The notes beneath the pieces were generated by a model, which was not told the DNA's origin, made no database searches, and saw only the letters and a list, made by a program, of their open reading frames with translations. A stretch of DNA of 43,054 nt. It comes from an uncultured Candidatus Saccharibacteria bacterium (lineage in GTDB: Bacteria > Patescibacteriota > Minisyncoccia > Phycocordibacterales > UBA9973). This document shows positions 1 through 43,054 of this stretch, piece by piece. The stretch is taken from positions 1 to 43,054 of the forward strand of contig CAZCND010000002.1 in NCBI GenBank assembly GCA_964500195.1. Direction: 5' to 3'. The translations under genes were made by a program, and so were the position numbers. Positions within the stretch are counted from its first letter, which is position 1; each line of letters starts with the position of its first letter.

Positions 1-4
1 ACAT

Positions 5-63
5 TGCGGAGGACGACGGTCCGAGCATAGGAATTTCAGAGCACTGAAATATCCGCGTTTTTT
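5..63 (+). terminator. Structured element (GCGGA...TCCGC closing stem, two inner hairpins) ending in a T-run; 3' end of an upstream transcript cut by the window edge
   Basis: GGAC-GACG-GTCC and ATTTCAG-AGCA-CTGAAAT hairpins are enclosed by GCGGA/TCCGC and followed by GTTTTTT. Confidence 0.35.
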
Positions 64-182
64 GGAGCAATAATCTTTGGAGAGAGGCGGTATTGTGTTA
101 GTCACAGGAAGATTTGTTTCCACAAAAAGGGTTTTGCAGTGACACTGGTGAAATACATAATAAAAAAGTGTATAATACAAAT

Positions 183-587
183 ATGCAAGAAGAAAGTCAT
201 CATAAAATTTCAAATAAAAAGAAATTTTCATTATTTGCAAGAATCAGAAGCACCGACAAAGCTTGGCGTGGTTTAGGAATTATTATTCGTTCAACTCATA
301 ATCTGTGGTTTCAGATTTTCTTTTCTGTTTTAGCTATTTATATGGGCTTTGTTTTAAAAATAAGTAATGTAGAGTGGGCTCTAATCGTTTTTTCCATAGG
401 TTTAGTTATAGTTACTGAAATATTAAACTCAGCCATAGAAATAGATGTTGATTTAACGAGTCCAGGATATCACCCATTTGCTAGAGATATTAAAGATATT
501 TCTGCTGGATCAGTTTTGTTCTCTGCTTTTTTGGCTGGTATTATTGCTGTGCTAATATTTTTACCAAAGATAATATCTTTTTTTTAA
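183..587 (+). CDS. dgkA: Diacylglycerol/undecaprenol kinase family membrane protein (ORF opens at a TTG at 114; ATG at 183 preferred)
   Basis: Three hydrophobic segments plus the DgkA-type motif EILNSAIEIDVD and ARDIKDISAGSV. Confidence 0.75.
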   Translation: MQEESHHKISNKKKFSLFARIRSTDKAWRGLGIIIRSTHNLWFQIFFSVLAIYMGFVLKISNVEWALIVFSIGLVIVTEILNSAIEIDVDLTSPGYHPFARDIKDISAGSVLFSAFLAGIIAVLIFLPKIISFF

Positions 588-666
588 TTCCCCCAAAAAT
601 TTGACTTTATTTTTATATCTGATAAGATAAAAACCACGAGCTCTTTTTGAGCTTATATTATTTAAA

Positions 667-1011
667 ATGACAAGATCAATCAAAAAGGGTCCATATGTAG
701 ATGAAAGGCTTTTACAAAAGATAGCCGGAAAGAAACCGTTAGAAACCGGGGTTATTAAAACATGGTCTCGTGCTTGTGTTATATCCCCAGAAATGGTTGG
801 GTTTACATTTGGAGTTCATAATGGTAAAAATCACTTAGAAGTCTTGGTGAGTGAAGATATGGTTGGTCATCGTTTAGGTGAATTTTCTCCTACTCGAAAG
901 TTCATAAGGCACGGAGGAAAGATGCAGAAAGAGATAGAGGCTAAGAAGAAAGAAGCAGAAATCTCAGCCGCAAGAGCAGCCAAGACAGTTACAGATAGCA
1001 AGAAGAAATAA
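667..1011 (+). CDS. rpsS: 30S ribosomal protein S19 with a Lys/Ala-rich C-terminal extension
   Basis: KKGPYVD..., [13 protein letters not shown]; position upstream of L22. Confidence 0.97.
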
Positions 1012-1032
1012 AATTATTAATAATAAAATAAA

Positions 1033-1482
1033 ATGAAAGCGTTTTTAAAAAATTACAGACAGTCCCCCCGCAAGGTTCGCCTTGTAGCGGAACTCATAAA
1101 AGGCAAAAGGGTTGCCGAAGCTCTTTTATTACTTGATACCCTACCAAAGAGAGCATCTTCTCCTCTTAAAAAGCTACTAAATTCAGCTGTTTCTAACGCT
1201 TTAAACAACAATACTTTGATTGACCCGAAAGATCTTTTTGTTTTAAGTGTAAATGTGGATAAGGGAATTGTTTTAAAGAGGATTATGCCAAGAGCCAGAG
1301 GTAGTGCTTCTCGAATAAATAAAAGAACTAGCCACGTGGTTATTACTCTAGTAGAGAAAAAGACTACAGAAAAGAAGGTTGAGAAAGAAGTAAAAAAAGA
1401 AACCAAAAAAGAAGAAGTTAAGAAGATTGAGAAAAAAGAAGTTAAACCAAAAACCAAAAAGTCGACAGGTGAGAAGAAATAG
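1033..1482 (+). CDS. rplV: 50S ribosomal protein L22 with a long Lys/Glu-rich tail
   Basis: YRQSPRKVRLVAELIKG..., MPRARGSASRINKRTSHV. Confidence 0.97.
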   Translation: MKAFLKNYRQSPRKVRLVAELIKGKRVAEALLLLDTLPKRASSPLKKLLNSAVSNALNNNTLIDPKDLFVLSVNVDKGIVLKRIMPRARGSASRINKRTSHVVITLVEKKTTEKKVEKEVKKETKKEEVKKIEKKEVKPKTKKSTGEKK

Positions 1483-1493
1483 AATATTATAAT

Positions 1494-2186
1494 ATGTCAA
1501 AAGTTGTTCACCCATATGCTCATAGATTAGTTACCTTACGTGATTGGAAATCACGCTGGTTTGGAGATGAAGATTATAAAAATCTTTTAAAGAGTGATGT
1601 TGTTATTAGGGAATTTTTAGCAAAGAAACTGAGAGGCTTTTATGTTTCTAGGATAGAAATAGAAAGAAATGCTAAAGCAACAAAAATATTAGTTTACACA
1701 TCTAGACCAGGAATGATTATCGGAAGATCAGGAGAGGGTGTATCAAAAATAAAGAGTGAGATGGTTAAAGCTCTTCATCGCAAAAACGTTGATATCCCTG
1801 GAGATTTTAAATTTGATATTGTAGAGGTTACTAATCCTGATGCTGATGCTTCCATCATTGCTTGTTCTATTGCTGAGGCTTTAGAAAAAAGATTACCATA
1901 CAGAAGAGTAATGAAGCAGACTATTGATAAAATAATGTCAGCAAGAGGGGTAAAAGGAGCACGCATTTACTTAGGAGGAAGATTGTCTGGAGCTGAAATT
2001 GCCAGAAGCGAACAAATCAAAAGAGGTTCTATTCCATTACAAACTTTTAGGGCTGATGTTGATTTTGCTAGAGAGAAAGCTCACATGAGTTATGGTGATA
2101 TTGGTATTAAGGTTTGGATATATCGAGGAGAAGTTTTTTCTGATAATAATGGGTCTAATCCAAACAAGAATCAAAATTTTAAATAA
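1494..2186 (+). CDS. rpsC: 30S ribosomal protein S3
   Basis: KVHPYAHRL..WKSRWF N-terminus, KH-domain GRSGEGVSKIK, operon order. Confidence 0.97.
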   Translation: MSKVVHPYAHRLVTLRDWKSRWFGDEDYKNLLKSDVVIREFLAKKLRGFYVSRIEIERNAKATKILVYTSRPGMIIGRSGEGVSKIKSEMVKALHRKNVDIPGDFKFDIVEVTNPDADASIIACSIAEALEKRLPYRRVMKQTIDKIMSARGVKGARIYLGGRLSGAEIARSEQIKRGSIPLQTFRADVDFAREKAHMSYGDIGIKVWIYRGEVFSDNNGSNPNKNQNFK

Positions 2187-2191
2187 ATATT

Positions 2192-2608
2192 ATGTTAATT
2201 CCGAAGAAAGTAAAATATAGAAAATGGCAAACTGGACGAAGAAATATGTCTAGAGTTTCTTCTGATACTAGGGGAACTACAGTTTCTTTTGGTTCTTATG
2301 CTCTCAAGGCTGTAACTGCAGGAAGAATTAGAACTAACCAGATAGAAGCAGCTCGTAAGGCAGCTTCCAGAGCTCTTGGAAAGGTTGGAAAAATGTGGAT
2401 TAGAATATTTCCAGACAGACCTTTTACAGCTAAAGCTGCTGAAGTTGGTATGGGAAAAGGAAAAGGAGATTTGCAGGGTTACTGTCTTTATATTCGACCA
2501 GGAAGAGTTATATTTGAGGTTGATGGGGTTTCAGATTCTGTGGCTAAAGAAGCCTTGAGAAAGGCCGGAACTAAATTACCAGTTAACACTCGTGTTGTCT
2601 CACGATAA
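2192..2608 (+). CDS. rplP: 50S ribosomal protein L16
   Basis: [16 protein letters not shown]..., [20 protein letters not shown]. Confidence 0.97.
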
Positions 2609-2613
2609 TATTT

Positions 2614-2859
2614 ATGGAAAATCAAGCAAAGAAAACAAATAAAATTTTAAAAGGAGTAGTTACTTCTGATAAGATGGATAAAACTGTAGTAGTTAAAGTT
2701 TCGCGTTTTGTTGAGCATAAAAAATACGGAAAGAGAATAAAAAAAACTAAGAAATACAAAGTTCACGACGAAAACAATACCAAAAAAGTTGGAGATATAG
2801 TAGAAATCGAAGAGACCCGTCCAATCTCTAAGGATAAAAAGTTTAAAGTAATTAGTTAA
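2614..2859 (+). CDS. rpsQ: 30S ribosomal protein S17 (starts 5 nt after the L16 stop, so no L29 gene lies between them)
   Basis: [18 protein letters not shown]...[18 protein letters not shown]. Confidence 0.96.
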
Positions 2860-2869
2860 TTTCAAAAGT

Positions 2870-3241
2870 ATGATTCAAGATGGAACAGTAGTAAATATAA
2901 CAGACAATGCCGGAGGAAAAATCGGTAAGGTTTTCAAGATTCTTGGTTCTTCTAAGCGTCGCTATGCTTCCATTGGAGATCGAGTAATTTTGTCAATTAA
3001 GGTTGCTGAACCAAGAAAGATAATTAAGAAAAAAGATGTTTGCCAGGCTGTAGTTGTTAGGACAGTTAAATCATATAGAAGAAAAGATGGCTCATACATA
3101 CGTTTTGATGATAATGCTGTTGTTATTTTAGAAAAAGATAAAATGGATCCAAAAGCAGGAAGAGTATTCGGACCAATCCCTAGAGAATTAGCAGAACGTG
3201 GTTATCAAAAAATTATTTCATTAGCTCAAGAAGTTATATAG
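2870..3241 (+). CDS. rplN: 50S ribosomal protein L14
   Basis: MIQDGTVVNITDNAGGK...; canonical L14 length. Confidence 0.97.
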   Translation: MIQDGTVVNITDNAGGKIGKVFKILGSSKRRYASIGDRVILSIKVAEPRKIIKKKDVCQAVVVRTVKSYRRKDGSYIRFDDNAVVILEKDKMDPKAGRVFGPIPRELAERGYQKIISLAQEVI

Positions 3242-3245
3242 TAAT

Positions 3246-3470
3246 ATGAAAATAAAAAAAGGAGATAATATAATAGTAATAGCTGGTGCTGACAAGGGTA
3301 AAAAAGGAAAAGTTACAAAAGCTATTCCTTCTTTAAACAAGGTTATTGTTGAAGGAGTTAATATAAGAAAAAAAGCCCATAAATCAAGAAAAAAAGGAGA
3401 TCCTAGTCAAATAATCGATGTAGCTATGCCAATAGATGTTTCTAACGTGGCAAAAAAAGATAATAATTAG
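3246..3470 (+). CDS. rplX: 50S ribosomal protein L24 (short form)
   Basis: KOW motif KKGDNIIVIAGADKGKKGKV. Confidence 0.95.
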   Translation: MKIKKGDNIIVIAGADKGKKGKVTKAIPSLNKVIVEGVNIRKKAHKSRKKGDPSQIIDVAMPIDVSNVAKKDNN

Positions 3471-3488
3471 AATATTAAATTTAAGAAA

Positions 3489-4028
3489 ATGGAAACAATA
3501 AAGCAAAAAGAGAAAAAATCATTTGAAACCTTGAAAGCCAAGTATGGTTACAAGAATGTTTTATCAGCCCCTCGTTTAGTCAAAGTGGTTGTTTCAAGCG
3601 GTACTGGCTCAGGTGTTAAAAAGAATAAGGATTATAATGATTTGGTTAGAGATAGAATATCTAAAATAACAGGGCAGAAACCTTCTTTAAAGAGTGCTAA
3701 AAAATCAATAGCTAGTTTTAAGATTAGAACTGGTGATCCAGTAGGAGTAATGGTGACATTGCGAGGAGCTAGAATGTATGGCTTTTTAGAAAAACTCATT
3801 AATGTAGCTATTCCTAGAACTAAAGATTTTCGAGGAATTGACCGAAAGATTGTTGATAATATAGGGAATCTAACAATGAGTATAAAAGAGCACACTATCT
3901 TTCCAGAAACAGGAGATGAGGAGCTTAGAGATGTATTTGGATTGGCAGTTACGATGGTAACTACCGCTAAAACAAAAGCTGAAGCTTTAGATTTCTTTGA
4001 GACGATAGGGGTTCCGTTTAAGAAATAA
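3489..4028 (+). CDS. rplE: 50S ribosomal protein L5
   Basis: APRLVKVVVSSGTG..., FRGIDRKIVDNIGNLTMSIKEHTIFPE. Confidence 0.97.
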   Translation: METIKQKEKKSFETLKAKYGYKNVLSAPRLVKVVVSSGTGSGVKKNKDYNDLVRDRISKITGQKPSLKSAKKSIASFKIRTGDPVGVMVTLRGARMYGFLEKLINVAIPRTKDFRGIDRKIVDNIGNLTMSIKEHTIFPETGDEELRDVFGLAVTMVTTAKTKAEALDFFETIGVPFKK

Positions 4029-4218
4029 TATTTTTTGTTGGTATTCAAAAATCTAACTTTGTAAGATTTCTTGTTAAACCATGAGTTTTTCCCATTAACT
4101 TGTAAATTTTTTATCTTATTTTTGGGCATTGTTAATTTTCTTAATAAAAGCTCCCATTGTGTAAACTCTTTTTTGGTAGAAAATAAAAAGCAGAGATTTT
4201 TTTGAAAGAAGTAAAATA

Positions 4219-4248
4219 AAAAGCCATCCAACGGAATGGCTTTTTAAA
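4219..4248. terminator. Bidirectional intrinsic terminator between rplE and the reverse ORF
   Basis: AAAAAGCCATCC-AACG-GAATGGCTTTTT, with A and T runs on both sides. Confidence 0.7.
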
Positions 4249-4252
4249 TCTT

Positions 4253-4765
4253 TTAGAAATCAAATTCTCTTTTCATACTTCCCACAGGGAGTATGAATTT
4301 ATACAGGAGAATTTCTTTTCTTGACTCTAATAATAGAAAGCGGGGGATTTTGCCATCTATTTTTAACTCACTCACTACTAGGATCCCCGTGTTTACCAGC
4401 GTGTTGTCCTCATAGATGAGAACATTATTGCCGGCCTTAACTTTTTGTTGCACCAGTGATCCGTCCCCCCTTTTTTCGTTCCAGGTGTAATACTGGGTTG
4501 AACCTATCTGCCCATACCCTAGGATGAAGCCACCTTCAATCTCAGAGTTGCTTTTTAGGTAGATTAATGTTTTTCTTTCGATTTCTTCCCAGTGTTTTGG
4601 TTTAAGATACCAAACTGCACGACTCAATACTATCCAAACAGTGAGCCCCACTAGGAAGCACATTATTATCATTTCCAGTTTTTCTGGAATGGTGGTGTTT
4701 TTAAATTGTCCACTAATAAGTAGGACAATAAAAACAACCGACGAAAAAATCAAAAAATAAATCAT
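4253..4765 (-). CDS. Hypothetical membrane protein (two N-terminal TM segments) inserted antiparallel between rplE and rpsZ
   Basis: 170-aa ORF with hydrophobic N-terminus, flanked by a terminator and an own-promoter region; no family recognised. Confidence 0.6.
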   Translation of the reverse strand: MIYFLIFSSVVFIVLLISGQFKNTTIPEKLEMIIMCFLVGLTVWIVLSRAVWYLKPKHWEEIERKTLIYLKSNSEIEGGFILGYGQIGSTQYYTWNEKRGDGSLVQQKVKAGNNVLIYEDNTLVNTGILVVSELKIDGKIPRFLLLESRKEILLYKFILPVGSMKREFDF

Positions 4766-4994
4766 AATAAATAAATTTAAAATTTCAAATAGTATAGCAC
4801 AATAGAATCACTTTGTCAATATTTTTGGTAATGTATATACCTCTCGACTTGTGCGTGTGTTGACATTTGTAAATCATTTTGATAGTATTTAGTGGTCTCG
4901 TGCAAAGCCGATCTATGTTTCTCCTTAAGACATTTTATAAGGTTTTAAGAAAAAACATAAGATATCGCTTGGCTTGGGACTAAGTATTTTATTT

Positions 4995-5180
4995 ATGGCA
5001 AAAACATCAGTAATAGCAAGACATTTAAAAAAGGCAAAATTTAGCACCAGAAAGACTAATCGTTGTTTTCGTTGCGGACGAGCTCATGGTTACATGAGAG
5101 ATTTTGGACTTTGCCGAATTTGTTTCAGAGAAATGGCTAATGAGGGGACATTACCAGGAGTTAGAAAATCAAGCTGGTAA
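4995..5180 (+). CDS. rpsZ: 30S ribosomal protein S14, zinc-binding type Z (61 aa; ORF track start at 4974 is a TTG)
   Basis: MAKTSVIAR..., CxxC...CxxC ([20 protein letters not shown]). Confidence 0.95.
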
Positions 5181-5211
5181 TTTCCTATTATAATTAATTT
5201 AATTTAGACAA

Positions 5212-5601
5212 ATGGATCAAATAGCAAATATGATAAATATGATTAAGAACGCCAGTGTTAACGGACACGAGTTTGTGGTTGTTTCTTTCTCAAAAATTAA
5301 ACTAGCTATTGCCGAATGTTTAGTTAAAGAAGGATATTTAAAATCAGTTAATAAAAAGAACAGAAAAGGTTTTCCTGTTTTAGAATTAGAACTTTCATAC
5401 CAAGAAGAGGGAACCCCTAGAATTACAGGAGTAGGTAGAATATCAAAATCTTCAAGGAGAGTTTACTACGGAGTTAAAGATATAAAAAAGACAATCAGTA
5501 ATTATGGAATGGTAGTATTGTCGACACCAAAAGGAATATTAACAAACAAACAAGCTTCCAAAGAAATGGTTGGAGGAGAAGCTTTATTTAAGATTTGGTA
5601 A
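5212..5601 (+). CDS. rpsH: 30S ribosomal protein S8
   Basis: DQIANMINMIKNA..., LSTPKGILTNKQA; operon order. Confidence 0.97.
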   Translation: MDQIANMINMIKNASVNGHEFVVVSFSKIKLAIAECLVKEGYLKSVNKKNRKGFPVLELELSYQEEGTPRITGVGRISKSSRRVYYGVKDIKKTISNYGMVVLSTPKGILTNKQASKEMVGGEALFKIW

Positions 5602-5605
5602 TTAT

Positions 5606-6142
5606 ATGAGCAGGATAGGAAAACAAATAATTGAAATACCTACAAATACAGAAATTACCCAAAACGGTATAAGTCTTTCCGTTAGAGGTCCAAAGGGAAC
5701 TTTAAAAAGAGATTTTCCGGGTAAAGTTTCAATAAAGATAGATGGTAAAAATATATCTTTTGTTCCACAAGTAGAAGGAGATAAAGAAGTCAATGCTCTT
5801 TGGGGAACTTATGCTTCACATGTAAAAAATATGATAATTGGTGTTAATGAAGGATATTCTAAGAAATTAATTTTAGAAGGAGTTGGTTTTAAGTCCGATG
5901 TTTCCGGAAAAACTTTAAATTTAGCTCTTGGTTTTTCTCACCCTGTTAAGATTGAAATACCTGAAGGACTAACCGTAACAGCTGAAAAAAATAACATTAC
6001 TATTTTTGGAATAGATAAAGAATTAGTTGGATATTTTTCAGCTTCTGTTAGGGCTCATAAAAAACCTGAGCCTTATAAAGGAAAAGGATTTAGATATTCA
6101 GACGAAGTAATACGCCGAAAGCAGGGTAAAAAAGCAGCTTAA
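5606..6142 (+). CDS. rplF: 50S ribosomal protein L6 (ATG at 5606, after the S8 stop)
   Basis: MSRIGKQIIEIP...VRGPKGTL. Confidence 0.96.
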   Translation: MSRIGKQIIEIPTNTEITQNGISLSVRGPKGTLKRDFPGKVSIKIDGKNISFVPQVEGDKEVNALWGTYASHVKNMIIGVNEGYSKKLILEGVGFKSDVSGKTLNLALGFSHPVKIEIPEGLTVTAEKNNITIFGIDKELVGYFSASVRAHKKPEPYKGKGFRYSDEVIRRKQGKKAA

Positions 6143-6162
6143 TAATAAATAATTAAATTAGA

Positions 6163-6504
6163 ATGAATAAAAAAGTAGAAAAAAGAATAAGGCTTAAAAC
6201 AAAAATTAGAGCAAAAATAAAAGGGACAGATGAACGACCTCGCCTTTCAGTTTTTCGCTCAAATAATTATATTTATGCTCAGATTATAGATGATACAAGA
6301 AAAAAGACCCTAGCCTCTGCTTCTGATGTTAAAATAGATAAAGGTTCAAAAGCAGAAAGAGCTAAAATGGTAGGACAAGAAATAGCAAAGGTGGCTCTTC
6401 TAAAAAAAATAAAGAGATGTGTTTTTGATCGTAATGGATTTAAATATACAGGTCGGATAAAAGCTCTAGCTGATTCAGCCAGAGAGGCAGGTTTAGATTT
6501 TTAA
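6163..6504 (+). CDS. rplR: 50S ribosomal protein L18
   Basis: [20 protein letters not shown]; C-terminal [20 protein letters not shown]. Confidence 0.97.
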
Positions 6505-6508
6505 TATT

Positions 6509-7123
6509 ATGGAAAATACAGATAAGACAAGCCAAGAAGTAAAAAATAAAAACGGTTTTAATCGTCAGCCTTTTAAGGGTAAAAGAGATCAAGGGGGACG
6601 TCTTCCAAGAGCTACTTTTCAAACACCAAAACCAGATTTTGATCAAAAGATAGTTTCTATTCGTCGAGTTACTCGTGTGGTTGCAGGAGGAAGAAGAATG
6701 ACTTTTGCAGTAGCTATGGCGATTGGAGATAAAAAGGGATCTTTAGGACTAGGTACCGGCAAGGGGGGAGATACAGCTATTGCTATAAACAAAGCCCTTC
6801 GTCAGGCTAAGAAAAGTATGTTTAAAATTAAAACAGACAAAAATATGCTTATCCCTCATGAAGTTTCCGCAAAAGATACTAGCTCAGTTGTCATCATCAA
6901 ACCAAACAAAGATAAAGGATTGGTAGCTGGAAGTACAGTCAGAGAGATGTTAATTTTGGCTGGTTTAAAAAATATTACCGCAAAAATAAATTCTCGAAGT
7001 AAAAATAAATTGAACAACGCAAGAGCCACTTACAAAGCATTATTGAAATTGAAAGACAAAAGAGTCAGTCCAAAAACTTTAGAAGTAGAAAATTCTTCAA
7101 AGGCTGAAGATAAAAAAGATTAA
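6509..7123 (+). CDS. rpsE: 30S ribosomal protein S5 with N- and C-terminal extensions
   Basis: VSIRRVTRVVAGGRRMTFAVAMAIGD..GLGTGKG. Confidence 0.96.
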   Translation: MENTDKTSQEVKNKNGFNRQPFKGKRDQGGRLPRATFQTPKPDFDQKIVSIRRVTRVVAGGRRMTFAVAMAIGDKKGSLGLGTGKGGDTAIAINKALRQAKKSMFKIKTDKNMLIPHEVSAKDTSSVVIIKPNKDKGLVAGSTVREMLILAGLKNITAKINSRSKNKLNNARATYKALLKLKDKRVSPKTLEVENSSKAEDKKD

Positions 7124-7125
7124 TT

Positions 7126-7554
7126 ATGCAAATGAATTTAATAAAAAGAGAACATCCAAATAAAAAAGCTAGACAGGTTGGCCGAGGTGGAACTAGGGGT
7201 AAAACTTCTGGTCGCGGAGGTAAAGGTCAGACCGCTAGAGCTGGTAATAAGAGACGTCCTGAAATAAGAGATGTTATCAAAAAATTACCTAAACTAAGAG
7301 GTTACAGATTTAAATCAGTTTCAGCTAAACCTTTTCCTGTTAATCTGGAGGCTTTAAATGTCTTTGAGGATGGAAGTTTGATTGATAAAAAGGTATTATT
7401 AGAAAAGAAGATAATAAAACAAGAAGATGGTAAATTGCCTAGGGTTAAAATTTTAGCTAAAGGTGAGTTAGACAAGAAACTAACTATTACAGACTGCTTG
7501 GTGTCTAAAGAAGCAAAGCTTAAAATAGAGAAAGCAGGAGGTTCCATTAAATAG
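7126..7554 (+). CDS. rplO: 50S ribosomal protein L15 (starts 2 nt after the S5 stop, so no L30 gene)
   Basis: GRGGTRGKTSGRGGKGQTARAG. Confidence 0.96.
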   Translation: MQMNLIKREHPNKKARQVGRGGTRGKTSGRGGKGQTARAGNKRRPEIRDVIKKLPKLRGYRFKSVSAKPFPVNLEALNVFEDGSLIDKKVLLEKKIIKQEDGKLPRVKILAKGELDKKLTITDCLVSKEAKLKIEKAGGSIK

Positions 7555-7569
7555 TTATCTTTAAACAAA

Positions 7570-8841
7570 ATGGAAATAGTTTGGAAAAAAATAAAGATGA
7601 TGTTTAGCGATAAGATCCTAAGATCTAGGATTTTATTTGTTTTGGGAACATTAATAGTTTTTAGATTACTCTCCGCTATTCCTATTCCAGGGGTAGATGT
7701 TTTAAAACTTCAAAATTTTATAAATAATAATCAATTTGTCGGAGTTCTAAATATTTTTTCAGGAGGAGGTTTGTCTACTTTGTCTATTATAATGCTCGGG
7801 GTTGGTCCATATATTACTGGTTCTATTATCATGCAGTTATTGACCATGATGTCTCCACGATTAAAAGCAATGTATCAAGAAGATGGGGAGATAGGACGAA
7901 AAAAATTTAATCAGATAAGCCGTTTAATAACTGTTCCTTTGGCTTTAATTCAAGGAGTAGCTTTGCTTTCTTTCCTAGGCAAACAAGGTGTGCTTGGTGA
8001 TTTGTCTGTCTTTGGAATGATAACAAACATTTCAGTTGTTGTTGCTGGTTCTCTCCTAATAATGTGGATCGGTGAATTGATGTCTGAGTTTGGTATTGGT
8101 AATGGTGTTTCAATAATTATCTTTGCTGGAATTGTGGCAAGTATTCCTTCTGCTTTCTCTCAATTTATTTTTACATTTGATATGGCTAATTTACCAACCT
8201 ATATATTATTTGTTATAGTTGGAATTTTAATTGTTGCAGGAGTTGTAGTTGTCAGCGAGGCAGAAAGACCAGTCGCTGTGACTTACGCAAAGCAAATAAG
8301 AGGTGAGCATGTATCAGGAGGAACTCAGACTTATTTACCTATTAGAATAAATCAAGCTGGAGTTATTCCGATTATATTTGCTTTATCTATTTTGCTTTTC
8401 CCTCAATTAATAGGTAATTTCCTTTCTACCTCTGCTAATGTAACTCTTTTGTCAATTTCAAGAGCTATGATGTGGTTTGTGAATAACACTTGGGTTTATT
8501 CAATTACCTACTTTATATTAGTTTTCTTGTTTACTTATTTTTATACTGCTGTCACCTTTGACCCAGAACAGATATCAACTAATTTACAAAAAAACGGAGC
8601 TTTTATTCCGGGTATTAGACCAGGGCCTTCAACCAAAGAATATCTTTCTAAAATTTTAAATAGGACAACTATGATGGGGGCTGTATTCTTGGGAGTTATT
8701 GCTGTTTTACCTCTAGTTATGAAATCAGCCACTGGTATAACTTCATTTTCAATCGGGGGAACCTCTATTCTCATTGTTGTTTCGGTGGTACTCGATCTGA
8801 TAAAAAAGACAGATGCCCAACTATCAATGAGAGAATATTAA
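7570..8841 (+). CDS. secY: Preprotein translocase subunit SecY
   Basis: 10-TM profile, RILFVLGTLIVFRL, GVGPYITGSIIMQLL; position after rplO. Confidence 0.96.
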   Translation: MEIVWKKIKMMFSDKILRSRILFVLGTLIVFRLLSAIPIPGVDVLKLQNFINNNQFVGVLNIFSGGGLSTLSIIMLGVGPYITGSIIMQLLTMMSPRLKAMYQEDGEIGRKKFNQISRLITVPLALIQGVALLSFLGKQGVLGDLSVFGMITNISVVVAGSLLIMWIGELMSEFGIGNGVSIIIFAGIVASIPSAFSQFIFTFDMANLPTYILFVIVGILIVAGVVVVSEAERPVAVTYAKQIRGEHVSGGTQTYLPIRINQAGVIPIIFALSILLFPQLIGNFLSTSANVTLLSISRAMMWFVNNTWVYSITYFILVFLFTYFYTAVTFDPEQISTNLQKNGAFIPGIRPGPSTKEYLSKILNRTTMMGAVFLGVIAVLPLVMKSATGITSFSIGGTSILIVVSVVLDLIKKTDAQLSMREY

Positions 8842-8889
8842 AAACCCCAAAAAGTTGGGGTTTTTAATATTTTTATATATAATAATAAG

Positions 8890-9489
8890 ATGAATAATAA
8901 ACCAAATACTTTAATTTTTGTTGGGCGTTCTGGATCCGGAAAGGGTACTCAGATAGAAGTTTTAAAAAGATATCTACTTGATAAAAACAAAGATGTAAAA
9001 ATTAGACAAATAGTTATGGGGGAAATTTTTCGCTCTTTCTTTGGTGGAACAGGTTTTATACAGAAGGTGGCAAGAGAAGTTTCTATGGAAAAAGGTAAAT
9101 TTCAGCCAGATTTTCTAACTAACGCTTTGTTTATCAACGAAGCTATTAAACAAGCAGAAGAAGATGCGGTTTTGTTCTTTGATGGTTTTCCTAGAACAAC
9201 AGAACAACTATCAATTATAAAAGAATTTTTAACATATATTAAAAGAGGTGATCCAGTTGTTATTAATATAAATGTATCTAAAGATAGTGTTAAAAAAAGA
9301 ATGCTTTTAAGAGAAAGAGCTGACGATAAGGAGGAAGCTATCAATAGCCGCCTTGATGAATTTGATAGGTTAACAGAACCAATGTTAGAGAAGGTTAGAA
9401 AAGATTCATTCTTTAAATATGTCGAAGTAGATGGTGAGGGTTCTATAGAAGAAATACACCTTAATTTAGTTAAAAAATTAAATATATAA
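8890..9489 (+). CDS. adk: Adenylate kinase
   Basis: P-loop GRSGSGKGTQ; DGFPRTTEQ; position after secY. Confidence 0.9.
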   Translation: MNNKPNTLIFVGRSGSGKGTQIEVLKRYLLDKNKDVKIRQIVMGEIFRSFFGGTGFIQKVAREVSMEKGKFQPDFLTNALFINEAIKQAEEDAVLFFDGFPRTTEQLSIIKEFLTYIKRGDPVVININVSKDSVKKRMLLRERADDKEEAINSRLDEFDRLTEPMLEKVRKDSFFKYVEVDGEGSIEEIHLNLVKKLNI

Positions 9490-9490
9490 T

Positions 9491-10174
9491 ATGGAAAATA
9501 AAAAAATAGTAATGTCTTTAGGTGGATCTCTCATTGTGCCCAATGGGATAGATTCTCCTTTTGTTAAAACTTTTGTTTCTTTAATTAAGGAATATGTTGA
9601 TAGGGGTTATGAATTTGTTTTTATAACAGGTGGAGGTAAGATTTGTCGAGATTACGGAGAAGCCTTAAAAGAAATAACTACTCCCACAAATGAAGAATTA
9701 GACTGGTTAGGAATTTCGATTACACGAGCTAACGCTGAGTTTATGAGAATTGCTTTTGGTAATTTAGCTTTTAATAAAATTATTATTGATCCTGATTTTA
9801 TTCCTGAGACAACAAAACCTGTAATAGTTGGAGGAGGCTGGAAGCCTGGAAATAGTAGTGACTTAGCAGCTGTTCATGTTGCTAAAAGTTTGGGTATTAA
9901 GAAATTAATCAATTTATCAAACATAGATTATGTTTATGATAAAGACCCCAAAAAAGATCCTAACGCTAAACCCATAGAGAAAATAAAATGGATAGATTTT
10001 ATGTTGCTTTTTCCAAACGATTGGATTCCGGGGAGAAATATTCCCTTTGATCCTATCGCTTCTTGCGAAGCCCAGGGTCTAGGTTTAGAGGTTGTTATTT
10101 TAAACGGTAAAGAAATGGATAATCTAAAAAACTATTTAGATAATAAGCCATTTAGGGGAACAGTAATAAATTAA
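9491..10174 (+). CDS. pyrH: UMP kinase, archaeal type (amino-acid-kinase fold)
   Basis: SLGGSLIVP, ITGGGKICRDY, ISITRANAEF, GGGWKPGNSSDLAAVHVA, IDYVYDKDPKKDPNAKPI; these match the archaeal PyrH pattern. Confidence 0.8.
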   Translation: MENKKIVMSLGGSLIVPNGIDSPFVKTFVSLIKEYVDRGYEFVFITGGGKICRDYGEALKEITTPTNEELDWLGISITRANAEFMRIAFGNLAFNKIIIDPDFIPETTKPVIVGGGWKPGNSSDLAAVHVAKSLGIKKLINLSNIDYVYDKDPKKDPNAKPIEKIKWIDFMLLFPNDWIPGRNIPFDPIASCEAQGLGLEVVILNGKEMDNLKNYLDNKPFRGTVIN

Positions 10175-10181
10175 TTTAAAA

Positions 10182-10949
10182 ATGAAGATAATAATAAAGA
10201 CAGAAGAGGAGATAAAAAAAATTAGGGAAGGTGGAAAAATACTCGCTAATGTTTTACAGAAAGTTGCTAGCCATGTTAAACCAGGTATTTCCACTTTCGA
10301 ATTAGATGTGAAAGCTTCTTTGTATATTAAAGAAGCTGGAGGAAAATCTCCGTTTTTAAACTATAAACCAGAAGGGGAACTTCACCCATTTCCTGCTTCA
10401 ATTTGTATTTCTGTAAATGATGAAATAGTTCACGGTATACCTAAAAAAGAAAAAATTCTAAAAGAAGGAGATATTGTTTCCTTGGATTTAGGTCTTGAAT
10501 ACAAAGGTTTGTTTACCGACCACGCTATTACTATACCAGTTGGAAAGATTTCAGATAAAGATAGAAAACTAATTGAAGCCACAAAAGAGGCTCTCCTTGT
10601 GGGAATCTGGGCAGCACGAGGTGGTGCAACGGTTGGTGATATTGGTTACGCCATAGAATCTTTTGTTAATAAAAGGTATGGGATAGTAAGGGAATTAGCT
10701 GGACATGGAGTTGGTAAAAAATTACACGAAGATCCATTTGTGCCTAATTATGGTAAAAAAGGAAGTGGAGTAAAACTAGTTCCAGGTATGATTATAGCCA
10801 TAGAACCAATGCTTAATATGGGTGGAGGCTCTATTAGTTTTTCTCAAGATGGATGGACTATAAAGACATTCGATGGTTCTCGTAGTGCTCATTTTGAGCA
10901 CTCTGTTTTGATTACAGAAAAAGAAGCGGAGATTTTGACGGAGATATAA
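10182..10949 (+). CDS. map: Methionine aminopeptidase type I
   Basis: Metal-ligand pattern VHGIP, DIVSLDLG, GHGVGKKLHEDP, IAIEPML, HFEHS. Confidence 0.95.
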   Translation: MKIIIKTEEEIKKIREGGKILANVLQKVASHVKPGISTFELDVKASLYIKEAGGKSPFLNYKPEGELHPFPASICISVNDEIVHGIPKKEKILKEGDIVSLDLGLEYKGLFTDHAITIPVGKISDKDRKLIEATKEALLVGIWAARGGATVGDIGYAIESFVNKRYGIVRELAGHGVGKKLHEDPFVPNYGKKGSGVKLVPGMIIAIEPMLNMGGGSISFSQDGWTIKTFDGSRSAHFEHSVLITEKEAEILTEI

Positions 10950-10989
10950 AAATACTAAATATGGTATACTGTAATTAGTAATATTTGTT

Positions 10990-13755
10990 ATGGAAGAATT
11001 AAGTTTTAAAGAAATCCCTAAATTTAAAAACCCCGAAGAAGAGTTGTCTTTTTTACGTGAGCGTTTAGCCGAAAAAGAGAAAGAGGTTCTATCTTCTAAC
11101 CAAGAATCATCCAGAGAAGAGTTGGCAAAAGAGGTTATTTCAGCTTATGAAAAACACCCCGCAGAAGAGGTTATGAAAAAAAGTAGCTTGTTGAGAGAAA
11201 AAGACAGAGAAGAGATAGTCTTAAGACTTCATCCAGAAACTCACGACAAAAAGATGGAAGAACTTTTGACTGTTGTTCTAGAAAAAGGTATTTCCAATGC
11301 ATTATCTTTGGTTGAAAAATTAAACAATCCACACATAGATGATGATTTTCATCGTTTTCTTGTCCAATATTTATCCAGCGTTGGAATAATTCCTGGATTA
11401 AAAGAACATAGCCCCCTAGAAAAAACACTAAAAATGAAACTTTTTGAAATAAGTTTACCGGTGGAAAATAATGATGATACTCACAAGAGAAGTTTGAAAG
11501 AACTATTGGGAGCAATGGAGCAGTTTTACTCAGGTATGTCTTCTGTATCAGAAGGGAAAAACAATAGTGAAGATAGTCGTTTTACGTTAGAAATTGCTTT
11601 GTCGGAGGATAGTAATAGTTTTGTTTTTTATACAGCTGTTCCAACAAGCAAGGCTGGTTTATTTGAAAAACTTTTGCTTGGGATTCACATGAATGCAAAG
11701 ATAATTGAAGCCCCAGATGATTATAATATTTTTTCTGAAAACGGATGTTCTGTTGGGTCCTATGCAGAACTAAAAAATAAAGCGGTTTTCCCTATAAAAC
11801 TTTATGATACACTCGATTATGATCCACTAAATATAATTTTAAATATATTTACAAAACTAAAAAAGAAGGGAGAGGGAGCCTCAGTTCAGCTAGTTGTTCA
11901 TCCAAAAGGGGATAGTTTAGTAAAGAAATATCAGAGTGTTTTAGAGCAGGTTAAAAAAGGAGTTTCTTTGAAAGACGCAACTGCTTCTTCTTTTAAACAA
12001 GTAAGTAAAGAAATTGGTTCTTTTTTAAAAGACTTTGTTTCTTCTTCTGAAAAAGATAAATTAAAAGAAGACAAAGATAGAGATAAAAAGGTAGATGAAA
12101 AAGCAGTTGAAAGTCTAAAAGAAAAAATAAGAAGCACTATCATGGAGGCAAATATTAGAATACTTGTCTCGGCCGAGGAAAAAGAAAGAGCAGAAAGTAT
12201 TCTGTCTGAGATAGAAGCTTCTTTTAATCAGTTTACAGAGGCAGATAAAAATGGTTTTAATTTTAAAAGGCCTAAGGGTGGAGATTTAGCTCGTCTTATG
12301 AGGAATTTTTCTTATCGTATTTTTGCTGGAAACGAAGCAGTGGACTTGAATTTAAAAGAATTGAGTACAATATTTCATTTTCCACAAGGTATTGTTTCTC
12401 CTCAACTAAAAGAAGCCCCTGCTGGAATTTCACCTGCTCCTCTTGATATAGAAGATAATGGATTGCTTTTGGGTATAAACAATTATCGGGGACAAGAGAC
12501 AGAAATTAGAATGTCTAAAGAAGATCGCTTGAGGCATCTCTATGTAATAGGGCAGACAGGAACAGGTAAAACGACTATTTTAAAGAATATGATAATTCAG
12601 GATATTAAAAATGGTGAGGGCTGTTGTTTTATAGACCCACACGGAACAGATGTCCAGTATATATTAGGACATATTCCTAAGGAAAGAATTGATGATGTTA
12701 TTTATTTTGATCCAGCATATACACCAAGACCAATGGGTTTGAACTTACTTGAATATGACCCTAAATATCCAGAACAAAAAACTTTTGTGATTAATGAGTT
12801 GTTAAATATCTTCAATAAGCTCTTTGACATGAAGACTGTTGGAGGTCCTATGTTTGAACAGTATTTTAAGAACAGTGCTTTTCTTGCCATGGACGATCCG
12901 AACGAACAGGCCACATTGCTTGATATTACAAGGGTTTTAACCAACGAAGAGTATCGCAATAGTCTTCTAGAAAAATGTCGAAACCCAATAGTTAAAGAAT
13001 TTTGGAAAAGTGCCTTGGCTGTTAAGGGAGAACAGTCTCTAACTGAGTTTGTGCCCTATATCTCTTCTAAATTTGATAACTTTATTTCCAATGATATTAT
13101 GCGACCAGTTGTTTTGCAGAAAGAATCCGTCTTTAATTTTAGAGAGATAATGGATAATAAAAAAATATTACTGGTTAATTTATCAAAAGGGAGATTGGGG
13201 GAAATAAACGCCAATTTAATAGGTCTTTTATTGGTTGGTAAAATTCAGATGGCTGCCATGTCTCGAGCTGATGTGTCTTATGAGCAAAAGATGAATGATT
13301 TTTATTTATACATAGATGAATTTCAAAACGTAACAACTGATTCTATAGCTTCAATTTTGTCTGAAGCTCGCAAATATCACCTATCTTTAACTGTTGCCCA
13401 TCAATATGTCGCACAGCTTGAAGAAGGGATAAAAAATGCAGTTTTTGGAAACGTCGGATCTATGATTGTCTATCGAGTGAGTCCAGAAGATGCTAATGTA
13501 CTTGAACCAAGATTAAAACCTATTTTTTCAGCTTCGGATATTCTGAAGTTGGAAAACTTTAATTCATATGTAAATATGTTAATAAAAGGCATGCCATCAA
13601 AACCATTTAATATGACTTCTCATTATAGTTTAGCCGATAGATTTGGCACAAAAAATAGTCCTGAAATGGCCGAAAAAATAAAGCAGTTGTCATATTTGAA
13701 ATATGGTAGACCACTTGAAGAAGTTGAAGAGGAAATTATGGAAAGATTTCATTAA
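10990..13755 (+). CDS. Large P-loop NTPase. C-terminal half is TraD/VirD4 (type IV coupling protein)/HerA-FtsK-like; the ~480-aa N-terminal region is uncharacterised
   Basis: Walker A GQTGTGKTT; Walker B FYLYIDEFQN; SLTVAHQY and VGSMIVYRV motifs typical of T4CP/TraG-D C-terminal ATPases. Confidence 0.7.
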   Translation: MEELSFKEIPKFKNPEEELSFLRERLAEKEKEVLSSNQESSREELAKEVISAYEKHPAEEVMKKSSLLREKDREEIVLRLHPETHDKKMEELLTVVLEKGISNALSLVEKLNNPHIDDDFHRFLVQYLSSVGIIPGLKEHSPLEKTLKMKLFEISLPVENNDDTHKRSLKELLGAMEQFYSGMSSVSEGKNNSEDSRFTLEIALSEDSNSFVFYTAVPTSKAGLFEKLLLGIHMNAKIIEAPDDYNIFSENGCSVGSYAELKNKAVFPIKLYDTLDYDPLNIILNIFTKLKKKGEGASVQLVVHPKGDSLVKKYQSVLEQVKKGVSLKDATASSFKQVSKEIGSFLKDFVSSSEKDKLKEDKDRDKKVDEKAVESLKEKIRSTIMEANIRILVSAEEKERAESILSEIEASFNQFTEADKNGFNFKRPKGGDLARLMRNFSYRIFAGNEAVDLNLKELSTIFHFPQGIVSPQLKEAPAGISPAPLDIEDNGLLLGINNYRGQETEIRMSKEDRLRHLYVIGQTGTGKTTILKNMIIQDIKNGEGCCFIDPHGTDVQYILGHIPKERIDDVIYFDPAYTPRPMGLNLLEYDPKYPEQKTFVINELLNIFNKLFDMKTVGGPMFEQYFKNSAFLAMDDPNEQATLLDITRVLTNEEYRNSLLEKCRNPIVKEFWKSALAVKGEQSLTEFVPYISSKFDNFISNDIMRPVVLQKESVFNFREIMDNKKILLVNLSKGRLGEINANLIGLLLVGKIQMAAMSRADVSYEQKMNDFYLYIDEFQNVTTDSIASILSEARKYHLSLTVAHQYVAQLEEGIKNAVFGNVGSMIVYRVSPEDANVLEPRLKPIFSASDILKLENFNSYVNMLIKGMPSKPFNMTSHYSLADRFGTKNSPEMAEKIKQLSYLKYGRPLEEVEEEIMERFH

Positions 13756-13819
13756 TCGCTTGCAAGTTATAAGGTGGGTGCTATAATATTCTTAATTTAC
13801 AAGTTAATTTTTAAATAAA

Positions 13820-14335
13820 ATGATAGACATTGAAAGAACACTAATTATTTTCAAACCAGATTCTGTTTCACGAGGAATCGTTGGTGAGATATTGTCTCGT
13901 TTCGAGAAGGCTGGATTAAAAATTGTTGGAGCTAAGATGCTTCAACCTGGCAGAGAGCAGTATTATCATCACTATGAAGATATTAGTAAAATGATTTCTC
14001 GTAGAGGAGAAAAAGCTTTTGAGTTGACTGTCAAGATGATGACCGAAGGTCCAGTTATAGCTTTTGTCCTTGAGGGTATTGAGGCTGTTGATTTAGTTAG
14101 AAAGATGGTTGGATCAACAGAACCTAAGTCTGCTTTACCAGGAACAATTAGAGGAGACTATGCTCACATGAGTTTTGGCTATGCAGATAAGAGTGGAATA
14201 GGTATTTCGAACGTTATTCATGCTTCAGGAAATGAAAAAGAAGCAGAAGAAGAGATTGGTTATTGGTTTTCAGAACCGGAATTGTTCTCTTATGAGTCAG
14301 CTTTAGAAAAATATACTCAAAGAAAAGTAAAATAA
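13820..14335 (+). CDS. ndk: Nucleoside diphosphate kinase (long form)
   Basis: ERTLIIFKPDSVSRGIVGEILSRFE, GTIRGDYA, NVIHASG (catalytic His). Confidence 0.92.
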   Translation: MIDIERTLIIFKPDSVSRGIVGEILSRFEKAGLKIVGAKMLQPGREQYYHHYEDISKMISRRGEKAFELTVKMMTEGPVIAFVLEGIEAVDLVRKMVGSTEPKSALPGTIRGDYAHMSFGYADKSGIGISNVIHASGNEKEAEEEIGYWFSEPELFSYESALEKYTQRKVK

Positions 14336-14343
14336 TTAAATTT

Positions 14344-14367
14344 AAAACTCGCTATCAAGCGAGTTTT
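14344..14367 (+). terminator. ndk intrinsic terminator
   Basis: AAAACTCGCT-ATCA-AGCGAGTTTT. Confidence 0.7.
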
Positions 14368-14429
14368 AAATTGTTTTAATAAATTATATTTGAAATAATG
14401 TCAAAAGCGTGGTTTTTTGAAGAAAAAAC

Positions 14430-14457
14430 TTGATTAGATTTATTTTCTAGGTATAAT
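14430..14457 (+). promoter_or_regulatory. Sigma70-like promoter driving the structured RNA below
   Basis: TTGATT, 16-nt spacer, TATAAT. Confidence 0.55.
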
Positions 14458-14463
14458 CAAGAT

Positions 14464-14651
14464 AGGATTATTTGAAATGTGTTACCTAGAACAATTTTTT
14501 AGGGGATAGCAAGTTTTGTTAGAGTGCTGTGACCAAATAATGTTAACAAATCTCTAATAATCTCATTCCCACTTAGCTTTAGAGCTATGGTAATACATTT
14601 TTCAATAGTCCTAATAAGAAATCCTTCAACAAGAAAGGATTTTTTATTTTT
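14464..14651 (+). ncRNA. Candidate ~190-nt long-hairpin RNA. It could be a 6S-like RNA or a structured leader of the downstream beta-CASP gene
   Basis: The promoter sits just upstream. A 24-nt 5' arm (14463-14486) pairs with a 3' arm (14589-14613), including G-U pairs. Inner arms AGGGGAT.../...ATTCCCAC and GTTAGAG/CTCTAAT also pair. It ends in AATCCTT-loop-AAGGATT plus a T-run. Confidence 0.45.
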
Positions 14652-14685
14652 CAATTATCTCTTTATTGTGTATAATAGAGGGATA

Positions 14686-16053
14686 ATGCTAGAAGATAAA
14701 AAACTAAAAGTTACTTTTTGTTCTGGGGCCGGGACAGTTACAGGGGCTAATTTTTTAATAGAAGGAGGTGGAAAGAAGTTTCTGGTTGATTGTGGTTTAA
14801 TTCAGGGGGGTGATGCAGATGATGAATTAAACTGGGAAGACTTTCCTTATAAACCAGAAGAAATAGACTTTTTGTTTATTACTCATGCCCACATTGATCA
14901 CATAGGAAGAATACCTAAGCTTATCCATGAAGGGTTTCGCGGTAAGATATTTTCAGTTTCTCCTACAAAAGATATTACTTCATATATGTTGGAAGACATG
15001 GCCAATTTAGTTTCTCGCGATACAAAGTTTGATTTATCTAAAATATATACAAGTGAAAATATCAATAAAGCAATGGGTATGTGGCAAGGTTTAGATTATG
15101 GTGAAAAATTAGAATTTGACGATTTTCAATTTTCTTTTAAAGATGCCGGGCATATTTTAGGGTCGGGGATGTTAGAAATTATATATAATGGTAAAAAAAT
15201 TGTTTTTACCGGAGACTTGGGTAATTCACCATCTCCTCTTTTACCTGACACAGAGGTTCTTAAAGATGCAGATTATTTAATTATGGAATCTGTTTATGGT
15301 GACAGAGACCATGAAAATAGAAACGAAAGAAAAAAAAGACTAGAAGAGGTAATTAAAGACAACTACAAAAAGGGAGGAGCTTTAGTTATTCCAACTTTTT
15401 CACTGGAAAGAACCCAAGAGCTTTTGTATGAGATGAATTCTTTAGTGGAGAATAAAATTATACCCGCAGTGCCTGTCTTTTTAGATTCACCTTTATCTAT
15501 TAAACTAACAGAGGTCTACCTAAGATCAGAGAAATACTTTAATCAGACAGCTCAAAATCTTATCAACCAAGGGGATAATTTATTTGATTTTCCAGGGCTC
15601 GTAAAAACTCCAGAAACAGAAGATTCAAAAGATATTTTAAAAGCACCCTCACCCAAAATTATCATTGCTGGAAGTGGAATGTCTAATGGGGGTAGGGTTT
15701 TACATCACGAGAAAAATTATTTACCAGATAAAAAGAATACATTGCTTTTAACTGGTTATCAGACCATGGGAACAATGGGAAGAATTATTCAAGATGGCGC
15801 TAAAAAAGTTAGGATAATGGGAGAAGATGTTTTTGTTCGAGCCAAGGTAGTCTTTATTGATGGATATTCTGGACACAAAGATTCTAGCCATCTAGTTGAG
15901 TTCGTAGAAAAGACAGCCGAGAGGGTTAAAAAAGTTTTTGTGGTTATGGGTGAGCCAAAATCTTCAATGTTTTTAGCTCAGAGATTAAATAATGAACTTG
16001 GTGTAGATGCGACAACTCCCGATTCCGGGGATTCTGTATTCTTAAATGTATAA
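14686..16053 (+). CDS. Metallo-beta-lactamase / beta-CASP family RNA-metabolising hydrolase (RNase J/CPSF-like); ATG at 14686 preferred over the track start 14587
   Basis: HAHIDHIGRIP (HxHxDH), DAGHILGS, ESVYGDRDH, C-terminal GYSGHKD. Confidence 0.85.
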   Translation: MLEDKKLKVTFCSGAGTVTGANFLIEGGGKKFLVDCGLIQGGDADDELNWEDFPYKPEEIDFLFITHAHIDHIGRIPKLIHEGFRGKIFSVSPTKDITSYMLEDMANLVSRDTKFDLSKIYTSENINKAMGMWQGLDYGEKLEFDDFQFSFKDAGHILGSGMLEIIYNGKKIVFTGDLGNSPSPLLPDTEVLKDADYLIMESVYGDRDHENRNERKKRLEEVIKDNYKKGGALVIPTFSLERTQELLYEMNSLVENKIIPAVPVFLDSPLSIKLTEVYLRSEKYFNQTAQNLINQGDNLFDFPGLVKTPETEDSKDILKAPSPKIIIAGSGMSNGGRVLHHEKNYLPDKKNTLLLTGYQTMGTMGRIIQDGAKKVRIMGEDVFVRAKVVFIDGYSGHKDSSHLVEFVEKTAERVKKVFVVMGEPKSSMFLAQRLNNELGVDATTPDSGDSVFLNV

Positions 16054-16056
16054 AAT

Positions 16057-16085
16057 AAAAACCCGATTTTTTAATCGGGTTTTTA
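16057..16085. terminator. Bidirectional terminator between convergent genes
   Basis: AAAAACCCGATT-TTTT-AATCGGGTTTTT. Confidence 0.75.
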
Positions 16086-16090
16086 TTTTA

Positions 16091-16432
16091 CTAAATACTT
16101 TTTACAATTCTTTCAAATGTTTCTGGGTTTTTTCTCGCTAAGTCCGATAGAATCTTTCGGTCTAGACTAATATCTTTCTTTTTTAGCTTATCAATCAATA
16201 CACTGTAAGACATGCCGAATGGACGAATTGCCGCATTTATATTTAATGTCCAATTTTTCCTAGCATCTCCTTTTTTGTTTTTTCTGTGGTCAAAAGAATA
16301 ATTCCCAGCATGTCTTAGGGCGTCTTTTGCTTGTATAACCTTAGTACTACGTCCAAAACGGAAACCTTTTGCTTGTGATAATATATTTTTTCGGCGTTTA
16401 TTTTTTATAACACCATTCTTAACTCTTGTCAT
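16091..16432 (-). CDS. rplT: 50S ribosomal protein L20
   Basis: MTRVKNGVIKNKRRKNIL..AKGFRFGRS. Confidence 0.97.
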   Translation of the reverse strand: MTRVKNGVIKNKRRKNILSQAKGFRFGRSTKVIQAKDALRHAGNYSFDHRKNKKGDARKNWTLNINAAIRPFGMSYSVLIDKLKKKDISLDRKILSDLARKNPETFERIVKSI

Positions 16433-16441
16433 ACTCTATTT

Positions 16442-16633
16442 TTAAATATTAGCTAAATAAGTTCTCTTAATTTTATTTGAGAAATTTTGCTCTTTTAGTT
16501 TGCGACCGTTTAATTGTTTTTTTCTTGTTTGTTTAGCATTAAAATGATTAAAACCGGGAGCCCTAGACAAAATCTTACCGTTTTTGGTAATCTTTAATCT
16601 TTTTGTTAATGATTTATTTGTTTTGATAGCCAT
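16442..16633 (-). CDS. rpmI: 50S ribosomal protein L35
   Basis: KTNKSLTKRLKITKNGKI; between infC and rplT. Confidence 0.95.
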   Translation of the reverse strand: MAIKTNKSLTKRLKITKNGKILSRAPGFNHFNAKQTRKKQLNGRKLKEQNFSNKIKRTYLANI

Positions 16634-16635
16634 AA

Positions 16636-17145
16636 TTATGATTTATCTTTTTCTATGGTAATGGTTGGACCCTTGGGCCCCTTTTTAAAATCTTCAGCGA
16701 TTTTAAAATTTTCGGTAATTAAGTGAAGCACTCGATCTAAACGATCTTTTAAAAAAGAATCCTGCATAAACTTAGAGCGTCCTGAGACAAAAAGTTCTAT
16801 TTTTATACGATGTCCTTCTTTTAACCACTCAGAAGCTTTTTTGGCTTTAAGAGCTAAGTCGTTTTCTCCTGTTCCTATCTTTATTTGGATAGCCTTAGTC
16901 TCTGTTAATTTTGTTCCAGCCTTAGTCTTCTTTTGTTTTTTGTTTTGTTCGTACTTGTACTTACCGTAATCTGCTATTTTAACTATAGGAGGATTGGCAT
17001 TGGGAGATATCTCAATTAAATCAAGGCCCAAACTTTCAGCTTTTTCCAGTGCTTCTTTAACACTCAAAACACCAAGATTATCACCTTCGTTTGAGATTAC
17101 TCTAACCTCGGGCGCTTTTATTTGATTGTTTATTCGTTCTCTCAA
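16636..17145 (-). CDS. infC: Translation initiation factor IF-3 (TTG start as drawn)
   Basis: INNQIKAPEVRVI..., DLIEISPNANPPIVKIADYGKYKYE. Confidence 0.95.
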   Translation of the reverse strand: MRERINNQIKAPEVRVISNEGDNLGVLSVKEALEKAESLGLDLIEISPNANPPIVKIADYGKYKYEQNKKQKKTKAGTKLTETKAIQIKIGTGENDLALKAKKASEWLKEGHRIKIELFVSGRSKFMQDSFLKDRLDRVLHLITENFKIAEDFKKGPKGPTITIEKDKS

Positions 17146-17247
17146 TGTGTATTATCCGATAGAAATAAATAGATTACCTACCAAAGAAATATATCACATC
17201 CTTTCTTTTTTAGCAATAGTCAAAATAACTATATTTTTAAGCTCGAA

Positions 17248-19062
17248 ATGAAGAGTTTTAGTGTATCCACTTATTATATTATTTGTGTTAATATCTCTAA
17301 GGTGAGTAAAATAAAAACGAAATGGAATTTTAAACTTTTATATGGAAGTGATGACAGTACAGAGATAGAGAAAGATTTTAAAAAGGGAGAAAGAGCTGTT
17401 ATTTCTTTTAGAGATAAATATAAAAATAATAAAAAATATTTAAACGACGCAGATGAGCTTTTTTTGGCTTGCAAGGATTATGAGAAATTGATAGAGAGCA
17501 CAGAACTCACGAAGCCGTATTGTTATTTTATTTTAAGAAGGGATGTTAATCAAAATGATAAAAAACTAAATGCCAAAGTAAATGAATATCAAGAAAAATT
17601 AGACAAAACAAGCAATGAATTGTTGTTTTTTACTCTTAATGTTGGAAAAATAGATAAGGAAAAGCAAAAAGAATTCTTAAAAAACAAAAAACTTAGCAAA
17701 TATCATTATTTTCTTAATAAAATATTTGAAAATGCTAAATACTGTCTTACAGAAGAAGAAGAAAAAGTGATAAGTTTATTTAGTACACCTGCGAATGGTA
17801 TGTGGATTGAAGGGGTAAATAAGGTTCTGTCAAAACAGGAAGTTAATTTTCAAAATAGAACAATGCCGATAAGTGAAGCTATGGGGCTCTTGTCAAATTT
17901 AGAAACAAAAAAAAGAAGAAAACTAAATCATTTAATAAATCAAAAATTTATAGAAGTGTCTGATTTTAGTGAAGCTGAAATTAATGCCATATATACTACT
18001 AAAAAGATATCTGACGATTTAAGAGGATTTAAAACGCCGTATCAATCGACGATAAAGAGTTATGAGAACGAAGAAAAGGTTATAGAGAATCTAGTTAAAA
18101 CGGTTACGGATAATTTTAAAGTTGCGCATAGATTTTATAAGATTAAAGCAAAAATTTTAAAAGAGAAAAGATTAGAATATGCTGATCGTTCTGCTTCTGT
18201 TGGTGTTATTCATAAAGACTTTTCTTTTGAAGAAACAATTAAAATCGTTAGAAATGGATATGAAAGATTCGGCAGTGAATATGAAAAAATATTTGAAGAC
18301 TATCTCTTAAACGGGCAAATAGATGTTTATCCTAAAAAAAGTAAAAAAGGAGGGGCGTTTTGTTTTGGTGTTTATGGATTGCCGACGTTCATTCTTTTGA
18401 ACCAAGTTGATAATTATCAATCTGTCCTAACTCTTGGTCATGAAATGGGGCACGCCATTCATACCAAGTTTTCTCACACTCAACCTTCAATTTATTCTGA
18501 CTACACCATGTCTGTTGCAGAAACAGCCAGTACTTTATTTGAAAATTTTGTTTTTGATGAAATATATGAAAGTCTTTCCGAGAAAGAAAAAATTATAGCA
18601 TTGCATAATAATATAAATGATAATATCTCTACAATATTTAGACAGATTGCTTGTTTTAATTTTGAGGAAGAATTGCACGAGACAATTAGAAAAAACGGAT
18701 ATTGTGCCAAAGAAGATATTGCTAAAATAATGAACAAACACATGAAAAGCTATCTTGGTCCAATGTTTGATTTAAAAGAAGAAGACGGATATTTCTTTGT
18801 TGATTGGTTGCATATTAGGAGGTTTTTTTATGTTTATTCTTATGCTTATGGATGTTTGATTAGTAATTTTATGTACCAAGAATATAAGAAGGATAAAAAA
18901 TTCAAAGACAAAATAGAACAATTTTTAAAAGCAGGAGGAAGTAAGAGCCCTGAAGATATTTTTTCTGATATAGGGATAAATATTTGTGATTCAAAATTTT
19001 TTGAAAATGGGCTTAAGGCAATTGAGAATGATATTATAAAATTAGAAAAATTGGTGAAATAA
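17248..19062 (+). CDS. pepF: Oligoendopeptidase F-like M3B metallopeptidase (true start may be the in-frame GTG at 17302)
   Basis: LGHEMGHAIH zinc motif; ~600-aa M3 architecture. Confidence 0.85.
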   Translation: MKSFSVSTYYIICVNISKVSKIKTKWNFKLLYGSDDSTEIEKDFKKGERAVISFRDKYKNNKKYLNDADELFLACKDYEKLIESTELTKPYCYFILRRDVNQNDKKLNAKVNEYQEKLDKTSNELLFFTLNVGKIDKEKQKEFLKNKKLSKYHYFLNKIFENAKYCLTEEEEKVISLFSTPANGMWIEGVNKVLSKQEVNFQNRTMPISEAMGLLSNLETKKRRKLNHLINQKFIEVSDFSEAEINAIYTTKKISDDLRGFKTPYQSTIKSYENEEKVIENLVKTVTDNFKVAHRFYKIKAKILKEKRLEYADRSASVGVIHKDFSFEETIKIVRNGYERFGSEYEKIFEDYLLNGQIDVYPKKSKKGGAFCFGVYGLPTFILLNQVDNYQSVLTLGHEMGHAIHTKFSHTQPSIYSDYTMSVAETASTLFENFVFDEIYESLSEKEKIIALHNNINDNISTIFRQIACFNFEEELHETIRKNGYCAKEDIAKIMNKHMKSYLGPMFDLKEEDGYFFVDWLHIRRFFYVYSYAYGCLISNFMYQEYKKDKKFKDKIEQFLKAGGSKSPEDIFSDIGINICDSKFFENGLKAIENDIIKLEKLVK

Positions 19063-19194
19063 AAAACTATAGTCGTCCTTACACACAAAACCAGTGGATT
19101 AGGTAATAATCATTATTTGATGAGGTCATTTTGGTATTCATAATTGAATAATCGTTTAGGTAGATGGCTCAAAACTATTTTTGTGATTTTACTA

Positions 19195-19375
19195 CAAAAA
19201 AGAGGTAAGACCTTTGTCTTACCCCCTGTTCTTTATGAGCTTCCCCCAGCTCCGCCCGACCATTACGTAATATCCAACGGTCGCAATCTTACCCGATATT
19301 TGTTTTATTTGTGTCCGTCGAGAACTAATTAGTTGTTATGTGTTGTTCATCGCATTCTATATGGGCTTATTGATT
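19195..19375 (-). ncRNA. Candidate ~180-nt small transcript
   Basis: On the minus strand, TTGACA, 17 nt, TGaTAGCAT (plus 19382-19410). Internal hairpins are CGACC...GGTCG and GAGCT-GGGGGA-AGCTC. It ends in GGTAAGAC-AAAG-GTCTTACC plus TCTTTTTT. The longest internal ORF is 14 codons. Confidence 0.45.
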
Positions 19376-19605
19376 TAATATAATGCTATCATATATGGAT
19401 TCATTTGTCAAGTATTCCTAGTAGATATTTTAGGTGTCACCAATGGTTACAAGATAATATCCTTATCTAGTAAGGATATTTATGGTTATTACTAGAAAAT
19501 CCTCATTTTGTTTGCTAACAAAATGAGGCTCCGTTGCTCGATTTCCACACGCGAGCAAAGCCCGTCCGAACGGGTCATCCGGGTGGGCAGTTTGCTTGCT
19601 CATAT

Positions 19606-19790
19606 CCACAATAGAAAAACCCAAACGAGTTGGGTTTTCTATTGTGGACCCATCAGGCGAATCGTTAGATGCTTTAAAATATTATCTTTCTCGCTTTTGG
19701 GTGTATTATCAAAGCAATAAAAACCTTCAAAATATGCTTGAAAATGTTGAATAGATTGATTATTTATATTACACAGATAGAGTATTAGAT
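19606..19790 (-). repeat. R1: copy 1 of the ~150-nt cassette-separating module (core 19644-19790), with an adjacent long hairpin/terminator
   Basis: Shares long identical runs with R2-R4, for example tattatcaaagcaataaaaaccttcaaaatatgcttgaaaatgtt. Minus-strand TTGAAG-16-TGaTAATAC; 16-bp hairpin at 19606-19648. Confidence 0.85.
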
Positions 19791-19825
19791 GAACCTATGT
19801 TAATAATATATTTATTTAATTGACC

Positions 19826-19854
19826 TTGACAGAAGTGTTTCAATATGCTATAAT
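19826..19854 (+). promoter_or_regulatory. Consensus promoter for the 86-aa membrane ORF
   Basis: TTGACA, 17 nt, (TGc)TATAAT. Confidence 0.7.
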
Positions 19855-19982
19855 AGCTAAGTATAGTTCTTTTCATAGTTTTGTATTTATTTGCTTACAT
19901 TTTGTTGAGTTCTCCTAGTTTCTTTAAGGAGATTAAGAGAACTTAATAAAACTTATTGTTAAACAATTTAAATTCAAAACAA

Positions 19983-20216
19983 ATGAGAACAAATTGGTTA
20001 GAAAAATTGGCTCTTGGAGTTGGTATCGGTGTTCTTACAATATTTATTATTGCTGTTGTCAGTATTATCGCAGCTATTCCAACATTCTTTTTGTGGAATT
20101 GGCTGATGCCGACAATTTTTGGCATCGTAAAGATAACATTTTGGCAGGCGTGGGGAGTAAATTTCCTTGCAGGTGTTCTGTTCAAAAGTTCATCAACCAA
20201 ACAAAGCGATAAGTAA
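19983..20216 (+). CDS. Small hypothetical membrane protein (2-3 TM); the ORF opens at a TTG at 19956, ATG at 19983
   Basis: Hydrophobic ORF bracketed by a consensus promoter and a terminator; no family recognised. Confidence 0.55.
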   Translation: MRTNWLEKLALGVGIGVLTIFIIAVVSIIAAIPTFFLWNWLMPTIFGIVKITFWQAWGVNFLAGVLFKSSSTKQSDK

Positions 20217-20231
20217 GATGTATCAAACAAA

Positions 20232-20268
20232 CTCGCAACGAGAAAACTCGCTTGCGGGTTTTCTTTTT
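20232..20268 (+). terminator. Terminator of the 86-aa ORF; an inverted copy of the terminator module used by the other cassettes
   Basis: CGCAACGAG-AAAA-CTCG(C)TTGCG, then GGTTTTCTTTTT; homologous to 21284-21320 in reverse complement. Confidence 0.7.
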
Positions 20269-20295
20269 ATTTATTTAAAATTAAATTAATTATAC

Positions 20296-20500
20296 TGGTT
20301 CAATATCTTCCACATCTATACCAAAAATACCTTTACAAAATAAGGTTTAAAAAGTTGTGGACTTGTCAGGCAATACGTTAAGCGCCTTAAAAGATTACCT
20401 TTCTCACTTTTGGGTTTATTATCAAAGCAATAAAAACCTTCAAAATATGCTTGGGGATGTTAGTTTATAGTGTTTGTAGGTATCACAGTTAGGGTATTGA
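20296..20500 (-). repeat. R2: copy 2 of the module (core 20356-20500; left extension 20296-20355 is shared with R4)
   Basis: Aligned by eye to R1, R3 and R4. Minus-strand TTGAAG-16-TGaTAATAA, then ~85 nt, then AACCTTAT.../...AAGGT hairpin plus T-run. Confidence 0.85.
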
Positions 20501-20501
20501 A

Positions 20502-20546
20502 TAAAGAAAAGGAAATCACCTAAAAGATGATTTCCTTTAGGTGATT
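20502..20546 (-). terminator. Terminator of the 152-aa ORF
   Basis: TCACCTAAA...TTTAGGTGA 9-bp stem with flanking A/T runs. Confidence 0.7.
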
Positions 20547-20552
20547 TTTTGT

Positions 20553-21011
20553 TTAACGTTTTCGTGGACTACTTAGAATGTTAGGAGCACTCGGTCCCGT
20601 GAAAACTTTTGTTTTACTTTTTGGATGTTTATAAAAAAGTTGTAATGTCCAAACAACATGACCACTTCCTCCGACTGTACCTAAAACCCTATAACCAGTC
20701 CATTTAACTGAAGTGTCAGCCTTAAGAATTTCAGTAATGAATTGGATTATCTCACGGTCTGTTGTTTTTTTATTCCCAATCCACCCTCCTAATTGCATCT
20801 GTCCACCTTTTGTGTATTTTTTAATACAATCATTTGCGTGTTCATACCACCATCCCAAACATCTATCACTATCAGCTGTGACAAGCTTATCTTTGTCTGA
20901 ATATGTATTTGGGAATTGAAACTGTCTCAAATACATACCGCTTGCTTTGCCAAAAGTACCAAATTCGCCAAGTTTATACGGCTCAGCGGGATATACAGTA
21001 AATTTTTCCAT
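20553..21011 (-). CDS. Hypothetical protein (152 aa), cassette ORFan
   Basis: Clean ORF with own TTGACA / TGaTAGTAT promoter and terminator; no family recognised. Confidence 0.6.
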   Translation of the reverse strand: MEKFTVYPAEPYKLGEFGTFGKASGMYLRQFQFPNTYSDKDKLVTADSDRCLGWWYEHANDCIKKYTKGGQMQLGGWIGNKKTTDREIIQFITEILKADTSVKWTGYRVLGTVGGSGHVVWTLQLFYKHPKSKTKVFTGPSAPNILSSPRKR

Positions 21012-21096
21012 AGTTAATATGTTTTTTAATTGAACTCAGATTTATTTGTATGTGATACTATCATAATAAAATATATTTGTCAAGTATATAAACATT

Positions 21097-21276
21097 AAAA
21101 ACCCTTATAAAATAAGGTTAAGATTAAAAGTGGACTCGTCAGGCAAATCGTTAAGTGCTTTACAACATTACCCTTCTCGCTTTTGGGTGTATTATCAAAG
21201 CAATAAAAACCTTCAAAATATGCTTGAAAATGTTGGGTAGTTTTATTATTTATACTACACAGATAGAGTATTAGAT
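21097..21276 (-). repeat. R3: copy 3 of the module (core 21130-21276); putative sRNA about 21098-21182
   Basis: Minus-strand TTGAAG-16-TGaTAATAC (plus 21189-21194 is the -10); AACCTTAT-TTTA-TAAGGGTT plus TTTTT at 21098-21120. Confidence 0.85.
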
Positions 21277-21283
21277 GTAGATA

Positions 21284-21320
21284 AAAAGAAAACCCGCAAG
21301 CGAGCTCTCTCGTTGCGGGG
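21284..21320 (-). terminator. Terminator of the 440-aa ORF (shared cassette terminator module)
   Basis: Minus strand CCCGCAACGAG-AGAG-CTCGCTTGCGGG, then TTTTCTTTTT. Confidence 0.75.
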
Positions 21321-21322
21321 AT

Positions 21323-22645
21323 TTAATGTTTTAAAACAGCAATGGGTAAAGAGTCAGCCTTTTGCCCACCTTTATTTCGTGTATGGTTGCAAACAAAAGT
21401 CTCACCACTTTTTAATTCATAGTTCAAAATTTGTTTAGCCAAATCTCTGGCTTTTTGGGATGCTTGATATCCCTCAGGCAATCTTCTTACATGACATATA
21501 ACATCATGCTCCCTCTTTAGGACATGAATCGGATTATCTTTAACAGATGTATCATACTCACTTTCCAATTCTCTTTTTATTTCATTCAGATTATCAAACA
21601 GGACCCTTATCCTTTGGAGATAAAGCTTTGGGTTGAACTTTGAAAATCTTGGGATAATTCCACTCAACCAATTATTTGTCGGAAAGCTTGGGATATTATA
21701 CTTTTTGTGCACTATTGTAGGTACAACCAAATCATATAATCTGAATATTGCATTTGCTCTAATCATCTCATATAATTCAATCCTGTTTAGTCTTTCAAAT
21801 GAACTTCTCAAATTCACAGAAGAAATTCCAGCTAAATTTGATAATTCTCCGTCAACATTAACAGTGAAAGCAGCTTTACAATCAATACCACCCAAAAATG
21901 TTGGTGCTTGATCGTTATCAATCAAATTGTTTGGTATCGGAGAAGTGCTAATAATCCTGGACTTATTTATTACTACCATCGCTACTTTATTCTTGTTGAG
22001 AATTTGAGTTTTTCTTTTCATCTGCCAGTTGAATTCACTACTATATAATTCAGTGTATGAATAATCGGCAGGTAGATAAATCCAGTAATCATTAGGGGCA
22101 GAGATTATCCCATCTTTAAAAGCAGATGATTTTACTCCATACTGACGAAGTTCAAGTAGCTCTGACATTACATCGTTAGTAGATTTTTCTTGAAGATTGA
22201 ATTTTTCATTGAATAATTCAACATTCTTTACTATGGTGTTGTTTTCGTAATAAGATAAAAGTTTGTTGATATTTCTGACATTAGTCAGAAGAACTGTTAA
22301 CTTCATACCAACAAAATTTATATTCGGTCCAAATTTTGCAATCTCAGCCGCAATTCTTTTTTCAGTTCTTTCATTTCCAGACAATAGTGTTGCAACATAT
22401 TCAGCAATAATGCCTACAAATAAATTAGTCCGATGAATTTCTTTATTCCAACCGATGTGTTTATTTCTAATATCATCGATCGCAAGTATAACATTTATAA
22501 AGTTTTTTATGATTAATTCATCGTCACTTTGTCCCAAAAAATAAGTTTTGAAAATTTTTTCAGATAGAATCTCACATTGAGCATTATCCCAACTTTTTGA
22601 TGTTAAAAGTTGTTTTACGAGGTTTAAATAAACAAAATTTTTCAT
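21323..22645 (-). CDS. Hypothetical protein (440 aa), cassette ORFan
   Basis: Long uninterrupted ORF with own consensus promoter and terminator. C-terminal HDVICHVRRLPEGYQASQKA...GETFVCNHTR segment; no family confidently recognised. Confidence 0.7.
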   Translation of the reverse strand: MKNFVYLNLVKQLLTSKSWDNAQCEILSEKIFKTYFLGQSDDELIIKNFINVILAIDDIRNKHIGWNKEIHRTNLFVGIIAEYVATLLSGNERTEKRIAAEIAKFGPNINFVGMKLTVLLTNVRNINKLLSYYENNTIVKNVELFNEKFNLQEKSTNDVMSELLELRQYGVKSSAFKDGIISAPNDYWIYLPADYSYTELYSSEFNWQMKRKTQILNKNKVAMVVINKSRIISTSPIPNNLIDNDQAPTFLGGIDCKAAFTVNVDGELSNLAGISSVNLRSSFERLNRIELYEMIRANAIFRLYDLVVPTIVHKKYNIPSFPTNNWLSGIIPRFSKFNPKLYLQRIRVLFDNLNEIKRELESEYDTSVKDNPIHVLKREHDVICHVRRLPEGYQASQKARDLAKQILNYELKSGETFVCNHTRNKGGQKADSLPIAVLKH

Positions 22646-22767
22646 TTGTATTTGTTTTTAAGTTAATATTTATTGAATTTCCCTCATCCCACTTAGGTAG
22701 GGGAACAAAGAAAATTCAATAAAATACTCTAAAAACCAAAATATCAAAGAACTATACTACTCTATAT

Positions 22768-22796
22768 AGTATAGCATATTTATGATAGATTGTCAA
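22768..22796 (-). promoter_or_regulatory. Consensus promoter for the 440-aa ORF
   Basis: Minus strand TTGACA, 17 nt, (TGc)TATACT. Confidence 0.7.
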
Positions 22797-22807
22797 ACCC
22801 TGCGTAA

Positions 22808-23014
22808 TGGTTCAATATACCCCATATCTATACCAAAAAACCCTTATGGAATAAGGATGTTTGAATTGTGGACTCGTCAGACCAATCGTTAAGCGCCTTA
22901 AAAGACTACCTTTCTCGCTTTTGGGTATATTATCAAAGCAATAAAAACCTTCAAAATATGCTTGAAAATGTTTAATAGATTGATTATTTATACTACACAG
23001 GTAGAGTATTAGAT
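22808..23014 (-). repeat. R4: copy 4 of the module (core 22868-23014; extension 22808-22867 is shared with R2)
   Basis: Minus-strand TTGAAG-16-TGaTAATAT, then ~85 nt, then CCTTAT-TCC-ATAAGG plus TTTTTT. Confidence 0.85.
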
Positions 23015-23026
23015 ATTATATATAAA

Positions 23027-23066
23027 CAAAAAGAAAACCCCGCAAGAGCTTTCTTTTTACGGGGTG
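23027..23066 (-). terminator. Terminator of the 107-aa ORF (diverged copy of the cassette terminator module)
   Basis: ACCCCG...CGGGGT stem with a minus-strand TTTTCTTTTT tail. Confidence 0.5.
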
Positions 23067-23069
23067 GTA

Positions 23070-23393
23070 TTAATCCAACAAAATATACATTTCTTTTAAA
23101 ATGTGAAAAGTAAAATTTAATTGTGTCATGCTCACAACGGAAATTGTATATTCAAATGTTGCTTTACCATTCAAAACACTCAAAGGGCATGGTGATAAAA
23201 TAGCAAACCATTCGTATTCGTCAGCAGGAAGTGGAACAACGAAAATTTCATTGTTACTAGTTTCAGTTCTTATTGTTTCAATTACATCATCTAATGATTT
23301 TGTTTTGATTTCACCATTAAGAATCTGTTCATGGATATCTAAATAATCATAGATGCCAGCTATTTTTTTGTTTGATATTTGTGAAAGTAACAT
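23070..23393 (-). CDS. Hypothetical protein (107 aa), cassette ORFan
   Basis: AAGGAGG 5 nt upstream of the ATG; own promoter region carrying a perfect palindrome. Confidence 0.6.
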   Translation of the reverse strand: MLLSQISNKKIAGIYDYLDIHEQILNGEIKTKSLDDVIETIRTETSNNEIFVVPLPADEYEWFAILSPCPLSVLNGKATFEYTISVVSMTQLNFTFHILKEMYILLD

Positions 23394-23418
23394 AAAAACC
23401 TCCTTTTTATAAGAACAA

Positions 23419-23439
23419 CATTATTCTTAATAAGAATAA
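23419..23439. promoter_or_regulatory. Perfect 10-1-10 palindrome (operator-like) over the -10 region of the 107-aa ORF promoter
   Basis: ATTATTCTTA-A-TAAGAATAAT. Confidence 0.5.
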
Positions 23440-23472
23440 TACAATTATTATTAAAAAAGTCAAGCATAATTA

Positions 23473-23481
23473 TGCTATAAT
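23473..23481 (+). promoter_or_regulatory. Extended -10 promoter (TGcTATAAT) placing a start near 23488, the first G of element A
   Basis: The same TGCTATAAT motif precedes ftsH, ackA, ndk and the 86-aa ORF in this window. Confidence 0.55.
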
Positions 23482-23484
23482 GGA

Positions 23485-23670
23485 TGTGGAGATGGCGGGA
23501 ATCGGTCAGGAATAATTTTCTCGCCGTCGCTCGAAAATTTTCACGACCCTGGCTCGGCTATTTCGCCTGCTAGCGAAATTAAGCCTCCGCCTTTCGATTC
23601 CCGCACGGAAGACAAGCAGTTGTCTTCCTCATCTCCACATTATAAAAACCCCCCAAAAATGGGTTTTTTA
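23485..23670 (+). ncRNA. Element A: ~155-nt structured RNA/palindromic element whose ends copy the tmRNA acceptor and T-arm 3' end, followed by a terminator
   Basis: 5' TGTGGAGATGGCGGGAATCG pairs with CGATTCCCGC (23595-23604) and CATCTCCACA (23630-23639). Internal hairpins are GGTC...GACC, ATTTCGC-CTGCTA-GCGAAAT and GGAAGACA-AGCAGT-TGTCTTCC. AAAAACCC...GGGTTTTT terminator. Confidence 0.5.
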
Positions 23671-23675
23671 TAATG

Positions 23676-24057
23676 TGGAGATGGCGGGAATCGAACCCGC
23701 GTGCGGAGGGAACTCTTGTATAAATCTACATGTTTATTATGTTCATTTGGTTTAGATATTTACCCTAGAGAACATACAAAAAAAGTAAATACCGAGTTCT
23801 TAATTGTTAGAATCAATACCGAACAATTATTGATTCTTAACCCGATAAATTATGCCCATGATCTATATCGGATGTCTAGAAATGGACACTTGTTTGACCT
23901 AAATTTAGGCGAAAGCAAGAGCAAGGTTTCCAAAATAAGGAGACCCTACTTTAGCGACTTTGTTTACACTTAGTCTTTTAGAGGAAGTTTAAAAAGATTC
24001 CTCTACACTTTACATGCATATACAAGATGATTCTCTTCGTCGAAGCCGATCATCCCC
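23676..24057 (-). ncRNA. ssrA: tmRNA (SsrA), one-piece, CCA not encoded. Predicted tag AKVGSPYFGNLALAFA (resume GCT at 23955-23953, stop TAA at 23907-23905)
   Basis: 5' GGGGATGATCGGCTTCGACG; 3' GCGGGTTCGATTCCCGCCATCTCCA; acceptor stem with G3-U70; lies immediately downstream of smpB. Confidence 0.93.
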
Positions 24058-24115
24058 TTTTTATTACGCCGAAGCATGAATGTGCGTAGGCGGATTTTAT
24101 AATTTTTTCAACGAT

Positions 24116-24559
24116 CTATCTTTTATATTCTCTTTCCATTTCTCTGTCCAAATCTCTTTTTTTGATTGTTTCTCTTTTATCAAAAGTCTTTTTCCCTTTG
24201 GCTATAGCGATTGAAACTTTAATATAAGGACCTTTACTATACAACGAAAGTGGCACAAGTGTCAATCCCTTAATGTCGTCTTTGTCTGCTAGTTTTTTAA
24301 TGTCTTTTTTGGATAAAAGTAATCGCCTTGTTCTTTCAGGGTCATGCGCTGGGTCAGTGTTGTTTGGCTGGTAGGGGGGTATGTTTAAGCCTATTATATA
24401 TGCTTCTCCTCCACGGATGACACAAAAAGTAGAGTTCAAGTTTCCTTGTCCTTTTCTAATAGATTTTACTTCATGGCCGAGAAGTTCTATACCCGCTTCA
24501 ACGGTTTCTTCTATCGTATAATTAAAATGGGCTTTTTTGTTTTCTAAATAAGTTACCAT
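24116..24559 (-). CDS. smpB: SsrA-binding protein SmpB
   Basis: NKKAHFNYTIEETVEAGIELLGHEVKSIRKG; basic C-terminal tail. Confidence 0.96.
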   Translation of the reverse strand: MVTYLENKKAHFNYTIEETVEAGIELLGHEVKSIRKGQGNLNSTFCVIRGGEAYIIGLNIPPYQPNNTDPAHDPERTRRLLLSKKDIKKLADKDDIKGLTLVPLSLYSKGPYIKVSIAIAKGKKTFDKRETIKKRDLDREMEREYKR

Positions 24560-24636
24560 ATTATATATGTTAGCAAATAGACAAAATAAACAAAATGCTT
24601 GACTTTATTGTCTTTTTGTTTCAGATTATACACTGA

Positions 24637-24882
24637 ATGAAAATTTTATTTTTAGTAGTCTCCTTATACTTCTCCCAGGGGGGAGTATTTGTGAGCCCTA
24701 TTTTACCGTTGGTAAAAAAGGAAGTACTAATAAATCAGGCGTTTATTGTCCCGGAGAAAAAAGAGAATTTTTTTCGAAATGGGAAAAAAGTCCTTTTCAA
24801 TCAAAAAAATCTCCCTTTTAAAAAGAGAGTAGAAAGATTAAGTGGTATGAAAAGGACTACGAGAAGTTTAAGGGCTAATTAA
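24637..24882 (+). CDS. Small hypothetical protein with a signal-peptide-like N-terminus
   Basis: 81-aa ORF followed by a GGGCTAATTA...TAATTAGGCCC plus TTTTTT terminator; coding status uncertain. Confidence 0.35.
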   Translation: MKILFLVVSLYFSQGGVFVSPILPLVKKEVLINQAFIVPEKKENFFRNGKKVLFNQKNLPFKKRVERLSGMKRTTRSLRAN

Positions 24883-24940
24883 TAATTAGGCCCTTTTTTC
24901 TTTCTTAAAATAAATCAAAATTATGCTATAATGTGCAAAT

Positions 24941-26848
24941 ATGAAAATACAGAATCCAAATTTAAAAGATGGTGCGAAAAAGAAACCAGGTGATCCAAAA
25001 AAAGCTCCAAGATTAATGAACCAAATAACAATCGTTGTTTTTATCTTTATGGGAATAACGCTTATCTATTCTTTTTTAATTAAAGAAGAAAAAGATGTTC
25101 AGAAATTAACTATTTCTGATGTTGCTCAAGCTATTGTTTCAGATACTTTAGAGAAAATAGAAGTTTCTGGGGCTGATATAAATATTACTTTTAGAGATGG
25201 CACAAAAGGTGAGGCAAAGAAAGAAACTGAAAGTTCTTTGTCCGAGACTCTTTCTAACTATGGGCTAACTGGAGAACAAATTACGAAGACCCCCATAGAA
25301 ATAAAAGAGGAGAGGTCTTTTGGATATTGGATTTTAAGTTTATTGCCATTTCTTTTGCCATTACTTGCTATTGGTTTTTTCCTTTGGATTTTATCAAGAC
25401 AGGCTAAGGGCCAAGGAATGCAGGCTTTTACTTTTGGACAATCAAGAGCAAGAATTACAGATCCCAATGACAAAAATAACAAAGTCACATTTAAAGATGT
25501 CGCCGGTGTTAAAGAGGCCAAGGAGGAGTTAAAGGAGATAGTTGATTTTCTTCGCAACCCTAAAAAGTTTTTAGATATAGGTGCAAGAATTCCAAAAGGT
25601 GTTATCTTGACTGGGGCACCAGGAACAGGAAAGACACTGCTCGCAAGGGCTGTGGCCGGAGAAGCTAGTGTTCCATTTTTCCATCTATCTGGTTCTGAAT
25701 TTGTGGAGATGTTTGTTGGGGTTGGAGCTTCTCGAGTTAGGGATTTATTTAAGATGGCTAAAAAATCTGCTCCATCTATTGTTTTTATAGATGAAATAGA
25801 TGCAGTAGGTAGGGTGAGAGGTACTGGAGTAGGTGGAGGAAATGACGAAAGAGAGCAAACTTTAAATCAAATTTTAGTTGAGATGGATGGTTTTGAACCT
25901 AATGAAAAAGTAATTGTTATGGCTGCCACTAACCGTTCGGACGTCCTTGACCCAGCGCTTCTTCGTCCTGGGCGTTTTGACAGAAGAGTTGTTTTAGATT
26001 TACCAGATAGAGAAGATAGAGAGGAAATATTAAAAATACATGCAAGAAAAAAACCATTTGCTGAAGATGTAGATCTTCGAGTTATCGCAGAAAGAACCCC
26101 CGGTTTTTCTGGGGCAGATTTATATTCGATAATGAACGAAGGAGCAATACTTGCAGCCAGAGAAGATCGTAAAAAAGTTTCCCAGTACGATTTAATCCGT
26201 TCAATTGAAAAAGTTATGATGGGACCAGAAAGAAAGAGTCACTTATTAACCAAAAAAGAGAAAGAGATAGTTGCGTATCACGAAGCCGGGCATGCACTAG
26301 TCGCTTCAGTTTTACCATATGCTGATCCTGTTCATAAGGTGTCTATTGTTTCTCGTGGAAGTGCAGGAGGTTACACTTTAAAATTACCTCTTGAAGAAAA
26401 GAAATTACAAAATAAAAGAGAATTTTTAGATGATATCACAATGACTTTAGGTGGTTATGTTACCGAGGAATTAGTTTTTGGAGATGTAACAACTGGACCA
26501 TCACATGATTTACAGGTAGCAACTAATTTAGCCAGAGCTATGGTTACCAGATGGGGGATGAGTGAAGCCTTAGGTCCCATAGCTTACAACAATGATGGGG
26601 GGAGAGATTTATATAGTCAAAGTTTTGGAGAGTCTATTTATTCAGAAAAAATAGGTGATCAAATAGACGCAGAAGTTTCTAAAATAATGAATGATTCTAT
26701 GGAAAAAGCCAAACAAATAGTGACTGATAAAAGGGGTACCTTGAATGCTATAGCTCAAAAACTAATGGAGGTAGAAACGTTGGAACAAAAAGAATTTAAC
26801 GAGCTTTTGTTAGCCAACGGTATAATGCCAAAGAAAAAAGAAGCGTAG
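24941..26848 (+). CDS. ftsH: ATP-dependent zinc metalloprotease FtsH
   Basis: [26 protein letters not shown]; two N-terminal TM segments. Confidence 0.97.
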
Positions 26849-26969
26849 GGTTATTAAAAATGACTCCAGATGTTCACTTGGAGTCATTTTAAAACAACCA
26901 GCTCTTTTTGTATAAACCTAATAAAACGCATTGATTTTTAGTTTTTTTTGGGTTAATATACAGCTATAT

Positions 26970-27043
26970 CCGCTTGTAGCTCAGTTGGTTAGAGCATCGA
27001 GCTTATACCTCGAGGGTCCCACGTTCGAGTCGTGGCAAGCGGA
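26970..27043 (+). tRNA. tRNA-Ile with genomically encoded UAU anticodon; CCA not encoded
   Basis: Hand-folded cloverleaf. Acceptor CCGCTTG/CAAGCGG; D arm GCTC-AGTTGGTTA-GAGC; anticodon arm TCGAG-CTTATAC-CTCGA; T arm CCACG-TTCGAGT-CGTGG; discriminator A. Confidence 0.85.
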
Positions 27044-27052
27044 CACGGTTTT

Positions 27053-29290
27053 CTACTCAAAGTGTAGGTTTAAATTTTTCAATTTAAACATTTTTTTAAG
27101 TAGTGGAAATGATTCGATCTCTCTATCAAGAGAAATAATTTTTATAGCCTCTTCTCTGGCGGCTTCAACCATTTTTATATTTTTTATAGCTTCCATCCCA
27201 AGATCTGTTATACCCCATTGCTTATCACCACTTAAGAGACCTGCTCCTCTTAGATTAAGATCAAGTTCGGCTAATTCAAAACCGTTTTTCGCTGTTTTAA
27301 TTGCTTCTAATCTACCCATTGTTTTTTCTGTTCTTGCGTTTGCAAAAAGATAACAATAGGCTTGGTTCTCTCCACGAATAACTCTTCCTCGAAGTTGGTG
27401 TAATTGGGCTAGTCCAAATCTTTCAGCTCCCTCTATAATAATAACGGTAGCGTTTGGAACGTTTACTCCCACTTCAATAACTGAAGTGGAAACCAAGATG
27501 TCTATTTTTCTATCTTCAAACTTTTTCATAGTTTCCTCTTTTTTCTGTTTAGACATTTTACTATGCATTATGTCAATGTTTTTATTAGGAAAAACTTTTT
27601 CTTTAAGTCTTTTTGCTTCAGATTTAACAGTTTTAAGTTCTGAGTTTGCCTGTTCGGTTTCGAGGTTGTTTTCTATTTTTGGGCAGATAACATAAAGCTG
27701 TCTCCCTTCTTGTAATTCCTTTTCTATTTTTTTGTAAGCATCTTCTCTTTTGTTTTCTGGCACAATTTCGGTTATGACTTTTTTTCTACCTGATGGCATT
27801 TCATCAATAATAGATAAATCTAAATCTCCGTAGATTGTTAAAGCCAGTGTTCTTGGTATTGGGGTAGCGGTCATCGATAAATAGTGTGGGGCCTGTCCTT
27901 CTTTTTTAGCTAATTTCATTCTTTGGTTGGTTCCAAACCTGTGTTGTTCATCTATGATGACTAGTCCCAAGTCTTCAAACTCTACTGTTTTAGAAATTAA
28001 AGAATGAGTCCCTATAACTATTGGTATTTCTCCATTTTTAACCCATTTTAAAAGTTGATTCTTAGAAATAGTTGTCCATGTTTTTATTTGTTTACCGTCT
28101 TTCCACATAGCCGTTTTAGCTGGGTACTTTCTACAACCGCTTGAGGTTATAAGTCCAATAGATATTCCGGTGTGTTCAAAATATTTAATAAAATTTTCAA
28201 AAAGCTGAATAGCTAAGACCTCAGTTGGAGCCATATAGGCAACTTGTAAATTTCCAAAATTTAGACGCTCTCCTCTTTCTATTGGACCATCTTTTTTGCT
28301 TCCCTTATTTGATTTACTTCTAAGTGGTCGGTTTTTAATAACTGCACAAGAGACGGTTGCCGCTATAAATGTTTTACCACTACCAACATCCCCCTCGATT
28401 AATCTAGACATAGGCTTATCTTTTTTAAGATCACCAAGAATTGTTCTGATAGTTTTAGTTTGGGAATTGGTTGGATTAAAAGGGAATCTTGAAACAAAGT
28501 CGTCTATATCGTTTTTATCAATTTCTAATTTATACGAAAATAATTCTCCTGTCTTTTTTCTCTCTTGTTGTCTGGATAGTTGGATGAAAAAAACTTCTTC
28601 AAAAGCAAATCTCTTTCTTGCTATTTCCCAATGCTCCTTTTTTTGTGGATTATGAATCCAGATCAACGCAGTTCTTAAGCTTGGTAATTTATATTTTTCT
28701 AAAATATCTTTTGGTAAATAATCTTCTATTTCTTTAAAACAATTTTGTTTAAAAATTTTATTGATAGCATGATAAATCCACTTAGAAGTAATACCTTTTG
28801 TTTCGTGGTAAATTGGATAACCATATTGTAAATTGTTTTGATCCTTAGAAAAAAGAGAATCATTAATGTCTATTGGTAAAAAACTTTCATTTTTTATTTC
28901 AGGATTAGTTAGAGTTAAACCATAAGTTTTACTTCGAGATACTTTGCCTGTTACTCTAACGGTTCCGCCATTTTTAATCATTTTTGCTAAATATGGCTGA
29001 TGAAACCAAACGATGTTAATAGATCCAGTTAAATCAGAAAGAGTGGCCTTGCTCATTGGTATTTTTGAACGAAATCCTTTTTGGGTTGAAAGCCCAGATA
29101 TTTTTCCTAGGATTGTAACGATCTCTCCTTCTTCTAGGGTAGTAATATTTCTAATCTGGCTTATCTCCGAGTATCTATTAGGAAAATAAAACAATAAATC
29201 TCTTATTGTTTTTAGGTTTAGTTTATTAAGGGCTTTTTCTGTTGCTTCTCCAAGTCTAAAATGTGATTCAATCTTATCTTCTAATTCCAT
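27053..29290 (-). CDS. recG: ATP-dependent DNA helicase RecG
   Basis: GDVGSGKT, DEQHRFG, QLRGRV; N-terminal OB/wedge region; 745 aa. Confidence 0.93.
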   Translation of the reverse strand: MELEDKIESHFRLGEATEKALNKLNLKTIRDLLFYFPNRYSEISQIRNITTLEEGEIVTILGKISGLSTQKGFRSKIPMSKATLSDLTGSINIVWFHQPYLAKMIKNGGTVRVTGKVSRSKTYGLTLTNPEIKNESFLPIDINDSLFSKDQNNLQYGYPIYHETKGITSKWIYHAINKIFKQNCFKEIEDYLPKDILEKYKLPSLRTALIWIHNPQKKEHWEIARKRFAFEEVFFIQLSRQQERKKTGELFSYKLEIDKNDIDDFVSRFPFNPTNSQTKTIRTILGDLKKDKPMSRLIEGDVGSGKTFIAATVSCAVIKNRPLRSKSNKGSKKDGPIERGERLNFGNLQVAYMAPTEVLAIQLFENFIKYFEHTGISIGLITSSGCRKYPAKTAMWKDGKQIKTWTTISKNQLLKWVKNGEIPIVIGTHSLISKTVEFEDLGLVIIDEQHRFGTNQRMKLAKKEGQAPHYLSMTATPIPRTLALTIYGDLDLSIIDEMPSGRKKVITEIVPENKREDAYKKIEKELQEGRQLYVICPKIENNLETEQANSELKTVKSEAKRLKEKVFPNKNIDIMHSKMSKQKKEETMKKFEDRKIDILVSTSVIEVGVNVPNATVIIIEGAERFGLAQLHQLRGRVIRGENQAYCYLFANARTEKTMGRLEAIKTAKNGFELAELDLNLRGAGLLSGDKQWGITDLGMEAIKNIKMVEAAREEAIKIISLDREIESFPLLKKMFKLKNLNLHFE

Positions 29291-29382
29291 TAGAAAATTA
29301 TAGCATAAAATAAGTGGACTTATTTTATGCTGGAGATGAGGATTATGCTATAATAAAACTTTAATTAATTTAATTTTTAAAT

Positions 29383-30564
29383 ATGGACAAAAAATATCTA
29401 ATTGTTAATACTGGTAGTGCCTCCAAAAAATATTCCTTCTATGTTGAAGATAAAAAATTTTATAATGCTCACTTTGAAATAGAAGATGGTTCACCTATAG
29501 TGACTGAAAGTTTTGGGGATAATAAAAACAAGAGAAAAATAACAAAAAAGGAATATGACAATGCTATTAATTTAATAGTTGGATCTTTGATAGAAAATAA
29601 ATTAATAGATGACAAAAAAGAAATTGATAGTGTGGGAATTAGAATAGTTGCCCCGGGTGAATATTTTTTAACCAACAGGTTGATAGATAAAGAATATATG
29701 AAAAGAGCCAAAGAAGCTTTGAAAAAAGTTCCCCTTCATTTGGGCCCTGCCTTAAAAGAAATTGAGACAATAAAAAAATATTTAGGCTCCAAGATTGCTA
29801 TTTATGGGGTTTCCGATAGTGCCTTCCATTCCACAATTCCTGAAGAAACAAAGTATTATGCTATCCCGGTAGAGGATAGCAGGCGATTGGGTTTACAGAT
29901 GTTTGGCTATCATGGAATTTCTGTTCAGTCTGTTGTTTCTAAGGCTGAAAAGCTTTTGGGAGGATTACCCGAAAAAACAGTTGTTTGTCATTTGGGAGGA
30001 GGGGGAAGTGTGACTGCTGTTCTCGGTGGTAGAAGCATAAACACATCAATGGGATTTACTCCTCTTGAGGGACTTGTTATGGCTACTCGGGTTGGCGACA
30101 TAGACGCGGGAGCAGTTTTATATTTATCTGAAAAATTAAAAAAGAGTCCACGAAAGTTAGAAGATTATTTCAATAATAAGTGTGGACTTTTAGGATTGTC
30201 AGGTAAAAGTTCTGATATTAGAGAACTTTTGGTAGAAGAAGAAAAAGGCCACAAGGAATCAGCCTTGGCTTTGAGGCTCTACGCCAATCGGATTAAGGAA
30301 TATATCGGTAAAATGTCTGCTTCTTTAGGTGGAATAGATTTATTAATTTTGGCTGGAACAGTAGGAGAGAGATCTTTTATTATGAGACAAAGGATTTGTC
30401 AGGGCTTGGACTTTTTAGGGATTGATATTGATAGTGATTTAAATAATAAATCAGAAGGAGTAGAAGTGGATATTAGTAAACCAGAATCTCGAGTTAAAGT
30501 TTTAATTGTCAAAACCGACGAAACCGAAGAGATAGCTAAAGAGACATTAAGATTGTCAAAATAA
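29383..30564 (+). CDS. ackA: Acetate kinase
   Basis: LIVNTGSASKKY, SDSAFHSTIP, HLGGGGSVTAV, GFTPLEGLVMATRVGDID. Confidence 0.95.
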   Translation: MDKKYLIVNTGSASKKYSFYVEDKKFYNAHFEIEDGSPIVTESFGDNKNKRKITKKEYDNAINLIVGSLIENKLIDDKKEIDSVGIRIVAPGEYFLTNRLIDKEYMKRAKEALKKVPLHLGPALKEIETIKKYLGSKIAIYGVSDSAFHSTIPEETKYYAIPVEDSRRLGLQMFGYHGISVQSVVSKAEKLLGGLPEKTVVCHLGGGGSVTAVLGGRSINTSMGFTPLEGLVMATRVGDIDAGAVLYLSEKLKKSPRKLEDYFNNKCGLLGLSGKSSDIRELLVEEEKGHKESALALRLYANRIKEYIGKMSASLGGIDLLILAGTVGERSFIMRQRICQGLDFLGIDIDSDLNNKSEGVEVDISKPESRVKVLIVKTDETEEIAKETLRLSK

Positions 30565-30611
30565 AAAACGGGCCAGGATTGCTCCTAGCCCTCTATGCTC
30601 TTTGCTTCTTT

Positions 30612-31103
30612 TTACTTTTTTACCCCAAGAAAATTCAACCCTTGATCGGTTATATACCGACCACTTTTTACCCACTCACCGTAAAGGTTTCTTTCCTTCA
30701 TAGCGTCTAATGCTTTCTTTCCCTCACACGATAAGTCAGAAGGAGCAACTCGTAGTCTTGCCTCCGGAATCTTTTTCCCGGTAACTCGACATCTTCCAGT
30801 AAATCTACCAGATTTTAACATCTGGATAGTTTTTTTACAGGAATAAATAAAATGGTTAAGCTTTTGAATTTGGGCATTATTCGTTGCCATTTCGTTTCTG
30901 TAAGATGCGATATCAGCACTGTCTCCTCTTGGTTCTCCGGGGTTGTTTTTTTCTAAAGAGAAGATGAGTTCTCTAGCCTCTTCAATTTGATCGTCGAGCT
31001 TTTTTAAGAGCTCCCCTTCTAATTTTTTTGGAATAGAAGAGGAATTGGATTCGTTTCTGGGTTCGCCTAGATAGCAACTAGGCAGGGAAAAATTTCCATT
31101 CAT
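30612..31103 (-). CDS. DksA/TraR-family-like protein with a degenerate zinc finger
   Basis: Coiled-coil region followed by GRCRVTGKKIPEARLRVAPSDLSCEGK, which matches the DksA pattern C..CG..I...RL...P....C..C with two Cys lost. Confidence 0.6.
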   Translation of the reverse strand: MNGNFSLPSCYLGEPRNESNSSSIPKKLEGELLKKLDDQIEEARELIFSLEKNNPGEPRGDSADIASYRNEMATNNAQIQKLNHFIYSCKKTIQMLKSGRFTGRCRVTGKKIPEARLRVAPSDLSCEGKKALDAMKERNLYGEWVKSGRYITDQGLNFLGVKK

Positions 31104-31212
31104 TATTATTATTTTTTTAGGTTAAATTAAATATTAGGGAGCTTTTCACTTTGAATTATATGCATTTTTTTATTTTTGTCAAATTTTAGTTTTTGTATTA
31201 AGATAAGTTTAT

Positions 31213-31734
31213 ATGGTAGAAATAATTCAAAAAGAAAGTGAAATCTTAAGGCAAATAGCAAAAGAAGTAAAAATAGGAGAAATAACTAGCCCTAAAATAG
31301 AGCAAATATTAAAAGATATGTCTCTTGCTCTTGATAGTCAAGATGATGGAGTAGCCATAGCTGCTCCACAAATAGGAGTGTCACTTCGGATTTTTTGTGT
31401 TTCAGGAAAAGCGTTCAATACGGAATTTCTGTCAGGTAAAACCAATATCCACGATTCCAAAAAGTATCCAAACCTATTTTTCATTAATCCTAAAATAATT
31501 AAAATTTCAAGAGACAAAAAGGCTATGGATGAAGGTTGTTTGTCGGTTCGTCCATTGTTTGGTAAGGTTCGGCGAGCGTCTCGAGCGACGGTTCGAGCTT
31601 ACAACGAGAAAGGAAAAAAGTTTGAGATGGATGGATCGGGATTACTAGCCCATATTTTTCAACATGAGATTGATCATTTAGAGGGTATTTTGTTTACTGA
31701 TAAAGCCAAGGAAATAAGAGAGGTGTATTATTAA
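31213..31734 (+). CDS. def: Peptide deformylase
   Basis: GVAIAAPQIG, EGCLSV, QHEIDHLEG. Confidence 0.96.
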   Translation: MVEIIQKESEILRQIAKEVKIGEITSPKIEQILKDMSLALDSQDDGVAIAAPQIGVSLRIFCVSGKAFNTEFLSGKTNIHDSKKYPNLFFINPKIIKISRDKKAMDEGCLSVRPLFGKVRRASRATVRAYNEKGKKFEMDGSGLLAHIFQHEIDHLEGILFTDKAKEIREVYY

Positions 31735-31795
31735 TTTTTTAAAATTTTTAATAAGAAAGAACTCAGTTATTACTAATACTGAGTGTTTATTTTGT

Positions 31796-31952
31796 TGCGG
31801 AATACTAGTCGGGATTTGGTCACGAGTTACTAAATTTTTTGCTCCAAGTATTCGCAAAAAACAAAGTACTCGCGACCCCGTCTCGTCAGTCTGAAAAGTT
31901 TTTCAAACTTTTTTCTGGCTACGACCTTCGAATCCCTGCGTCACTCTCCGCA
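31796..31952 (+). repeat. Element C: second member of the A/B/C structured palindromic family. The 3' end reads ...TTCGAATCCCTGCGTCACTCTCCGCA followed by CCA
   Basis: Same architecture as A: terminal stem TGCGGA/TCCGCA plus GGGATT/AATCCC; long GGTCACGAGTTACT...AGTACTCGCGACC hairpin enclosing TTTTTTGC...GCAAAAAA; GAAAAGTTT-TTC-AAACTTTT hairpin. No promoter seen. Confidence 0.5.
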
Positions 31953-32002
31953 CCACAAACAAAAAACAGCAATAATATTGCTATTTTTTGTTTGTGGTGC
32001 GG
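31948..32002. repeat. Near-perfect 27-1-27 palindrome that starts inside the 3' end of element C
   Basis: CCGCACCACAAACAAAAAACAGCAATA-A-TATTGCTATTTTTTGTTTGTGGTGCGG, one mismatch. Confidence 0.9.
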
Positions 32003-32102
32003 TGTATGTGAGTTAAGTACCCCCACGAGTGAGGCACCACAAGGGTATTCTAGCACATTTTGGAAATGAGAAATGAGGCATGAAGGTCGGGGTCTTGGTT
32101 CT

Positions 32103-32242
32103 GCAAATGTTACAAATGAGACACAAAACACGGTGTCTCGAAACTGTGTCTCATTTGCGAGATGTGATGAAAATACCAAGCCCCAAAAAGACAGATTTGG
32201 ATGAGACAAAACAAGACACGGAAAAGTGACTGTAACATTTGC
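32103..32242. repeat. Nested inverted repeats (MITE/IS-end-like remnant)
   Basis: GCAAATGTTACA (32103-32114) pairs with TGTAACATTTGC (32231-32242); CAAATGAGACAC (32113-32124) pairs with GTGTCTCATTTG (32146-32157). Confidence 0.7.
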
Positions 32243-32357
32243 CTTTACTGCACACATATTTTCTAATATGATTCCAAGTATACATGGACGTATCTGGGCT
32301 GAATCTGATGGAGTTTCTAAAGGAACAAAGGTTACTGTGGAGTTGCCGATAAAGTAG
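32205..32357 (+). pseudogene. C-terminal remnant of a sensor histidine kinase (end of the HATPase_c domain only)
   Basis: Translates to ...IFSNMIPSIHGRIWAESDGVSKGTKVTVELPIK*, the typical HK tail hGG.IwveS..G.Gt.f.f.LP. Upstream G1/G2 boxes and the H-box are absent. Confidence 0.65.
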
Positions 32358-32452
32358 AACCATTACGTTTACTTTGACTTATTTCATAAAAAGTTGTAAA
32401 TTAGATTCATATTTTGTGAGTTTATTGAATCATACATTCTATCAAAATAATT

Positions 32453-33463
32453 ATGAATATAAAAAAAATTTTACCTCCCAGGCTTGATAAGAGTAAGCTG
32501 ATAGGGATTATAGCTCCAGCAGACCCTGTTGCCGGTATTTGTCCAGAGGAGACAATTAAGCGTGGGTACGAATATCTAAAAAATAAGGGATTTTCTGTCA
32601 TCGAGGGACGTTCAGTAAAGCTACTTACACAAAAACATACTGCTGGAACAGCACTATCAAGAGTTGAGGATATTCATGATTTTGTAAAAAGAGAAGATGT
32701 TGGATGTATTATGGCCTTTTGGGGAGGTTTTAATACAAATCAATTGCTTGATAAATTGGATTATGACCTGATTAAAGCAAACCCGAAAATATTCATTGGA
32801 TACTCTGATGTTACAGCACTCACTACCGCGATAACCACTAAGACGGGATTAGTGACTTTTTCTGGGCCAGGAGTAATTTCCTTTGCTAAACCAGAACCTT
32901 TTGAATACACATGGAATTATTTTGAAAAAATATGCATTGATCCACAAGAGAATCTTATTATTGAACCATCTCCAAGCTATGCGGATGATTTATACTTTTT
33001 GCGTGAAGATGACAATCATAGAATCAAAAAAAATAATGACGGTTTAAAAGTATTTACATCAGGAAAAGCAACTGGTGAAATCGTTGCAGGTAATCTTCAG
33101 ACCCTACTAATTTTAAATGGTACAGAGTATTTGCCAGATCTTACTGGAAAGATCCTATTTATTGAAGAAGATGAGACAAGTACCCCAGCGCATGTCGACA
33201 GATTTATATATCAATGTAAACAATTAGGTTGGTTTAAAAAAATTGCAGGATTAGTTATTGGAAGATTTACAGAGCAGTCTAGTTTTTCTGAGAAAGATTC
33301 ATTAGAAGATATTTTAAAAGAGCACCTATTCGAAGCGAAATTTCCGATACTTTATAATGTTGATTTTGGGCATTCTGACCCATTAATCACTATTCCAAAC
33401 GGTGGTATTGCAACTATAGACACTGAAAATAAACGGATAATGTTTCAGCAATCGGTGATGTGA
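32453..33463 (+). CDS. S66-family serine peptidase (LD-carboxypeptidase / MccF-like)
   Basis: Ser-Glu-His triad context GYSDVTAL, FIEEDET, DFGHSDP; 336 aa. Confidence 0.85.
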   Translation: MNIKKILPPRLDKSKLIGIIAPADPVAGICPEETIKRGYEYLKNKGFSVIEGRSVKLLTQKHTAGTALSRVEDIHDFVKREDVGCIMAFWGGFNTNQLLDKLDYDLIKANPKIFIGYSDVTALTTAITTKTGLVTFSGPGVISFAKPEPFEYTWNYFEKICIDPQENLIIEPSPSYADDLYFLREDDNHRIKKNNDGLKVFTSGKATGEIVAGNLQTLLILNGTEYLPDLTGKILFIEEDETSTPAHVDRFIYQCKQLGWFKKIAGLVIGRFTEQSSFSEKDSLEDILKEHLFEAKFPILYNVDFGHSDPLITIPNGGIATIDTENKRIMFQQSVM

Positions 33464-33470
33464 TAAAAAT

Positions 33471-34790
33471 ATGTCCAACAATAAAAATCAATCAATAATA
33501 AAAAATATAGAAAAGGTATTGAATGATAAAGTTTCTTATAAAAAAGGAAACTTATTTCACATCGTTAGTCACGTCACAAAGAAAAGTAAGCAAATAAAAA
33601 GTCTTGTAAATAAAAATAAAACTCCTTTTTATGTTTTTGACCAACAAGCACTCGATAATTCCATAGATTTATTTCTGGAAGCATTTAAAAAAGAAATTCC
33701 TTCGTTTAAATCTTACTATGCTCTTAAAATAAACCATCATCCATTTATTATTCAGTGTGCGGTTGATAAAGGAATGGGACTTGATGTTGGAAGTCGTCGG
33801 GAAATCGATATTGCAATAAATGCAGGTTGTAAAGATATTCTTTACTTCAGTCCTGGTAAGACGAAAGATGATTTATTGTATGCAATAAAATATGTAGATG
33901 TTATTACTATTAATATAGATAGTTTTAACGAACTAAAAAAACTAGGTTCCCTAGCAAACAGTAAAAAGAAGCCTATTAAGGCTGGCATACGAATTCATAC
34001 TGACCAATATGGCGATTGGAAAAAATACGGGGTTCATATTAATGAACTAAAAACCTTCTTTAAAGAAGCTGAGAAATACCCCTTTATTGATCTTCAGGGT
34101 ATTCATTTCCACATGTCCAGAAATAAAGATGCTACATTTTATGAAAATACCATAAAAGAGTTGGGGGCTTACCTGAAGAAAAACTTTAATTCAAATGAGT
34201 TGCAAAAAATTAAATACATTGACTTTGGCGGCGGGTTTGAGGTTTATGAATCAGAAGGATACTATCCCTACAAGACACCGCAAGGCGGTATCATACAAAC
34301 AACTAATTCTTACACTGGAACACCGTCCATATTTGATGTTTCATATTACATTCGCGATGCTATTAAAATTGATGAGTATGCCAAAAAAATCGGGCAAGCA
34401 ATAAACGATTATCTCAAACCAATAGTAAGTGCCACGTATTACTCGGAACCTGGACGTATAATATGTAATAGCGCCATGTATATAGTACTGTCTGTTGCTG
34501 ATGCTAAAAACAAAGATAACGTCGTCTTGGACGGTGGAGTAAACATGGTCGGCTGGCAACGTTTCGAACATGAATATTTTCCTTTAGTAAACTTATCTTC
34601 TCCATCAAAAAAAGAAATTAAATGCAACATGTGGGGTAATCTTTGCACCACATGGGATACGTGGGGTTACTATTGCTATGCAAATAGAATACGAGAGGGA
34701 GATATTATTGTTGTCCCCAATCAGGGAGCGCTTACTTACTCACTAGCACAAAATTTTATTCAACCAATTCCGCCAGTTTATAAAATATAA
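33471..34790 (+). CDS. Fold-type III PLP-dependent decarboxylase (Orn/DAP/Arg decarboxylase family)
   Basis: PLP-Lys context YYALKIN, HFHMS, DFGGGF, SEPGRIICNSA, GNLCTTWD, GALTYSLAQNF. Confidence 0.85.
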   Translation: MSNNKNQSIIKNIEKVLNDKVSYKKGNLFHIVSHVTKKSKQIKSLVNKNKTPFYVFDQQALDNSIDLFLEAFKKEIPSFKSYYALKINHHPFIIQCAVDKGMGLDVGSRREIDIAINAGCKDILYFSPGKTKDDLLYAIKYVDVITINIDSFNELKKLGSLANSKKKPIKAGIRIHTDQYGDWKKYGVHINELKTFFKEAEKYPFIDLQGIHFHMSRNKDATFYENTIKELGAYLKKNFNSNELQKIKYIDFGGGFEVYESEGYYPYKTPQGGIIQTTNSYTGTPSIFDVSYYIRDAIKIDEYAKKIGQAINDYLKPIVSATYYSEPGRIICNSAMYIVLSVADAKNKDNVVLDGGVNMVGWQRFEHEYFPLVNLSSPSKKEIKCNMWGNLCTTWDTWGYYCYANRIREGDIIVVPNQGALTYSLAQNFIQPIPPVYKI

Positions 34791-34798
34791 TCAAAAAT

Positions 34799-35620
34799 AT
34801 GAAAAAAGAACTTATTACACCAGAATATATTAAGGGTTTATCTTATACGGATTTCGTGGGACTAATTAATCAGTGGAATGTATTGCCAGGTTCACACGTC
34901 ACATTATCGAAATGGACATGTTTTTCTGGGTTAAATAAAAATTCAAGACTTTTGGAAGTTGCTTGTACTACTGGTTTTTCATCTCGCGAACTCGCACTTC
35001 TCTCAGGCTGTAGCGGTGAAGGATTTGACCTTTCAGAAAAATCTATCAAAATGGCAGACTACAACAAGGAACAATATGCACCCAAAATTGATTTTTCATA
35101 TTCTGTAGCCGATGGATATAAATATAAATCTGATAAACCATTTACTCACATAGCAGTTGGTGCCTCTCTTGGTTTTTTTCCTGATCCAGCAAAAATGCTA
35201 GAAAGGTGCATCAGCATGCTTGAGGATGGTGGACACATTCTCGCTTCTCCGTTTTATGTGACAAAACCATTACCTCAAGCACTAGTTAAAAGAGCACAGA
35301 GAGTGTTCGATATCACTCCAACCGGGATTTCTTACAAAGAAATTATGAAATCGTACAACAAGCTTGAAGTGATTTTTGAAGAGCGGAACAGCTTAGTTCA
35401 AGAGACCAAGGAGGAGCTTGATTACTATTGCAAGTGCACCATAGACCGTGCATGCAAAATGCTTGATATCACGGATAAAAAGGTATACGAGGCTATGTAT
35501 AAAAGGCTTTACGAAGTAAAAAAGATGTCAAACGACCTACGTCCTTACCAGATGTACAGTATACTTGTCTTAAGGTACAGAAAGGCTATATATCCAAATA
35601 GATTTGTTGAGTTGTTTTAA
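34799..35620 (+). CDS. Class I SAM-dependent methyltransferase-fold protein
   Basis: Motif I LLEVACTTGFSS; acidic loop GFDLSEKSI; motif IV-like IAVGASLGFF. Confidence 0.7.
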   Translation: MKKELITPEYIKGLSYTDFVGLINQWNVLPGSHVTLSKWTCFSGLNKNSRLLEVACTTGFSSRELALLSGCSGEGFDLSEKSIKMADYNKEQYAPKIDFSYSVADGYKYKSDKPFTHIAVGASLGFFPDPAKMLERCISMLEDGGHILASPFYVTKPLPQALVKRAQRVFDITPTGISYKEIMKSYNKLEVIFEERNSLVQETKEELDYYCKCTIDRACKMLDITDKKVYEAMYKRLYEVKKMSNDLRPYQMYSILVLRYRKAIYPNRFVELF

Positions 35621-35624
35621 AAAC

Positions 35625-36143
35625 ATGATACTAACTGGAAGCAAAATTAAAGATGAAATAAAATCTGGCGACATCGTCATTGAGCCATTTTGCAATGAAC
35701 AAGTTAATCCAAACAGTTACAATTATCGACTTGGTTCTACTATAAAAGTTTTTAACGGATTCGACGGCGACAAGGCTAATTTTAAAGAGATAAAAATACC
35801 AAAAGACGGTTATGTTTTAGAGCCAAGGAAAATGTATCTTGCGACCACCAAAGAAGTAATTGGCAGTTCAAAGTATGCAATGTCCCTTATCGGCAGAAGC
35901 TCGATGGGTAGGTACGGTCTTTTCTTGCAAGTGTCAGCAAACCTTGGACATACTACTTCAAAACATAAATGGACTTTAGAAATTGTAGCTGCAAGGCCAA
36001 TAAAACTATATCCTGGCATGATAATCGGACAAGTTTCATTTTGGAAAAATTATGGCACAGTTAAAAAATATAATGGCAAATACGGTCATTTAAACCATCC
36101 TCAGGAATCATTTGTTCCCATAACTCAATACCAAAAAATATGA
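35625..36143 (+). CDS. dcd: dCTP deaminase family protein, paralog 1, canonical catalytic residues (ATG at 35625; the track start 35604 overlaps the upstream gene)
   Basis: GRSSMGRYG (Ser/Arg), WTLEI (catalytic Glu), YPGMIIGQVSF. Confidence 0.8.
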   Translation: MILTGSKIKDEIKSGDIVIEPFCNEQVNPNSYNYRLGSTIKVFNGFDGDKANFKEIKIPKDGYVLEPRKMYLATTKEVIGSSKYAMSLIGRSSMGRYGLFLQVSANLGHTTSKHKWTLEIVAARPIKLYPGMIIGQVSFWKNYGTVKKYNGKYGHLNHPQESFVPITQYQKI

Positions 36144-36679
36144 TACTAACAGGTAAAAAAATAATTGAGGAGTTTAAAAAAGGAAAAATTGATATTTCTC
36201 CTTTTGATAAGAAGAGAATAACGACAAACTCTTATGACTTATCCCTAGGACATAATATTGTTCGATACAAAACTGGTGTAATTGACCCAAAATGTAAACC
36301 CCAGCACGAAGAGATAATTATACCTGAAGAAGGTTTGGTGCTTGAGGCTGGAGATTTTGTACTAGGTCATTCAAGCGAGCGTATCGGCAGTGATTTTTAT
36401 GTTCCTATTATACATGGAAAATCTGGTACAGCTAGAATGGGATTGTTCGTACATGTCACTGCTGATTTAATAGATATTGGTTCGCACGGCGTCACAACCT
36501 TTCAACTGTATGCTACTCTTCCAGTTCGATTGTATCCAGGAATGCTTATTGCTCAAGTTAGCTTCTGGCTTCCTTTAGGGGATATCGTTTTATACAAAGG
36601 AAAGTATCAGAATAGCACTGGACCGCTACCATCTTTAACATATAAAGATTTCAAATACGATCTTTTTAAGAAGAAATAA
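36140..36679 (+). CDS. dCTP deaminase family protein, paralog 2, catalytic Glu replaced by Gln; ATGA overlap with paralog 1
   Basis: GKSGTARMG, TTFQL aligned to WTLEI, YPGMLIAQVSF; same MILTG.KI N-terminus as paralog 1. Confidence 0.75.
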   Translation: MILTGKKIIEEFKKGKIDISPFDKKRITTNSYDLSLGHNIVRYKTGVIDPKCKPQHEEIIIPEEGLVLEAGDFVLGHSSERIGSDFYVPIIHGKSGTARMGLFVHVTADLIDIGSHGVTTFQLYATLPVRLYPGMLIAQVSFWLPLGDIVLYKGKYQNSTGPLPSLTYKDFKYDLFKKK

Positions 36680-36772
36680 GATTTTCGATTTCGGGTTGAC
36701 AAAGTAACTATTTTATATTAGTTTGTCGGTAGTACTGTTCGTTAACAATCAACCAAATTAAGGAGGTGTATC

Positions 36773-38221
36773 ATGGCAAGAAAAAGTGAAAAGAAGAGGA
36801 CGAAAGCCCTCGAAATTGATCCACTTGCGTATCGCCGTGAGGCACCAAGAGGATCAGTTGAAGTTTGTGACCTAGACAGAGTACTCCATGGAGAAAAGAT
36901 CACCGTTGTTGGGAGGCTTATGCTTTCTGACAATACAGGTGAAATTTCCAAACTTGGAGTATTTGGCACACTGGATGGAAAGGAAGTTCTTACTCTCGAG
37001 AGAATCGAGGGGAATGGGCTATCAATTCCTGCATTCCTCATGCGTACACCAGAAAACATCGAGATAATGAACTCCGTTATCCACTACGGAGACGTCGTGA
37101 TGTTGGAGGGTGTAAAGCTCTGCATTTCAGGGGAAGATGTAGTTCTTGGAAACGGTATCAAGTTGCTTTCCAAAGCAACGGGTGATGTTTATGACAGCAA
37201 CGTTGATTTTCGTAAGAGATCAAATTTGTATGATCACAGACATCTTCAGTTGATTCAAAACCAAGGAAAGATTCTGCACTTTCGGAGATGCTCGATAGTA
37301 TTCCGCGCAATAAGGCAATTCCTATACAAGGAGGGGTATGATGAACTAAGCATGACTTTGCTTCAGAAAAACTTTGAAGCGGGTCTGGCTGATCCATTCG
37401 TAACACACGTTGCCCAACATGACAGGGATATGTATCTGAGATTGACATCAGAGCTGTTTCTCCGAAAATTGATGGTTGCTGGATTCTCGAAGGTATTTGA
37501 GATCGGTAAATCATTCAGAAATCAAGGGGCCACAGCCGACATGCTTCCTCAGTTTACAATTCTTGAACTGTATCGTGCGTATGCCAGCAGAGAAGAGATA
37601 GAAAACCTAGCAAAGAACATGATCTGCGAAGTTCTTGTTCAATTGTACGGGAGTCCGTCAATTCCCACTGCCAAAGGAGAGATAGATTGCTCGGGAGACT
37701 GGCCATTGTATGATTTTAAGGAAGAAATCGAGAAGTGTACAGGCTTAAGATATGACGAATCACGTCCTGTCGAAGAGTTGGTACACATTTTGGACAAGGC
37801 GGAAATTGCTCATCCTGCAAAGGTGAACAAATATACTGTGGCTACTGCCCTGTACTGCCACGTGATGTCCCACATCACGGGCCCCGCTTTCCTGAGGAAT
37901 CTGCCAGCCGCTCAATCTCCGCTTTTCAAGGTAAACGATGATGGGTCGACCGTTGATGAAACTCTTCTTGTTATTAACGGGATGCTTGTCGCTGACCTTG
38001 TTAATCCAGAGCGTGATCCTCGCCTTATCAGACAGCACATGGAGGAACAATTGACTTACCGCAAGGAAAGTCAAAACGATGGTGTTAACGAAGACATCAT
38101 CAGTGCAATGAAGTTCGGTCTACCTCCATGTAGAGGTATTGGAATGGGATTGGAGCGTCTTCTTATGCTTCTGCTAAACACGGAGGACATAAGAGATGTG
38201 GAACTCTTCCCTGTATTTTGA
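36773..38221 (+). CDS. Divergent class IIb aminoacyl-tRNA synthetase paralog, LysRS-like, with an N-terminal OB-fold region
   Basis: Motif 2 FRNQGATADMLPQFTILELYRAY (LysRS consensus fRNEG...HNPEFT..E.Y.AY); motif 3 GIGMGLERLLMLLL..IRDVELFP; AAGGAGGTG SD. Confidence 0.8.
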   Translation: MARKSEKKRTKALEIDPLAYRREAPRGSVEVCDLDRVLHGEKITVVGRLMLSDNTGEISKLGVFGTLDGKEVLTLERIEGNGLSIPAFLMRTPENIEIMNSVIHYGDVVMLEGVKLCISGEDVVLGNGIKLLSKATGDVYDSNVDFRKRSNLYDHRHLQLIQNQGKILHFRRCSIVFRAIRQFLYKEGYDELSMTLLQKNFEAGLADPFVTHVAQHDRDMYLRLTSELFLRKLMVAGFSKVFEIGKSFRNQGATADMLPQFTILELYRAYASREEIENLAKNMICEVLVQLYGSPSIPTAKGEIDCSGDWPLYDFKEEIEKCTGLRYDESRPVEELVHILDKAEIAHPAKVNKYTVATALYCHVMSHITGPAFLRNLPAAQSPLFKVNDDGSTVDETLLVINGMLVADLVNPERDPRLIRQHMEEQLTYRKESQNDGVNEDIISAMKFGLPPCRGIGMGLERLLMLLLNTEDIRDVELFPVF

Positions 38222-38241
38222 GATGAGGTTTATAACCACGC

Positions 38242-38273
38242 ACCCCGTGTCAGTTTCTGACACGGGGTTTTTG
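38242..38273 (+). terminator. Terminator of the LysRS-like gene
   Basis: ACCCCGTGTCAG-TTT-CTGACACGGGGT plus TTTTT. Confidence 0.8.
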
Positions 38274-38278
38274 TTTAT

Positions 38279-38850
38279 CAGGAAACCCCGCCCGCTTTTC
38301 TGCCTGAGCGTGCGGGGATGAATGGAACCATATACGTATCGCATTCTGATGTGATACGCTTGGTTGCATGAGAATCCGAAGCTTGAATCACTCTGTCTAC
38401 CAAACTCAATATCACCTCGTTTGGGGAACGTTGTATCGTAGAAAATATCTGAAAGAATATGTAAAGAATGAATTTGTCACTCACATCTACACTGTCATCA
38501 AAAAATATCCCACACTCCATATACATAGTATTAATGCAAACGATGACCATGTGCACCTTCAGATTGAAATACCACCAAGCGTCGCTATTGCTGCCGTCGT
38601 GAGGCGTTTGAAAGTGGAGACAAGTATTTACCTTAAGAAACGATTTAAATTTATACGTGAAATGTATATCGACGGCAGCATATGGAGTGTTGGGTATTTT
38701 GTCTCGACAATCGGACTGAATGAGGCGGTAATCGAAAAATATATTGCAAACCAAAATCGAAAAGACAAGGGTGTAACCACTAGCTTCGGGTTCTCATGAG
38801 ATCCAAGGAAACCCCGTCCATCTCTCGTCTGCGAGAGTGTACGGGGAGGA
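38279..38850 (+). mobile_element. IS200/IS605-family insertion sequence (tnpA only) with subterminal hairpins
   Basis: LE hairpin CCCCGCCCGC...GCGTGCGGGG (38286-38317) and RE hairpin CCCCGTCCATCTCTCG-TCTG-CGAGAGTGTACGGGG (38812-38846). Both are preceded by the identical GGAAACCCCG. Confidence 0.8.
38368..38799 (+). CDS. tnpA: IS200/IS605 Y1 (HUH) transposase TnpA
   Basis: YHLVWGTLYRRKYL, HUH motif DDHVHLQI, catalytic Tyr context WSVGYFVSTIG, EKYIANQ. Confidence 0.92.
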   Translation: MRIRSLNHSVYQTQYHLVWGTLYRRKYLKEYVKNEFVTHIYTVIKKYPTLHIHSINANDDHVHLQIEIPPSVAIAAVVRRLKVETSIYLKKRFKFIREMYIDGSIWSVGYFVSTIGLNEAVIEKYIANQNRKDKGVTTSFGFS

Positions 38851-38864
38851 CGTCCATTATATAT

Positions 38865-38900
38865 AAAAAAGGGGCTACAGACAGTGTCCATAGCCCCTTG
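38865..38900 (-). terminator. Terminator of the PheRS-like gene
   Basis: Minus strand AAGGGGCTA...TAGCCCCTT plus TTTTT. Confidence 0.75.
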
Positions 38901-38924
38901 GAACGATTCACCACAGATAGGACA

Positions 38925-40040
38925 TTACATGTACCCTCGATCTCCTTGATTTAGCTTAGGGTAGAGGCGCTGCATCCACCCATTGACCATCGCCTTCGGC
39001 AAAGAACTTTCCAGTGAACGGAATGTCAGTGTTACCACAACATTCTTTTGGTCTGGTCTGATACCGAGGTTTAGTCTCGCCTTTTCTGGAAGTTTATCAT
39101 AGGAAATTTCGGAGTACTCGATCTTCTCTATGAAAACGGCGTCTTGTCCCAGCTCATCGCGAATTTCTTCGCAGATGTCTTCTTCTGTTTTCTCAACAGA
39201 AGTAGAATACGACAGCACCCTTTTCGTTGCAGGCTGATCAGAGACGGTGACGAATTTTTCAAGATTCGCCATCTGACGCTTTATTCGAGGATCATCCGAT
39301 CTCAGAACACGAATGTCATCGATGCCTTTGATGATCATGACGAGTCGATCAAGACCCATACCCAGAGCGAGCCCTGAATACTCTTCAGGATCGAGACCAG
39401 CGTTTTTGAGAACAGTCGGATGGGCTTCGCCACATTCGAGAACTTCGAGCCACGAACCGTTAACAAAAACTTCCACCTCGAGACCCCGCATCGTGTAAGG
39501 ATGTTCAACTTCATTCGCTCGATATTTACATCCTGGAACAACACATTCCAGAATAGTTTCAACCAAGTGAATCAGGTCTGATCGGACGAAACGAGGTGAC
39601 CCCTGTTTTATTCGCCAGACATCCATTTGATGAGGCTCACCGCAATGAGTTTTATCGACAACGTCGCGTCGATAACACATTCCAGGCAAGACAACGACAG
39701 TATCGCCGATACCATTTTGAGAGGCTTTTTTGAGCCAACTCGGAATAGCTGACGAAGTGTGGGTACGCAAGACAGTATCTTCCGTAACATACCTCGTATA
39801 GCGAGAAGACCGCCCTGCATTATCTAACGGGAAGAGAAGGTCGTCGAAGTTTTCTTTTGATGAGACTTCCGGGTTCGAACGAACTTCCTCGACAACTGCT
39901 CCAGCATAGGATTTCTCCAGTGCTCGTCTTACGTTACCAACGACAATGTTGATGGCATGGATCCCATTCTTGGGATCAGTGAGGTCTGGGAGGGCTATAG
40001 AGGCCATCAGACGCTCTGGTGACATAACTTCTTTTTTCAT
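38925..40040 (-). CDS. Divergent class IIc aaRS paralog: PheRS-alpha-like catalytic core fused to a C-terminal FDX-ACB-like domain, with no N-terminal coiled coil
   Basis: NFDDLLFPLDNAGR, VLRTHTSS, motif 2 PGMCYRRDVVDKTHCGEPHQMDVW, motif 3 GLALGMGLDRLVMI. The C-terminal ~95 aa ends VVVTLTFRSLESSLPKAMVNGWMQRLYPKL, which resembles ferredoxin-fold anticodon-binding domains. Confidence 0.75.
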   Translation of the reverse strand: MKKEVMSPERLMASIALPDLTDPKNGIHAINIVVGNVRRALEKSYAGAVVEEVRSNPEVSSKENFDDLLFPLDNAGRSSRYTRYVTEDTVLRTHTSSAIPSWLKKASQNGIGDTVVVLPGMCYRRDVVDKTHCGEPHQMDVWRIKQGSPRFVRSDLIHLVETILECVVPGCKYRANEVEHPYTMRGLEVEVFVNGSWLEVLECGEAHPTVLKNAGLDPEEYSGLALGMGLDRLVMIIKGIDDIRVLRSDDPRIKRQMANLEKFVTVSDQPATKRVLSYSTSVEKTEEDICEEIRDELGQDAVFIEKIEYSEISYDKLPEKARLNLGIRPDQKNVVVTLTFRSLESSLPKAMVNGWMQRLYPKLNQGDRGYM

Positions 40041-40306
40041 GACCGTGTCTCCTTTTCTGTCTGTGCCGTGTCATTACTGACGTGGCTAGGTTTGAGTGAT
40101 ACTAACTTCCGATACTCCTCTAAGTGATCCCTACGCAGGACCGCTAGCCATCGGCCAGCTTTTGACTTATCAGAGTTGTTTGTAACCGCAAAAATCATCT
40201 CAAATGCGGCCGATGGGCTACTACTCTCATCCACTAAAGAGACGATTTTTTCGTCACTTAGTATGGAGGAGCATCGTGCCCTGATTTCTTGAGCTGATCT
40301 GATCAT
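40037..40306 (-). CDS. Hypothetical 89-aa protein, translationally coupled (ATGA overlap) to the PheRS-like gene; ATG at 40306 preferred over the track start 40360
   Basis: AGGAGG 9 nt upstream of the ATG at 40306; its stop overlaps the downstream start; no family recognised. Confidence 0.6.
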   Translation of the reverse strand: MIRSAQEIRARCSSILSDEKIVSLVDESSSPSAAFEMIFAVTNNSDKSKAGRWLAVLRRDHLEEYRKLVSLKPSHVSNDTAQTEKETRS

Positions 40307-40563
40307 AGCTTGATACCTCCTATCTTTAGTATTGTTAAAGAACAACACCCACAGGAACATCCTATAGGTACCCCATCATACATATTATTAATACAAATGT
40401 CAATCTTTTTTGGGGCACATTAGCCAATCAGAGGTTACCAACACCTACCACTAAGGGCGCTCTGGACTCCTGAGAGGTGTTGCGTCATTCCTTGTGTTGT
40501 ATGACAAACGCAACAACACAAGCGCCATTAGGGACTACGGCCAAAGTAGTAGTCCCCGTAAAG

Positions 40564-41829
40564 ATGAAATACTGCCTCTATGCGAGAAAGTCGACAGAGT
40601 CAGAAGAAAGACAAGTCCTTTCAATAGATAGCCAAATCAGCGAGATGCTCCAATTAGCCGATCGTGAGGGGCTTGAGGTGGTCACCATGAAGCGTGAAAG
40701 CCATAGTGCTAAAGAGACTGGTCAGAGACCAGTATTTAACGAAATGGTTGAAGAACTCAAACAAGAGAAGTTCAATGCAATCCTCACTTGGGCACCTGAT
40801 CGTATTTCAAGAAATGCAGGCGACCTTGGAAAAATAGTAGATCTAATGGATTCAGGTAAACTACATATAATAAGAACCTTCGGACAAACTTTTGGAAATA
40901 ATCCAAATGAGAAATTCCTTCTCATGATTCTAGGCTCACAAGCAAAACTAGAAAATGATAATCGAGGTATCAACGTGAAGCGAGGATTACGAACAAGAGT
41001 AGAGATGGGATTATGGCCTGGCATGGCACCACTTGGATATTTAAACCAAAAATTAATGGACAGGAAGTGTCAAATAGTAATTGATCCAGATAGAGCACCA
41101 ATCATTAAGAAAATGTTTGAGAAAGTAGTGTATGAACATTGGAGTGGTAGAAAGGTATATAACTGGTTACGATTTGATTTAAATTTCTATACTCGAGGAA
41201 ATAAACCCCTGACACTCTCAGGGGTTTATCGTATTTTTAATATGCCAATCTATTATGGACCATTTGAATATCCTAGAAATTCTGATAACTGGTATCAAGG
41301 AAGTCATACACCAATAATTACTCAAGAGTTATTTGAAAAAGCTCAAGCACAATTAAAGAGAGATAGGATTGTAAGAGAAAATAGAGAGTTCGCATTCACT
41401 AAACTGTTCACCTGCGGCATGTGCGGGTCAGGCATCACCGCCCAAGAAAAGTACAAAATACTCAAGGACGGTACGAACGCCAAGTACATCTACTATTCAT
41501 GCTCCAAGGCAAAGGACCGTGATTGCAAGAACAAATACATCCGAGAAGAGGAATTGATCGACGAACTCTTCAAGATTATCGACCAGGTGAATATCAACGA
41601 ACTTGGGATGCGCATGAAACTTGAGGAAGAGATTAAACGATTCAACCGACTACAGCGATTGGCAACCAAGGGTACACCAAAATACAATATCAACGAGGAT
41701 GAAATTAATACCCGGGAATACGCCAAGTATGTACTCAAGGAAGGCACTGCGCTCGAAAAACGAGAGCTTCTAGGACATCTAAGATCACGATTACTACTGG
41801 AAGACAAGAAGATTAGCCTGGTTCAGTAA
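40564..41829 (+). CDS. Large serine recombinase (resolvase domain, recombinase domain, zinc ribbon, coiled coil); ATG at 40564 preferred over 40477
   Basis: N-terminus MKYCLYARKSTESEERQ (catalytic Ser context), AILTWAPDRISRN, CGMCGS...YYSCSKAKDRDCKNKY zinc ribbon. Confidence 0.88.
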   Translation: MKYCLYARKSTESEERQVLSIDSQISEMLQLADREGLEVVTMKRESHSAKETGQRPVFNEMVEELKQEKFNAILTWAPDRISRNAGDLGKIVDLMDSGKLHIIRTFGQTFGNNPNEKFLLMILGSQAKLENDNRGINVKRGLRTRVEMGLWPGMAPLGYLNQKLMDRKCQIVIDPDRAPIIKKMFEKVVYEHWSGRKVYNWLRFDLNFYTRGNKPLTLSGVYRIFNMPIYYGPFEYPRNSDNWYQGSHTPIITQELFEKAQAQLKRDRIVRENREFAFTKLFTCGMCGSGITAQEKYKILKDGTNAKYIYYSCSKAKDRDCKNKYIREEELIDELFKIIDQVNINELGMRMKLEEEIKRFNRLQRLATKGTPKYNINEDEINTREYAKYVLKEGTALEKRELLGHLRSRLLLEDKKISLVQ

Positions 41830-41859
41830 ATTGGTGAAAAATGGTAGAATGGGTTTACT

Positions 41860-42429
41860 ATGGAACAAAACTCTACTAAAAAAGTATTCCTTATCCACGG
41901 GTTTCAAGGTACGCCAAATGGTGGATGGCGTTCTTATCTTATGAGCGAACTGGAGAAGCAGGATATCTACGCCTGTTCTCTTTCAATGCCTAAACCAGAC
42001 GAGCCAATTCTTTCTGAATGGTTAGAAGAAAACAAAAGACATATCGACAGAAATCCAAACGATGATATTTATCTAGTTGGTCACAGTCTAGGAGGAACTG
42101 CCATTCTTAGATATCTAGAGCAATTTAATTCTTCAAATCTTAAGGGGGTGGTTATTGCATCTGCTCCATGCCATCAAAATATCAATAGCAAGATTGTTGA
42201 TTTTCTTCGCACAGATTTTAACTGGGAGGTAATGAAGAATAAGGTTGAGCATGTGGTCGTTATTCATGGTGACAATGACCCGAATGTTCCAGTCTCAGAT
42301 GCAGAAGAGACAAGTAATCAATTAAATGGAAAACTTGTCCTTATTCCAGACGGAAAACATTTGAACGGTTCAGCAGGATTTACTGAGTTACCTGAAGCAT
42401 TATCAGCACTAACTGAAATGATGAAATAA
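41860..42429 (+). CDS. Alpha/beta serine hydrolase, YdeN/RBBP9-like
   Basis: VFLIHGFQG, nucleophile elbow GHSLGG, VVVIHGDNDPNVP. Confidence 0.75.
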   Translation: MEQNSTKKVFLIHGFQGTPNGGWRSYLMSELEKQDIYACSLSMPKPDEPILSEWLEENKRHIDRNPNDDIYLVGHSLGGTAILRYLEQFNSSNLKGVVIASAPCHQNINSKIVDFLRTDFNWEVMKNKVEHVVVIHGDNDPNVPVSDAEETSNQLNGKLVLIPDGKHLNGSAGFTELPEALSALTEMMK

Positions 42430-42430
42430 T

Positions 42431-42826
42431 ATGAAAACAATACTTGTAGATGCAGTAAATACAACAATCATCAAAGATGAGTCCGGATCATTCGTGCAAT
42501 TCAAAGAACTTTTTGATTTACTTGAAACCTATTCAAACCCAAAACTTATTGTTACCAATGCTAACGACAATCAACTAATTGAATTTGGACTCAATGATGT
42601 TCCTTATCAAGTATTCACTATGAAGCATAGTCCTGATAAACCAGATCCTGTTTACTTCAAGACACTTCTTGAACAACACAGCTGGCAACCGACTGATGTC
42701 ATTTATTTTGAACACAATCCTGATGCAGTGAAATCAGCTGAGTTAGTTGGCATTACTTCCTATCATTACGATAAGGATAAGAAAGATCTAACAGGATTGA
42801 AACAGTTTCTTGATCAGAATAGTTAA
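42431..42826 (+). CDS. Small HAD-like hydrolase-fold protein with a degenerate motif I
   Basis: N-terminal ILVDAVNT in place of DxDxT; VTNAND; short 131-aa length. Confidence 0.4.
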   Translation: MKTILVDAVNTTIIKDESGSFVQFKELFDLLETYSNPKLIVTNANDNQLIEFGLNDVPYQVFTMKHSPDKPDPVYFKTLLEQHSWQPTDVIYFEHNPDAVKSAELVGITSYHYDKDKKDLTGLKQFLDQNS

Positions 42827-42828
42827 AA

Positions 42829-42868
42829 ACAAAAAGAGCGACATTGTCGCTCTTTTTGTTTTATATCA
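42829..42868 (+). terminator. Intrinsic terminator after the HAD-like gene
   Basis: AAAAAGAGCGAC-ATT-GTCGCTCTTTTT. Confidence 0.8.
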
Positions 42869-42928
42869 ACCTTTGTGGGTCGCACGACATCCATAGGGAT
42901 ATAGGTCGCGAAACTACCAGGTTGTCAA

Positions 42929-43054
42929 TGCGGAGACGCAGGGATTCGGTCACTCTCGTGGATATTTTGCCTTGCTTCGCTTGCAAAATATCTCACTCCC
43001 TCGACCCCCACTCGGGCTGGCCGCTTCGCGGACTTCGTCAGCCCTCGGTTCGAA
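42929..43054 (+). repeat. Element B: third member of the A/B/C family, truncated by the window end at ...GGTTCGAA
   Basis: 5' TGCGGAGACGCAGGGATTCG-GTCAC; GATATTTTGC...GCAAAATATC hairpin; CTCGACCCCC; GGCTG...CAGCC hairpin; then CCTCGGTTCGAA. Collinear with A and C. Confidence 0.5.

Follow-up and report, generated by a model that had tools for sequence, protein, structure and literature searches.

Repeats beside a tmRNA gene that are probably left-over 3' ends of a split serine-recombinase gene

The interval between pepF and ssrA in a 43,054-nt stretch of DNA from an uncultured Candidatus Saccharibacteria bacterium (hereafter the window) holds four same-orientation modules of ~150 nt, each separating single-gene units. 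These repeats are probably 3' remnants of a serine-recombinase gene that is split when its mobile element inserts where the tmRNA gene ends, and the array is most likely a stack of stripped-down mini-islands of the Dehalococcoides kind, not a new small-RNA system. The preliminary description of this DNA was partly supported, as its integrase-less stack and its recombination half-site stood, whereas its small RNA and its claim of having no precedent did not.

Organization and strain variation of the pepF-ssrA interval

The direct module copies (n = 4; 19636-19790, 20349-20503, 21122-21276 and 22860-23014) bear out the earlier count of four modules between four single-gene units, and the open reading frames likewise matched the first description, with one on the plus strand (86 aa) and three on the minus strand (152, 440 and 107 aa). 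A conserved GTGGAC coincides with the module starts first given, at 19644, 20356/7, 21130 and 22868, and the 37-mer TATTATCAAAGCAATAAAAACCTTCAAAATATGCTTG is exact in 4/4 modules, with no further occurrence in the 43-kb window (0 expected by chance). The features are as follows (hyphens within GT-GG-A mark the junction).

19067..19643, no strand: old pepF-ssrA spacer, outside the array; pieces homologous to the L020 spacer; homology of close strains ends at 19066
About 19200-19411, minus: promoter-to-terminator unit without ORF, inside the old spacer
About 19537-19640: inverted tmRNA-3'-end unit in degenerate form, with hairpin; makes up the left (B-type) arm at junction 1
19644..19790, plus: module c1; GT-GG-AC junction, P'-type half-site, tail ORF 19644-19754 (VDPSGESLDALKYYLSRFWVYYQSNKNLQNMLENVE, stop), conserved ~40-nt 3' stretch
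19826..20273, plus: cargo unit 1, inverted relative to the other units; promoter TTGACA-17-TATAAT (19826-19854, plus), 86-aa membrane protein gene (19956-20216), terminator T1 (20234-20273, inverted repeat I1)
20293..20356, no strand: junction 2 left arm; conserved segment 20293-20333 plus hairpin T2, ends ..TTGT before GG; repeat families D2, D5
20357..20503, plus: module c2; tail ORF 20357-20470 (VDLSGNTLSALKDYLSHFWVYYQSNKNLQNMLGDVSL, stop)
20508..21083, minus: cargo unit 2; own terminator (20508-20550), 152-aa ORFan gene (20553-21011), promoter TTGACA-17-TAGTAT (21055-21083, minus)
21086..21129, no strand: junction 3 left arm; hairpin T2, ends ..AAGT before GG; repeat family D2
21130..21276, plus: module c3; tail ORF 21130-21240 (VDSSGKSLSALQHYPSRFWVYYQSNKNLQNMLENVG, stop)
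21278..22796, minus: cargo unit 3; terminator T1 (21278-21317), 440-aa ORFan gene (21323-22645), 120-nt leader with hairpin, promoter TTGACA-17-TATACT (22768-22796, minus)
22805..22867, no strand: junction 4 left arm; conserved segment plus hairpin T2, ends ..TTGT before GG; repeat families D2, D5
22868..23014, plus: module c4; tail ORF 22868-22975 (VDSSDQSLSALKDYLSRFWVYYQSNKNLQNMLENV, stop)
23015..23483, minus: cargo unit 4; T1-like terminator, 107-aa ORFan gene (23070-23393), promoter TTGACT-16-TATTAT (23436-23463, minus)
23484..23504, minus: tmRNA 3'-end direct repeat, perfect over 21 nt (acceptor to T-loop); repeat family D18
23505..23674, minus: 168-nt segment; inverted, hairpin-interrupted tmRNA 3'-end copy plus bidirectional tmRNA terminator
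23675..24057, minus: tmRNA gene (ssrA), integration target (ARAGORN; Rfam 131 bits)
24116-24559: SmpB (Pfam)

The near-consensus promoters attributed to the cassettes are real, with scan scores of 12/12 at 19826 (plus), 11/12 at 22796 (minus) and 10/12 at both 21083 (minus) and 23463 (minus). Terminator-like hairpins are enriched (12 found versus 2.2 expected), and the homologous terminator described as inverted together with the plus-strand gene was confirmed, the T1 copies at 20234-20273 and 21278-21317 being 93% complementary. T1, which is common to unrelated cargo genes, was also found after pnuC-like genes in L002 and L024. That the four proteins belong to no recognized family held for Pfam and PADLOC, in which the 86-, 152-, 440- and 107-aa proteins found no matches, but the 86-aa protein has a sole match to the phage membrane-protein family phrog_2169 (E 1e-10). 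Only four homologues of the 440-aa protein were found (44-48% identity), including single chromosomal genes in Falkowbacteria; no modules were found at their retrieved loci, and the AF2 model of this protein was unusable (pLDDT 51.6).

Both ends of the array were redrawn. It does not abut the tmRNA, as had been claimed, since the 21-nt repeat (23484-23504) and the structured 168-nt segment intervene, and the leftmost ~570 nt of its claimed span (19067-19643) is the old spacer. In strains L004 and L005 (99.3-99.8% identical), the alignment with the window stops at the tmRNA 3' terminus (23674), and homology extends in L017 and L018 (98.6-98.9% identical) only up to 19066, the pepF stop+4. The more distant relative L020 has pepF, a 450-nt spacer and then the tmRNA, and L019 carries two other genes within this spacer. 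Strain-variable borders and repeats are observed, and the interval is probably a hot spot for integration. Variation exactly from pepF to the tmRNA 3' terminus supports the earlier proposal that related mini-units without an integrase are stacked next to ssrA. The cross-strain comparison then suggested found the locus variable among relatives, but in close strains the whole interval is replaced and single cassettes do not differ.

Pairwise identity among the module copies is 76.5-90%. Copies c1, c3 and c4 group with the L002 module (86-90% identity), and c2, the most divergent, is closer to the modules of L022 and L024 (77-81%) than to c1, c3 and c4; judged by these values, the copies are non-monophyletic and not local duplicates. 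The L002 module has other neighbouring genes and lies close to the end of its contig; apart from it, all modules with a readable neighbourhood lie within the pepF-ssrA interval in a single orientation. Directly after pepF, L024 has the same junction of unit and hairpin with a GTGGAC module as the first junction of the window.

Coding signal of the modules and the recombinase tail

Each module begins at GTGGAC with a plus-strand ORF of 35-37 codons (VDxSGxSLSALKDYLSRFWVYYQSNKNLQNMLENV, stop), the sole frame without interruption in every copy that also ends at a shared stop. Across seven copies, pN/pS in this frame was 0.28 (as low in 4/2000 column shuffles), compared to 0.84-1.10 in four other frames; a fifth, antisense and containing stops, shares its third positions with the coding frame and gave 0.40. 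Because conservation tracks this reading frame, the modules are, by their sequence signature, protein-coding on the plus strand. A profile of the four window peptides (cut-off E<=0.001) matched 22 representative proteins, from clusters <=50% identical to one another, always at the C-terminal end and beginning with V[DE], which corresponds to GTGGA in all seven DNA copies. Nucleotide conservation exceeds what coding requires, with a 47-nt block identical in five copies and a further ~40 nt conserved 3' of the tail stop codon.

The relative L022 has the order pepF, 133-aa gene, 107-aa cassette, module, ~8 kb of small genes, 534-aa recombinase, tmRNA and SmpB. An element of 8.4 kb is thus bounded at its far end by one module and at the opposite end by the recombinase gene. 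The encoded large serine recombinase (LSR) contains Resolvase and Zn_ribbon_recom domains, with a weak match to the Recombinase domain. Its ORF runs as ..TSKPRL-VEVAGIEPACKKKS (stop) over GTG GAA into the tmRNA gene, has no stop upstream of the tmRNA junction, and is at GTG GAA in the frame that the module has at GTG GAC. Only one database protein, P0132 on a 1.1-kb contig, carries recombinase and tail in one ORF: its residues 2-64 match residues 460-522 of the L022 recombinase (46% identity, E 6e-17), and it continues unbroken into VEDPQERLDDLKDYLRRFWHYYISNRNLQRLLENADVA, which has E values of 1e-10 to 1e-6 against the window modules. The architecture and frame match of L022 and the recombinase-to-tail continuity of P0132 are both observed. 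Against a split-recombinase origin, no remnant of a recombinase body was found anywhere in the window array, and searches of IMG/VR, phages and plasmids found no intact attP or circular form.

Proposed origin of the array

Elements at this hot spot would carry an LSR with attP inside its own gene, ~36 codons short of the stop codon. Insertion right at the tmRNA 3' terminus, with the switch point within GT-GG-A, would split this gene: the first ~520 codons would remain tmRNA-proximal, their frame continuing into the tmRNA gene, and the last ~36 codons, together with the 3' flank, would be displaced to the far end of the element. A module would be this displaced piece, composed of a P'-type half att site (GG-ACTCGTCAGGCAAATCG), the tail (..LKDYLSRFWVYYQSNKNLQNMLENV, stop) and the conserved ~40-nt 3' stretch, and the hairpins left of the modules would be former tmRNA terminators (B-type arms), not small-RNA terminators. 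With four orphan tails and no recombinase body in the window, the array would have accreted through four or more independent insertions at ssrA, of which each has kept one self-expressed cargo gene. Parts of the split-recombinase layout are shared by SCC elements and SSV-type split integrases.

The junctions are consistent with this origin, (T/A)GT-GG-A being common to all module and tmRNA 3'-end junctions, and the L022 attP, reconstructed as CCCCGACTAGT-GG-ACTTGTCAGG, shows a local dyad. Of the recombination site and/or small RNA proposed for the module, the former is supported in that each module carries a recombination half-site with GT-GG-A; the promoter-sRNA-terminator unit is not supported. 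The 168-nt segment, with a folding energy of -82 kcal/mol (z -9.5), has homologous counterparts in L020 and L024, and its right end, ..TAATGT-GG-AG, is the present attB-like junction. The 21-nt repeat at 23484..23504 belongs to another class of att-type duplication, one that breaks within the T-loop.

We infer the exact crossover and the order of events in array formation, as well as either the loss of recombinase-bearing parts or the mobilisation of units in trans; the tail is presumably required for full recombinase function. A conserved right end (segment plus hairpin T2) is common to three units, which is not expected from random decay of full-size elements. To our knowledge, LSRs normally do not recombine attP with attR from an earlier insertion, which bears against serial insertion.

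The layout had been thought to match no described system, but the ssrA islands of Dehalococcoides (DsiB), the closest known, share its logic of a serine recombinase gene overlapping att/ssrA, tandem islands and many integrase-less members (PMC3146451). The 3' end of dsiB always overlaps attL or ssrA there, and the authors described tandem islands without integrase and proposed a "requisite 3' gene fragment" (PMC3146451).

Alternative explanations

A minus-strand transcription unit in each module, comprising a promoter, a small RNA of ~85 nt (e.g. an antitoxin or regulator) and a terminator, is highly improbable. The TTGAAG-16-TAATAx string reported earlier is present, with a downstream hairpin and T-run, in 4/4 window copies, and lies in the 47-nt block conserved beyond codon constraint, which may hold an overlapping antisense promoter. 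However, the promoter scan gives no call there, though it lists every cassette promoter, and the -10 ends in a base that varies (C/A/C/T) and falls at the wobble position of a Val codon; in sigma-70 promoters, T is nearly invariant at this position. Variation is highest in the supposed RNA and keeps to codon phase there, the predicted consensus fold lacks covariation (its covariation term is positive), and compensatory changes affect only 4/37 pairs, 3 of them in the terminator hairpin. This hairpin is absent after the homologous L002 and L022 modules, Rfam matches none, and the peptide is kept across the 22 protein clusters; with the pN/pS of 0.28, these results leave the reading unsupported. 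Very unlikely, too, is an independent gene for a micro-protein of ~36 aa, a small regulator or directionality factor apart from the recombinase. The GTGGA at the onset of homology in seven DNA copies could be its GTG start, and gene callers annotate a 33-54-aa gene in several metagenomes, yet a consistent ribosome-binding site is lacking (upstream sequences vary by copy, and L022 has none), P0132 has the peptide in one frame with the recombinase C-terminal domain, and the L022 recombinase reaches the junction in that same frame without a stop. An ordinary dispersed repeat (MITE), named in the preliminary description as an outcome against its own reading, or an integron-type attC array would account for conserved ~150-nt repeats between single genes and for a GTTRRRY-like string (GTTAAGY) close to the module start, but we consider either extremely unlikely: readable copies, L002 excepted, are confined to the pepF-ssrA interval in one orientation and are protein-coding, no terminal inverted repeats, target duplications or inverted repeat joining module ends were found, and the cassettes have their own promoters, one being inverted.

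On the other hand, the units may be genuine integrase-less mini-elements stacked at ssrA by a serine recombinase supplied in trans, a tentative alternative that we regard as unlikely. The modules would originate as in the split-recombinase explanation, and array formation alone would differ, each unit being bordered on one side by a half att site plus tail and on the opposite side by a hairpin arm acting as new tmRNA terminator and attB-like site. Exactly one gene per unit with its own promoter and terminator, the lack of any recombinase-body debris, the non-monophyly of the modules within the genome, and the conserved right ends (D2/D5 repeats plus hairpin, ending before GG) preceding c2, c3 and c4 all favor such a platform, as do the 15 integrase-less ssrA islands of Dehalococcoides, interpreted as cis-mobilisable (PMC3146451). 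Against it, the window genome yielded no circular cassette, empty site or cognate recombinase, cassette 4 is without a hairpin arm, the 107-aa cassette of L022 has almost no module left, and close strains have swapped the whole interval, not individual cassettes. Also in its favor, L022 carries the 107-aa cassette as well, bounded exactly by the module end and GT-GG, and the cassette is conserved above the core genes: positions 23019-23481 of the window and 9528-9991 of L022 are 84.5% identical, compared to 68-72% for the flanking core genes. This block runs directly into a module (GTGGAC) in L022 versus a tmRNA-end repeat (GTGGAG) in the window, and cargo unit 4, from this alignment, is a discrete, horizontally shared cassette.

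Coding capacity of the repeated module

The repeats between pepF and the tmRNA gene (ssrA) are genuine: a repeat search returned one direct family of four modules, c1 to c4, and a core 37-mer is exact in all four and occurs nowhere else in the window (chance expectation 0). The interval contains:

19067-19643, old pepF-ssrA spacer
19636-19790, plus strand, module c1
20349-20503, plus strand, module c2
21122-21276, plus strand, module c3
22860-23014, plus strand, module c4
23019-23481, block with the cassette for the 107-aa protein (minus strand)
23484-23504, perfect 21-nt repeat of the tmRNA 3' end, no module attached
23675-24057, tmRNA gene

The preliminary description had the array abutting the tmRNA gene, but the 21-nt repeat and a 168-nt structured segment intervene; the first stretch listed, which it had counted in the array, is spacer and not a cassette.

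In every copy a plus-strand frame is open from GTGGAC for 35-37 codons to a common stop, encoding VDxSGxSLSALKDYLSRFWVYYQSNKNLQNMLENV(E), hereafter the tail. Codon analysis of seven copies (the four window modules plus those on L002, L022 and L024, contigs of relatives) placed 10, 8 and 17 variable columns at the first, second and third codon positions. The pN/pS ratio was 0.28 in the GTGGAC frame, a value reached by just 4 of 2000 column shuffles; four other frames gave 0.84-1.10, and an antisense frame that contains stops gave 0.40. Judged by this codon pattern, the module is coding and under clear purifying selection. One 47-nt block is nucleotide-perfect, and the ~40 bases past the stop codon are also conserved.

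The module had earlier been read as a minus-strand promoter, small RNA and terminator, and this reading fared poorly. The lone variable base of the proposed -10 element (TAATA followed by C, A, C or T) is the wobble base of a Val codon, GTN, and a promoter scan does not list this putative sigma-70 site, though it lists every one of the near-consensus cassette promoters that had been described. In L002 and L022 the homologous modules are not followed by a hairpin. The window modules have on their left, 8-14 nt from the GG of the junction, an A-run and a hairpin that resemble the present tmRNA terminator, and the supposed small-RNA terminator is thus most simply the terminator that stood behind the tmRNA at the time of insertion. 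Rfam held no match to the module, either at gathering score or with E<=5. For the consensus fold, computed from five copies, the covariation term was +1.4 kcal/mol and compensatory changes occurred at only 4 of 37 pairs, values of low power given such close copies. A hammerhead-like CUGAnGA string, considered as a sign of a known RNA, is not conserved among the copies. Elsewhere in the interval, positions 19200-19411 (minus strand) hold a strong promoter (TTGACA-17-TAGCAT with a TG extension), ~160 nt free of ORFs and a strong terminator with a 12-bp stem; this unit, partly homologous to a spacer of the related contig L020, is a candidate small RNA or decayed cassette, and as a small-RNA candidate it is better than the modules.

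Further copies were rare. The GTDB genome scan gave only a chance match in Methanobrevibacter, the JGI metagenome scan one true copy (L002) and one chance match, and neither IMG/VR, queried in three different ways, nor the phage and plasmid collections held a module copy. The module does not behave as a MITE: just four copies are present in the window, all in this interval and in one orientation, with neither terminal inverted repeats, target-site duplication nor dispersal. Integrons and CALINs likewise place single-gene cassettes between conserved repeats of 100-150 nt. Their attC sites are folded imperfect palindromes recognized by the tyrosine recombinase IntI, and their cassettes are promoterless and co-oriented; here no inverted repeat links the module ends, the sequence is coding, and each cassette has a near-consensus promoter, with one cassette inverted.

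Probable recombinase origin of the tail and junctions at the tmRNA gene

A word-based search with the c1 ORF retrieved two annotated mini-ORFs (database proteins P0126 and P0127), and their contigs provided the key result. The gene order on L022 is pepF, a 133-aa gene, the 107-aa cassette, a module, ~8 kb of small genes, a 534-aa large serine recombinase, tmRNA and SmpB. In the recombinase, Resolvase and Zn_ribbon_recom domains are accompanied by a weak Recombinase domain; its gene (L022 16860-18464), which has no stop inside the element, reaches 45 nt into the tmRNA gene from the tmRNA 3' end (18420), with the end of the ORF reading TSKPRL VEVAGIEPACKKKS before the stop. At the far end of the element the module opens GTG GAC TTG TCA in the same frame as the recombinase. 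The nearest phage serine integrases are ~25% identical to this enzyme over residues 24-440.

When a profile of the four window peptides was searched against 1.84 billion representative proteins, it matched 22 proteins (clusters), always at the C-terminus and always from V[DE]. One of them, P0132 (from a 1.1-kb contig, the only example of an intact recombinase-tail ORF), aligns over residues 2-64 to residues 460-522 of the L022 recombinase (46% identity, E 6e-17) and runs on uninterrupted into VEDPQERLDDLKDYLRRFWHYYISNRNLQRLLENADVA, a part that aligns to the window modules with E 1e-10 to 1e-6. The tail is therefore a genuine C-terminus of this recombinase family. In L022 the tail and the rest of the recombinase ORF (the body) lie in one frame at opposite ends of the element, whereas in P0132 they are contiguous; attP would thus lie inside the recombinase gene, and integration would part body from tail. 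The IMG/VR, phage and plasmid collections yielded no circular or unintegrated copy.

The window holds a second large serine recombinase at 40477-41829 (plus strand, 450 aa), with Resolvase, Recombinase and Zn_ribbon_recom domains. Identity to the L022 enzyme is only 24%, the C-terminus is unrelated, and on these comparisons this protein is unlikely to be the enzyme cognate to the array. Its gene lies between a pheS-like gene and a hydrolase in a 37-42 kb stretch of 43-47% GC (~33% elsewhere), and it may mark another integrated element.

The sequence (T/A)GT-GG-A occurs in the four window modules, in those of L002, L022 and L024, and at all the tmRNA 3' ends inspected. On the right side of GG, modules read ACTCGTCAGGCAAATCG and tmRNA genes AGATGGCGGGAATCG; the two are similar but not identical and may be two half-sites for one enzyme. 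Joining the end of the L022 recombinase to its module gives CCCCGACTAGT-GG-ACTTGTCAGG, which contains a local dyad. Local alignment of the module to the tmRNA 3' end returned TGTGGA alone, and the module was rejected as a tmRNA-derived att repeat; as far as alignment tells, the modules are not simple displaced tmRNA ends, and their next ~16 nt are better read as half-site similarity. The earlier alternative that the module is the recombination site held in part: a half-site is present and the remainder is a displaced gene end. To the left of GG, L024 and c1 have one arm in common, an inverted tmRNA-end unit with a hairpin.

The tmRNA 3' end is also present, inverted and interrupted by a hairpin, directly downstream of the tmRNA terminator (23482-23645, minus strand). 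Together with the 21-nt repeat this copy is predicted to form a very stable multi-stem fold (-82.2 kcal/mol, z -9.5), whose 11-bp closing stem mimics the acceptor stem and whose 9-10-bp stem derives from T-arm sequence. The structure is conserved in at least two relatives (L020 11890-12214 and L024 4163-4222 hold related units), and a degenerate second copy occurs in the window at ~19537-19612. Candidate explanations are a structured RNA, a palindromic att region and a scar left by an element that targets the T-loop.

Cargo units and strain variability of the pepF-ssrA interval

The four ORFs of the cargo units and their orientations were as first described: 86 aa on the plus strand, and 152, 440 and 107 aa on the minus strand. 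Unit sizes are 0.5-1.7 kb, with a single gene each, and the array of four modules and four cargo units contains no recombinase. That the proteins match no recognized family was borne out for all four in Pfam and PADLOC, but the 86-aa protein matches a phage "membrane protein" family; beyond that match, Pfam, PADLOC and PHROGs gave no functional clue to the cargo. PDB sequence searches with the cargo proteins had no match, the AlphaFold model of the 440-aa protein had a pLDDT of 51.6, and the fetched loci of its homologues, Falkowbacteria chromosomal loci included, held no module.

The shared terminator, T1 (AAAAGAAAACCCGCAAGCGAG..CTCGTTGCGGG), is inverted along with the single plus-strand gene, in line with the preliminary description. 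It lies 3' of unrelated cargo genes in the window (20234-20273, 21278-21317 and 23026-23060) and also, at 86-88% identity, 3' of pnuC-like (NMN transporter) genes of two other species (L002 568-600, L024 1551-1600). The idea that T1 is the recombinase gene's own terminator was rejected, because T1 stays with the cargo gene on inversion and stands behind the pnuC-like genes of L002 and L024.

Contigs of very close strains were retrieved by exact-protein look-up. L004 and L005 match the window on the SmpB side at 99.3-99.8% identity as far as 23674, which immediately precedes the tmRNA 3' terminus, and carry different DNA beyond it. L017 and L018 match it on the pepF side at 98.6-98.9% up to 19066, 4 bases past the pepF stop codon. 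In L020, whose pepF is 71% identical, the stop codon and the tmRNA are just 450 nt apart, and in another relative, L019, the gap is filled by a 171-aa gene and a GIY-YIG gene. The 4.6 kb of the window are therefore inserted, fast-turnover DNA between two conserved anchors, and the proposed alignment of the locus across strains did show a variable interval bounded by the ssrA 3' end and pepF.

In L019 (12590-13100) a 78-aa GIY-YIG gene lies between ~50-nt direct repeats made of the tmRNA 3' end and its terminator, with the break point in the T-loop (after GGGAATC), a different insertion type at the same tmRNA gene. The DNA behind the tmRNA of the sister strains (L005 2865-3265, L004 5166-5261) has a TTGACT-17-TATAAT promoter, a ~60-nt hairpin-terminated unit and a convergent gene with, by eye only, an NYN/LabA-type resemblance; the last codons before GTGGAG in these strains (SKNSLL-VE) bear a faint likeness to the end of the recombinase body (SKPRL-VE). 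The infC-pepF gap (17146-17247) is a second variable spot, empty in the window and with 1-3 extra genes in relatives: DUF378 and one or two small unnamed genes in L019 and L020, truB and two unnamed genes in L022. In L002, pepF is not next to infC, behind which come genes for a 459-aa protein, a small membrane protein and a 273-aa protein.

Origin of the array and relation to known systems

Tandem accretion beside ssrA, one of the two readings first proposed, is supported. Because the array holds four tails and zero recombinase bodies, the window units are integrase-less derivatives. Modules c1, c3 and c4 are 86-89% identical to L002 and 88-90% among themselves, and c2 is nearer to L022 and L024; by these identities the copies are not recent local duplicates. 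Between species, identity is 81-88% for the modules and 84.5% for the 107-aa cassette but 68-72% for the flanking core genes, which points to horizontal spread. One edge of the 107-aa block is exactly a module end and the other exactly GT-GG, so that, as had been predicted, cassette borders coincide with module or att borders; the cassette is followed by a module in L022 and by the tmRNA-end repeat in the window.

The units may have arisen by serial insertion of full elements, followed by loss of all except one cargo gene, and the wholesale replacement of the interval between close strains favours turnover by homologous exchange. They may instead be integrase-less mini-elements mobilized in trans, the right arm of which would regenerate a usable site. 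For mobilization in trans speak the conservation of the right arm (a segment plus hairpin T2) in three units and the clean absence of recombinase debris: blastn and tblastn of the arms left of the modules found no remnant of a recombinase body, and the short similarities ATACCAA and TAAGGTT, noted by eye, were not significant. It seems rather improbable to us that the array is a functioning platform on which a serine recombinase stacks cassettes at ssrA, in effect an integron-like capture site derived from a split recombinase gene. On such a platform, one end of a mini-element would comprise a half att site and the recombinase tail, and the other a terminator arm restoring tmRNA termination together with an attB-like site, so that cassettes could be stacked indefinitely; a neighbouring module could return the conserved C-terminal tail to an incoming or resident truncated recombinase. 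If true, recombinase activity would be set by element topology (circle, tandem or solo).

The closest known system is that of the Dehalococcoides ssrA islands with the serine recombinase DsiB (McMurdie et al. 2011, PMC3146451). DsiB is a ~540-aa large serine recombinase at the island edge adjoining ssrA, and the dsiB ORF has no stop inside the island but runs into ssrA or a neighbouring island, with its stop only outside; in the authors' proposal, a complete gene exists only on the circle or next to an island supplying the 3' fragment (PMC3146451). Several islands follow one another downstream of ssrA in a strain-variable region, and 15 lack integration genes (PMC3146451). Our locus shares the strain-variable DNA bounded by the ssrA 3' end and the tandem units without integration genes, and L022 shares the recombinase ORF that overlaps att/ssrA at its 3' end, stopping inside the tmRNA gene. 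A recombinase at the ssrA-proximal edge is found in L022 only, however, with none in the window array by tblastn. DsiB islands insert in the T-loop and have a 20-bp perfect ssrA repeat at every border, whereas here the putative switch is at the very 3' terminus, and the modules share just GTGGA with ssrA, the next ~16 nt merely resembling it (about 12-13 of 21, by eye). The overlapping C-terminal parts of DsiB are divergent, while the tail described here is strongly conserved, both in its low pN/pS and across its 22 clusters. DsiB islands carry a six-gene integration module (DsiA, ParB, Mom and others), and a scan of 10 L022 genes found none of its domains. The phylum also differs, the relatives here being labelled Moranbacteria and Patescibacteria. 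Dehalococcoides ssrA islands measure 10-30 kb, against 0.5-1.7 kb for the units here. What differs from the DsiB islands is the switch point at the 3' terminus, the conserved tail, the lack of the six-gene module among the L022 genes scanned, the one-gene units and the phylum.

SSV-type split integrases and SCC/Ccr arrays are partial analogues of the array. SSV1-type split integrases belong to archaeal viruses and islands, and integration partitions the integrase gene; as here, attP lies inside the integrase ORF, the gene is split to the two element ends, and orphan fragments remain as scars, but these are tyrosine recombinases of archaeal hosts that target tRNA genes, with the overlap within the integrase coding region. 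In SCC/SCCmec, the large serine recombinases CcrAB insert at the 3' end of a single-copy essential gene, and tandem composite arrays include recombinase-less pseudo-SCC units between repeated att sequences; these elements, however, target a protein gene (rlmH), have 15-18-bp att cores instead of gene fragments as their repeats, and leave the recombinase gene unsplit. CIMEs, which accrete with ICEs at tRNA or other 3' ends, are integrase-less att-bounded elements that accumulate in tandem by a target gene and can be mobilized by a neighbour's recombinase, but they depend on tyrosine integrases and are flanked by true att direct repeats. SCC elements are discussed, and CIME accretion cited, in PMC3146451. 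The Islander database paper states that serine recombinases are not known to target tRNA or tmRNA genes (PMC4383910), so cases of serine-recombinase tmRNA targeting are still few.

The 150-nt repeat of this Patescibacteria-type genome is most likely the footprint of mobile-element traffic and not a new RNA. Tmrna-gene targeting by large serine recombinases, known from Dehalococcoides, thereby gains a second, independent lineage. A tail under selection and so widespread supports the 2011 idea of a recombinase complete only on the excised circle or beside another element. If completeness does depend on topology, integration would have a built-in topological switch, an idea that is testable and relevant to serine integrases in genome engineering. 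The motif LKDYLSRFWxYYQSxxNLQxxLEN can serve as a marker for mapping element ends in metagenomes.

Two further sequences of the window have counterparts in L020. The last ~110 nt (42946-43053) are 82.6% identical to a piece of the L020 spacer (11936-12044); both end in a T-arm-like GGTTCGA, where the window edge truncates the piece, and neither an Rfam family nor a tRNA call falls on it. The piece may encode a tRNA-like RNA, or a structured RNA of another kind, that doubles as an integration target. A tRNA-Ile gene with anticodon TAT (UAU) lies at 26970-27044 (plus strand), and in the same place in L020; UAU tRNA-Ile is uncommon in bacteria, in which AUA is mostly read by a lysidine-modified CAU tRNA.

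Follow-up and report, generated by a model that had tools for sequence, protein, structure and literature searches.

A hairpin-rich, gene-less cassette immediately 3' of the tmRNA gene and its relatives across Patescibacteria

Results

An exact copy of the ssrA 3' end next to ssrA

That genomic islands insert at tRNA and tmRNA genes is well known from textbooks. What, then, is an exact second copy of the 3' end of the tmRNA gene (ssrA) when the two copies enclose only 168 bp? This arrangement lies in a stretch of 43,054 nt from an uncultured Candidatus Saccharibacteria bacterium (CPR, Paceibacteria-like), the whole of which we refer to as the window. The 21-mer ATGTGGAGATGGCGGGAATCG occurs exactly twice in it when up to 3 mismatches are allowed, at 23484-23504 (copy 1) and 23673-23693 (copy 2), as compared to 0.00 occurrences expected by chance (100 shuffles). 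On the minus strand, ssrA is placed at 23675-24057 by ARAGORN and at 23673-24057 by Rfam (RF00023, 131 bits), and metatranscriptome contigs lie over 23675-24044. CCA is not encoded, and the 3' terminus of the gene reads ...CCGCCATCTCCAC(A). Given this placement, copy 2 is complementary to the 3' strand of the acceptor, to the T stem and to 5 of the 7 bases of the T loop, and is thus the genuine ssrA 3' end (minus strand). Identity between the copies is lost at 23505 vs 23694, within the T loop. The 168 bp between them (23505-23672) have no ORF and hold an inverted copy of the ssrA end, CGATTCCCGC (23595-23604) and CATCTCCACAT (23630-23640), whose halves are 25 nt apart (23605-23629) with a 22-nt hairpin (23607-23628) in the gap. 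A first-pass annotation made from the letters of the window had described the repeat, its correspondence to the tmRNA terminus, the break within the T loop, the bracketed insert and the split inverted copy, and we confirm each of them.

A chance repeat or a mis-assembly is exceedingly improbable. Short-read contigs do break inside the element, which reflects the repetition of its modules in the community, but contigs from three independent DNA runs (X1, X2, X8) span the junctions without a mismatch and the same architecture recurs in more than 100 independent contigs.

Architecture of the unit

The two copies of the repeat are the two ends of a ~190-bp non-coding, gene-less, hairpin-rich cassette at 23486-23674 on the minus strand, immediately 3' of ssrA. 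Read in the tmRNA sense, its parts follow in the order spacer/terminator hairpin, head, body and tail, all on the minus strand. The spacer (23641-23672), delimited by an inverted repeat (I20), its fold and comparison with a copy at a related locus (L149), contains a hairpin and the intrinsic ssrA terminator; it is common to the L149 copy, and the mobile unit starts with it. The head (23593-23640; TGTGGAGATG ... GCGGGAATCGAA) is the reverse complement of the last ~22 nt of the upstream gene, here ssrA, and is interrupted by hp9 (23607-23628), a 9-bp hairpin that has CTGC as its loop. The loop is conserved over 53 distinct stems in the family, and these stems are 97.5% Watson-Crick with 3 G.T and 4 A.C pairs. 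The body is a three-way junction that comes in several interchangeable types in the family; the alpha-type body of the window has a helix P2 at 23551-23591 and a helix P3 at 23504-23548, the latter with a GGUCG...UGACC base and a near-invariant G.U pair. The segment 23504-23593 is a widely shared module that reaches 200-580x depth in DNA runs. The tail is a direct copy of the final 15-21 nt of the gene; in the window it is repeat copy 1 (23484-23504), which closes the module by pairing with the head, and the unit ends after ...CTCCAC at 23486. The 21-nt repeat is built into a conserved module and constrained by its structure, and the 168-bp insert is not a one-off scar.

These boundaries bear on whether the insert could be a classical tyrosine-integrase island reduced to its attP arms after a crossover in the T loop. 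A repeat that runs from the T loop to the gene end is the standard sublocation of t(m)RNA islands, and in size the unit is close to an attP of the lambda type. The breaks that can be observed fall after ...CTCCAC(A) rather than in the T loop, however, a double-stranded attP needs neither covarying hairpins nor an inverted core copy, and Phage_integrase occurs once among 127 representative neighbouring ORFs and not at all in the window, all of which makes such an island quite unlikely. A crossover scar of tyrosine type is not supported for the repeat, which belongs to a conserved folded module in which the tail pairs with the head and every helix covaries.

Covariation and strand preference

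All ten helices covary, with 92% of cells paired vs 66% in shuffles in an alignment fitted to the model, and 59 of 60 pairs have changed on both sides (slid controls, 34-48%). The sense strand is the better fold in 16 of the 17 unique complete elements (mean -6 kcal/mol), and there are 48 G.U pairs on the tmRNA-sense strand vs 20 on the other. The G.U pair of P3 is present in 17/19 sequences and is replaced by A-U in the remaining two. The junction motifs GGAAUCGAAAG, CGAG, GGGGUCG and UGACCGA are conserved. Sense-strand G.U pairs together with highly conserved unpaired motifs are the usual signature of a functional RNA. The structure may act as RNA or as DNA, and we carry both readings forward. 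The first-pass annotation had raised the possibility of a longer conserved functional RNA that includes the repeat; the repeat does belong to a conserved structured element, which may act as RNA or as DNA.

Several other identities were considered and set aside. A small RNA of the plus strand was proposed from an extended -10 box, TGCTATAAT (23472-23480), that is aimed into the element and from a plus-strand fold with z = -8.4; we rejected the plus strand as the functional one on account of the better folds and more numerous G.U pairs in the tmRNA sense. In the window and 20 loci, no Rfam 15 family other than tmRNA, tRNA and one LOOT RNA (L174) was matched at the gathering and E-value thresholds, apart from noise below threshold. 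Partial matches to tmRNA_permuted scored 25-30 bits vs a gathering score of 47, which is accounted for by the ssrA 3' end together with the head. A two-piece (permuted) tmRNA was dismissed on a partial match confined to model positions 36-94 and on the single standard tmRNA given by ARAGORN. The core motifs of hammerhead and other small ribozymes, group II intron ends, retrons and primer-binding sites are absent, there is no reverse transcriptase among the neighbouring ORFs scanned, and the head agrees with the 3' end as encoded and not with a CCA-tailed one.

A family matched to tmRNA and tRNA genes

The unit is one of a family that extends across Patescibacteria and sits directly behind tmRNA and tRNA genes. 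Members with this architecture are found behind ssrA in 13/22 related species-level genomes and in 98/115 metagenome matches, the latter a set whose uniformity is partly built in because the pattern by which it was gathered fixed the head sequence and the loop. Elements also reside behind tRNA-Ser (twice), tRNA-Met, tRNA-Ala and tRNA-Ile, where the arms fit each gene and the tail repeats 15-21 nt of it. Most members have the copy of the last ~20 bases of the gene and nearly all have the mirror-image copy. When heads are compared with the 3' end upstream of them, the acceptor part agrees at 10/10 positions in 33 of the 43 unique combinations and the T part at 10/12 or more in 30 of the 43. Heads that lie behind units like D1, a 155-nt repeat of the window (see below), retain tmRNA-type arms, which shows that the arms are borne by the element. 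Counted by the exact head pattern alone, each contig has a single site, contigs of 100-600 kb included. Element orientation is always that of the highly transcribed RNA gene upstream. The family is apparently undescribed; it is absent from Rfam and we found no published account of it in the literature.

Exchange and polymorphism

The L149 copy agrees with the window unit at 154/155 nt, the fast-evolving hp9 stem included, and has the spacer in common with it, as compared to 76-83% similarity in the flanks. In L149 the cassette follows a D1-like unit, and the same junctions occur in runs X2 and X8. Second units have been swapped like alleles between the 99%-identical flanks of L137 and L087, and the body at 23504-23593 is attached to different heads in L143 and L160. 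Tail-bounded tandem units are found in relatives, e.g. L020, L129 and L137. The comparison of related ssrA loci that had been proposed in search of empty sites showed that the unit is lacking in L002, L014, L033, L035 and L036. In a conspecific contig of run X4, ssrA is identical over 427 nt and the sequences diverge exactly after CTCCACA; the alternative flank had no match in the window or in 195 loci. The site is thus polymorphic both between species and between strains, and an identical arrangement in all relatives is not what we find. A precise empty site, with ssrA ...CTCCAC joined directly to ATCCATTATAGC, was not seen in a conspecific strain, and no excised circle was observed.

Shuffling of this kind could also be the fate of non-functional att debris left by former serine- or tyrosine-recombinase islands at ssrA, with gene conversion between direct and inverted repeats keeping the likeness to ssrA and homologous recombination between arrays after DNA uptake exchanging the parts. 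Arrays have a mosaic make-up and many of the tails have degenerated, with CATCTCCAC within 600 nt of only 24/98 heads; there are truncated copies (A' and a third element without hp9 in the window, below), a tandem duplication in L146 that includes a 57-nt fragment of ssrA, and recombinase islands at the same site. Debris would not be expected to keep 53 hp9 stems, all different and each perfectly compensated, beneath a loop that does not vary, covariation in every helix, a body k-mer depth that community-wide is about that of the tmRNA T arm, or the same design behind at least 5 different t(m)RNA genes, and we consider it an unlikely source of the family.

Two other forms of mobility were rejected. 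The inverted repeats start TGTGG...CCACA as in a transposon, yet no target-site duplication flanks them and the copies are not dispersed. A phage- or plasmid-borne attP was also dropped: the head pattern was found on none of the viral contigs (an ssrA 19-mer matched 69 of them, 0 with a head, and on inspection these resembled mostly phage or permuted tmRNAs), and blastn against phage and plasmid collections gave no match.

Transcription

Little transcription of the element is expected or seen. A T-run is present in 78/80 unique family spacers, and no consistent promoter follows these terminators. In metatranscriptomes the k-mer depth of the body is ~3 vs 1400-7000 for the tmRNA T arm, i.e. 400-2500 times lower, as compared to a body/T arm ratio of ~0.75 in DNA. 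Trace RNA contigs contain the body, and no RNA contig covers 23484-23672 of this genome.

These data weigh on the proposal that the tmRNA-sense strand of the element yields a structured non-coding RNA, either as the 3' trailer of read-through t(m)RNA precursors or as a separate small RNA. An acceptor/T-arm-like minihelix would close the three-way junction, the repeat would be its 3' closing strand and the cassette behaviour would be secondary; the element may represent a new class of t(m)RNA-trailer RNA that mimics the acceptor/T arm of the parent gene. The covariation of all ten helices, the sense-strand bias of fold and G.U pairs, the near-invariant G.U of P3, the junction motifs, the constant orientation with respect to the upstream RNA gene and the trace RNA contigs are in agreement with it. 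So are the spacers of several tRNA-linked members, which are not terminators and have no T-run, and a second terminator behind some elements. Against these stand the T-run terminators and the rarity of the body in RNA described above, an hp9 essentially without G.U excess, and a head that follows the genomic ...CCACA rather than the CCA-tailed mature ...CCA-CCA end and in which the G3.U70 alanine identity pair has become A-U. Moreover, RNA function alone does not explain the identical unit in a different context, and Rfam 15 holds no such family. Such an RNA is the main rival of the mini-cassette described below, and we consider it the less likely of the two.

Recombinases and a proposed trans-mobilised mini-cassette

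Four relatives (L010, L019, L022, L030) have a large serine recombinase gene directly next to the ssrA 3' end, and these loci have no heads. Within the window, a homologue (34% identity, E 6e-54) with the domains Resolvase, Recombinase and Zn_ribbon_recom is encoded by a large serine recombinase gene at 40477-41829 on the plus strand, ~1.1 kb from a second family member and 17 kb from the ssrA unit. We infer that it is a candidate trans-acting enzyme. As to the integrase of the ssrA att site for which a search had been suggested earlier, the window has this recombinase of the serine type and no Phage_integrase. We found no recombinase that consistently adjoins the unit, and no IntI with an adjacent attI in the window or beside ssrA. 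The cargo of the variable region by ssrA includes restriction-modification, Abi (AbiEii) and PIN genes and genes of unknown function. A 60%-identical serine recombinase is encoded on an AT-rich viral contig, with neither the element nor a tRNA nearby.

We favor, with a probability of about one half, an integrase-less mini-cassette that is mobilised in trans and carries a structured att-like module. That a minimal element without an integrase occupies an ssrA att site was one of two origins offered in the first-pass annotation; geometry, polymorphism, the lack of a recombinase, the second context and the serine-recombinase islands of relatives agree with it, and what falls away is the simple scar. 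The unit would be moved in trans by site-specific recombination beside ...CCAC(A). The folded tmRNA-sense single strand, with head and tail paired, would imitate the duplex 3' end of the target gene, much as CTX-phage attP and integron attC imitate their partner sites. Each inserted tail would regenerate the landing site, which would explain the tandem, mosaic arrays. Large serine recombinases, at this site in relatives and near the sister element in the window, are the only candidate enzymes seen and might act here; we know of no use of folded single strands by serine recombinases. Several observations speak against the mini-cassette. A double-stranded circle of 190 bp would be very small, the body has sense-strand-specific G.U pairs and conserved unpaired motifs, spacers of some tRNA-linked members have no T-run, no recombinase is consistently adjacent, no excised circle was observed, and the unit was not found on viral contigs, phage records or plasmids.

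A more specific proposal, which we put forward tentatively, is a recombination module of a new kind that is matched to its target among the small RNA genes and in which the folded head-tail stem would serve as an attC- or CTX-attP-like site and retargeting to a new gene would need only two changed arms. If so, CPR bacteria would have an integron-like hot spot of cassettes and defence genes, possibly with a serine recombinase.

Comparison with known elements

The closest precedent is the ssrA-specific islands of Dehalococcoides (McMurdie et al. 2011, PMC3146451), which have the same target as the window unit, the ssrA 3' end, and form tandem arrays downstream of it. A large CcrB-like serine recombinase gene on the reverse strand adjoins ssrA there, and many islands have no integration module (PMC3146451). 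This recombinase placement is matched in L010, L019, L022 and L030, whereas no recombinase is adjacent to the window unit. Dehalococcoides islands are several kb long with protein cargo and the unit is ~190 bp with none; an inverted ssrA copy, a covarying multi-helix module and tRNA versions are not described for these islands (PMC3146451). Tandem islands bounded by ssrA repeats are not seen in the window, which has two 21-mers and cassettes bounded by D1. Cis-mobilisable elements (CIMEs) are att-bounded elements without recombination or transfer functions that accrete in tandem at one site and use enzymes in trans (PMC5704250; PMC6323972). The window unit likewise has att-like repeats and no recombination or transfer genes, but CIMEs are decayed ICEs or IMEs of several kb and are not known with a folded module or an inverted target copy.

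As in islands of the Islander type, the far end of the insert carries the displaced 3' fragment as a direct repeat; such islands have an integrase inside and the window insert is without ORFs. The layout resembles that of an integron cassette, in which an imperfect palindrome comes after a small cargo. The modelled fold would be attC-like in its single strand with two ~10-bp duplex boxes, an asymmetric bulge and a variable branched tip. As for attC, the boundary of the unit falls on the 3' side of the distal box and the arrays are mosaic; the conservation of structure above sequence would also be attC-like if the fold is used as single-stranded DNA. Unlike integrons, the unit has no IntI and no RYYYAAC / GTTRRRY core, its arms being TGTGGAGATG / CATCTCCACA, and its partner is a t(m)RNA gene end rather than attI. 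Unlike attC, sequence motifs are conserved in the body and the strand that folds better has the same sense as the adjacent RNA gene.

The order direct copy, loop, inverted copy, payload, direct copy would correspond to the topology that, as derived from the published mechanism, CTX-phage IMEX leaves when a single-stranded hairpin att site that mimics the host target (dif) is integrated. Tandem arrays and the lack of an element-encoded integrase are also CTX-like, but the target is not dif and the 'genome' is only ~100 nt. We know of no single-stranded replicon in these bacteria. With REP, BIME, Correia and MITE elements the unit shares its short, non-coding, palindromic and mosaic nature and its place often just after genes, overlapping terminators. 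REP and MITE repeats are dispersed in tens to hundreds per genome and have target-site duplications or RAYT partners, in contrast to the few RNA-gene 3' flanks and gene-matched arms of the present family. Not part of the textbook picture is a 190-base, protein-free, strongly structured unit that carries its target both as a copy and in mirror image, with exchangeable bodies and with versions for tmRNA and at least 4 tRNA genes.

If the unit is a recombination site, it would show how ultra-small CPR genomes build and renew the variable cassette region by ssrA, and it could reveal a principle of target matching that is of use when RNA genes are to be the sites of specific insertion. Should it instead be an RNA, it represents a widespread structured class that has no Rfam entry and a physical link to t(m)RNA genes. 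Under either reading, fragments of ssrA and tRNA 3' ends in Patescibacteria should not be annotated as simple island scars.

Other family members and the D1 cassette array

The window holds three further relatives of the unit. The second family member (42926-43054, minus) is cut by the end of the window; its body is 81% alike to the modules of tmRNA arrays and its tail, GACCGAATCCCTGCGTCTCCGCA, resembles a tRNA 3' end. Extension past the right end of the window, toward the tRNA gene of this member, gave a 2-kb contig only. The third (31811-32002, minus) has an alpha-type body (31811-31936), no hp9, and a palindrome at 31948-32002 that reads ..CCGCACCACA / hairpin / TGTGGTGCGG. A truncated relative, A' (19497-19610, minus), was recognized by eye and by motif below the threshold of the covariance model; it lies behind D1 copy 1 and consists of the head part TGTGGATATGAG, an interrupted hp9, GTGGAAATCGAG and a P2 hairpin.

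To the left of the unit is a cassette array (19636-23014, minus) in which four D1 repeats of 155 nt (19636-19790, 20349-20503, 21122-21276 and 22860-23014, all minus) alternate with single-ORF cassettes. The array had been attributed, as the second of the two origins, to serial integrations at ssrA; this is contradicted by the D1 repeats that divide the cassettes and by the lack of any further 21-mer at up to 3 mismatches. Every D1 ends ...GTCCAC(A) and is followed by a terminator. We rejected D1 as a folded attC-like site, as RNAalifold gives one weak 7-bp hairpin and D1 is conserved in sequence and not in structure. The cassette ORFs (107, 440, 152 and 86 aa) have no matches in Pfam, NCBIfam, PHROGs or PDB sequences, save that the 86-aa ORF has a sole match to a phage membrane-protein family.

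An insert bounded by copies of the tmRNA 3' end

The sequence ATGTGGAGATGGCGGGAATCG occurs twice in the window, at 23484-23504 and 23673-23693; there is no third copy in the window with up to three mismatches allowed, and 0.00 matches are expected by chance in shuffles. The copies bracket a 168-bp insert (23505-23672). Copy 2 lies at the end of a standard tmRNA gene, ssrA, which extends on the minus strand from 24057 to 23675 (ARAGORN) or 23673 (Rfam), with smpB (24116-24559) upstream. Given this position, copy 2 is the complement of the tmRNA 3' end, comprising the acceptor 3' strand, the T stem and five T-loop bases, and the identity between the copies ends inside the T loop. The insert also contains an inverted copy of the repeat, split into CGATTCCCGC (23595-23604) and CATCTCCACAT (23630-23640), with 25 nt and, within them, a 22-nt hairpin between the halves. 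The first-pass annotation had described the direct repeat, its correspondence to the tmRNA terminus and the inverted copy, and all of these features are confirmed in the sequence. In three independent DNA runs, contigs without mismatches span the junctions of the element.

Anatomy and covariation

Read in tmRNA sense (the minus strand), the element consists of a spacer, a head, a body and a tail. The spacer hairpin immediately follows ...CTCCAC(A) and ends in a T-run in 78 of 80 unique cases, so the spacer is an intrinsic terminator of the upstream gene. The head reads TGTGGAGATG, AG, a 9-bp hairpin with a CTGC loop (hp9), CGT and GCGGGAATCGAA; its two outer segments reproduce the last ~22 nt of the gene in reverse complement. 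The body is a three-way junction, which in the alpha type has helices P2 and P3 (GGUCG...UGACC) and the conserved junction strands GGAAUCGAAAG, CGAG and UGACCGA; beta, gamma and further body types fill the same frame. The tail, ...CGATTCCCGCCATCTCCAC, is the direct repeat and base-pairs with the head. If the fold also covers the ssrA 3' end, the head pairs preferentially with that end to form one long hairpin with the terminator at its tip, and thus the head has two alternative partners.

In the model-fitted alignment, a fit that itself favours the model, 92% of cells were paired, as compared to 66% in shuffles and 34–48% in slid controls, and two-sided changes occurred in 59 of 60 pairs. The hp9 statistics are free of this bias: 53 distinct stems surround one loop, with Watson-Crick pairing in 465/477 pairs.

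A family in Patescibacteria

SmpB-anchored loci place the host in Patescibacteria as Paceibacteria/Nomurabacteria-like. We compared 22 related species-level genomes in which the sequence behind ssrA is readable: the arrangement recurs in 13, a large serine recombinase gene abuts ssrA in four, and five have neither. A pattern scan of metagenome contigs, in which the head sequence and loop were fixed and the uniformity of the set is therefore partly built in, yielded 115 loci, and the expected complementary hairpin is present in 98 heads. A covariance model derived from the element in the window gave 83 matches in the metagenome loci and 13 in the genome set, every one in Patescibacteria loci, and none among 44 non-CPR ssrA loci. 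Rfam 15 holds no such family and our literature searches found no description of one. The element is a family member, not a one-off. One member (L042, 1-260) lies behind a tRNA on a contig labelled Elusimicrobia and has a 21-nt tail repeat that includes the encoded CCA; the label could reflect mis-binning or a wider host range.

Arms matched to the neighbouring gene

The head changes in step with differing tmRNA T arms or acceptors. Variants that follow their own tmRNA were found in L006 and L011 (CACTTCCAC), L012 (CTCCCAC), L032 (CCCCC), and L096, L100, L125 and L166. The same design occurs behind tRNA-Ser (L014, L195), tRNA-Met (L131), tRNA-Ala (L099), tRNA-Ile (L024) and a variant tmRNA (L031). 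Head and 3' end of the upstream gene are complementary in L014, L195, L099, L024 and L031, while the match is partial or absent in L131 and in L042, whose tRNA is untyped. In all seven loci the tail equals the 3' end of the gene over 10–21 nt (15–21 nt in the tRNA-linked members). Among 43 unique head/upstream pairs, the acceptor part of the head matches at 10/10 positions in 33 and the T part at 10/12 or more in 30. Heads behind units resembling D1, the repeat that separates the cassettes left of the element, retain tmRNA-type arms, which are therefore borne by the element and not copied from the local target.

The window holds two further members. The second is partial (42926-43054, running off the window end) and its tail, CGAATCCCTGCGTCTCCGCA, mimics a tRNA 3' end; the tRNA gene should lie just beyond. 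Its left neighbours are a HAD-like ORF and genes for a serine hydrolase and a large serine recombinase. The third (31811-32002, minus strand) lacks the 9-bp hairpin. Upstream of it is a unit ending CCGCACCACA, with a palindrome of 27-bp arms (CCGCACCACA...TGTGGTGCGG), in a region reaching to about 32330. No Rfam family matches this unit, which lies in a 700-nt intergenic region and may be a small RNA gene that has escaped recognition.

Units behave as cassettes

The window unit (TGTGG...CTCCAC) and the unit on contig L149 are identical at 154/155 nt, including the otherwise hypervariable hp9 stem, and share the spacer, while their neighbouring sequences are only 76–83% alike. The L149 unit lies behind a D1-like unit ending ...GTGTCCAC and its distal flank differs from that in the window; both junction types are present in sequencing runs X2 and X8. 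A contig from run X4 matches ssrA and its upstream flank without a difference over 427 nt, and the match breaks off exactly after CTCCACA. In this strain (contig aligned to 23674-24100) CTCCACA is directly followed by unrelated sequence, AGTAGTGAGTTTTTGCTTTTATTACACATT..., which is absent from the window and the 195 loci compared. Second units differ between 99%-identical flanks (L137/L168 and L001/L087). The body at 23504-23593 has 97–98% identical counterparts in L143 and L160 that are attached to another head, and its depth in the DNA runs is 200–580x against 10–25x for the flanks, about equal to that of the conserved tmRNA T arm. The shared unit, changed contexts and swapped bodies speak for movement or exchange, with units behaving as cassettes of spacer, head, body and tail. 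A unit would insert right after a ...CCAC(A) end and its own tail would supply the next such end, which fits the tandem arrays of L020, L129 and L137. L146 has two heads 237 nt apart, with the whole unit and a 57-nt ssrA 3' fragment tandemly duplicated, and its relatives L017 and L089 have one copy only; either a real duplication or an artefact of assembly may explain this.

The array left of the element

Four cassettes lie between pepF (17248-19062), the left boundary, and the element; each consists of a single ORF with a promoter and terminator of its own. They are separated by 155-nt D1 copies (19636-19790, 20349-20503, 21122-21276 and 22860-23014), which are 63–100% identical to the reference copy, three of them at least 87%. 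Every D1 has the terminus ...GTCCAC(A) followed by a terminator, and the D1 end, ...TCCACA, is a pseudo-ssrA terminus. D1 is conserved in sequence (blocks TTCAATAC.C, CATTT.CAAG, TTGCTTTGATAATA and CCAAAAGCGAGAAAGGTA) with almost no conserved secondary structure, and at least 10 other contigs contain D1-like units, which a head often follows. The first-pass annotation had offered serial integration at ssrA as a possible origin of the array. The array contains no further ssrA repeat, so serial integration at ssrA, taken to mean a row of islands with ssrA repeats at their ends, is not shown; it is an array of cassettes with pseudo-ssrA ends.

The ORFs encode 440 aa (21323-22645, minus), 152 aa (20553-21011, minus), 107 aa (23070-23393, minus) and 86 aa (19956-20216, plus). 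The first three have no Pfam, NCBIfam or PHROGs match, and the 440-aa ORF none among PDB sequences. The 86-aa ORF matches phrog_2169, a family of phage membrane proteins, and next to the L149 element lies a copy with 79% identity. At 23463-23480 (plus), a perfect palindrome, AGCATAATTATGCT, overlaps both an extended -10-like sequence, TGCTATAAT, directed into the element, and a TTGACT -35-like box facing in the opposite direction, to the 107-aa ORF. The next cassette probably has its promoter here.

RNA or DNA

The tmRNA-sense strand folds better in 16 of 17 complete elements (mean -6 kcal/mol) and has 48 G.U pairs, as compared to 20 in its complement; in addition, one G.U pair in P3 is near-invariant, and its counterpart on the opposite strand would be mismatched (A.C). 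These predicted folds point to the tmRNA-sense strand as the functional one and favour RNA. However, the element is preceded by a terminator and has no recognisable promoter, and metatranscriptome contigs cover ssrA but not 23484-23672. The body k-mer depth in two metatranscriptomes is ~3, as compared to 1400–7000 for the tmRNA T arm, a ratio that is ~0.75 in DNA. The G.U excess is absent in hp9, and the head corresponds to the genomic ...CCACA, not to the mature CCA end. We consider a trailer RNA, the main rival reading, less likely than insertion of the element. Folded single-stranded DNA would be compatible with the facts on both sides.

Recombinases and the variable region

No recombinase lies in or beside the unit, and a set of 127 representative ORFs located up to 6 kb from heads contains one Phage_integrase match. 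In L010, L019, L022 and L030 a 604-aa large serine recombinase gene ends a few bases from the ssrA 3' end, a likeness to the Dehalococcoides ssrA islands (McMurdie et al. 2011, PMC3146451). The window encodes a 450-aa large serine recombinase (40477-41829, plus; Resolvase, Recombinase and Zn_ribbon_recom), ~1.1 kb from the second family member and 34% identical to the ssrA-abutting one in L022 (E 6e-54). A recombinase on L266, an AT-rich viral contig from IMG/VR, shares 60% identity with it.

The first-pass interpretation is partly right: there is an integrase-less mini-element at the ssrA attachment site, but its repeat also serves to close a structure that is conserved, modular and matched to the target. 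The known kind is a t(m)RNA-gene integrative element or CIME, and new here are its size, the inverted target copy, the covarying fold, the modular bodies and the retargeting to several RNA genes. We give a probability of about 0.5 to site-specific insertion mobilised in trans, possibly via a folded single strand, a mechanism we infer from these features. Decay products or a classical tyrosine-integrase remnant jointly take what the trailer RNA leaves of the other half.

The region between conserved ssrA and pepF/infC/rplT is hypervariable (464 ORFs in 284 clusters), and restriction-modification, AbiEii and PIN genes are among its cargo. In relatives, the variable stretch downstream of ssrA holds an AbiEii nucleotidyltransferase toxin, a HATPase_c_3 protein, PIN_12, and cytosine methylases with restriction enzymes; such defence-type genes were seen in L015, L036 and L122 and in L002 (6728-7996, minus), in the last of these directly after ssrA. 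The ssrA flank in this clade looks like a defence or cassette hot spot. A LOOT RNA (RF03000, 85 bits) lies ~350 nt from a head in L174 (650-771, minus), and thus other non-coding RNAs may share these variable regions.

Follow-up and report, generated by a model that had tools for sequence, protein, structure and literature searches.

An undescribed family of structured units that follow tRNA and tmRNA genes in Patescibacteria-type genomes

The window analysed here, the whole 43,054-nt stretch of contig CAZCND010000002.1 from an uncultured Candidatus Saccharibacteria bacterium, holds three structured elements, A, B and C, which an initial annotation had pointed out and which were found in their places when the sequence was inspected. 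Element A adjoins a tmRNA (ssrA) gene on the minus strand (23673..24057; ARAGORN; Rfam RF00023, 131 bits), with smpB, also on the minus strand, at 24116-24559. This tmRNA gene had been overlooked, and the supposed 5′ end of A proved to be an exact 21-nt repeat of its 3′ end: ATGTGGAGATGGCGGGAATCG occurs as a direct repeat in two copies, 23484-23504 and 23673-23693, the second of which (+ strand coordinates) is the last 21 nt of the tmRNA gene. Between the gene and unit A lies a strand-neutral spacer hairpin (23641..23672) made of an A-tract, CCC/GGG and a T-tract, which forms the centre of a palindrome with 23-nt arms that enters both acceptor strands (23630-23652 / 23661-23683, 96% complementary); the hairpin that follows A is palindromic over 23630-23683. 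Unit A itself was read on the minus strand. Its proximal arm begins with an acceptor part (23630..23640; CATCTCCACAT on the + strand), which is the 5′ acceptor-like strand in the tRNA sense, and ends with a T part (23595..23604; CGATTCCCGC), which repeats half of the tmRNA T loop and the T-stem 3′ strand in inverted form. The two parts are split by hp3 (23605..23629), a hairpin of 9 bp whose GCAG loop reads CUGC in the tRNA sense; hairpins with the same loop and other stems were found in L002, L007, L012, L014, L025, L032, L033 and many metagenome units. There follow a 3-bp helix (GGC/GCC) with an internal loop and hairpin hp2 (23551..23591), a GGTC/GACC helix with hairpin hp1 (23504..23548), whose flanking A and C correspond to an invariant G·U on the tRNA-sense strand, and the distal arm (23484..23504), the exact 21-nt direct repeat, which spans T-loop C56 to 3-4 nt beyond the discriminator. 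Promoter-like sequences occupy both strands at 23436..23481: on the minus strand, TTGACT-16-TATTAT serves the next gene (23393 down to 23070), and on the + strand the extended −10 taken as the promoter of A is present as TGCTATAAT at 23473-23481, its motif ATTATGCTATAATG being found again upstream of ftsH.

The common architecture ascribed to A, B and C was upheld, and the structure was borne out by strong covariation. The motif CGACCCNNNCTCG gave exactly three + strand matches (23544, 31873 and 43002), with 0.37 expected by chance and none of 100 shuffles equalling it. Fold energies were −73.9 kcal/mol for element A (z = −8.7) and −51.7 kcal/mol for element C (z = −6.0), and the terminal stem was perfect in A and degenerate in C. 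Unit C (31796..31955, minus strand) carries tRNA-Ser-type arms, of which the distal one is decayed and the proximal one reads CGAATCCCTGCGTCACTCTCCGCACCA; its core is 84% identical to L024 units beside tRNA-Ser(GCT) (112.5 bits). The ‘ACTC’ in C resembles decay, yet it is kept in the L024 homologue. The CCA noted after C is literally there (CCGCACCA, 31948-31955), but the stretch is one arm of a strand-neutral palindrome with 27-nt arms, the spacer hairpin beside the unit (31948..32002), after which ARAGORN called no tRNA gene and where no Rfam family was matched. Unit B (42928..43054, minus strand; 78.8 bits) is truncated by the window boundary. The sequence of its distal arm, ATGCGGAGACGCAGGGATTCG, corresponds to a tRNA-Ser-like 3′ end in reverse complement, and full-length B-type copies were found in L004 and L024; past 43054, the unit is predicted to end with ...TTCGAATCCCTGCGTC..., followed by a minus-strand tRNA-Ser gene. 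Units C and B are parted by an insert of about 11 kb (32003..42927), outside the units themselves, with a higher GC content (up to 47%) and genes for a large serine recombinase (40477-41829), two class II aaRS paralogues, two dCTP-deaminase-like proteins and hydrolases; in relatives, the syntenic position holds a tRNA-Ser pair. The suggestion that the aaRS paralogues were tied to the elements was not supported: no link was found. Both are cargo of this serine-recombinase island.

Elements A, B and C are members of a large, undescribed family of structured units of about 150-200 nt that follow tRNA and tmRNA genes in Patescibacteria-type genomes. In a covariance-model search, R1 matched units beside tmRNA, tRNA-Ser and tRNA-Ile genes at many Paceibacteria loci, and a metagenome pattern scan yielded at least 69 units that have a tRNA gene at a distance of 30-265 nt, on the strand opposite to the orientation in which the elements had been read initially. 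Among the matches listed, the neighbouring genes covered 17 amino acids (none for Asn, Gln or Tyr) and tmRNA. Tandem arrays of units were found in L021, L024, L122, L135 and L171. Presence was patchy among relatives (none in L003, two in L002), the window's own tRNA-Ile gene has no unit, and decayed copies such as C were common. The units, 150-200 nt long, contain no ORF. No Rfam family matched them, and literature searches found no published description of the family. When 132 ORFs within 2.5 kb of units were profiled with Pfam, only housekeeping families appeared and no recombinase was enriched; neither this profile nor clustering of downstream ORFs revealed a partner gene. Recombinases, transposases and reverse transcriptases were absent near the units, and no Y1/HUH transposase, TnpA or TnpB was detected among the window ORFs or the 132 neighbours.

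Each unit was found to repeat the final ~20 bases of the neighbouring gene twice, once directly and once inverted. The core-adjacent (distal) arm always reproduces the local gene, beginning at T-loop position 56 and reaching the 3′ end, often with a few bases more, and it matched the neighbour perfectly over 19-21 nt in 37 of the 69 units among the matches listed, the others showing mostly indels or an inserted hairpin. The repeat starts at the T-loop CG, and its outer end often lies 1-7 nt beyond the tRNA (10-29 nt in four cases); CCA is included only where the gene encodes it. The identity of the core is unlinked to that of the tRNA, as cores were 93% identical between Ser-GCT and Ala-GGC units and 90% identical between Trp and Arg units, the core of B matched an L004 unit with tmRNA-type arms, and a C-type core with tmRNA arms was found in L033. 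In L112 the proximal arm mismatches its tRNA, and the 26-nt direct repeat matches. The termini had been described as mimicking a tRNA or tmRNA, and acceptor stem and T stem are indeed reproduced, but as an exact copy of the gene end with its complement and not as a designed mimic; trailer bases are included, and the tmRNA G3·U70 becomes A-U. As in integrase islands, the insert is flanked by a direct repeat taken from the 3′ portion of the tRNA gene, here the distal arm, which amounts to 21 nt in A.

On the strand of the tRNA gene, the layout comprises the gene, the spacer hairpin, the proximal arm, a three-way junction and the distal arm. The proximal arm runs from the complement of the acceptor 3′ strand, often through a CUGC-loop hairpin, to the complement of the T-stem 3′ strand with half the T loop, and the conserved junction consists of UCGAAA, the 3-bp helix, the internal loop, hp2, GGGGUCG, hp1 and GUGAC. 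The claim that pairing was kept by compensatory change was supported: 96.3% of the cells were paired (25-42% in slid controls), and the covariation score was 0.585 compared with 0.169 in shuffles, with none of 500 shuffles equalling it. Helices are thus preserved by compensatory substitutions above controls, as is generally expected of a structured RNA. The 3-bp helix itself covaries (GCC/GGC 18, GGC/GCC 11, GAC/GTC 8, AGC/GCT 3 and others). The helices are almost all Watson-Crick, and some hairpin tips read GCGAAGC on the tRNA-sense strand, a sequence that forms a very stable DNA mini-hairpin. The junction replaces the T loop, and the tRNA body gives way to a hairpin of 9 bp with a 4-nt loop. 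No tRNA was called at A, B or C (RF00005 / ARAGORN), and in A nothing matched tmRNA (RF00023) beyond the shared 3′ end, the adjacent gene alone scoring.

The structured strand was not the one initially annotated. G·U pairs occurred at 171 positions in the tRNA sense and at 40 on the other strand; one pair is an invariant G·U in the tRNA sense and A·C on the opposite strand, and another position alternates between G-C (18) and G·U (10). The tRNA-sense fold was better by about 8 kcal/mol in 18/18 units, and a tRNA topology results from the tRNA-sense reading only. The wobble-pair asymmetry, the invariant G·U and the tRNA-like topology together indicate that the structure belongs to the tRNA-sense strand. 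The asymmetry fits RNA or ssDNA of this strand alike, and the nearly all-Watson-Crick helices and GCGAAGC tips suggest that ssDNA, instead of RNA, could be the structured form. That A is an independent transcription unit was not borne out by the family, in which, in the initial orientation, a −10-like hexamer was present upstream in only 19/65 members, the TG extension in 0/65, and a terminator at the unit end in only 14/66. No promoter was conserved across the family in either orientation. Between tRNA and unit a terminator was absent in 44/66 units; a terminator-like hairpin in about a third, A included, would limit co-transcription.

These features are best explained if A, B and C are copies of a non-autonomous, multi-copy element that inserts at the 3′ ends of tRNA and tmRNA genes with a target duplication of ~20 nt, a reading to which we assign a probability of about 0.5. 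Staggered breaks at the T loop of a tRNA gene would let the element insert and would duplicate about 19-26 nt, so that the gene would be kept intact and the element would come to lie between two copies of the gene 3′ end. The proximal arm could later be matched to the new neighbour, either through templated palindrome correction involving the spacer hairpin and the unit's own stem or through selection for pairing. The unit would be transcribed as a tRNA trailer, is predicted to fold into a tRNA-like acceptor/T helix and would probably be released by tRNA-processing enzymes, by analogy with rtT RNA from the E. coli tyrT transcript. A search for empty and filled orthologous sites at the tRNA-Ile and tRNA-Ser loci found none, as conservation does not extend into the flanks; we therefore infer insertion with target duplication and did not see it. 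To our knowledge, no bacterial enzyme produces duplications of 19-26 nt in which one boundary is anchored in the T loop, and the good extended −10 of A, on the strand opposite to the tRNA sense, counts against this reading. The initial annotation had itself considered a small mobile element targeting T loops, which comes close to the data. A rather unlikely reading would make the units bacterial equivalents of SINE-like retroposons or RNA-targeted insertion elements. In such a scheme the tRNA 3′-end copy that terminates the tRNA-sense transcript would anneal to the template strand of a tRNA gene; copying of the element would be primed by a nick opposite T-loop position 56, and a second nick at a variable point just beyond the gene would make the 19-26-nt duplication, the enzyme being encoded elsewhere in the genome. 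One boundary would then be fixed and the other variable, the distal arm would always be the target's own sequence, arrays would arise at occupied sites, and structure would be selected on the tRNA-sense strand.

Four other explanations were weighed against insertion with target duplication. Each unit might be a small RNA gene in its own right, lying opposite to the tRNA strand, convergent with the tRNA gene and folded as a minihelix; its first 20 nt at the 5′ side would be antisense to the 3′ end of the tRNA and could serve as guide or sponge towards this neighbour. This would suit TGCTATAAT, which lies 3 nt upstream of A's repeat and recurs as the same motif before ftsH, the many spacers that are bidirectional A-tract/hairpin/T-tract terminators, as expected of convergent units, and the guide-plus-scaffold-like arrangement in which the scaffold-side arm perfectly complements the tRNA over 19-21 nt in 37 of the 69 listed units. 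It is nevertheless unlikely, as the wobble asymmetry (171 to 40) favours the other strand, the invariant pair becomes A·C and the branch topology is incompatible with a tRNA mimic; moreover, no −10 element is conserved in the family, only 14/66 units end in a terminator in that orientation, and in L158 and L201 the terminator of the upstream gene abuts the arm and leaves no room for a promoter. Improbable, too, is an origin as dsDNA recombination sites, that is, as leftover or minimal attP/attL-attR pairs of T-loop-targeting islands or as their landing pads. Strand-biased compensatory changes in four hairpins would not be expected of protein-binding dsDNA sites, and an att copy borne by the element cannot match a new tRNA after a jump, whereas cores 93% identical have different, locally matched arms; the repeat length also varies at the outer end, and no recombinase was enriched among the 132 neighbouring ORFs. 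What speaks for such sites is the direct repeat from T loop to 3′ end, reportedly the classic signature of integration into tRNA genes, together with the large-serine-recombinase islands that abut the tmRNA 3′ end in L011, L023, L031 and L037, the same conserved sequence downstream of the tmRNA gene in L020, the serine-recombinase island between C and B, the islands or ORFs that part units from the tRNA gene or from each other in L023 and L026, and a weak match in L016 (17.7 bits, E = 0.03) about 5 kb from its tmRNA gene.

The hairpins could also be recognised in tRNA-sense ssDNA, the units being non-autonomous ssDNA transposons of the IS200/IS605-PATE or REPIN type mobilised by an HUH or other transposase encoded elsewhere. 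The almost all-Watson-Crick helices with strand-specific G·T tolerance, the GCGAAGC-type tips on the tRNA-sense strand and the small size, multiple copies, lack of ORFs and site-specific insertion agree with this, but known HUH elements insert without target duplication, beside a 4-5-nt motif, no Y1/HUH transposase was found in the window or among the 132 neighbour ORFs, and the tRNA-like topology would be left unexplained, which makes this reading very unlikely. A similarly low probability was given to host-beneficial pseudo-tRNAs, in which the unit would offer an RNase P/RNase Z site that frees the 3′ trailer of the upstream tRNA and would owe its likeness to gene conversion. The patchy presence even in close relatives and the window tRNA-Ile gene without a unit argue against a host benefit, as does the frequency of decayed copies such as C, and an arm that pairs with trailer or CCA would be unfavourable for RNase P; the tRNA-like topology, the position directly after tRNA genes, the 44/66 units with no terminator between tRNA and unit and the processing of rtT from a tRNA transcript remain in its favour. 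Several narrower candidates were rejected. A search of Rfam at gathering and E-value thresholds gave only tmRNA, tRNA and chance miRNA-like hairpin matches, and the ‘permuted tmRNA’ at A was a weak match (30 bits, below threshold) caused by the palindrome. A decayed inverted copy of a whole tRNA or tmRNA was dismissed on a likeness beyond the T loop of 5-7 nt only, no more than in shuffles. A copy of mature tRNA, following the logic of retroviral primer-binding sites, was set aside on arms without CCA where the gene lacks it and on the inclusion of trailer bases. Phage or viral origin was examined through 16 pattern matches on viral contigs, for which the covariance model gave at best 13.9 bits (E = 0.48); with no viral match at E < 0.1, the pattern matches were treated as chance.

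Among known systems, the closest analogue of the inserting element favoured here is the 178-bp repeat of E. coli tyrT/tyrV (rtT/RttR RNA, RF00391), whose RNA is reportedly released from the tRNA transcript. Like the units, the rtT repeats immediately follow a tRNA gene at its 3′ side, share its strand and are arranged in tandem, and each ends with the last 19 nt of tRNA-Tyr, from T loop to CCA, just as the units, placed directly 3′ of a tRNA gene, end in a gene copy of about that length; they also hold an internal GGGGAAGGAT, complementary to the T-stem 3′ strand, which recalls the inverted copy of the units. Homology was not detected, as RF00391 had no match in A or C (E up to 10) or in six other loci (E up to 0.1), and the R1 search of the E. 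coli locus L218 gave no match. The copy starts at A58 in rtT repeats and at C56 in the units, and rtT, with its tpr ORF, is limited to a single tRNA-Tyr operon, whereas the unit family covers nearly all tRNA types and tmRNA with a shared three-way-junction core. With tRNA/tmRNA-integrase islands and prophages, the units share the T-loop-to-3′-end identity block, the intact gene and arrays at one gene; they differ in measuring only 150-200 bp, encoding no integrase or recombinase of their own, forming covarying hairpins and including an inverted copy as well, with arms that re-match each new tRNA. MITEs and palindromic repeats (Correia, RUP, ERIC, REPIN) share the small size, the hairpins, the multiple copies and the lack of ORFs, and can be transcribed together with adjacent genes, but their terminal inverted repeats are intrinsic and their duplications short and fixed (2-10 nt), whereas the units copy their terminal inverted repeats from the target, duplicate 19-26 nt or more and use one structural position in tRNA genes as target. 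The flank-derived guides of IS200/IS605-type systems (TnpB/IscB omega RNAs) resemble the units in a scaffold beside ~20 nt equal to the local flank or target; the units have no TnpB, IscB or TnpA gene nearby and no Rfam match, their ‘guide’ duplicates the end of the adjacent gene, and this duplication is foreign to PATE and omega RNA elements, which have a TnpA/TnpB partner. Finally, tRNA-like RNAs (YrlA Y-RNA-like, mascRNA, viral 3′ structures) also present an acceptor/T-stem stack as a handle for tRNA enzymes, but the units have a three-way junction for the T loop, no D or anticodon domain, a sequence copied from the neighbouring gene and no Ro/Rsr context.

The units would represent a large unannotated class of structured sequence, absent from Rfam, that occupies the region downstream of many tRNA genes across a major bacterial radiation, and the old, unexplained rtT repeats of E. 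coli would gain a much broader counterpart. As their tRNA 3′ fragments look like att scars, the annotation of tRNA genes and genomic islands is affected, and the position of B at the window end suggests that units like it may break assemblies. If the target duplication were confirmed, it would imply a novel enzyme that recognises tRNA genes by their T loop and could constitute a new route of site-specific insertion.

The window (33% GC, with genes including those for SecY, IF3, L20, FtsH, RecG and SmpB) is a chromosome piece of a Paceibacteria/Nomurabacteria-like organism of the Patescibacteria, and the closest SmpB loci were found in Paceibacterota MAGs. The three structured elements A, B and C reported in the initial annotation (hereafter units) were confirmed in both existence and position. 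The motif CGACCCNNNCTCG occurs exactly three times in the window, against 0.37 occurrences expected by chance, and units A and C fold far better than their shuffled counterparts (z = −8.7 and −6.0, respectively), while unit B is truncated by the window end. A tmRNA gene, overlooked earlier, was identified at 23673–24057 on the minus strand by ARAGORN and Rfam (131 bits). Because of this gene, the 5' end of A is recognized as an exact repeat of the tmRNA gene 3' end (21-nt direct repeat, 23484–23504 and 23673–23693); its 3' end is an inverted copy of the same gene end, broken by a 25-nt hairpin, and the supposed terminator ending A is actually the centre of a palindrome extending into both acceptor strands. 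Unit A is an intact unit belonging to the tmRNA gene. Unit C is older; it has arms of the tRNA-Ser type and a core 84% identical to the units adjoining tRNA-Ser(GCT) in the related locus L024, and B is a separate subtype, with perfect tRNA-Ser-type arms.

The same architecture was recovered in relatives, initially with a strict motif search and subsequently with R1, a covariance model built for the family, which yielded many further members. Units lie 3' of tmRNA genes in nine loci (L002, L004, L005, L012, L013, L014, L026, L032 and L033), trail tRNA-Ser genes in L023 and L024, the latter with three in tandem, and trail tRNA-Ile(TAT) in L020 and L025; a weak match adjoins a tRNA-Ser gene in L019 (16.3 bits, E = 0.083). 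Further subtypes following the same logic were found 3' of tmRNA (L007, L009, L016, L018 and L021) and 3' of tRNA-Ile (L005 and L012). A metagenome scan with the pattern TCGGTCAC-N22-52-CGACCCCNNCTCG matched at least 120 stretches; among the matches listed, 69 units have, on the opposite strand and at a distance of 30–265 nt, a tRNA gene whose 3' end is toward the unit, their neighbours cover 17 amino-acid specificities (Asn, Gln and Tyr are missing) and tmRNA, and the GC content of the contigs ranges from 31 to 64%. When R1 was applied to 38 further SmpB loci (L042–L081), mostly labelled as other phyla, 37 gave no match; the sole match, in a MAG labelled Elusimicrobia (L043, PEXN01000057.1), has the same unit layout and reflects either a wider distribution or mis-binning. 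The unit there is complete (positions 1–260, 51.9 bits), and its 21-nt distal arm duplicates the terminus of a tRNA gene that the contig start truncates. None of the pattern hits on viral contigs reached E < 0.1 under R1 (best 13.9 bits, E = 0.48), and the Rfam 15 families gave zero matches to any unit tested. Tandem arrays occur in L021, L024, L122, L135 and L171, and the presence or absence of units varies between close relatives.

In the orientation used initially (plus strand for A, B and C), a unit begins with a distal arm that is the reverse complement of the neighbouring gene's 3' end and ends in TCG, followed by GTCAC-hp1-CGACCCC, NN-CTCG-hp2-TCCG-NN and TTTCGAWTCC with the T-stem 3' strand; then come hp3, a hairpin with a GCAG loop that is often present, the acceptor 3' strand, a spacer hairpin and finally, on the other strand, the tRNA gene. 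Some distal arms contain an extra small hairpin, hp0 (e.g., GCG-AGTA-CGC). The structure proposed for the family is strongly supported by covariation: in a 33-sequence alignment, paired cells make up 96.3% of the total, as compared with 25–42% when partners were slid by 1–3 columns, and the covariation score of 0.585 (0.169 for shuffled alignments) was not reached in any of 500 shuffles. The 3-bp helix that flanks hp2 takes the forms GCC/GGC, GGC/GCC, GAC/GTC, AGC/GCT, ACC/GGT and GTC/GAC, the GGTC/GACC helix becomes GGCC/GGCC in L024 and L002, and hp3 keeps a constant loop on stems that differ everywhere. In several subtypes (L127, L141, L147, L186 and L209), conserved GCAAC...GGC flanks surround a covarying stem in the spacer hairpin, which therefore seems to be part of the element and not of the tRNA gene.

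Four lines of evidence, namely wobble bias, folding energy, topology and signals, favour the tRNA gene's own strand (tRNA-sense; minus for A, B and C) as the structured one, opposite to the strand chosen initially. Among 66 distinct units, 171 helix positions are A·C on the initially chosen strand, and hence G·U on the other, versus 40 that are G·T; when 17 units had been sampled earlier, a single conserved A/C position accounted for all of the excess. All sequences have a G·U pair closing the GGTC helix, and at the next variable pair 18 G-C alternate with 10 G·U. This asymmetry does not discriminate between RNA and single-stranded DNA of that strand. The tRNA-sense strand folded better in 18 of 18 units, by about 8 kcal/mol, and only this strand presents a tRNA layout, with the 5' acceptor strand, a branch (hp3) and the T-stem 5' strand, then a large insert replacing the T loop, the T-stem 3' strand and the acceptor 3' strand. 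The idea that A is an independent transcription unit was likewise not upheld, the promoter upstream of A being no feature of the family: a 5/6 match to TATAAT lies within 50 nt of 19 of 65 units, at scattered positions, and none has the TG extension. A terminator ends only 14 of 66 units in the initially chosen orientation, and 44 of 66 have none between tRNA and unit. As a separate observation, ATTATGCTATAATG occurs both upstream of A (23468–23482) and 8 nt before the start codon of ftsH (24919–24933), which suggests a common extended -10 promoter for this organism, along with near-leaderless mRNAs.

In 37 of the 69 units among the matches listed, the distal arm is a perfect match to the neighbouring gene over 19–21 nt; the remaining arms mostly differ by indels or hp0. 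In every case the repeat begins with the T-loop CG (position 56). Its other end coincides with the tRNA 3' end in 15 cases and lies 1–7 nt past it in 18 and 10–29 nt past it in four, an overrun far exceeding chance extension. CCA is included only if encoded by the gene, and in A the trailer bases are present and the tmRNA G3·U70 position becomes Watson-Crick. On these grounds, the arms are DNA-level copies of the local gene. An origin of the arms as copies of mature tRNA was rejected on the same CCA and trailer evidence, and that of a selected mimic because the arms are exact copies of the local gene. Core similarity is independent of tRNA identity (it reaches 93% for a unit at Ser-GCT compared with one at Ala-GGC, and 90% for Trp compared with Arg), and in L112, where a 26-nt direct repeat agrees with the new tRNA-Arg, a foreign T stem persists in the proximal arm.

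As the most likely mechanism, we infer that the units are a non-autonomous element that targets tRNA and tmRNA genes for insertion at their T loop; this inference covers the insertion event as well as the enzyme and the RNA. Insertion with staggered breaks would duplicate the stretch from position 56 to just beyond the gene, leaving the gene whole and the element, which would bring the spacer hairpin along, between two copies of the gene's 3' end. The proximal arm would later be matched to its new neighbour by templated quasi-palindrome correction or by selection for pairing, and the unit, if co-transcribed with the tRNA, would fold into an acceptor/T-like helix closing the conserved three-way junction. 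The family, its structure and T-loop-targeting mobility were retained from the earlier interpretation, and its strand and transcription unit were abandoned. Besides the serine recombinase described below, no recombinase, transposase or reverse transcriptase was found in the window; these classes show no enrichment in the 132 ORFs lying up to 2.5 kb from units, and a search for paired empty and filled sites found none.

Relatives carry a tRNA-Ser(GCT)/tRNA-Ser pair at a syntenic distance from smpB, where the window has unit C, about 11 kb of higher-GC DNA (approximately 32003–42927; up to 47% versus 33% elsewhere) and unit B at the contig end. This stretch carries a large serine recombinase (40477–41829), two class II aaRS paralogues (36773–38221 and 38925–40040), two dCTP-deaminase-like genes, a methyltransferase and hydrolases. 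As it occupies the place of the tRNA-Ser pair, it is probably an integrated island that, from the order C, island, B, seems to have split a unit array; a tRNA-Ser gene should therefore lie just past 43054. No functional tie was found between the aaRS paralogues and the units. In L011, L023, L031 and L037, a large serine recombinase gene is convergent to the tmRNA gene, its ORF overlapping the tmRNA 3' end, and in L023 it stands at the head of a roughly 7-kb island that displaces the unit array; L020 shares the conserved tmRNA-downstream sequence of these loci, a similarity of sequence only.

Other features were also recorded. Four copies of a direct repeat of about 155 nt (19636–19790, 20349–20503, 21122–21276 and 22860–23014), 63–89% identical to the reference copy and without Rfam matches, each lie between small minus-strand ORFs lacking Pfam matches, and a 40-nt inverted repeat occupies 20234–20273 and 21278–21317. 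A 921-aa protein (10990–13755) with weak matches to TrwB_AAD_bind and TraG-D_C, type IV secretion coupling-protein domains, is encoded amid housekeeping genes. The window carries a tRNA-Ile with anticodon TAT (26970–27044), and in L005, L007, L008, L012–L015, L018, L019 and L023 ARAGORN calls a tRNA-Ser(ACT) beside tRNA-Ser(GCT), the two genes in most cases lying back-to-back on opposite strands; both anticodons are uncommon in bacteria. Downstream of the tmRNA gene in L026, two units flank a 329-aa ORF with zero Pfam matches (11145–12134); a terminator and a decayed tmRNA-end-like fragment precede the second of these units.

Among known systems, integrase att duplications, MITEs, IS200/IS605 derivatives and tRNA-like RNAs have one feature each in common with the units and fail in one defining feature. 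The closest known parallel is a 178-bp repeat (rtT) following tyrT/tyrV in E. coli, annotated rttR; direct inspection showed that each copy terminates in the final 19 nt of tRNA-Tyr and contains GGGGAAGGAT, the complement of the T-stem 3' strand. In the K-12 locus (NC_000913.3 1286300–1287900), GGGGAAGGAT is complementary to ATCCTTCCCC in the repeat's own terminal 19-nt tRNA-Tyr copy, which gives rttR the capacity to close with the same T-stem-like helix as the units. Homology between them is undetectable, and rttR is limited to one operon. The confirmed observation is much larger than initially recognized: the kind has one old precedent, rtT, and its breadth, conserved core and target-copied arms are new.

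Follow-up and report, generated by a model that had tools for sequence, protein, structure and literature searches.

An obvious question raised by this locus is why an ultra-small (Patescibacteria-type) bacterium, here an uncultured Candidatus Saccharibacteria bacterium, should carry an S66 peptidase, a PLP-dependent decarboxylase, a methyltransferase-fold protein and two dCTP-deaminase-fold (DCD) proteins packed into what looks like a single operon. A preliminary description, based on the letters of the 43,054-nucleotide stretch of contig CAZCND010000002.1 (GCA_964500195.1; hereafter the window) alone, had noted that the first three folds are those of the microcin C enzymes MccF, MccE and MccD. 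It had inferred from this a modified (deoxy)cytidine nucleotide or aminoacyl-nucleotide pathway with self-protection, with peptidoglycan-peptide salvage as the alternative.

We first asked whether the gene arrangement is real, and found that it is. The five genes were recovered on the + strand at the coordinates given in Table 1, with spacings of 7 nt, 8 nt, 4 nt and -4 nt. The 4-nt value assumes that DCDa, whose open reading frame was called at 35604/35625-36143, starts at its ATG, which matches the N-termini of its homologs; with the upstream TTG the value would be -17 nt. Pfam searches detected the Peptidase_S66 N and C domains (E 4e-34 and 2e-31), an Orn/DAP/Arg decarboxylase (PF02784 and PF00278; E 9e-30), a class I methyltransferase and two PF22769 DCD domains (E 3e-31 in DCDa and 3e-33 in DCDb), with a class II (D/K/N) synthetase paralog following 93 nt downstream. 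The arrangement is also more than chance, because the order S66-decarboxylase-MTase-DCD-DCD recurs in at least 12 independent loci. No ThiF/MccB or MccC homolog was found in the window, so that the preliminary description was correct in stating that this is not a standard mcc cluster. It did, however, underestimate the size of the unit, which extends to 40404 and also comprises the synthetase paralog, a convergent operon of a small ORF and SrmL ("PheS-related mystery ligase"), and a later IS200 insertion.

Table 1. Features of the cassette and of its immediate surroundings (window coordinates)
Coordinates	Strand	Feature	Length (aa)
32294..32452	+	Conserved upstream region, left boundary of the cassette; promoter-like hexamers at 32374-32402	
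32453..33463	+	S66 serine peptidase of the MccF/AgnC5 branch	336
33471..34790	+	Fold-type III PLP-dependent decarboxylase, family unassigned	439
34799..35620	+	MccD/AgnB1-family SAM-dependent transferase, putative 3-amino-3-carboxypropyl transferase	273
35625..36143	+	DCDa, dCTP-deaminase-fold protein that keeps the catalytic Glu but lacks the IDPGF Asp	
36140..36679	+	DCDb, dCTP-deaminase-fold protein that keeps the Asp but has Gln in place of the catalytic Glu	
36773..38221	+	LysRS-like class IIb paralog with an OB-fold N-domain and an altered active site	482
38242..38268	+	Intrinsic-terminator-like hairpin ending the + strand operon	
38279..38856	.	IS200/IS605 insertion (tnpA at 38368-38799, + strand) between the two convergent terminators; a secondary event	
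38869..38899	-	Intrinsic-terminator-like hairpin ending the - strand operon	
38925..40040	-	SrmL, PheRS-alpha-type core plus a C-terminal FDX-ACB-like domain	371
40037..40291	-	Conserved small ORF, first gene of the SrmL operon, function unknown	84 (from Met24 of the 107-aa ORF)
40375..40403	-	Promoter-like site for the small-ORF/SrmL operon; right boundary of the shared cassette (40404)	
40477..41829	+	Large serine recombinase directly outside the shared cassette (candidate mobility function)	

We next wished to place each protein in its family. The methyltransferase-fold protein is a true MccD/AgnB1 homolog: the structure of MccD (PDB 5fcd) was its best solved-structure hit, over the full length, at E 5.8e-25, with the next hit at only 1.8e-4, and it shares 26% identity over the full length with E. 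coli MccD (E 4e-30) and 24% with AgnB1 (E 1e-22), the three having the motif AC(S/T)TGF in common. Among 72,556 plasmids its hits are the mccD genes and agnB1 of pAgK84, and the family is small, with 149 representatives at E<=1e-10 among 1.84 billion. The peptidase groups with MccF (35% identity to E. coli MccF, E 2e-53) and AgnC5 (31%, E 8e-48) and not with LdcA, given that MccF-like chains in the PDB match at 1e-49 to 7e-63, as opposed to 1e-15 to 1e-19 for LdcA, and that it scores 128 bits against an LdcA model cut-off of 378. Its triad S118/E243/H311 is invariant, whereas W186 is replaced by Leu and R246/K247 by Glu/Thr. The decarboxylase, on the other hand, is neither LysA (148.6 bits against a cut-off of 297.9) nor captured by the nspC model (42.7 against 409); its best PDB hit is a LysA at 4e-24, but over the barrel only, and its 22% identity to the MccE N-terminal domain (E 2e-10) does not demonstrably place it in the MccE clade either.

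The two DCD proteins form a conserved complementary pair. DCDa gives 81.6 bits with TIGR02274, below the cut-off of 92.8, and DCDb 97.9 bits. In M. tuberculosis Dcd numbering, the Glu129 equivalent is invariant across 41 DCDa sequences, Asp119 being His or Gln and Phe122 being Ser, while across 40 DCDb sequences Asp119 and His112 are invariant, Glu129 is Gln (30) or Met (10), and Phe122 is again Ser. The same a/b signature also occurs in Rhizobium, Streptomyces and Nonomuraea clusters.

Both ligase paralogs depart from their canonical counterparts. The LysRS-like protein (PF00152, E 2e-47) scores 254.5 bits against a LysRS model cut-off of 468 (217 against 428 with a further LysRS model) and belongs to a discrete clade, with a score gap from 382 to 193 bits before true LysRS. 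In this family FRNEG is invariably FRNQ, the positions of H270/N271 and the Mg-binding Glu residues are not conserved, and E278/Y280 are kept; its AF2 model (pLDDT 75.7) aligns with full-length LysRS, including the OB domain. It is also 9-12 GC points richer than the five upstream genes. SrmL is identified by NF051887 (402 bits against a cut-off of 300), and its homologs carry PF03147; it retains the motif 2 and motif 3 Arg residues, but the Phe pocket FPFTEPS is HPYTMRG and GFAFG is GLALG. It lies next to the LysRS-like gene in L001, L004, L006, L008, L010, L015, L065 and L066 (L numbers denote individual related loci). The small ORF overlaps SrmL by 4 nt and is conserved in L004, L006, L008 and L015 at 61-87% identity, starting at the internal Met, yet it matches no Pfam, NCBIfam or PADLOC model.

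The boundaries of the cassette follow from comparison with L004, in which an 84-87% identical cassette sits in unrelated flanks. Nucleotide homology begins at 32294 (80-84% identity in the upstream region), sequence further upstream being unrelated, and ends at 40404. The promoter-like site on the left is a weak consensus match only, whereas the one on the right, TTGACA-17-TATGAT, matches 11 of 12 positions and is the best match in the region. The + strand terminator-like hairpin has a stem of 12 pairs, 8 of them G-C, followed by a T run, and is conserved in L004; that of the - strand has 14 pairs, likewise followed by a T run. The IS200/IS605 element (PF01797, E 9e-29; NF033573, 109 bits) is absent from L004, L006 and L008, where homology resumes at 38857. 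The adjacent large serine recombinase has Resolvase, Recombinase and Zn_ribbon_recom domains, and homologous recombinases flank the cluster in L012, L020, L025, L030 and L065. Together with the heterogeneous GC content and with the 59-64% identity of the MccD-like protein between Patescibacteria and DPANN archaea, these observations indicate that the cassette moves horizontally, probably with the help of this recombinase.

A census of 48 related loci showed that the trio MccD-like/DCDa/DCDb occurs in 43 of them, in Patescibacteria, DPANN archaea, Paenibacillus and Burkholderia, although many taxon labels come from MAG bins and may be wrong. S66 occurs in 36, an AlaRS-like ligase in 31, a full LeuRS in 8, and the decarboxylase in 20 and in all loci that carry the LysRS-like gene, which belongs to the conserved unit. 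No MccB homolog occurs anywhere in these loci. In free-living bacteria the versions look like antibiotic gene clusters: that of Paenibacillus adds two ABC exporters, an AMP-binding enzyme, a carbamoyltransferase, methyltransferases and an extra bona fide AlaRS (799 bits), and that of Burkholderia an MFS transporter, an ATP-grasp enzyme and a bona fide LeuRS (883 bits). The modules moreover recombine as in gene-cluster evolution. L065 has the order LysRS-like, SrmL, S66, decarboxylase, MccD, DCDa, DCDb plus a HIT hydrolase, the family of the phosphoramidase MccH. L066 combines an AgnA homolog (31% identity, E 2e-35), a carbamoyltransferase, a methyltransferase, S66, the LysRS-like gene and SrmL, without MccD or DCD, and SrmL elsewhere sits beside S51, GNAT, NUDIX or S66 genes.

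Taken together, we favor, with moderate confidence only, a model in which the cassette directs MccB-independent synthesis of an aminopropylated aminoacyl-pyrimidine-nucleotide of the aminoacyl-adenylate-mimic (aaRS-inhibitor) type, with MccF-type immunity. In this model, the inferred task of the DCDa/DCDb pair is to form a hetero-oligomer of the dCTP-deaminase/dUTPase fold that binds a cytosine nucleoside triphosphate and delivers the pyrimidine nucleotide scaffold by deamination and/or alpha-beta cleavage; since its ribose-gate aromatic residue is replaced by Ser, CTP is possible as well as dCTP. An aaRS-type ligase, here the LysRS-like paralog and/or SrmL and in most relatives an AlaRS-catalytic-domain protein, would then join an amino acid to the nucleotide, an inferred role that has been proposed for AgnA in agrocin 84 and shown for the AbmK/AbmF pair in albomycin. 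The MccD homolog would transfer the 3-amino-3-carboxypropyl group of SAM to the conjugate, and the adjacent decarboxylase would trim it to aminopropyl; this chemistry is shown for E. coli MccD/MccE, but here it rests on homology and adjacency alone. Finally, the S66 peptidase would hydrolyze the aminoacyl-nucleotide amide and protect the producer, as shown for MccF, the charge-reversed side-chain pocket suggesting a basic or neutral aminoacyl group. Several facts speak against this model. No product, substrate or activity is known for any protein of the cassette, and neither the phosphoramidate-forming step nor the role of the DCD pair has any precedent, the pair occurring also in actinomycete plasmid clusters without MccD or S66 that look like nucleotide or DNA modification sets. 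No exporter lies in or next to the window cassette, and none is consistently present in the Patescibacteria or DPANN loci. In addition, both ligases keep their anticodon-binding-type domains, which would be unnecessary for a purely small-molecule ligase. Even so, the family assignments and the conserved neighborhood support the main inference of the preliminary description.

It is conceivable, though unlikely, that the cassette is instead a resistance or detoxification island, in which the S66 peptidase (plus HIT, S51 or GNAT proteins in relatives) destroys imported aminoacyl-nucleotide antibiotics, the DCD pair deaminates a toxic cytosine nucleotide, the MccD homolog and the decarboxylase inactivate it by alkylation, and the LysRS-like protein and SrmL serve as insensitive substitute synthetases. 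S66, HIT, S51 and GNAT are all known microcin C resistance families and co-occur with SrmL or the LysRS-like gene, stand-alone MccF homologs are common, and the retained tRNA-anticodon-type domains and the missing exporter would fit as well; sequence alone does not settle the choice between producer and detoxifier. However, MccD is a biosynthetic enzyme that increases toxicity, the invariant MccD-like and DCD partners also sit in clusters with exporters, AMP-binding or ATP-grasp ligases and carbamoyltransferases, the LysRS-like active site departs from LysRS at ATP/Mg positions, and the SrmL pocket is not a Phe pocket. A tRNA-linked function, in which both proteins are genuine tRNA ligases that charge a non-canonical amino acid made by the other enzymes or supply aminoacyl-tRNA for a tRNA-dependent transferase, is more doubtful still. 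SrmL does have the architecture of monomeric mitochondrial-type PheRS with an FDX-ACB domain and is related to the PheRS/SepRS/PylRS group, the LysRS-like protein keeps its OB-fold N-domain, and both have conserved but altered amino-acid pockets. Yet ARAGORN and Rfam found only the tmRNA at 23673-24057 and tRNA-Ile at 26970, that is, no tRNA gene in or near the cassette, most related loci use a catalytic-domain-only AlaRS-like protein instead, and no Fem, GNAT or cyclodipeptide-synthase-type tRNA-dependent transferase is present.

Likewise unlikely is a modification of the nucleotide pool or of DNA as an anti-restriction or anti-phage system, with the DCD pair channeling dCTP and the MccD homolog and the decarboxylase placing an aminopropyl or amino-acid-derived group on a pyrimidine nucleotide or on DNA, as in phage thymidine hypermodification; amino-acid-derived, PLP-decarboxylated base modifications do seem to exist in the phage ViI and M6 pathways. 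This would be consistent with the DCDa/DCDb signature on Streptomyces and Nonomuraea linear plasmids, where it is accompanied by a kinase-like protein, a cytidine deaminase, a methyltransferase, sugar-nucleotide enzymes and a glycosyltransferase next to MazG and Tra genes, and with the location of L065 in an island with a DNA methyltransferase, PycTM and Fic. It does not explain the S66 peptidase, the aaRS-like ligases, the extra LeuRS/AlaRS or the exporters, however, and no PADLOC model matched any protein except for a generic methyltransferase-fold hit, no relative was found in 2.9 million viral contigs, and no DNA-binding, polymerase or glycosylase partner is present. As for peptidoglycan-peptide salvage, in which LdcA would release D-Ala, LysA would convert meso-DAP to lysine and LysRS would use the lysine, only fold-level resemblance supports it. 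We reject it in view of the LdcA, LysA and LysRS model scores and the far closer relationship of the peptidase to MccF, and because it leaves the invariant MccD-like and DCD partners unexplained and because in most loci the decarboxylase and the LysRS-like gene are absent while S66 stays with an AlaRS-like ligase.

We found no publication describing this cassette, which is related to the microcin C and agrocin 84 clusters; these make the two known phosphoramidate aaRS inhibitors, and the functions of their MccD/AgnB1 and MccF/AgnC5 proteins are described in PMC8323819. A further point against the favored model is that AgnB1's own function in agrocin 84 synthesis is unknown. pAgK84 carries agnA (aaRS-like), agnB1 (MccD-like), agnB2 (resistant LeuRS) and agnC5 (MccF-like), and in the related loci of Roseateles (L036) and Aquimonas (L046) the LeuRS lies directly next to the MccD-like gene, as in the agn cluster.

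The window is low in GC (about 0.33-0.35) and carries housekeeping genes, namely a tmRNA, tRNA-Ile, FtsH, a RecG-like helicase, acetate kinase and peptide deformylase. The tRNA-Ile has the anticodon UAU (TAT in the DNA), which would read AUA without lysidine, and the tmRNA encodes the tag VNKVAKVGSPYFGNLALAFA; neither is related to the cassette. The five + strand ORFs of the operon lie exactly where the preliminary description had placed them, separated by 7, 8 and 4 nt and by a 4-nt overlap, with the fourth gene most likely starting at an internal ATG, as its homologs do. Pfam searches confirmed all five folds, that is S66 N and C domains, a fold-III Orn/DAP/Arg decarboxylase, a class I methyltransferase and, twice, the dCTP deaminase-like PF22769 (hereafter DCDa and DCDb), and placed a class II D/K/N synthetase paralog 93 nt downstream. 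The unit, however, proved larger than these five genes (see the table below).

Coordinates of the features discussed in the text (window coordinates unless a plasmid locus is named)
Feature	Position	Strand
tmRNA	23673-24057	
tRNA-Ile (UAU)	26970-27044	
Stretch without a plausible ORF at the left junction of the cassette	31760-32293	
Hairpins within this stretch	31948-32002 and 32099-32171	
Cassette	32294-40404	
Nucleotide homology to related locus L004	32294-38278 and 38857-40404	
Five upstream genes	32453-36679	+
First 26 nt of the MccD-like gene	34799-34824	
Most likely ATG start of the fourth gene (DCDa)	35625	+
LysRS-like gene, SrmL and small ORF	36773-40360	
Terminator-like structure after the LysRS-like gene	38242-38268	
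IS200/IS605 element	38279-38856	
tnpA of this element	38368-38799	+
Terminator-like structure of the convergent operon	38899-38869	
First 26 nt of SrmL	40015-40040	
Promoter-like site of the convergent operon	40403-40375	
Ser_hydrolase-family alpha/beta hydrolase and short HAD-like protein	41860-42826	
Terminator-like palindrome	42826-42862	
L057, Streptomyces sp. NBC_00239 plasmid cluster	8864-23751	
L058, Streptomyces sp. F12 pFRL6 cluster	8824-16361	
L059, Nonomuraea plasmid cluster	8833-15677	

The methyltransferase-fold protein is a specific homolog of MccD. MccD (PDB 5fcd) is its best solved-structure match at E 5.8e-25 over the full length, whereas the next chain follows only at 1.8e-4, and it shares 26% identity with E. 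coli MccD over 259 of 273 residues (E 4e-30; E-values from pairwise BLAST refer here and below to single comparisons). Among 72,556 plasmids, its hits are the mccD genes of E. coli, Salmonella and Yersinia mcc plasmids, and the next hit is the 273-aa methyltransferase encoded between agnA and agnB2 on the agrocin 84 plasmid pAgK84, that is AgnB1 (24% identity, E 1e-22). The family is small, with 149 sequences at E<=1e-10 and 25 at E<=1e-30 in 1.84 billion representatives. We also noted that the first 26 nt of the MccD-like gene and of SrmL, the ligase gene described below, are 88% identical even though the two genes lie on opposite strands, and that both proteins begin MKKE-x-x-(T/S)-P-E. Given that this N-terminus is not conserved across the MccD-like family, the resemblance may be due to chance or to local gene conversion.

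The S66 peptidase belongs with MccF. It shares 35% identity with E. coli MccF (E 2e-53) and 31% with AgnC5 (E 8e-48); MccF and MccF-like chains score 170-216 bits, against 36-102 bits for chains labelled as murein/muramoyl-tetrapeptide or LD-carboxypeptidases, and the protein fails the LdcA equivalog model (128 bits against 378). The Ser118/Glu243/His311 triad is invariant in all 37 cluster-associated S66 proteins. In the window subtype, however, Trp186, which stacks on adenine in MccF (PMC8323819), is Leu, and Arg246/Lys247, which probably bind the acidic side chain, are Glu/Thr, and the substrate is therefore unlikely to be an aspartyl-adenylate. Trp186 is kept in the AlaRS-like/DPANN subtype and in AgnC5. 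The decarboxylase, which ends 8 nt before the start of the MccD-like gene, has the PLP lysine, the glycine-rich motifs and the C-terminal Cys of its family, as read directly from the sequence. Nevertheless, it fails every curated equivalog, with 148.6 bits against 297.9 for LysA (TIGR01048) and 42.7 against 409 for NspC, and it is no closer to the MccE N-domain (22% identity, E 2e-10) than to LysA, chains of which score better (4e-24).

The two DCD proteins form a conserved complementary pair. When 41 DCDa and 40 DCDb sequences were aligned against M. tuberculosis Dcd, DCDa always kept the catalytic Glu129 (E138 in E. coli) but had His or Gln at Asp119 (His in the window protein), while DCDb always kept Asp119 and His112 but had Gln or Met at Glu129 (Gln in the window protein); both replace the aromatic residue of the IDPGF loop with Ser. 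Neither chain thus combines the catalytic Glu with the IDPGF Asp, and TIGR02274 gives 81.6 and 97.9 bits, respectively, against a cut-off of 92.8. The simplest reading, which is an inference, is an obligate hetero-oligomer with a modified active site and relaxed sugar discrimination. The same signature occurs in gene pairs on Rhizobium, Streptomyces and Nonomuraea plasmids, where the neighboring methyltransferases are not MccD-like, so the DCD pair is a more widely used module.

A strong terminator-like structure follows the LysRS-like gene, and a convergent operon, running from a promoter-like site to a terminator-like structure of its own, holds a conserved 84-aa ORF and SrmL. Nucleotide homology to the related locus L004 is 84-87% over two stretches and covers nothing outside them, and this is what delimits the cassette. 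The interval between these stretches is an IS200/IS605 element inserted exactly between the two convergent terminators; it is missing in the otherwise collinear loci L004, L006 and L008 and is hence a recent insertion that leaves both operons intact. At the left junction, about 530 nt without a plausible ORF hold a 27+27-nt near-perfect palindrome and a second long hairpin. In the 700-nt gap upstream of the S66 gene, searches for a non-coding RNA or tRNA returned only sub-threshold chance matches to a palindrome, and only the last ~160 nt of the gap are conserved with L004. The 530-nt stretch matches no Rfam family above threshold, has no counterpart in related loci and may be an insertion scar or an att-like remnant. 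An island-free allele, sought through the peptide deformylase, is not on record. On the other side, a large serine recombinase lies just outside the cassette, and homologous recombinases flank the cluster in five related loci (L012, L020, L025, L030 and L065); in the window it is followed by a Ser_hydrolase-family alpha/beta hydrolase, a short HAD-like protein and an 18+18-nt perfect, terminator-like palindrome. The LysRS-like gene, SrmL and the small ORF (GC 0.45-0.47) are 9-12 GC points richer than the five upstream genes (0.33-0.37), which is also true in other low-GC hosts, and SrmL stays near 0.49 in most hosts whose flanks range from 0.33 to 0.55 GC, although it is lower, at 0.41, in locus L015. 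This suggests a separately and recently travelling module.

The LysRS-like protein belongs to a discrete clade whose members are all about 482 aa, with a score gap from 382 to 193 bits before true LysRS sequences, and it fails the LysRS models (254.5 bits against 468 and 217.1 against 427.6). FRNEG is invariably FRNQ, and the positions of H270/N271 and of the Mg-binding Glu residues (E414 and E421) are not conserved, whereas the motif 2 and motif 3 Arg residues and the residues that probably bind the lysine epsilon-amino group are kept. The mapping of the Mg-site residues lies in a region of moderate model confidence and acidic residues lie 2-3 positions away, so activity cannot be excluded. 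An AlphaFold model (mean pLDDT 75.7) shows a predicted OB-fold N-domain and aligns with full-length LysRS. That this protein is an ordinary resistant LysRS is considered unlikely because of the altered motif 2 and Mg-site positions, but it is not excluded, since the OB domain is retained. SrmL passes NCBIfam NF051887, “PheS-related mystery ligase” (402.1 bits against 300, full-length coverage); it has a mitochondrial-PheRS-like architecture with an FDX-ACB-type C-domain, and its amino-acid pocket is altered, FPFTEPS having become HPYTMRG.

To examine how far the neighborhood is conserved, we scanned one genome per species (185,579 species) and obtained 49 loci; with two more loci from protein look-ups, 48 distinct loci were analysed. 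The MccD-like protein occurs together with DCDa and DCDb in 43 of them (most exceptions are contig ends), the S66 peptidase in 36, a ~377-aa AlaRS-catalytic-domain protein in 31, the decarboxylase in 20, a full-length LeuRS in 8 and the LysRS-like paralog in 8, plus the window. SrmL lies next to the LysRS-like gene in 6 of these loci, and in the additional loci L065 and L066 as well. The carriers are Patescibacteria of many classes, DPANN archaea, in which the MccD-like protein is 59-64% identical, and the cultured Paenibacillus baekrokdamisoli KCTC 33723 and Burkholderia lata LMG 23254; Roseateles, Aquimonas, Flavobacteriales and alphaproteobacterial MAGs also carry it, although taxon labels of short MAG contigs may be wrong. 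In Paenibacillus the set sits with two ABC exporters, an AMP-binding enzyme, an SDR, a carbamoyltransferase, methyltransferases and an extra bona fide AlaRS, and in Burkholderia with an ATP-grasp enzyme, an MFS transporter, an aldehyde dehydrogenase and a bona fide LeuRS. L065 permutes the modules, with the LysRS-like gene and SrmL coming first, and adds a HIT hydrolase, while L066 combines S66, the LysRS-like gene and SrmL with an AgnA homolog (31% identity, E 2e-35), a carbamoyltransferase, a methyltransferase and a nitrilase-family protein, without MccD or DCD. SrmL homologs also occur in other islands without the MccD/DCD genes. In L061 one sits beside a second PheS-like gene, an S51 peptidase, GNAT, NUDIX, ATP-grasp and Mur-ligase genes, and in L063 one sits beside S66, a carbamoyltransferase, several radical SAM enzymes and two adjacent GlyRS genes. 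This mix-and-match of core, tailoring and immunity modules is typical of natural-product gene clusters.

In the known systems (reviewed in PMC8323819), MccF cleaves the aminoacyl-nucleotide amide, and HIT, S51 and GNAT proteins also protect against these compounds; the aaRS-like AgnA is the proposed phosphoramidate-forming enzyme of agrocin 84 and AgnB2 is a resistant LeuRS; and in albomycin the SerRS AbmK supplies seryl-adenylate to AbmF and confers immunity. By analogy, we propose that the DCD pair provides or reshapes a cytosine or uracil nucleotide, that an aaRS-type ligase attaches the amino acid, that the MccD homolog and the decarboxylase install an aminopropyl group, and that the S66 peptidase protects the producer. 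Whereas homology, adjacency and co-occurrence support this scheme, all substrates, the order of the steps and the role of the DCD pair are inferred. Two further inferences are weaker still: the conserved alkyl-ammonium-binding residues of the LysRS-like protein and the charge-reversed S66 pocket would fit a lysine-like or aminopropyl cationic group, and the strict co-occurrence of the decarboxylase with the LysRS-like gene would fit the same idea.

Other explanations are conceivable but appear unlikely to us. A resistance or detoxification island would account for the immunity-type genes and for the lack of an exporter, yet it fits neither the biosynthetic MccD nor the exporter- and ligase-rich relatives. 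A role in modification of the nucleotide pool or of DNA, or in defence, is similarly doubtful. It is suggested by actinomycete plasmids, where in the Streptomyces sp. F12 pFRL6 and Nonomuraea loci the same complementary DCDa/DCDb pair sits in a different conserved set comprising a small ATP-binding protein, a cytidine-deaminase-like protein, a class I methyltransferase that is not MccD-like, sugar-nucleotide enzymes, a glycosyltransferase and, in pFRL6, a HAD hydrolase, near MazG and Tra genes; this set is a candidate nucleotide or DNA modification cluster, undescribed as far as we could find. For the cassette itself, however, such a role leaves the peptidase, the ligases and the extra synthetases unexplained, PADLOC returned only a generic methyltransferase-fold hit, and no MccD-like relative occurs in the viral contigs of IMG/VR, which also speaks against a phage origin. 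On the Streptomyces sp. NBC_00239 plasmid the DCD pair lies in a nucleoside-antibiotic-like cluster with an S66 peptidase, a ProRS-related protein, a LysRS/EpmA-like catalytic-domain protein, a HIT protein, a TauD dioxygenase, glycosyltransferases, radical SAM enzymes and an rRNA adenine methyltransferase, but no MccD homolog.

A tRNA-linked function, suggested by the retained anticodon-type domains, seems less likely again, as no tRNA gene is nearby. Finally, the peptidoglycan-salvage pathway (LdcA/LysA/LysRS) that the preliminary description had offered as an alternative is contradicted by the curated model cut-offs and by the neighborhood, and we reject it.

Only three natural families of Trojan-horse aaRS inhibitors are understood, namely albomycin, microcin C and agrocin 84, and the biosynthesis of agrocin 84 is still unsolved. 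The cassette links the microcin C tailoring and immunity enzymes with the agrocin-type aaRS-like/MccD-like module and adds two components without precedent in such pathways, a complementary DCD pair and full-length LysRS-like and PheRS-like paralogs, and it is found mainly in Patescibacteria and DPANN archaea, organisms thought to have almost no secondary metabolism. If the prediction holds, it would yield a new antimetabolite scaffold, new enzyme chemistry for P-N or amide bond formation on nucleotides, and a handle on how ultra-small symbionts interact with their hosts. It is possible, though this remains tentative, that the cassette and its relatives define a new, MccB-independent class of aminoacyl-(aminopropyl)-pyrimidine-nucleotide antimetabolites, in which a heteromeric dCTP-deaminase-fold enzyme and re-purposed full-length aaRS paralogs build the warhead, and that these genes are exchanged between Patescibacteria and DPANN archaea, which gives these genome-reduced episymbionts a chemical means of attacking or controlling the translation apparatus of hosts or competitors. 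None of our literature searches found a description of this gene set, of the function of SrmL, or of a DCD pair in nucleoside-antibiotic biosynthesis.

Taken together, the cassette works like the tailoring and immunity part of the mcc cluster fused to an agn-type aaRS-like/MccD-like module, yet it is a member of neither cluster type. With the E. coli microcin C cluster mccABCDEF it shares an MccD-family transferase lying directly next to a fold-III PLP decarboxylase (for comparison, mccD and mccE overlap in locus L053) and an MccF-branch S66 peptidase with an intact triad, and, by analogy, the logic of aminopropyl decoration plus hydrolytic self-immunity. However, identities are low, tblastn with E. 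coli MccB and MccC found nothing in the window or in 49 related loci, the cassette has no ThiF domain and no MccA peptide gene, no GNAT domain is fused to the decarboxylase, the adenine-stacking and acid-binding positions of MccF are replaced, and the DCD pair and the aaRS paralogs are additional. With the agrocin 84 cluster of pAgK84 it shares a class IIb aaRS-like protein (comparison with AgnA, E 5e-9), an MccD-family protein of the same length as AgnB1 and an MccF-like protein, as well as the absence of MccB; in eight related loci a full LeuRS lies beside the cluster, as agnB2 does, and L066 joins a true AgnA homolog with the S66/LysRS-like/SrmL trio. On the other hand, the window has no LeuRS and no AgnC1-C7, D, E, F or G homologs, its LysRS-like protein is full-length with a predicted OB domain while AgnA is catalytic-domain only, and the agn cluster has no DCD pair and no decarboxylase; the roles of AgnA and AgnB1 are themselves only predicted.

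The albomycin cluster (AbmK SerRS, AbmF, cytosine carbamoyl- and methyltransferases) shows that an aaRS paralog inside a nucleoside-antibiotic cluster can both supply the aminoacyl-adenylate and give immunity, and relatives of the cassette carry carbamoyltransferases and methyltransferases, as albomycin does for its cytosine base, but no siderophore, thiosugar or radical-SAM core genes are present here. Compared with dCTP deaminase and the bifunctional dCTP deaminase-dUTPase (Dcd, DCD-DUT), the DCD proteins have the PF22769 fold, a similar length and the conserved Ser-Arg pair and C-terminal K-Y motif for triphosphate binding, but they always occur as two adjacent paralogs, each lacking one canonical residue, and are embedded in secondary-metabolite-like clusters rather than in nucleotide metabolism. 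As for SrmL, the window protein is a member of a family that so far had a name only, to which our analysis adds its genomic partners, namely the LysRS-like paralog, S66, and MccD/DCD or AgnA/carbamoyltransferase sets.

Follow-up and report, generated by a model that had tools for sequence, protein, structure and literature searches.

The microcin C cluster (mccABCDEF) and McC-like peptide-nucleotide antibiotic clusters combine the precursor MccA, the ThiF/E1-like nucleotidyltransferase MccB and the exporter MccC with tailoring and immunity enzymes: MccD transfers a 3-amino-3-carboxypropyl group from SAM, the MccE1 domain trims it to aminopropyl, MccE2 is an acetyltransferase, and MccF is an S66 immunity peptidase (PMC8323819). 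HIT (MccH-like) and S51 hydrolases also provide immunity to such compounds (PMC8323819, PMC9239234, PMC7157772). Aminoacyl-tRNA synthetase (aaRS) copies are found in other antibiotic clusters, including the extra SerRS of albomycin (abm), which supplies seryl-adenylate as well as immunity, the LeuRS of agrocin 84 and the IleRS of mupirocin (PMC8323819); these copies are recognisable, functional synthetases of their own family. The class IIb catalytic core has been re-used for non-translational ligation in LysRS/AspRS-derived paralogues such as EpmA/PoxA (GenX), AsnA and LysX, whereas NCBIfam NF051887, 'PheS-related mystery ligase SrmL', is a family that no paper in the library searched was found to mention.

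A locus comparable in part with each of these has been examined in a window comprising the whole 43,054-nucleotide stretch analysed from an uncultured Candidatus Saccharibacteria bacterium (assembly GCA_964500195.1, contig CAZCND010000002.1). From the sequence alone, an earlier note had proposed that 36700-41829 is a G+C-richer island with strong Shine-Dalgarno sites, carrying two divergent class II aaRS paralogues, an IS200/IS605 copy, a small ORF and a large serine recombinase. The observation itself is confirmed, all five genes being present, although 36700-41829 is not one island and contains parts of three independent things; the interpretation is supported only in part. No description of the conserved cluster to which the two synthetase-like genes belong was found.

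Gene content and boundaries of the cluster

In 1-kb windows, 36700-40440 has a mean GC of 0.454 (minimum 0.435) against 0.336 ± 0.024 (maximum 0.394) in the rest of the window, a shift of about 4.9 SD. Per-gene values are 0.448 for the LysRS-like gene, 0.434 for IS200, 0.470 for the PheRS-like gene, 0.467 for the small ORF and 0.405 for the recombinase, whereas the five genes upstream together have 0.352; the step sits at about 36700, between the second dCTP-deaminase-like gene and the LysRS-like gene, and GC decays through the recombinase rather than ending at 41829. Of 44 genes checked, only four have AGGAG(G) upstream, namely the LysRS-like gene, the small ORF, the PheRS-like gene and one unrelated ORF (23070-23393), with none in the host genes or the five upstream cluster genes.

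The conserved unit spans 32294-40404, about 7.5 kb without the insertion sequence, and is found in CPR/Patescibacteria. Its left edge (32294..32357, +) is the 3' remnant of a truncated sensor-kinase gene (...AESDGVSKGTKVTVELPIK*); DNA homology to the closest cluster copy, locus L004, starts at 32294 and includes this remnant, while an intact HisKA/HATPase gene occupies the position in another locus, L065. A candidate promoter for the five- or six-gene operon (TTGACT-17-TAAATT; 32374..32402, +) matches 9 of 12 positions in a consensus scan and lies in a stretch conserved with L004, although it is a consensus match only. The first gene (32453..33463, +) encodes an S66 serine peptidase of the MccF type (Pfam Peptidase_S66 and S66C), a putative self-immunity enzyme, whose best solved relatives are MccF-like BA_5613 (7e-63) and E. 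coli-type MccF (about 3e-49), LdcA-type carboxypeptidases reaching only 1e-15 to 1e-28; the motifs GYSD (Ser118), EEDE (238-241) and GHSD (306-309) are present. A type III PLP-dependent decarboxylase of the Orn/DAP/Arg family follows (33471..34790, +; Pfam PF02784 and PF00278), with DAP/Orn decarboxylases and BtrK as PDB hits; it is a candidate counterpart of the MccE N-terminal domain, although it resembles MccE1 only at fold-family level and no specific match to mccE on plasmids was found. The next gene (34799..35620, +) encodes an MccD homologue, a class I SAM-dependent transferase predicted to transfer 3-amino-3-carboxypropyl, whose best solved relative is MccD (PDB 5fcd; E 5.8e-25, aligned over the full length), the next hit being at 1.8e-4.

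Two dCTP-deaminase-fold proteins (DCD1 and DCD2; Pfam DCD) complete the upstream genes. DCD1 (35625..36143, +; 172 aa from the ATG at 35625, as in public gene calls) keeps the catalytic Glu (TLEI) but has an altered DPGF loop, and scores 81.6 bits against the NCBIfam dCTP_deam cut-off of 92.8; DCD2 (36140..36679, +) scores 97.9 bits, above the cut-off, yet has Gln in place of the catalytic Glu (TFQLY) in all nine orthologues. The LysRS-like gene, here termed LysL (36773..38221, +; 482 aa), has a strong Shine-Dalgarno site (AAGGAGG) and is followed by an intrinsic terminator (38242..38278, +; 12-bp stem and T-run). Convergently transcribed are an 89-aa ORF and the PheRS-like gene SrmL (38925..40040, −; 371 aa), the latter with its own intrinsic terminator (38869..38899, −; 14-bp stem and T-run). 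The 89-aa ORF (40037..40306, −) starts at ATG 40306, as in public gene calls, has an AGGAGG site, and is translationally coupled to SrmL by an ATGA overlap; its Shine-Dalgarno site and ATG are conserved in six loci, substitutions concentrate at third codon positions, and none of 119 homologue clusters has a Pfam domain. A near-consensus promoter of this operon (TTGACA-17-TATGAT; 40375..40403, −), with 11 of 12 matches the best in the region, marks the right edge, homology to L004 ending at 40404.

This gene set recurs at different chromosomal sites in nine other loci. LysL lies next to an S66 peptidase in 10 of 10 independent loci, with the MccD-like transferase, the PLP decarboxylase and the DCD pair in 9 of 10, and with SrmL in 9 of 10, whereas the flanking genes differ in every locus. 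One locus, L066, is rearranged (LysL> <SrmL, then S66>...DCD2>HIT) but keeps the gene set and adds a HIT hydrolase; a variant, L012, has an S51 peptidase, a carbamoyltransferase (MccY-like), a methyltransferase and, in place of MccD plus decarboxylase, an AdoMet decarboxylase; variant loci in this way add further enzymes known from peptide-nucleotide clusters. The note's suggestion of a link between the synthetase-like genes and the adjacent MccF-like operon is therefore strongly supported. Its alternative, a role for flanking 'tRNA-minihelix-like' elements, is not supported; these are short tRNA 3'-end-like fragments at which no tRNA or Rfam family is called.

The neighbouring insertion sequence and recombinase block

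The IS200/IS605-family insertion is a private 578-bp element (38279..38856, +; tnpA 38368-38799, 143 aa, no tnpB; Y1_Tnp and NF033573 hits) lying between the two convergent terminators, with subterminal AGGAAACCCCG hairpins at both ends. It is absent from loci L004, L001, L005 and L006, where homology resumes at 38857-38859, and is not part of the cluster; its junction is ambiguous by up to 8 nt. A separate recombinase block (40434..42950, +) comprises the large serine recombinase (40477-41829, likely true start 40564; Resolvase, Recombinase and Zn_ribbon domains), an alpha/beta hydrolase (41860-42429), a HAD-like protein (42431-42826), a conserved 118-nt end block (42821-42948) and a tRNA 3'-fragment (42931-42950, minus strand). 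Its left end is a sharp boundary (40433|40434) at GTTACCAAC, shared by 14 loci with unrelated left flanks, while the end block, on the side away from the ligases, lies next to a tRNA-Ser in related loci.

The reading of 36700-41829 as one horizontally acquired island mobilised by the recombinase rests on the adjacent, divergently transcribed recombinase, on GC that is raised across both ligases and the recombinase 5' end, and on a large serine recombinase about 9 kb from the cluster in L066. It is contradicted by the comparison of loci, and is considered very unlikely: 0 of 82 loci with 57-93% identical recombinases carry any cluster gene, 0 of about 65 other ligase loci have the recombinase adjacent, and the GC step and Shine-Dalgarno sites recur in loci that have no recombinase. 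Signs of horizontal mobility are nonetheless shown by the ligase pair itself, the GC and GC3 of which stay constant across hosts of 0.33-0.55 GC, and the relatedness of which is partly incongruent with that of the upstream genes.

Two remodelled synthetase-like proteins

Both proteins keep the full synthetase fold, as judged from AF2 models, but have family-wide remodelled substrate pockets and score far below the NCBIfam cut-offs for lysS (217-254 bits against 428-468) and pheS (112 against 237), supporting the note's suggestion of divergent, neo-functionalised paralogues rather than housekeeping LysRS or PheRS. LysL comprises an N-terminal OB barrel and a class IIb catalytic core (pLDDT 81.7; full-length LysRS matches in Foldseek, TM 0.72), and belongs to a discrete family of about 75 clusters at 53-92% identity, followed by a gap to 31% identity with LysRS. 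In a residue census, R249 (72 of 72) and E227/E265/Y267 are kept, L398/L405 stand in place of the Mg2+ ligands, D/V/P replaces the lysine pocket N/F/E, and E202, Q251, E396, E413 and R454 are new invariant residues. As both canonical Mg2+-binding Glu residues are missing and the motif 3 Arg is His in 13 of 72 members, LysL could be a poor adenylating enzyme or none at all.

SrmL scores 402 bits over the full NF051887 profile (cut-off 300) and is a member of that family, as are CPR, cyanobacterial and Pseudomonas relatives, which all pass the cut-off. Its predicted structure (pLDDT 92.4) is that of a monomeric, mitochondrial-PheRS-like ligase with a PheS-type catalytic core and a C-terminal ferredoxin-fold anticodon-binding-type domain (272-363), the top Foldseek hit being human mitochondrial PheRS (FARS2, PDB 3cmq; TMq 0.77, rmsd 3.5 Å over 381 columns, 25% identity). 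R124, Q138, R232, A225 and G227 are kept, but H180-P-Y182 replaces the Phe-stacking F-P-F, and HQMDxW replaces HQMEG, across three phyla; in contrast to the mitochondrial enzyme, SrmL is bacterial and often coupled to an 89-aa ORF. SrmL also occurs alone among housekeeping genes in cyanobacteria and Pseudomonas, indicating that its function does not require the cluster, and some genomes carry two SrmL paralogues within 1-6 kb.

Candidate functions of the cluster

Target replacement, in which one or both proteins would be working synthetases insensitive to an aaRS inhibitor made by the adjacent operon or by competitors, as the note proposed, remains possible for SrmL but unlikely for LysL, and is doubtful overall. 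Complete synthetase architectures with anticodon-binding-type domains, the intact ATP-binding motifs and A225/G227 pocket floor of SrmL, its stand-alone distribution in cyanobacteria, Pseudomonas, Myxococcus and Longimicrobium, like that of orphan immunity genes, its GC often differing from its flanks, and the SerRS, LeuRS and IleRS precedents are consistent with this role; the low family scores, the replaced lysine pocket and Mg2+ ligands and variable motif 3 Arg of LysL, the His and Tyr at the two Phe-stacking positions of SrmL in every lineage, and the paired SrmL paralogues speak against it, and known resistant aaRS copies normally still score as their own family.

Modification of a tRNA or translation factor with an aminoacyl or aminopropyl-type group, with LysL acting like EpmA/PoxA on EF-P or on an RNA recognised through its OB domain, is considered somewhat less likely still. 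EpmA is a LysRS paralogue, anticodon-binding-type domains are retained, the aminocarboxypropyl-transfer plus decarboxylation logic would also fit a macromolecular acceptor, and polyamine and hypusine-type genes lie nearby in some loci (deoxyhypusine synthase and AdoMet decarboxylase in L001; AdoMet decarboxylase in L012). However, the EpmA hit is weak (112 bits against a cut-off of 287), EpmA and AsnA lack the OB domain that LysL keeps, there is no EF-P or MprF context, no efp, tRNA gene or RNA family is conserved in the cluster, the polyamine genes are not conserved neighbours, and the MccF-type, S51 and HIT hydrolases of the cluster variants are hallmarks of immunity to small aminoacyl-nucleotides. 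An anti-phage role, through depletion or alteration of (d)CTP or a translation-blocking nucleotide made on infection, with the operon sitting in a defence island, appears least likely of these three: it draws on the two dCTP-deaminase-fold proteins, the variable chromosomal positions, and a Type ISP restriction enzyme, Fic, zeta toxin, PycTM and a DNA methylase as neighbours in other loci, but no cluster protein matches a PADLOC family apart from a generic methyltransferase hit, DCD2 lacks the catalytic Glu, no relative of LysL was found in viral contigs, and the best-matching characterised relatives are antibiotic tailoring and immunity enzymes.

The favoured explanation, held at roughly even confidence, is an aaRS-derived route to a small aminoacyl-nucleotide resembling the microcin C warhead. 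While the gene content, its conservation across loci, the folds, the active-site substitutions and the independence from the recombinase and insertion sequence are established by the analysis, the chemistry, the product and the role of each ligase are inferred. In this view LysL, with an intact ATP-binding motif 2, would activate a non-lysine substrate and form the aminoacyl-nucleotide scaffold, perhaps alongside SrmL; the MccD homologue would transfer a 3-amino-3-carboxypropyl group from SAM and the decarboxylase would trim it to aminopropyl, as MccD and MccE1 do in microcin C; the DCD pair would bind or alter a cytosine-type nucleotide part, a base to which the carbamoyltransferase and methyltransferase of L012 are also inferred to point; the MccF-type peptidase would protect the producer by cleaving the aminoacyl-nucleotide bond; and SrmL, with its coupled 89-aa partner, would be either a second ligase adding an aromatic-type residue or an insensitive replacement of the target enzyme. 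Several features sit uneasily with this model: no MccA-like short ORF ending in Asn is conserved upstream, and no MccB/ThiF-like gene and no exporter, MccC included, lie in the cluster, so that a secreted Trojan-horse antibiotic is not supported as such; ordinary aaRS chemistry gives a labile acyl-phosphate rather than a stable phosphoramidate, leaving the formation of a stable product unexplained; and the anticodon-binding-type domains of both ligases suggest an RNA partner that the model does not use. The cluster also differs from that of microcin C in having no MccE2 acetyltransferase, and from that of albomycin in having no AbmF-type amide-forming enzyme. On this reading, two class II aaRS-derived ligases and two dCTP-deaminase-fold proteins would take part, in tiny uncultured CPR bacteria, in making an aminopropylated aminoacyl-nucleotide without a ribosomal precursor peptide and without the MccB adenylyltransferase.

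Base composition, ribosome-binding sites and the extent of the region

The observation made in the earlier note, that a G+C-richer stretch with strong Shine-Dalgarno (SD) sites carries a LysRS-like gene, an IS200/IS605 copy, a PheRS-like gene with a coupled small ORF and a large serine recombinase, was confirmed. In 1-kb sliding windows the composition shift, whose disappearance had been set beforehand as a condition for rejecting the claim, remained; positions 36700-40440 have a mean GC of 0.454 (minimum 0.435), against 0.336 ± 0.024 (maximum 0.394) for the rest of the window, with a sharp step at about 36700 and a gradual decay through the recombinase gene (0.405), the alpha/beta hydrolase gene (0.384) and the HAD gene (0.343). 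The SD claim is correct and stronger than originally stated, as only four of 44 genes checked have AGGAG(G) upstream: the LysRS-like gene, the small ORF, the PheRS-like gene and one unrelated ORF (23070-23393), whereas the host genes and the five cluster genes upstream of 36700 have none. The near absence of SD sequences suggests SD-independent initiation in this organism, with the ligase cassette as an exception. Each of the named genes is present, encoding a class IIb LysRS-like protein of 482 aa; an IS200 Y1 transposase of 143 aa, without tnpB; a PheS-like protein of 371 aa; a translationally coupled small ORF; and a large serine recombinase with Resolvase, Recombinase and Zn-ribbon domains. 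The window additionally carries a tRNA-Ile with anticodon UAU (26970-27044) and a tmRNA with tag peptide VNKVAKVGSPYFGNLALAFA (23675-24057).

The interpretation offered in the earlier note was partly supported: the two synthetase-like proteins are indeed neither an ordinary LysRS nor an ordinary PheRS and lie in a cluster with an MccF-like peptidase, but a single island in which the recombinase carries the ligases was not supported. The region is three things, not one. The closest related locus (designated L004; L numbers denote the loci and contigs compared) is 84-87% identical in DNA and aligns to positions 32294-36688, 36682-38278 and 38857-40404. The conserved unit therefore starts 160 nt upstream of the MccF-like gene, inside the 3′ remnant of a truncated sensor histidine-kinase gene (32294-32357) that is shared with L004 and replaced at this position by an intact kinase in L065, another cluster-bearing locus, and it ends at the −35 box of a near-consensus promoter (TTGACA-17-TATGAT, 40403-40375). 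L004 differs by about 240 extra nucleotides between DCD2, the second of two dCTP-deaminase-fold genes, and the LysRS-like gene (L004:8421-8663). The IS200/IS605 element is a private 578-bp insertion at 38279-38856, sitting exactly between the terminators of the two convergent ligase genes; it is identified by PF01797 and NF033573 hits, HVH and GYF motifs, hairpins at both ends, and an empty site in the cluster-bearing loci L001, L004, L005 and L006. One contig encoding an identical LysRS-like protein has a 91-aa minus-strand gene call in place of the transposase (L152:2854-3129), in an intergenic gap of the same length, where the IS copy may be disrupted.

The recombinase lies outside the conserved unit and belongs to a very widespread family, with 232 relatives in metagenomes at up to 93% identity. 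Among 82 retrieved loci encoding 57-93% identical recombinases, 80 from metagenomes and two from viral contigs, none contains any of the eight cluster genes, although four have the same alpha/beta hydrolase downstream and one has the HAD gene, the cargo being variable. In 14 of these loci homology to the window begins at exactly the same base (40434, GTTACCAAC; boundary 40433|40434), with unrelated sequence to the left in each, and a 118-nt block (42821-42948) recurs 1.2-5.9 kb to the right of the recombinase in at least ten loci, abutting a tRNA-Ser gene in the five that were scanned. The conserved landmarks of the recombinase block (40434-42950) therefore lie rightwards, away from the ligases, and the element is read as extending in that direction, a reading that also rests on where large serine integrase genes generally sit in their elements. 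In three related loci a LOOT RNA (Rfam RF03000, 74-82 bits) lies 3-7 kb upstream of the recombinase (L070:4917-5037, L074:822-948 and L082:4040-4161), with none in the window. Conversely, about 65 loci carrying either ligase have no recombinase next to them; one of these, L066, has one about 9 kb away.

Two inverted copies of a tRNA 3′-end-like motif (TTCGAATCCCTGCGTC; 0.07 expected by chance), at 31927-31942 (+) and 42935-42950 (−), flank 31943-42934 and are probably the tRNA-minihelix-like elements B and C of the earlier note. ARAGORN, with introns allowed, found no tRNA at either site, although the right-hand position holds an intact tRNA-Ser in related loci; BLAST between the two flanks found no extended repeat, only a shared tRNA 3′-end motif of 14-16 nt. 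A 27-nt near-perfect palindrome (96% complementary, 1-nt loop) at 31948-32002 lies in a GC-rich, probably non-coding stretch between def and the cluster. Rfam searches of the flanking intergenic regions at permissive thresholds gave only sub-threshold hairpin matches, the palindrome included. The case is also a caution, in that a GC and SD anomaly next to a recombinase looked like one island but consists of three unrelated juxtaposed elements.

A conserved gene cluster with MccD and MccF homologues

Comparison of ten independent loci (the window, L001, L004, L005, L006, L011, L012, L065, L066 and L067) places the LysRS-like gene, here termed LysL, always next to an S66 peptidase; in nine loci it is also with a PLP decarboxylase, an MccD-like SAM transferase and two tandem dCTP-deaminase-fold genes, and in nine with the PheRS-like gene, SrmL, while the genes flanking the cluster differ in every locus. 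In L066 the ligase pair sits on the other side of the five-gene operon and a HIT hydrolase follows; in L067 SrmL is missing. L012 is a variant (L012:5753-15298) in which LysL and SrmL are joined to an S66 peptidase, a carbamoyltransferase, a CN-hydrolase, a methyltransferase and an AdoMet decarboxylase, with an S51 peptidase beyond SrmL. Several contigs carrying CPR-type SrmL or the whole cluster (L004, L005, L010, L014, L015 and L018) are labelled as Hyphomicrobium, Thermotogota or Gammaproteobacteria MAGs, and are probably mis-binned.

In microcin C, MccD transfers 3-amino-3-carboxypropyl from SAM to the phosphate, MccE1 decarboxylates it to aminopropyl, and MccF cleaves the aminoacyl-nucleotide bond for immunity; HIT and S51 hydrolases are further immunity enzymes, and carbamoyltransferases are known tailoring enzymes (PMC8323819; PMC7157772; PMC9239234). 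The only strong solved relative of the cluster transferase is MccD (5fcd, E 5.8e-25, full length), the next hit being 1.8e-4. The peptidase matches MccF-like BA_5613 at 7e-63 and MccF at about 3e-49, against 1e-15 to 1e-28 for LdcA-type enzymes, and has the Ser-His-Glu motifs (the GYSD Ser, the EEDE motif and the GHSD His). The decarboxylase, encoded adjacent to the MccD homologue, is a type III PLP enzyme whose likeness to MccE1 is at fold level only, since a tblastn search against plasmids, intended to link it to mccE, gave only generic lysA-type hits at about 24% identity. In L012, the AdoMet decarboxylase plus methyltransferase-fold pair is inferred to be a plausible second way to add an aminopropyl group.

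The two dCTP-deaminase-fold proteins are conserved as a pair. Against the dCTP deaminase model (TIGR02274, cut-off 92.8 bits), DCD2 scores 97.9 bits but has Gln at the position of the catalytic Glu (E. coli E138) in all nine orthologues, whereas DCD1 keeps the Glu but scores 81.6 bits and has an altered DPGF loop. No exporter and no MccB-like domain (ThiF/E1-like nucleotidyltransferase) was found in any cluster ORF, and no conserved mccA-like short ORF ending in Asn lies upstream of the S66 gene in nine loci, although very short ORFs elsewhere in the cluster cannot be fully excluded. No PADLOC defence family was matched, and no LysL relative was found in viral contigs.

The GC step is a property of the cluster itself. 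In five other low-GC loci the five upstream genes have GC 0.33-0.39 (GC3 0.26-0.35), whereas LysL, SrmL and the small ORF have 0.42-0.49 (GC3 0.41-0.60); in hosts of GC 0.44-0.55 the ligase pair still has 0.45-0.50. Amino-acid composition was rejected as the cause of the shift because GC3 rises as well (0.45-0.49 against 0.25-0.34). Pairwise identities of LysL and SrmL correlate at r = 0.95, whereas the upstream genes correlate with LysL at r = 0.74, and L001 has ligases 84-86% identical to those of the window but upstream genes only 56-77% identical. The ligase pair thus behaves as a semi-independent cassette that keeps its own composition and ribosome-binding sites, for which frequent exchange between hosts is the simplest reading, although selection on the mRNA is not excluded.

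The two synthetase-like ligases and the coupled small ORF

LysL belongs to a discrete family of about 75 clusters, all about 482 aa and 53-92% identical, found in CPR metagenomes, below which there is a gap to 31% identity with true LysRS. It scores 217.1 and 254.5 bits against lysS cut-offs of 427.6 and 468 bits (TIGR00499 and NF001756, respectively), and 111.8 bits against the 286.9-bit cut-off for EpmA/PoxA (TIGR00462), a type with the catalytic core only, whereas the AlphaFold model of LysL (pLDDT 81.7, pTM 0.79) shows an N-terminal OB barrel of the anticodon-binding type at 42-133 plus the class II core. The model superposes on full-length LysRS structures at TM 0.72 (Foldseek), although Pfam PF01336 is not detected. 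Across 72 members the motif 2 Arg and the E227/E265/Y267 equivalents are invariant, but by alignment to solved LysRS structures, together with the predicted model, the two Mg2+-binding Glu residues (LysU E414/E421) are Leu (L398/L405); the lysine side-chain pocket (LysU N424/F426/E428) is D408/V410/P412; the motif 3 Arg is His in 13 members; and new invariant residues appear at E202, Q251, E396, E413 and R454. LysL is therefore a LysRS-fold protein with a rebuilt active site, not a LysRS.

SrmL is a member of NCBIfam NF051887, "PheS-related mystery ligase SrmL", scoring 402.1 bits against a cut-off of 300 over the full profile (residues 18-366 against profile 2-349 of 349), and only 111.7 bits on bacterial pheS (TIGR00468, cut-off 237). 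Its AlphaFold model (pLDDT 92.4, pTM 0.88) best matches human mitochondrial PheRS over the whole length (3cmq, TMq 0.77), including the C-terminal ferredoxin-fold domain. Across 58 sequences from three phyla, aligned to solved PheS structures, the ATP motifs and the A225/G227 floor (the A294 and G296 equivalents) are kept, but the two Phe-stacking residues are His and Tyr, such that FPFTEPS is HPYTxxG, and HQMEG is HQMDxW. No PheT-like ORF was found in the window or next to SrmL in the loci examined, and the 43-kb window, the only part of the genome covered, holds no canonical lysS or pheS/pheT. Relatives of SrmL occur in CPR (55-93% identity), Nostocales (about 46%), Longimicrobium, Myxococcus, and Pseudomonas/Luteibacter (34-38%); outside CPR they are usually single genes among housekeeping neighbours (xpt, rep and glgA in Pseudomonas and cyanobacteria, where no partner family was found). 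Three CPR genomes carry second, divergent paralogues 1-6 kb from the first copy (L007:16441-17700, L009:6778-7998 and L013:11252-12379), 38-43% identical to it and all above the NF051887 cut-off.

The small ORF coupled to SrmL is a real gene of 89 aa, with a conserved SD and ATG, substitutions concentrated at third codon positions, and 119 homologue clusters without a known domain. A non-coding leader such as a T-box was considered and rejected on the basis of this codon-position pattern and the conserved SD and ATG, and because Rfam found nothing.

Inferred function and its alternatives

An aaRS-derived route to an aminopropylated aminoacyl-nucleotide, with MccF-type self-protection, is rated about as likely as not. 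What the analysis establishes is the conserved linkage, the homologies, the folds (those of the ligases from predicted models) and the substitutions, together with the independence of the cluster from the recombinase; the chemistry, including the activity of the MccD homologue and the substrate of the S66 peptidase, is inferred. The model has several weaknesses: there is no carrier peptide and no exporter, it does not explain how a stable bond would form, it gives no role to the anticodon-binding-type domains, and SrmL exists independently of the cluster in other phyla. Among the alternatives, target replacement, mainly for SrmL, is considered unlikely; macromolecule modification of the EpmA or hypusine kind somewhat less likely again; anti-phage defence more doubtful still; and the recombinase-island model highly improbable.

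SrmL is already catalogued as a family without a function, and LysL is named only "amino acid--tRNA ligase-related protein"; literature searches on SrmL, PheRS paralogues, aaRS-like enzymes with MccD, and Patescibacteria found no description of either family or of the cluster. Relative to microcin C, the novelty would lie in aaRS-derived ligases standing in place of MccA and MccB in an aminoacyl-nucleotide system of otherwise microcin-C type. More tentatively, and on balance less likely than not, enzymes derived from tRNA synthetases (LysL, perhaps with SrmL) may have taken over the role of MccB and MccA, and would build a non-ribosomal, aminopropylated aminoacyl-(cytidine-type) nucleotide in CPR bacteria, a previously unrecognised biosynthetic route to aaRS-inhibitor-like molecules. 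Because the cluster has neither a carrier peptide nor an exporter, the product might act inside the producer or its host cell, in growth control or abortive defence, rather than as a secreted antibiotic.

If LysL builds an aminoacyl-nucleotide that MccD- and MccE1-type enzymes then aminopropylate, the microcin C warhead chemistry can be reached without a ribosomal peptide and without an E1-like enzyme, which would widen genome mining for aaRS inhibitors. The cluster would give a testable context, and so a route to function, for two orphan aaRS-derived families, one of which, SrmL, is spread over at least five phyla; and it would show a secondary-metabolite or toxin pathway in the minimal genomes of CPR bacteria.
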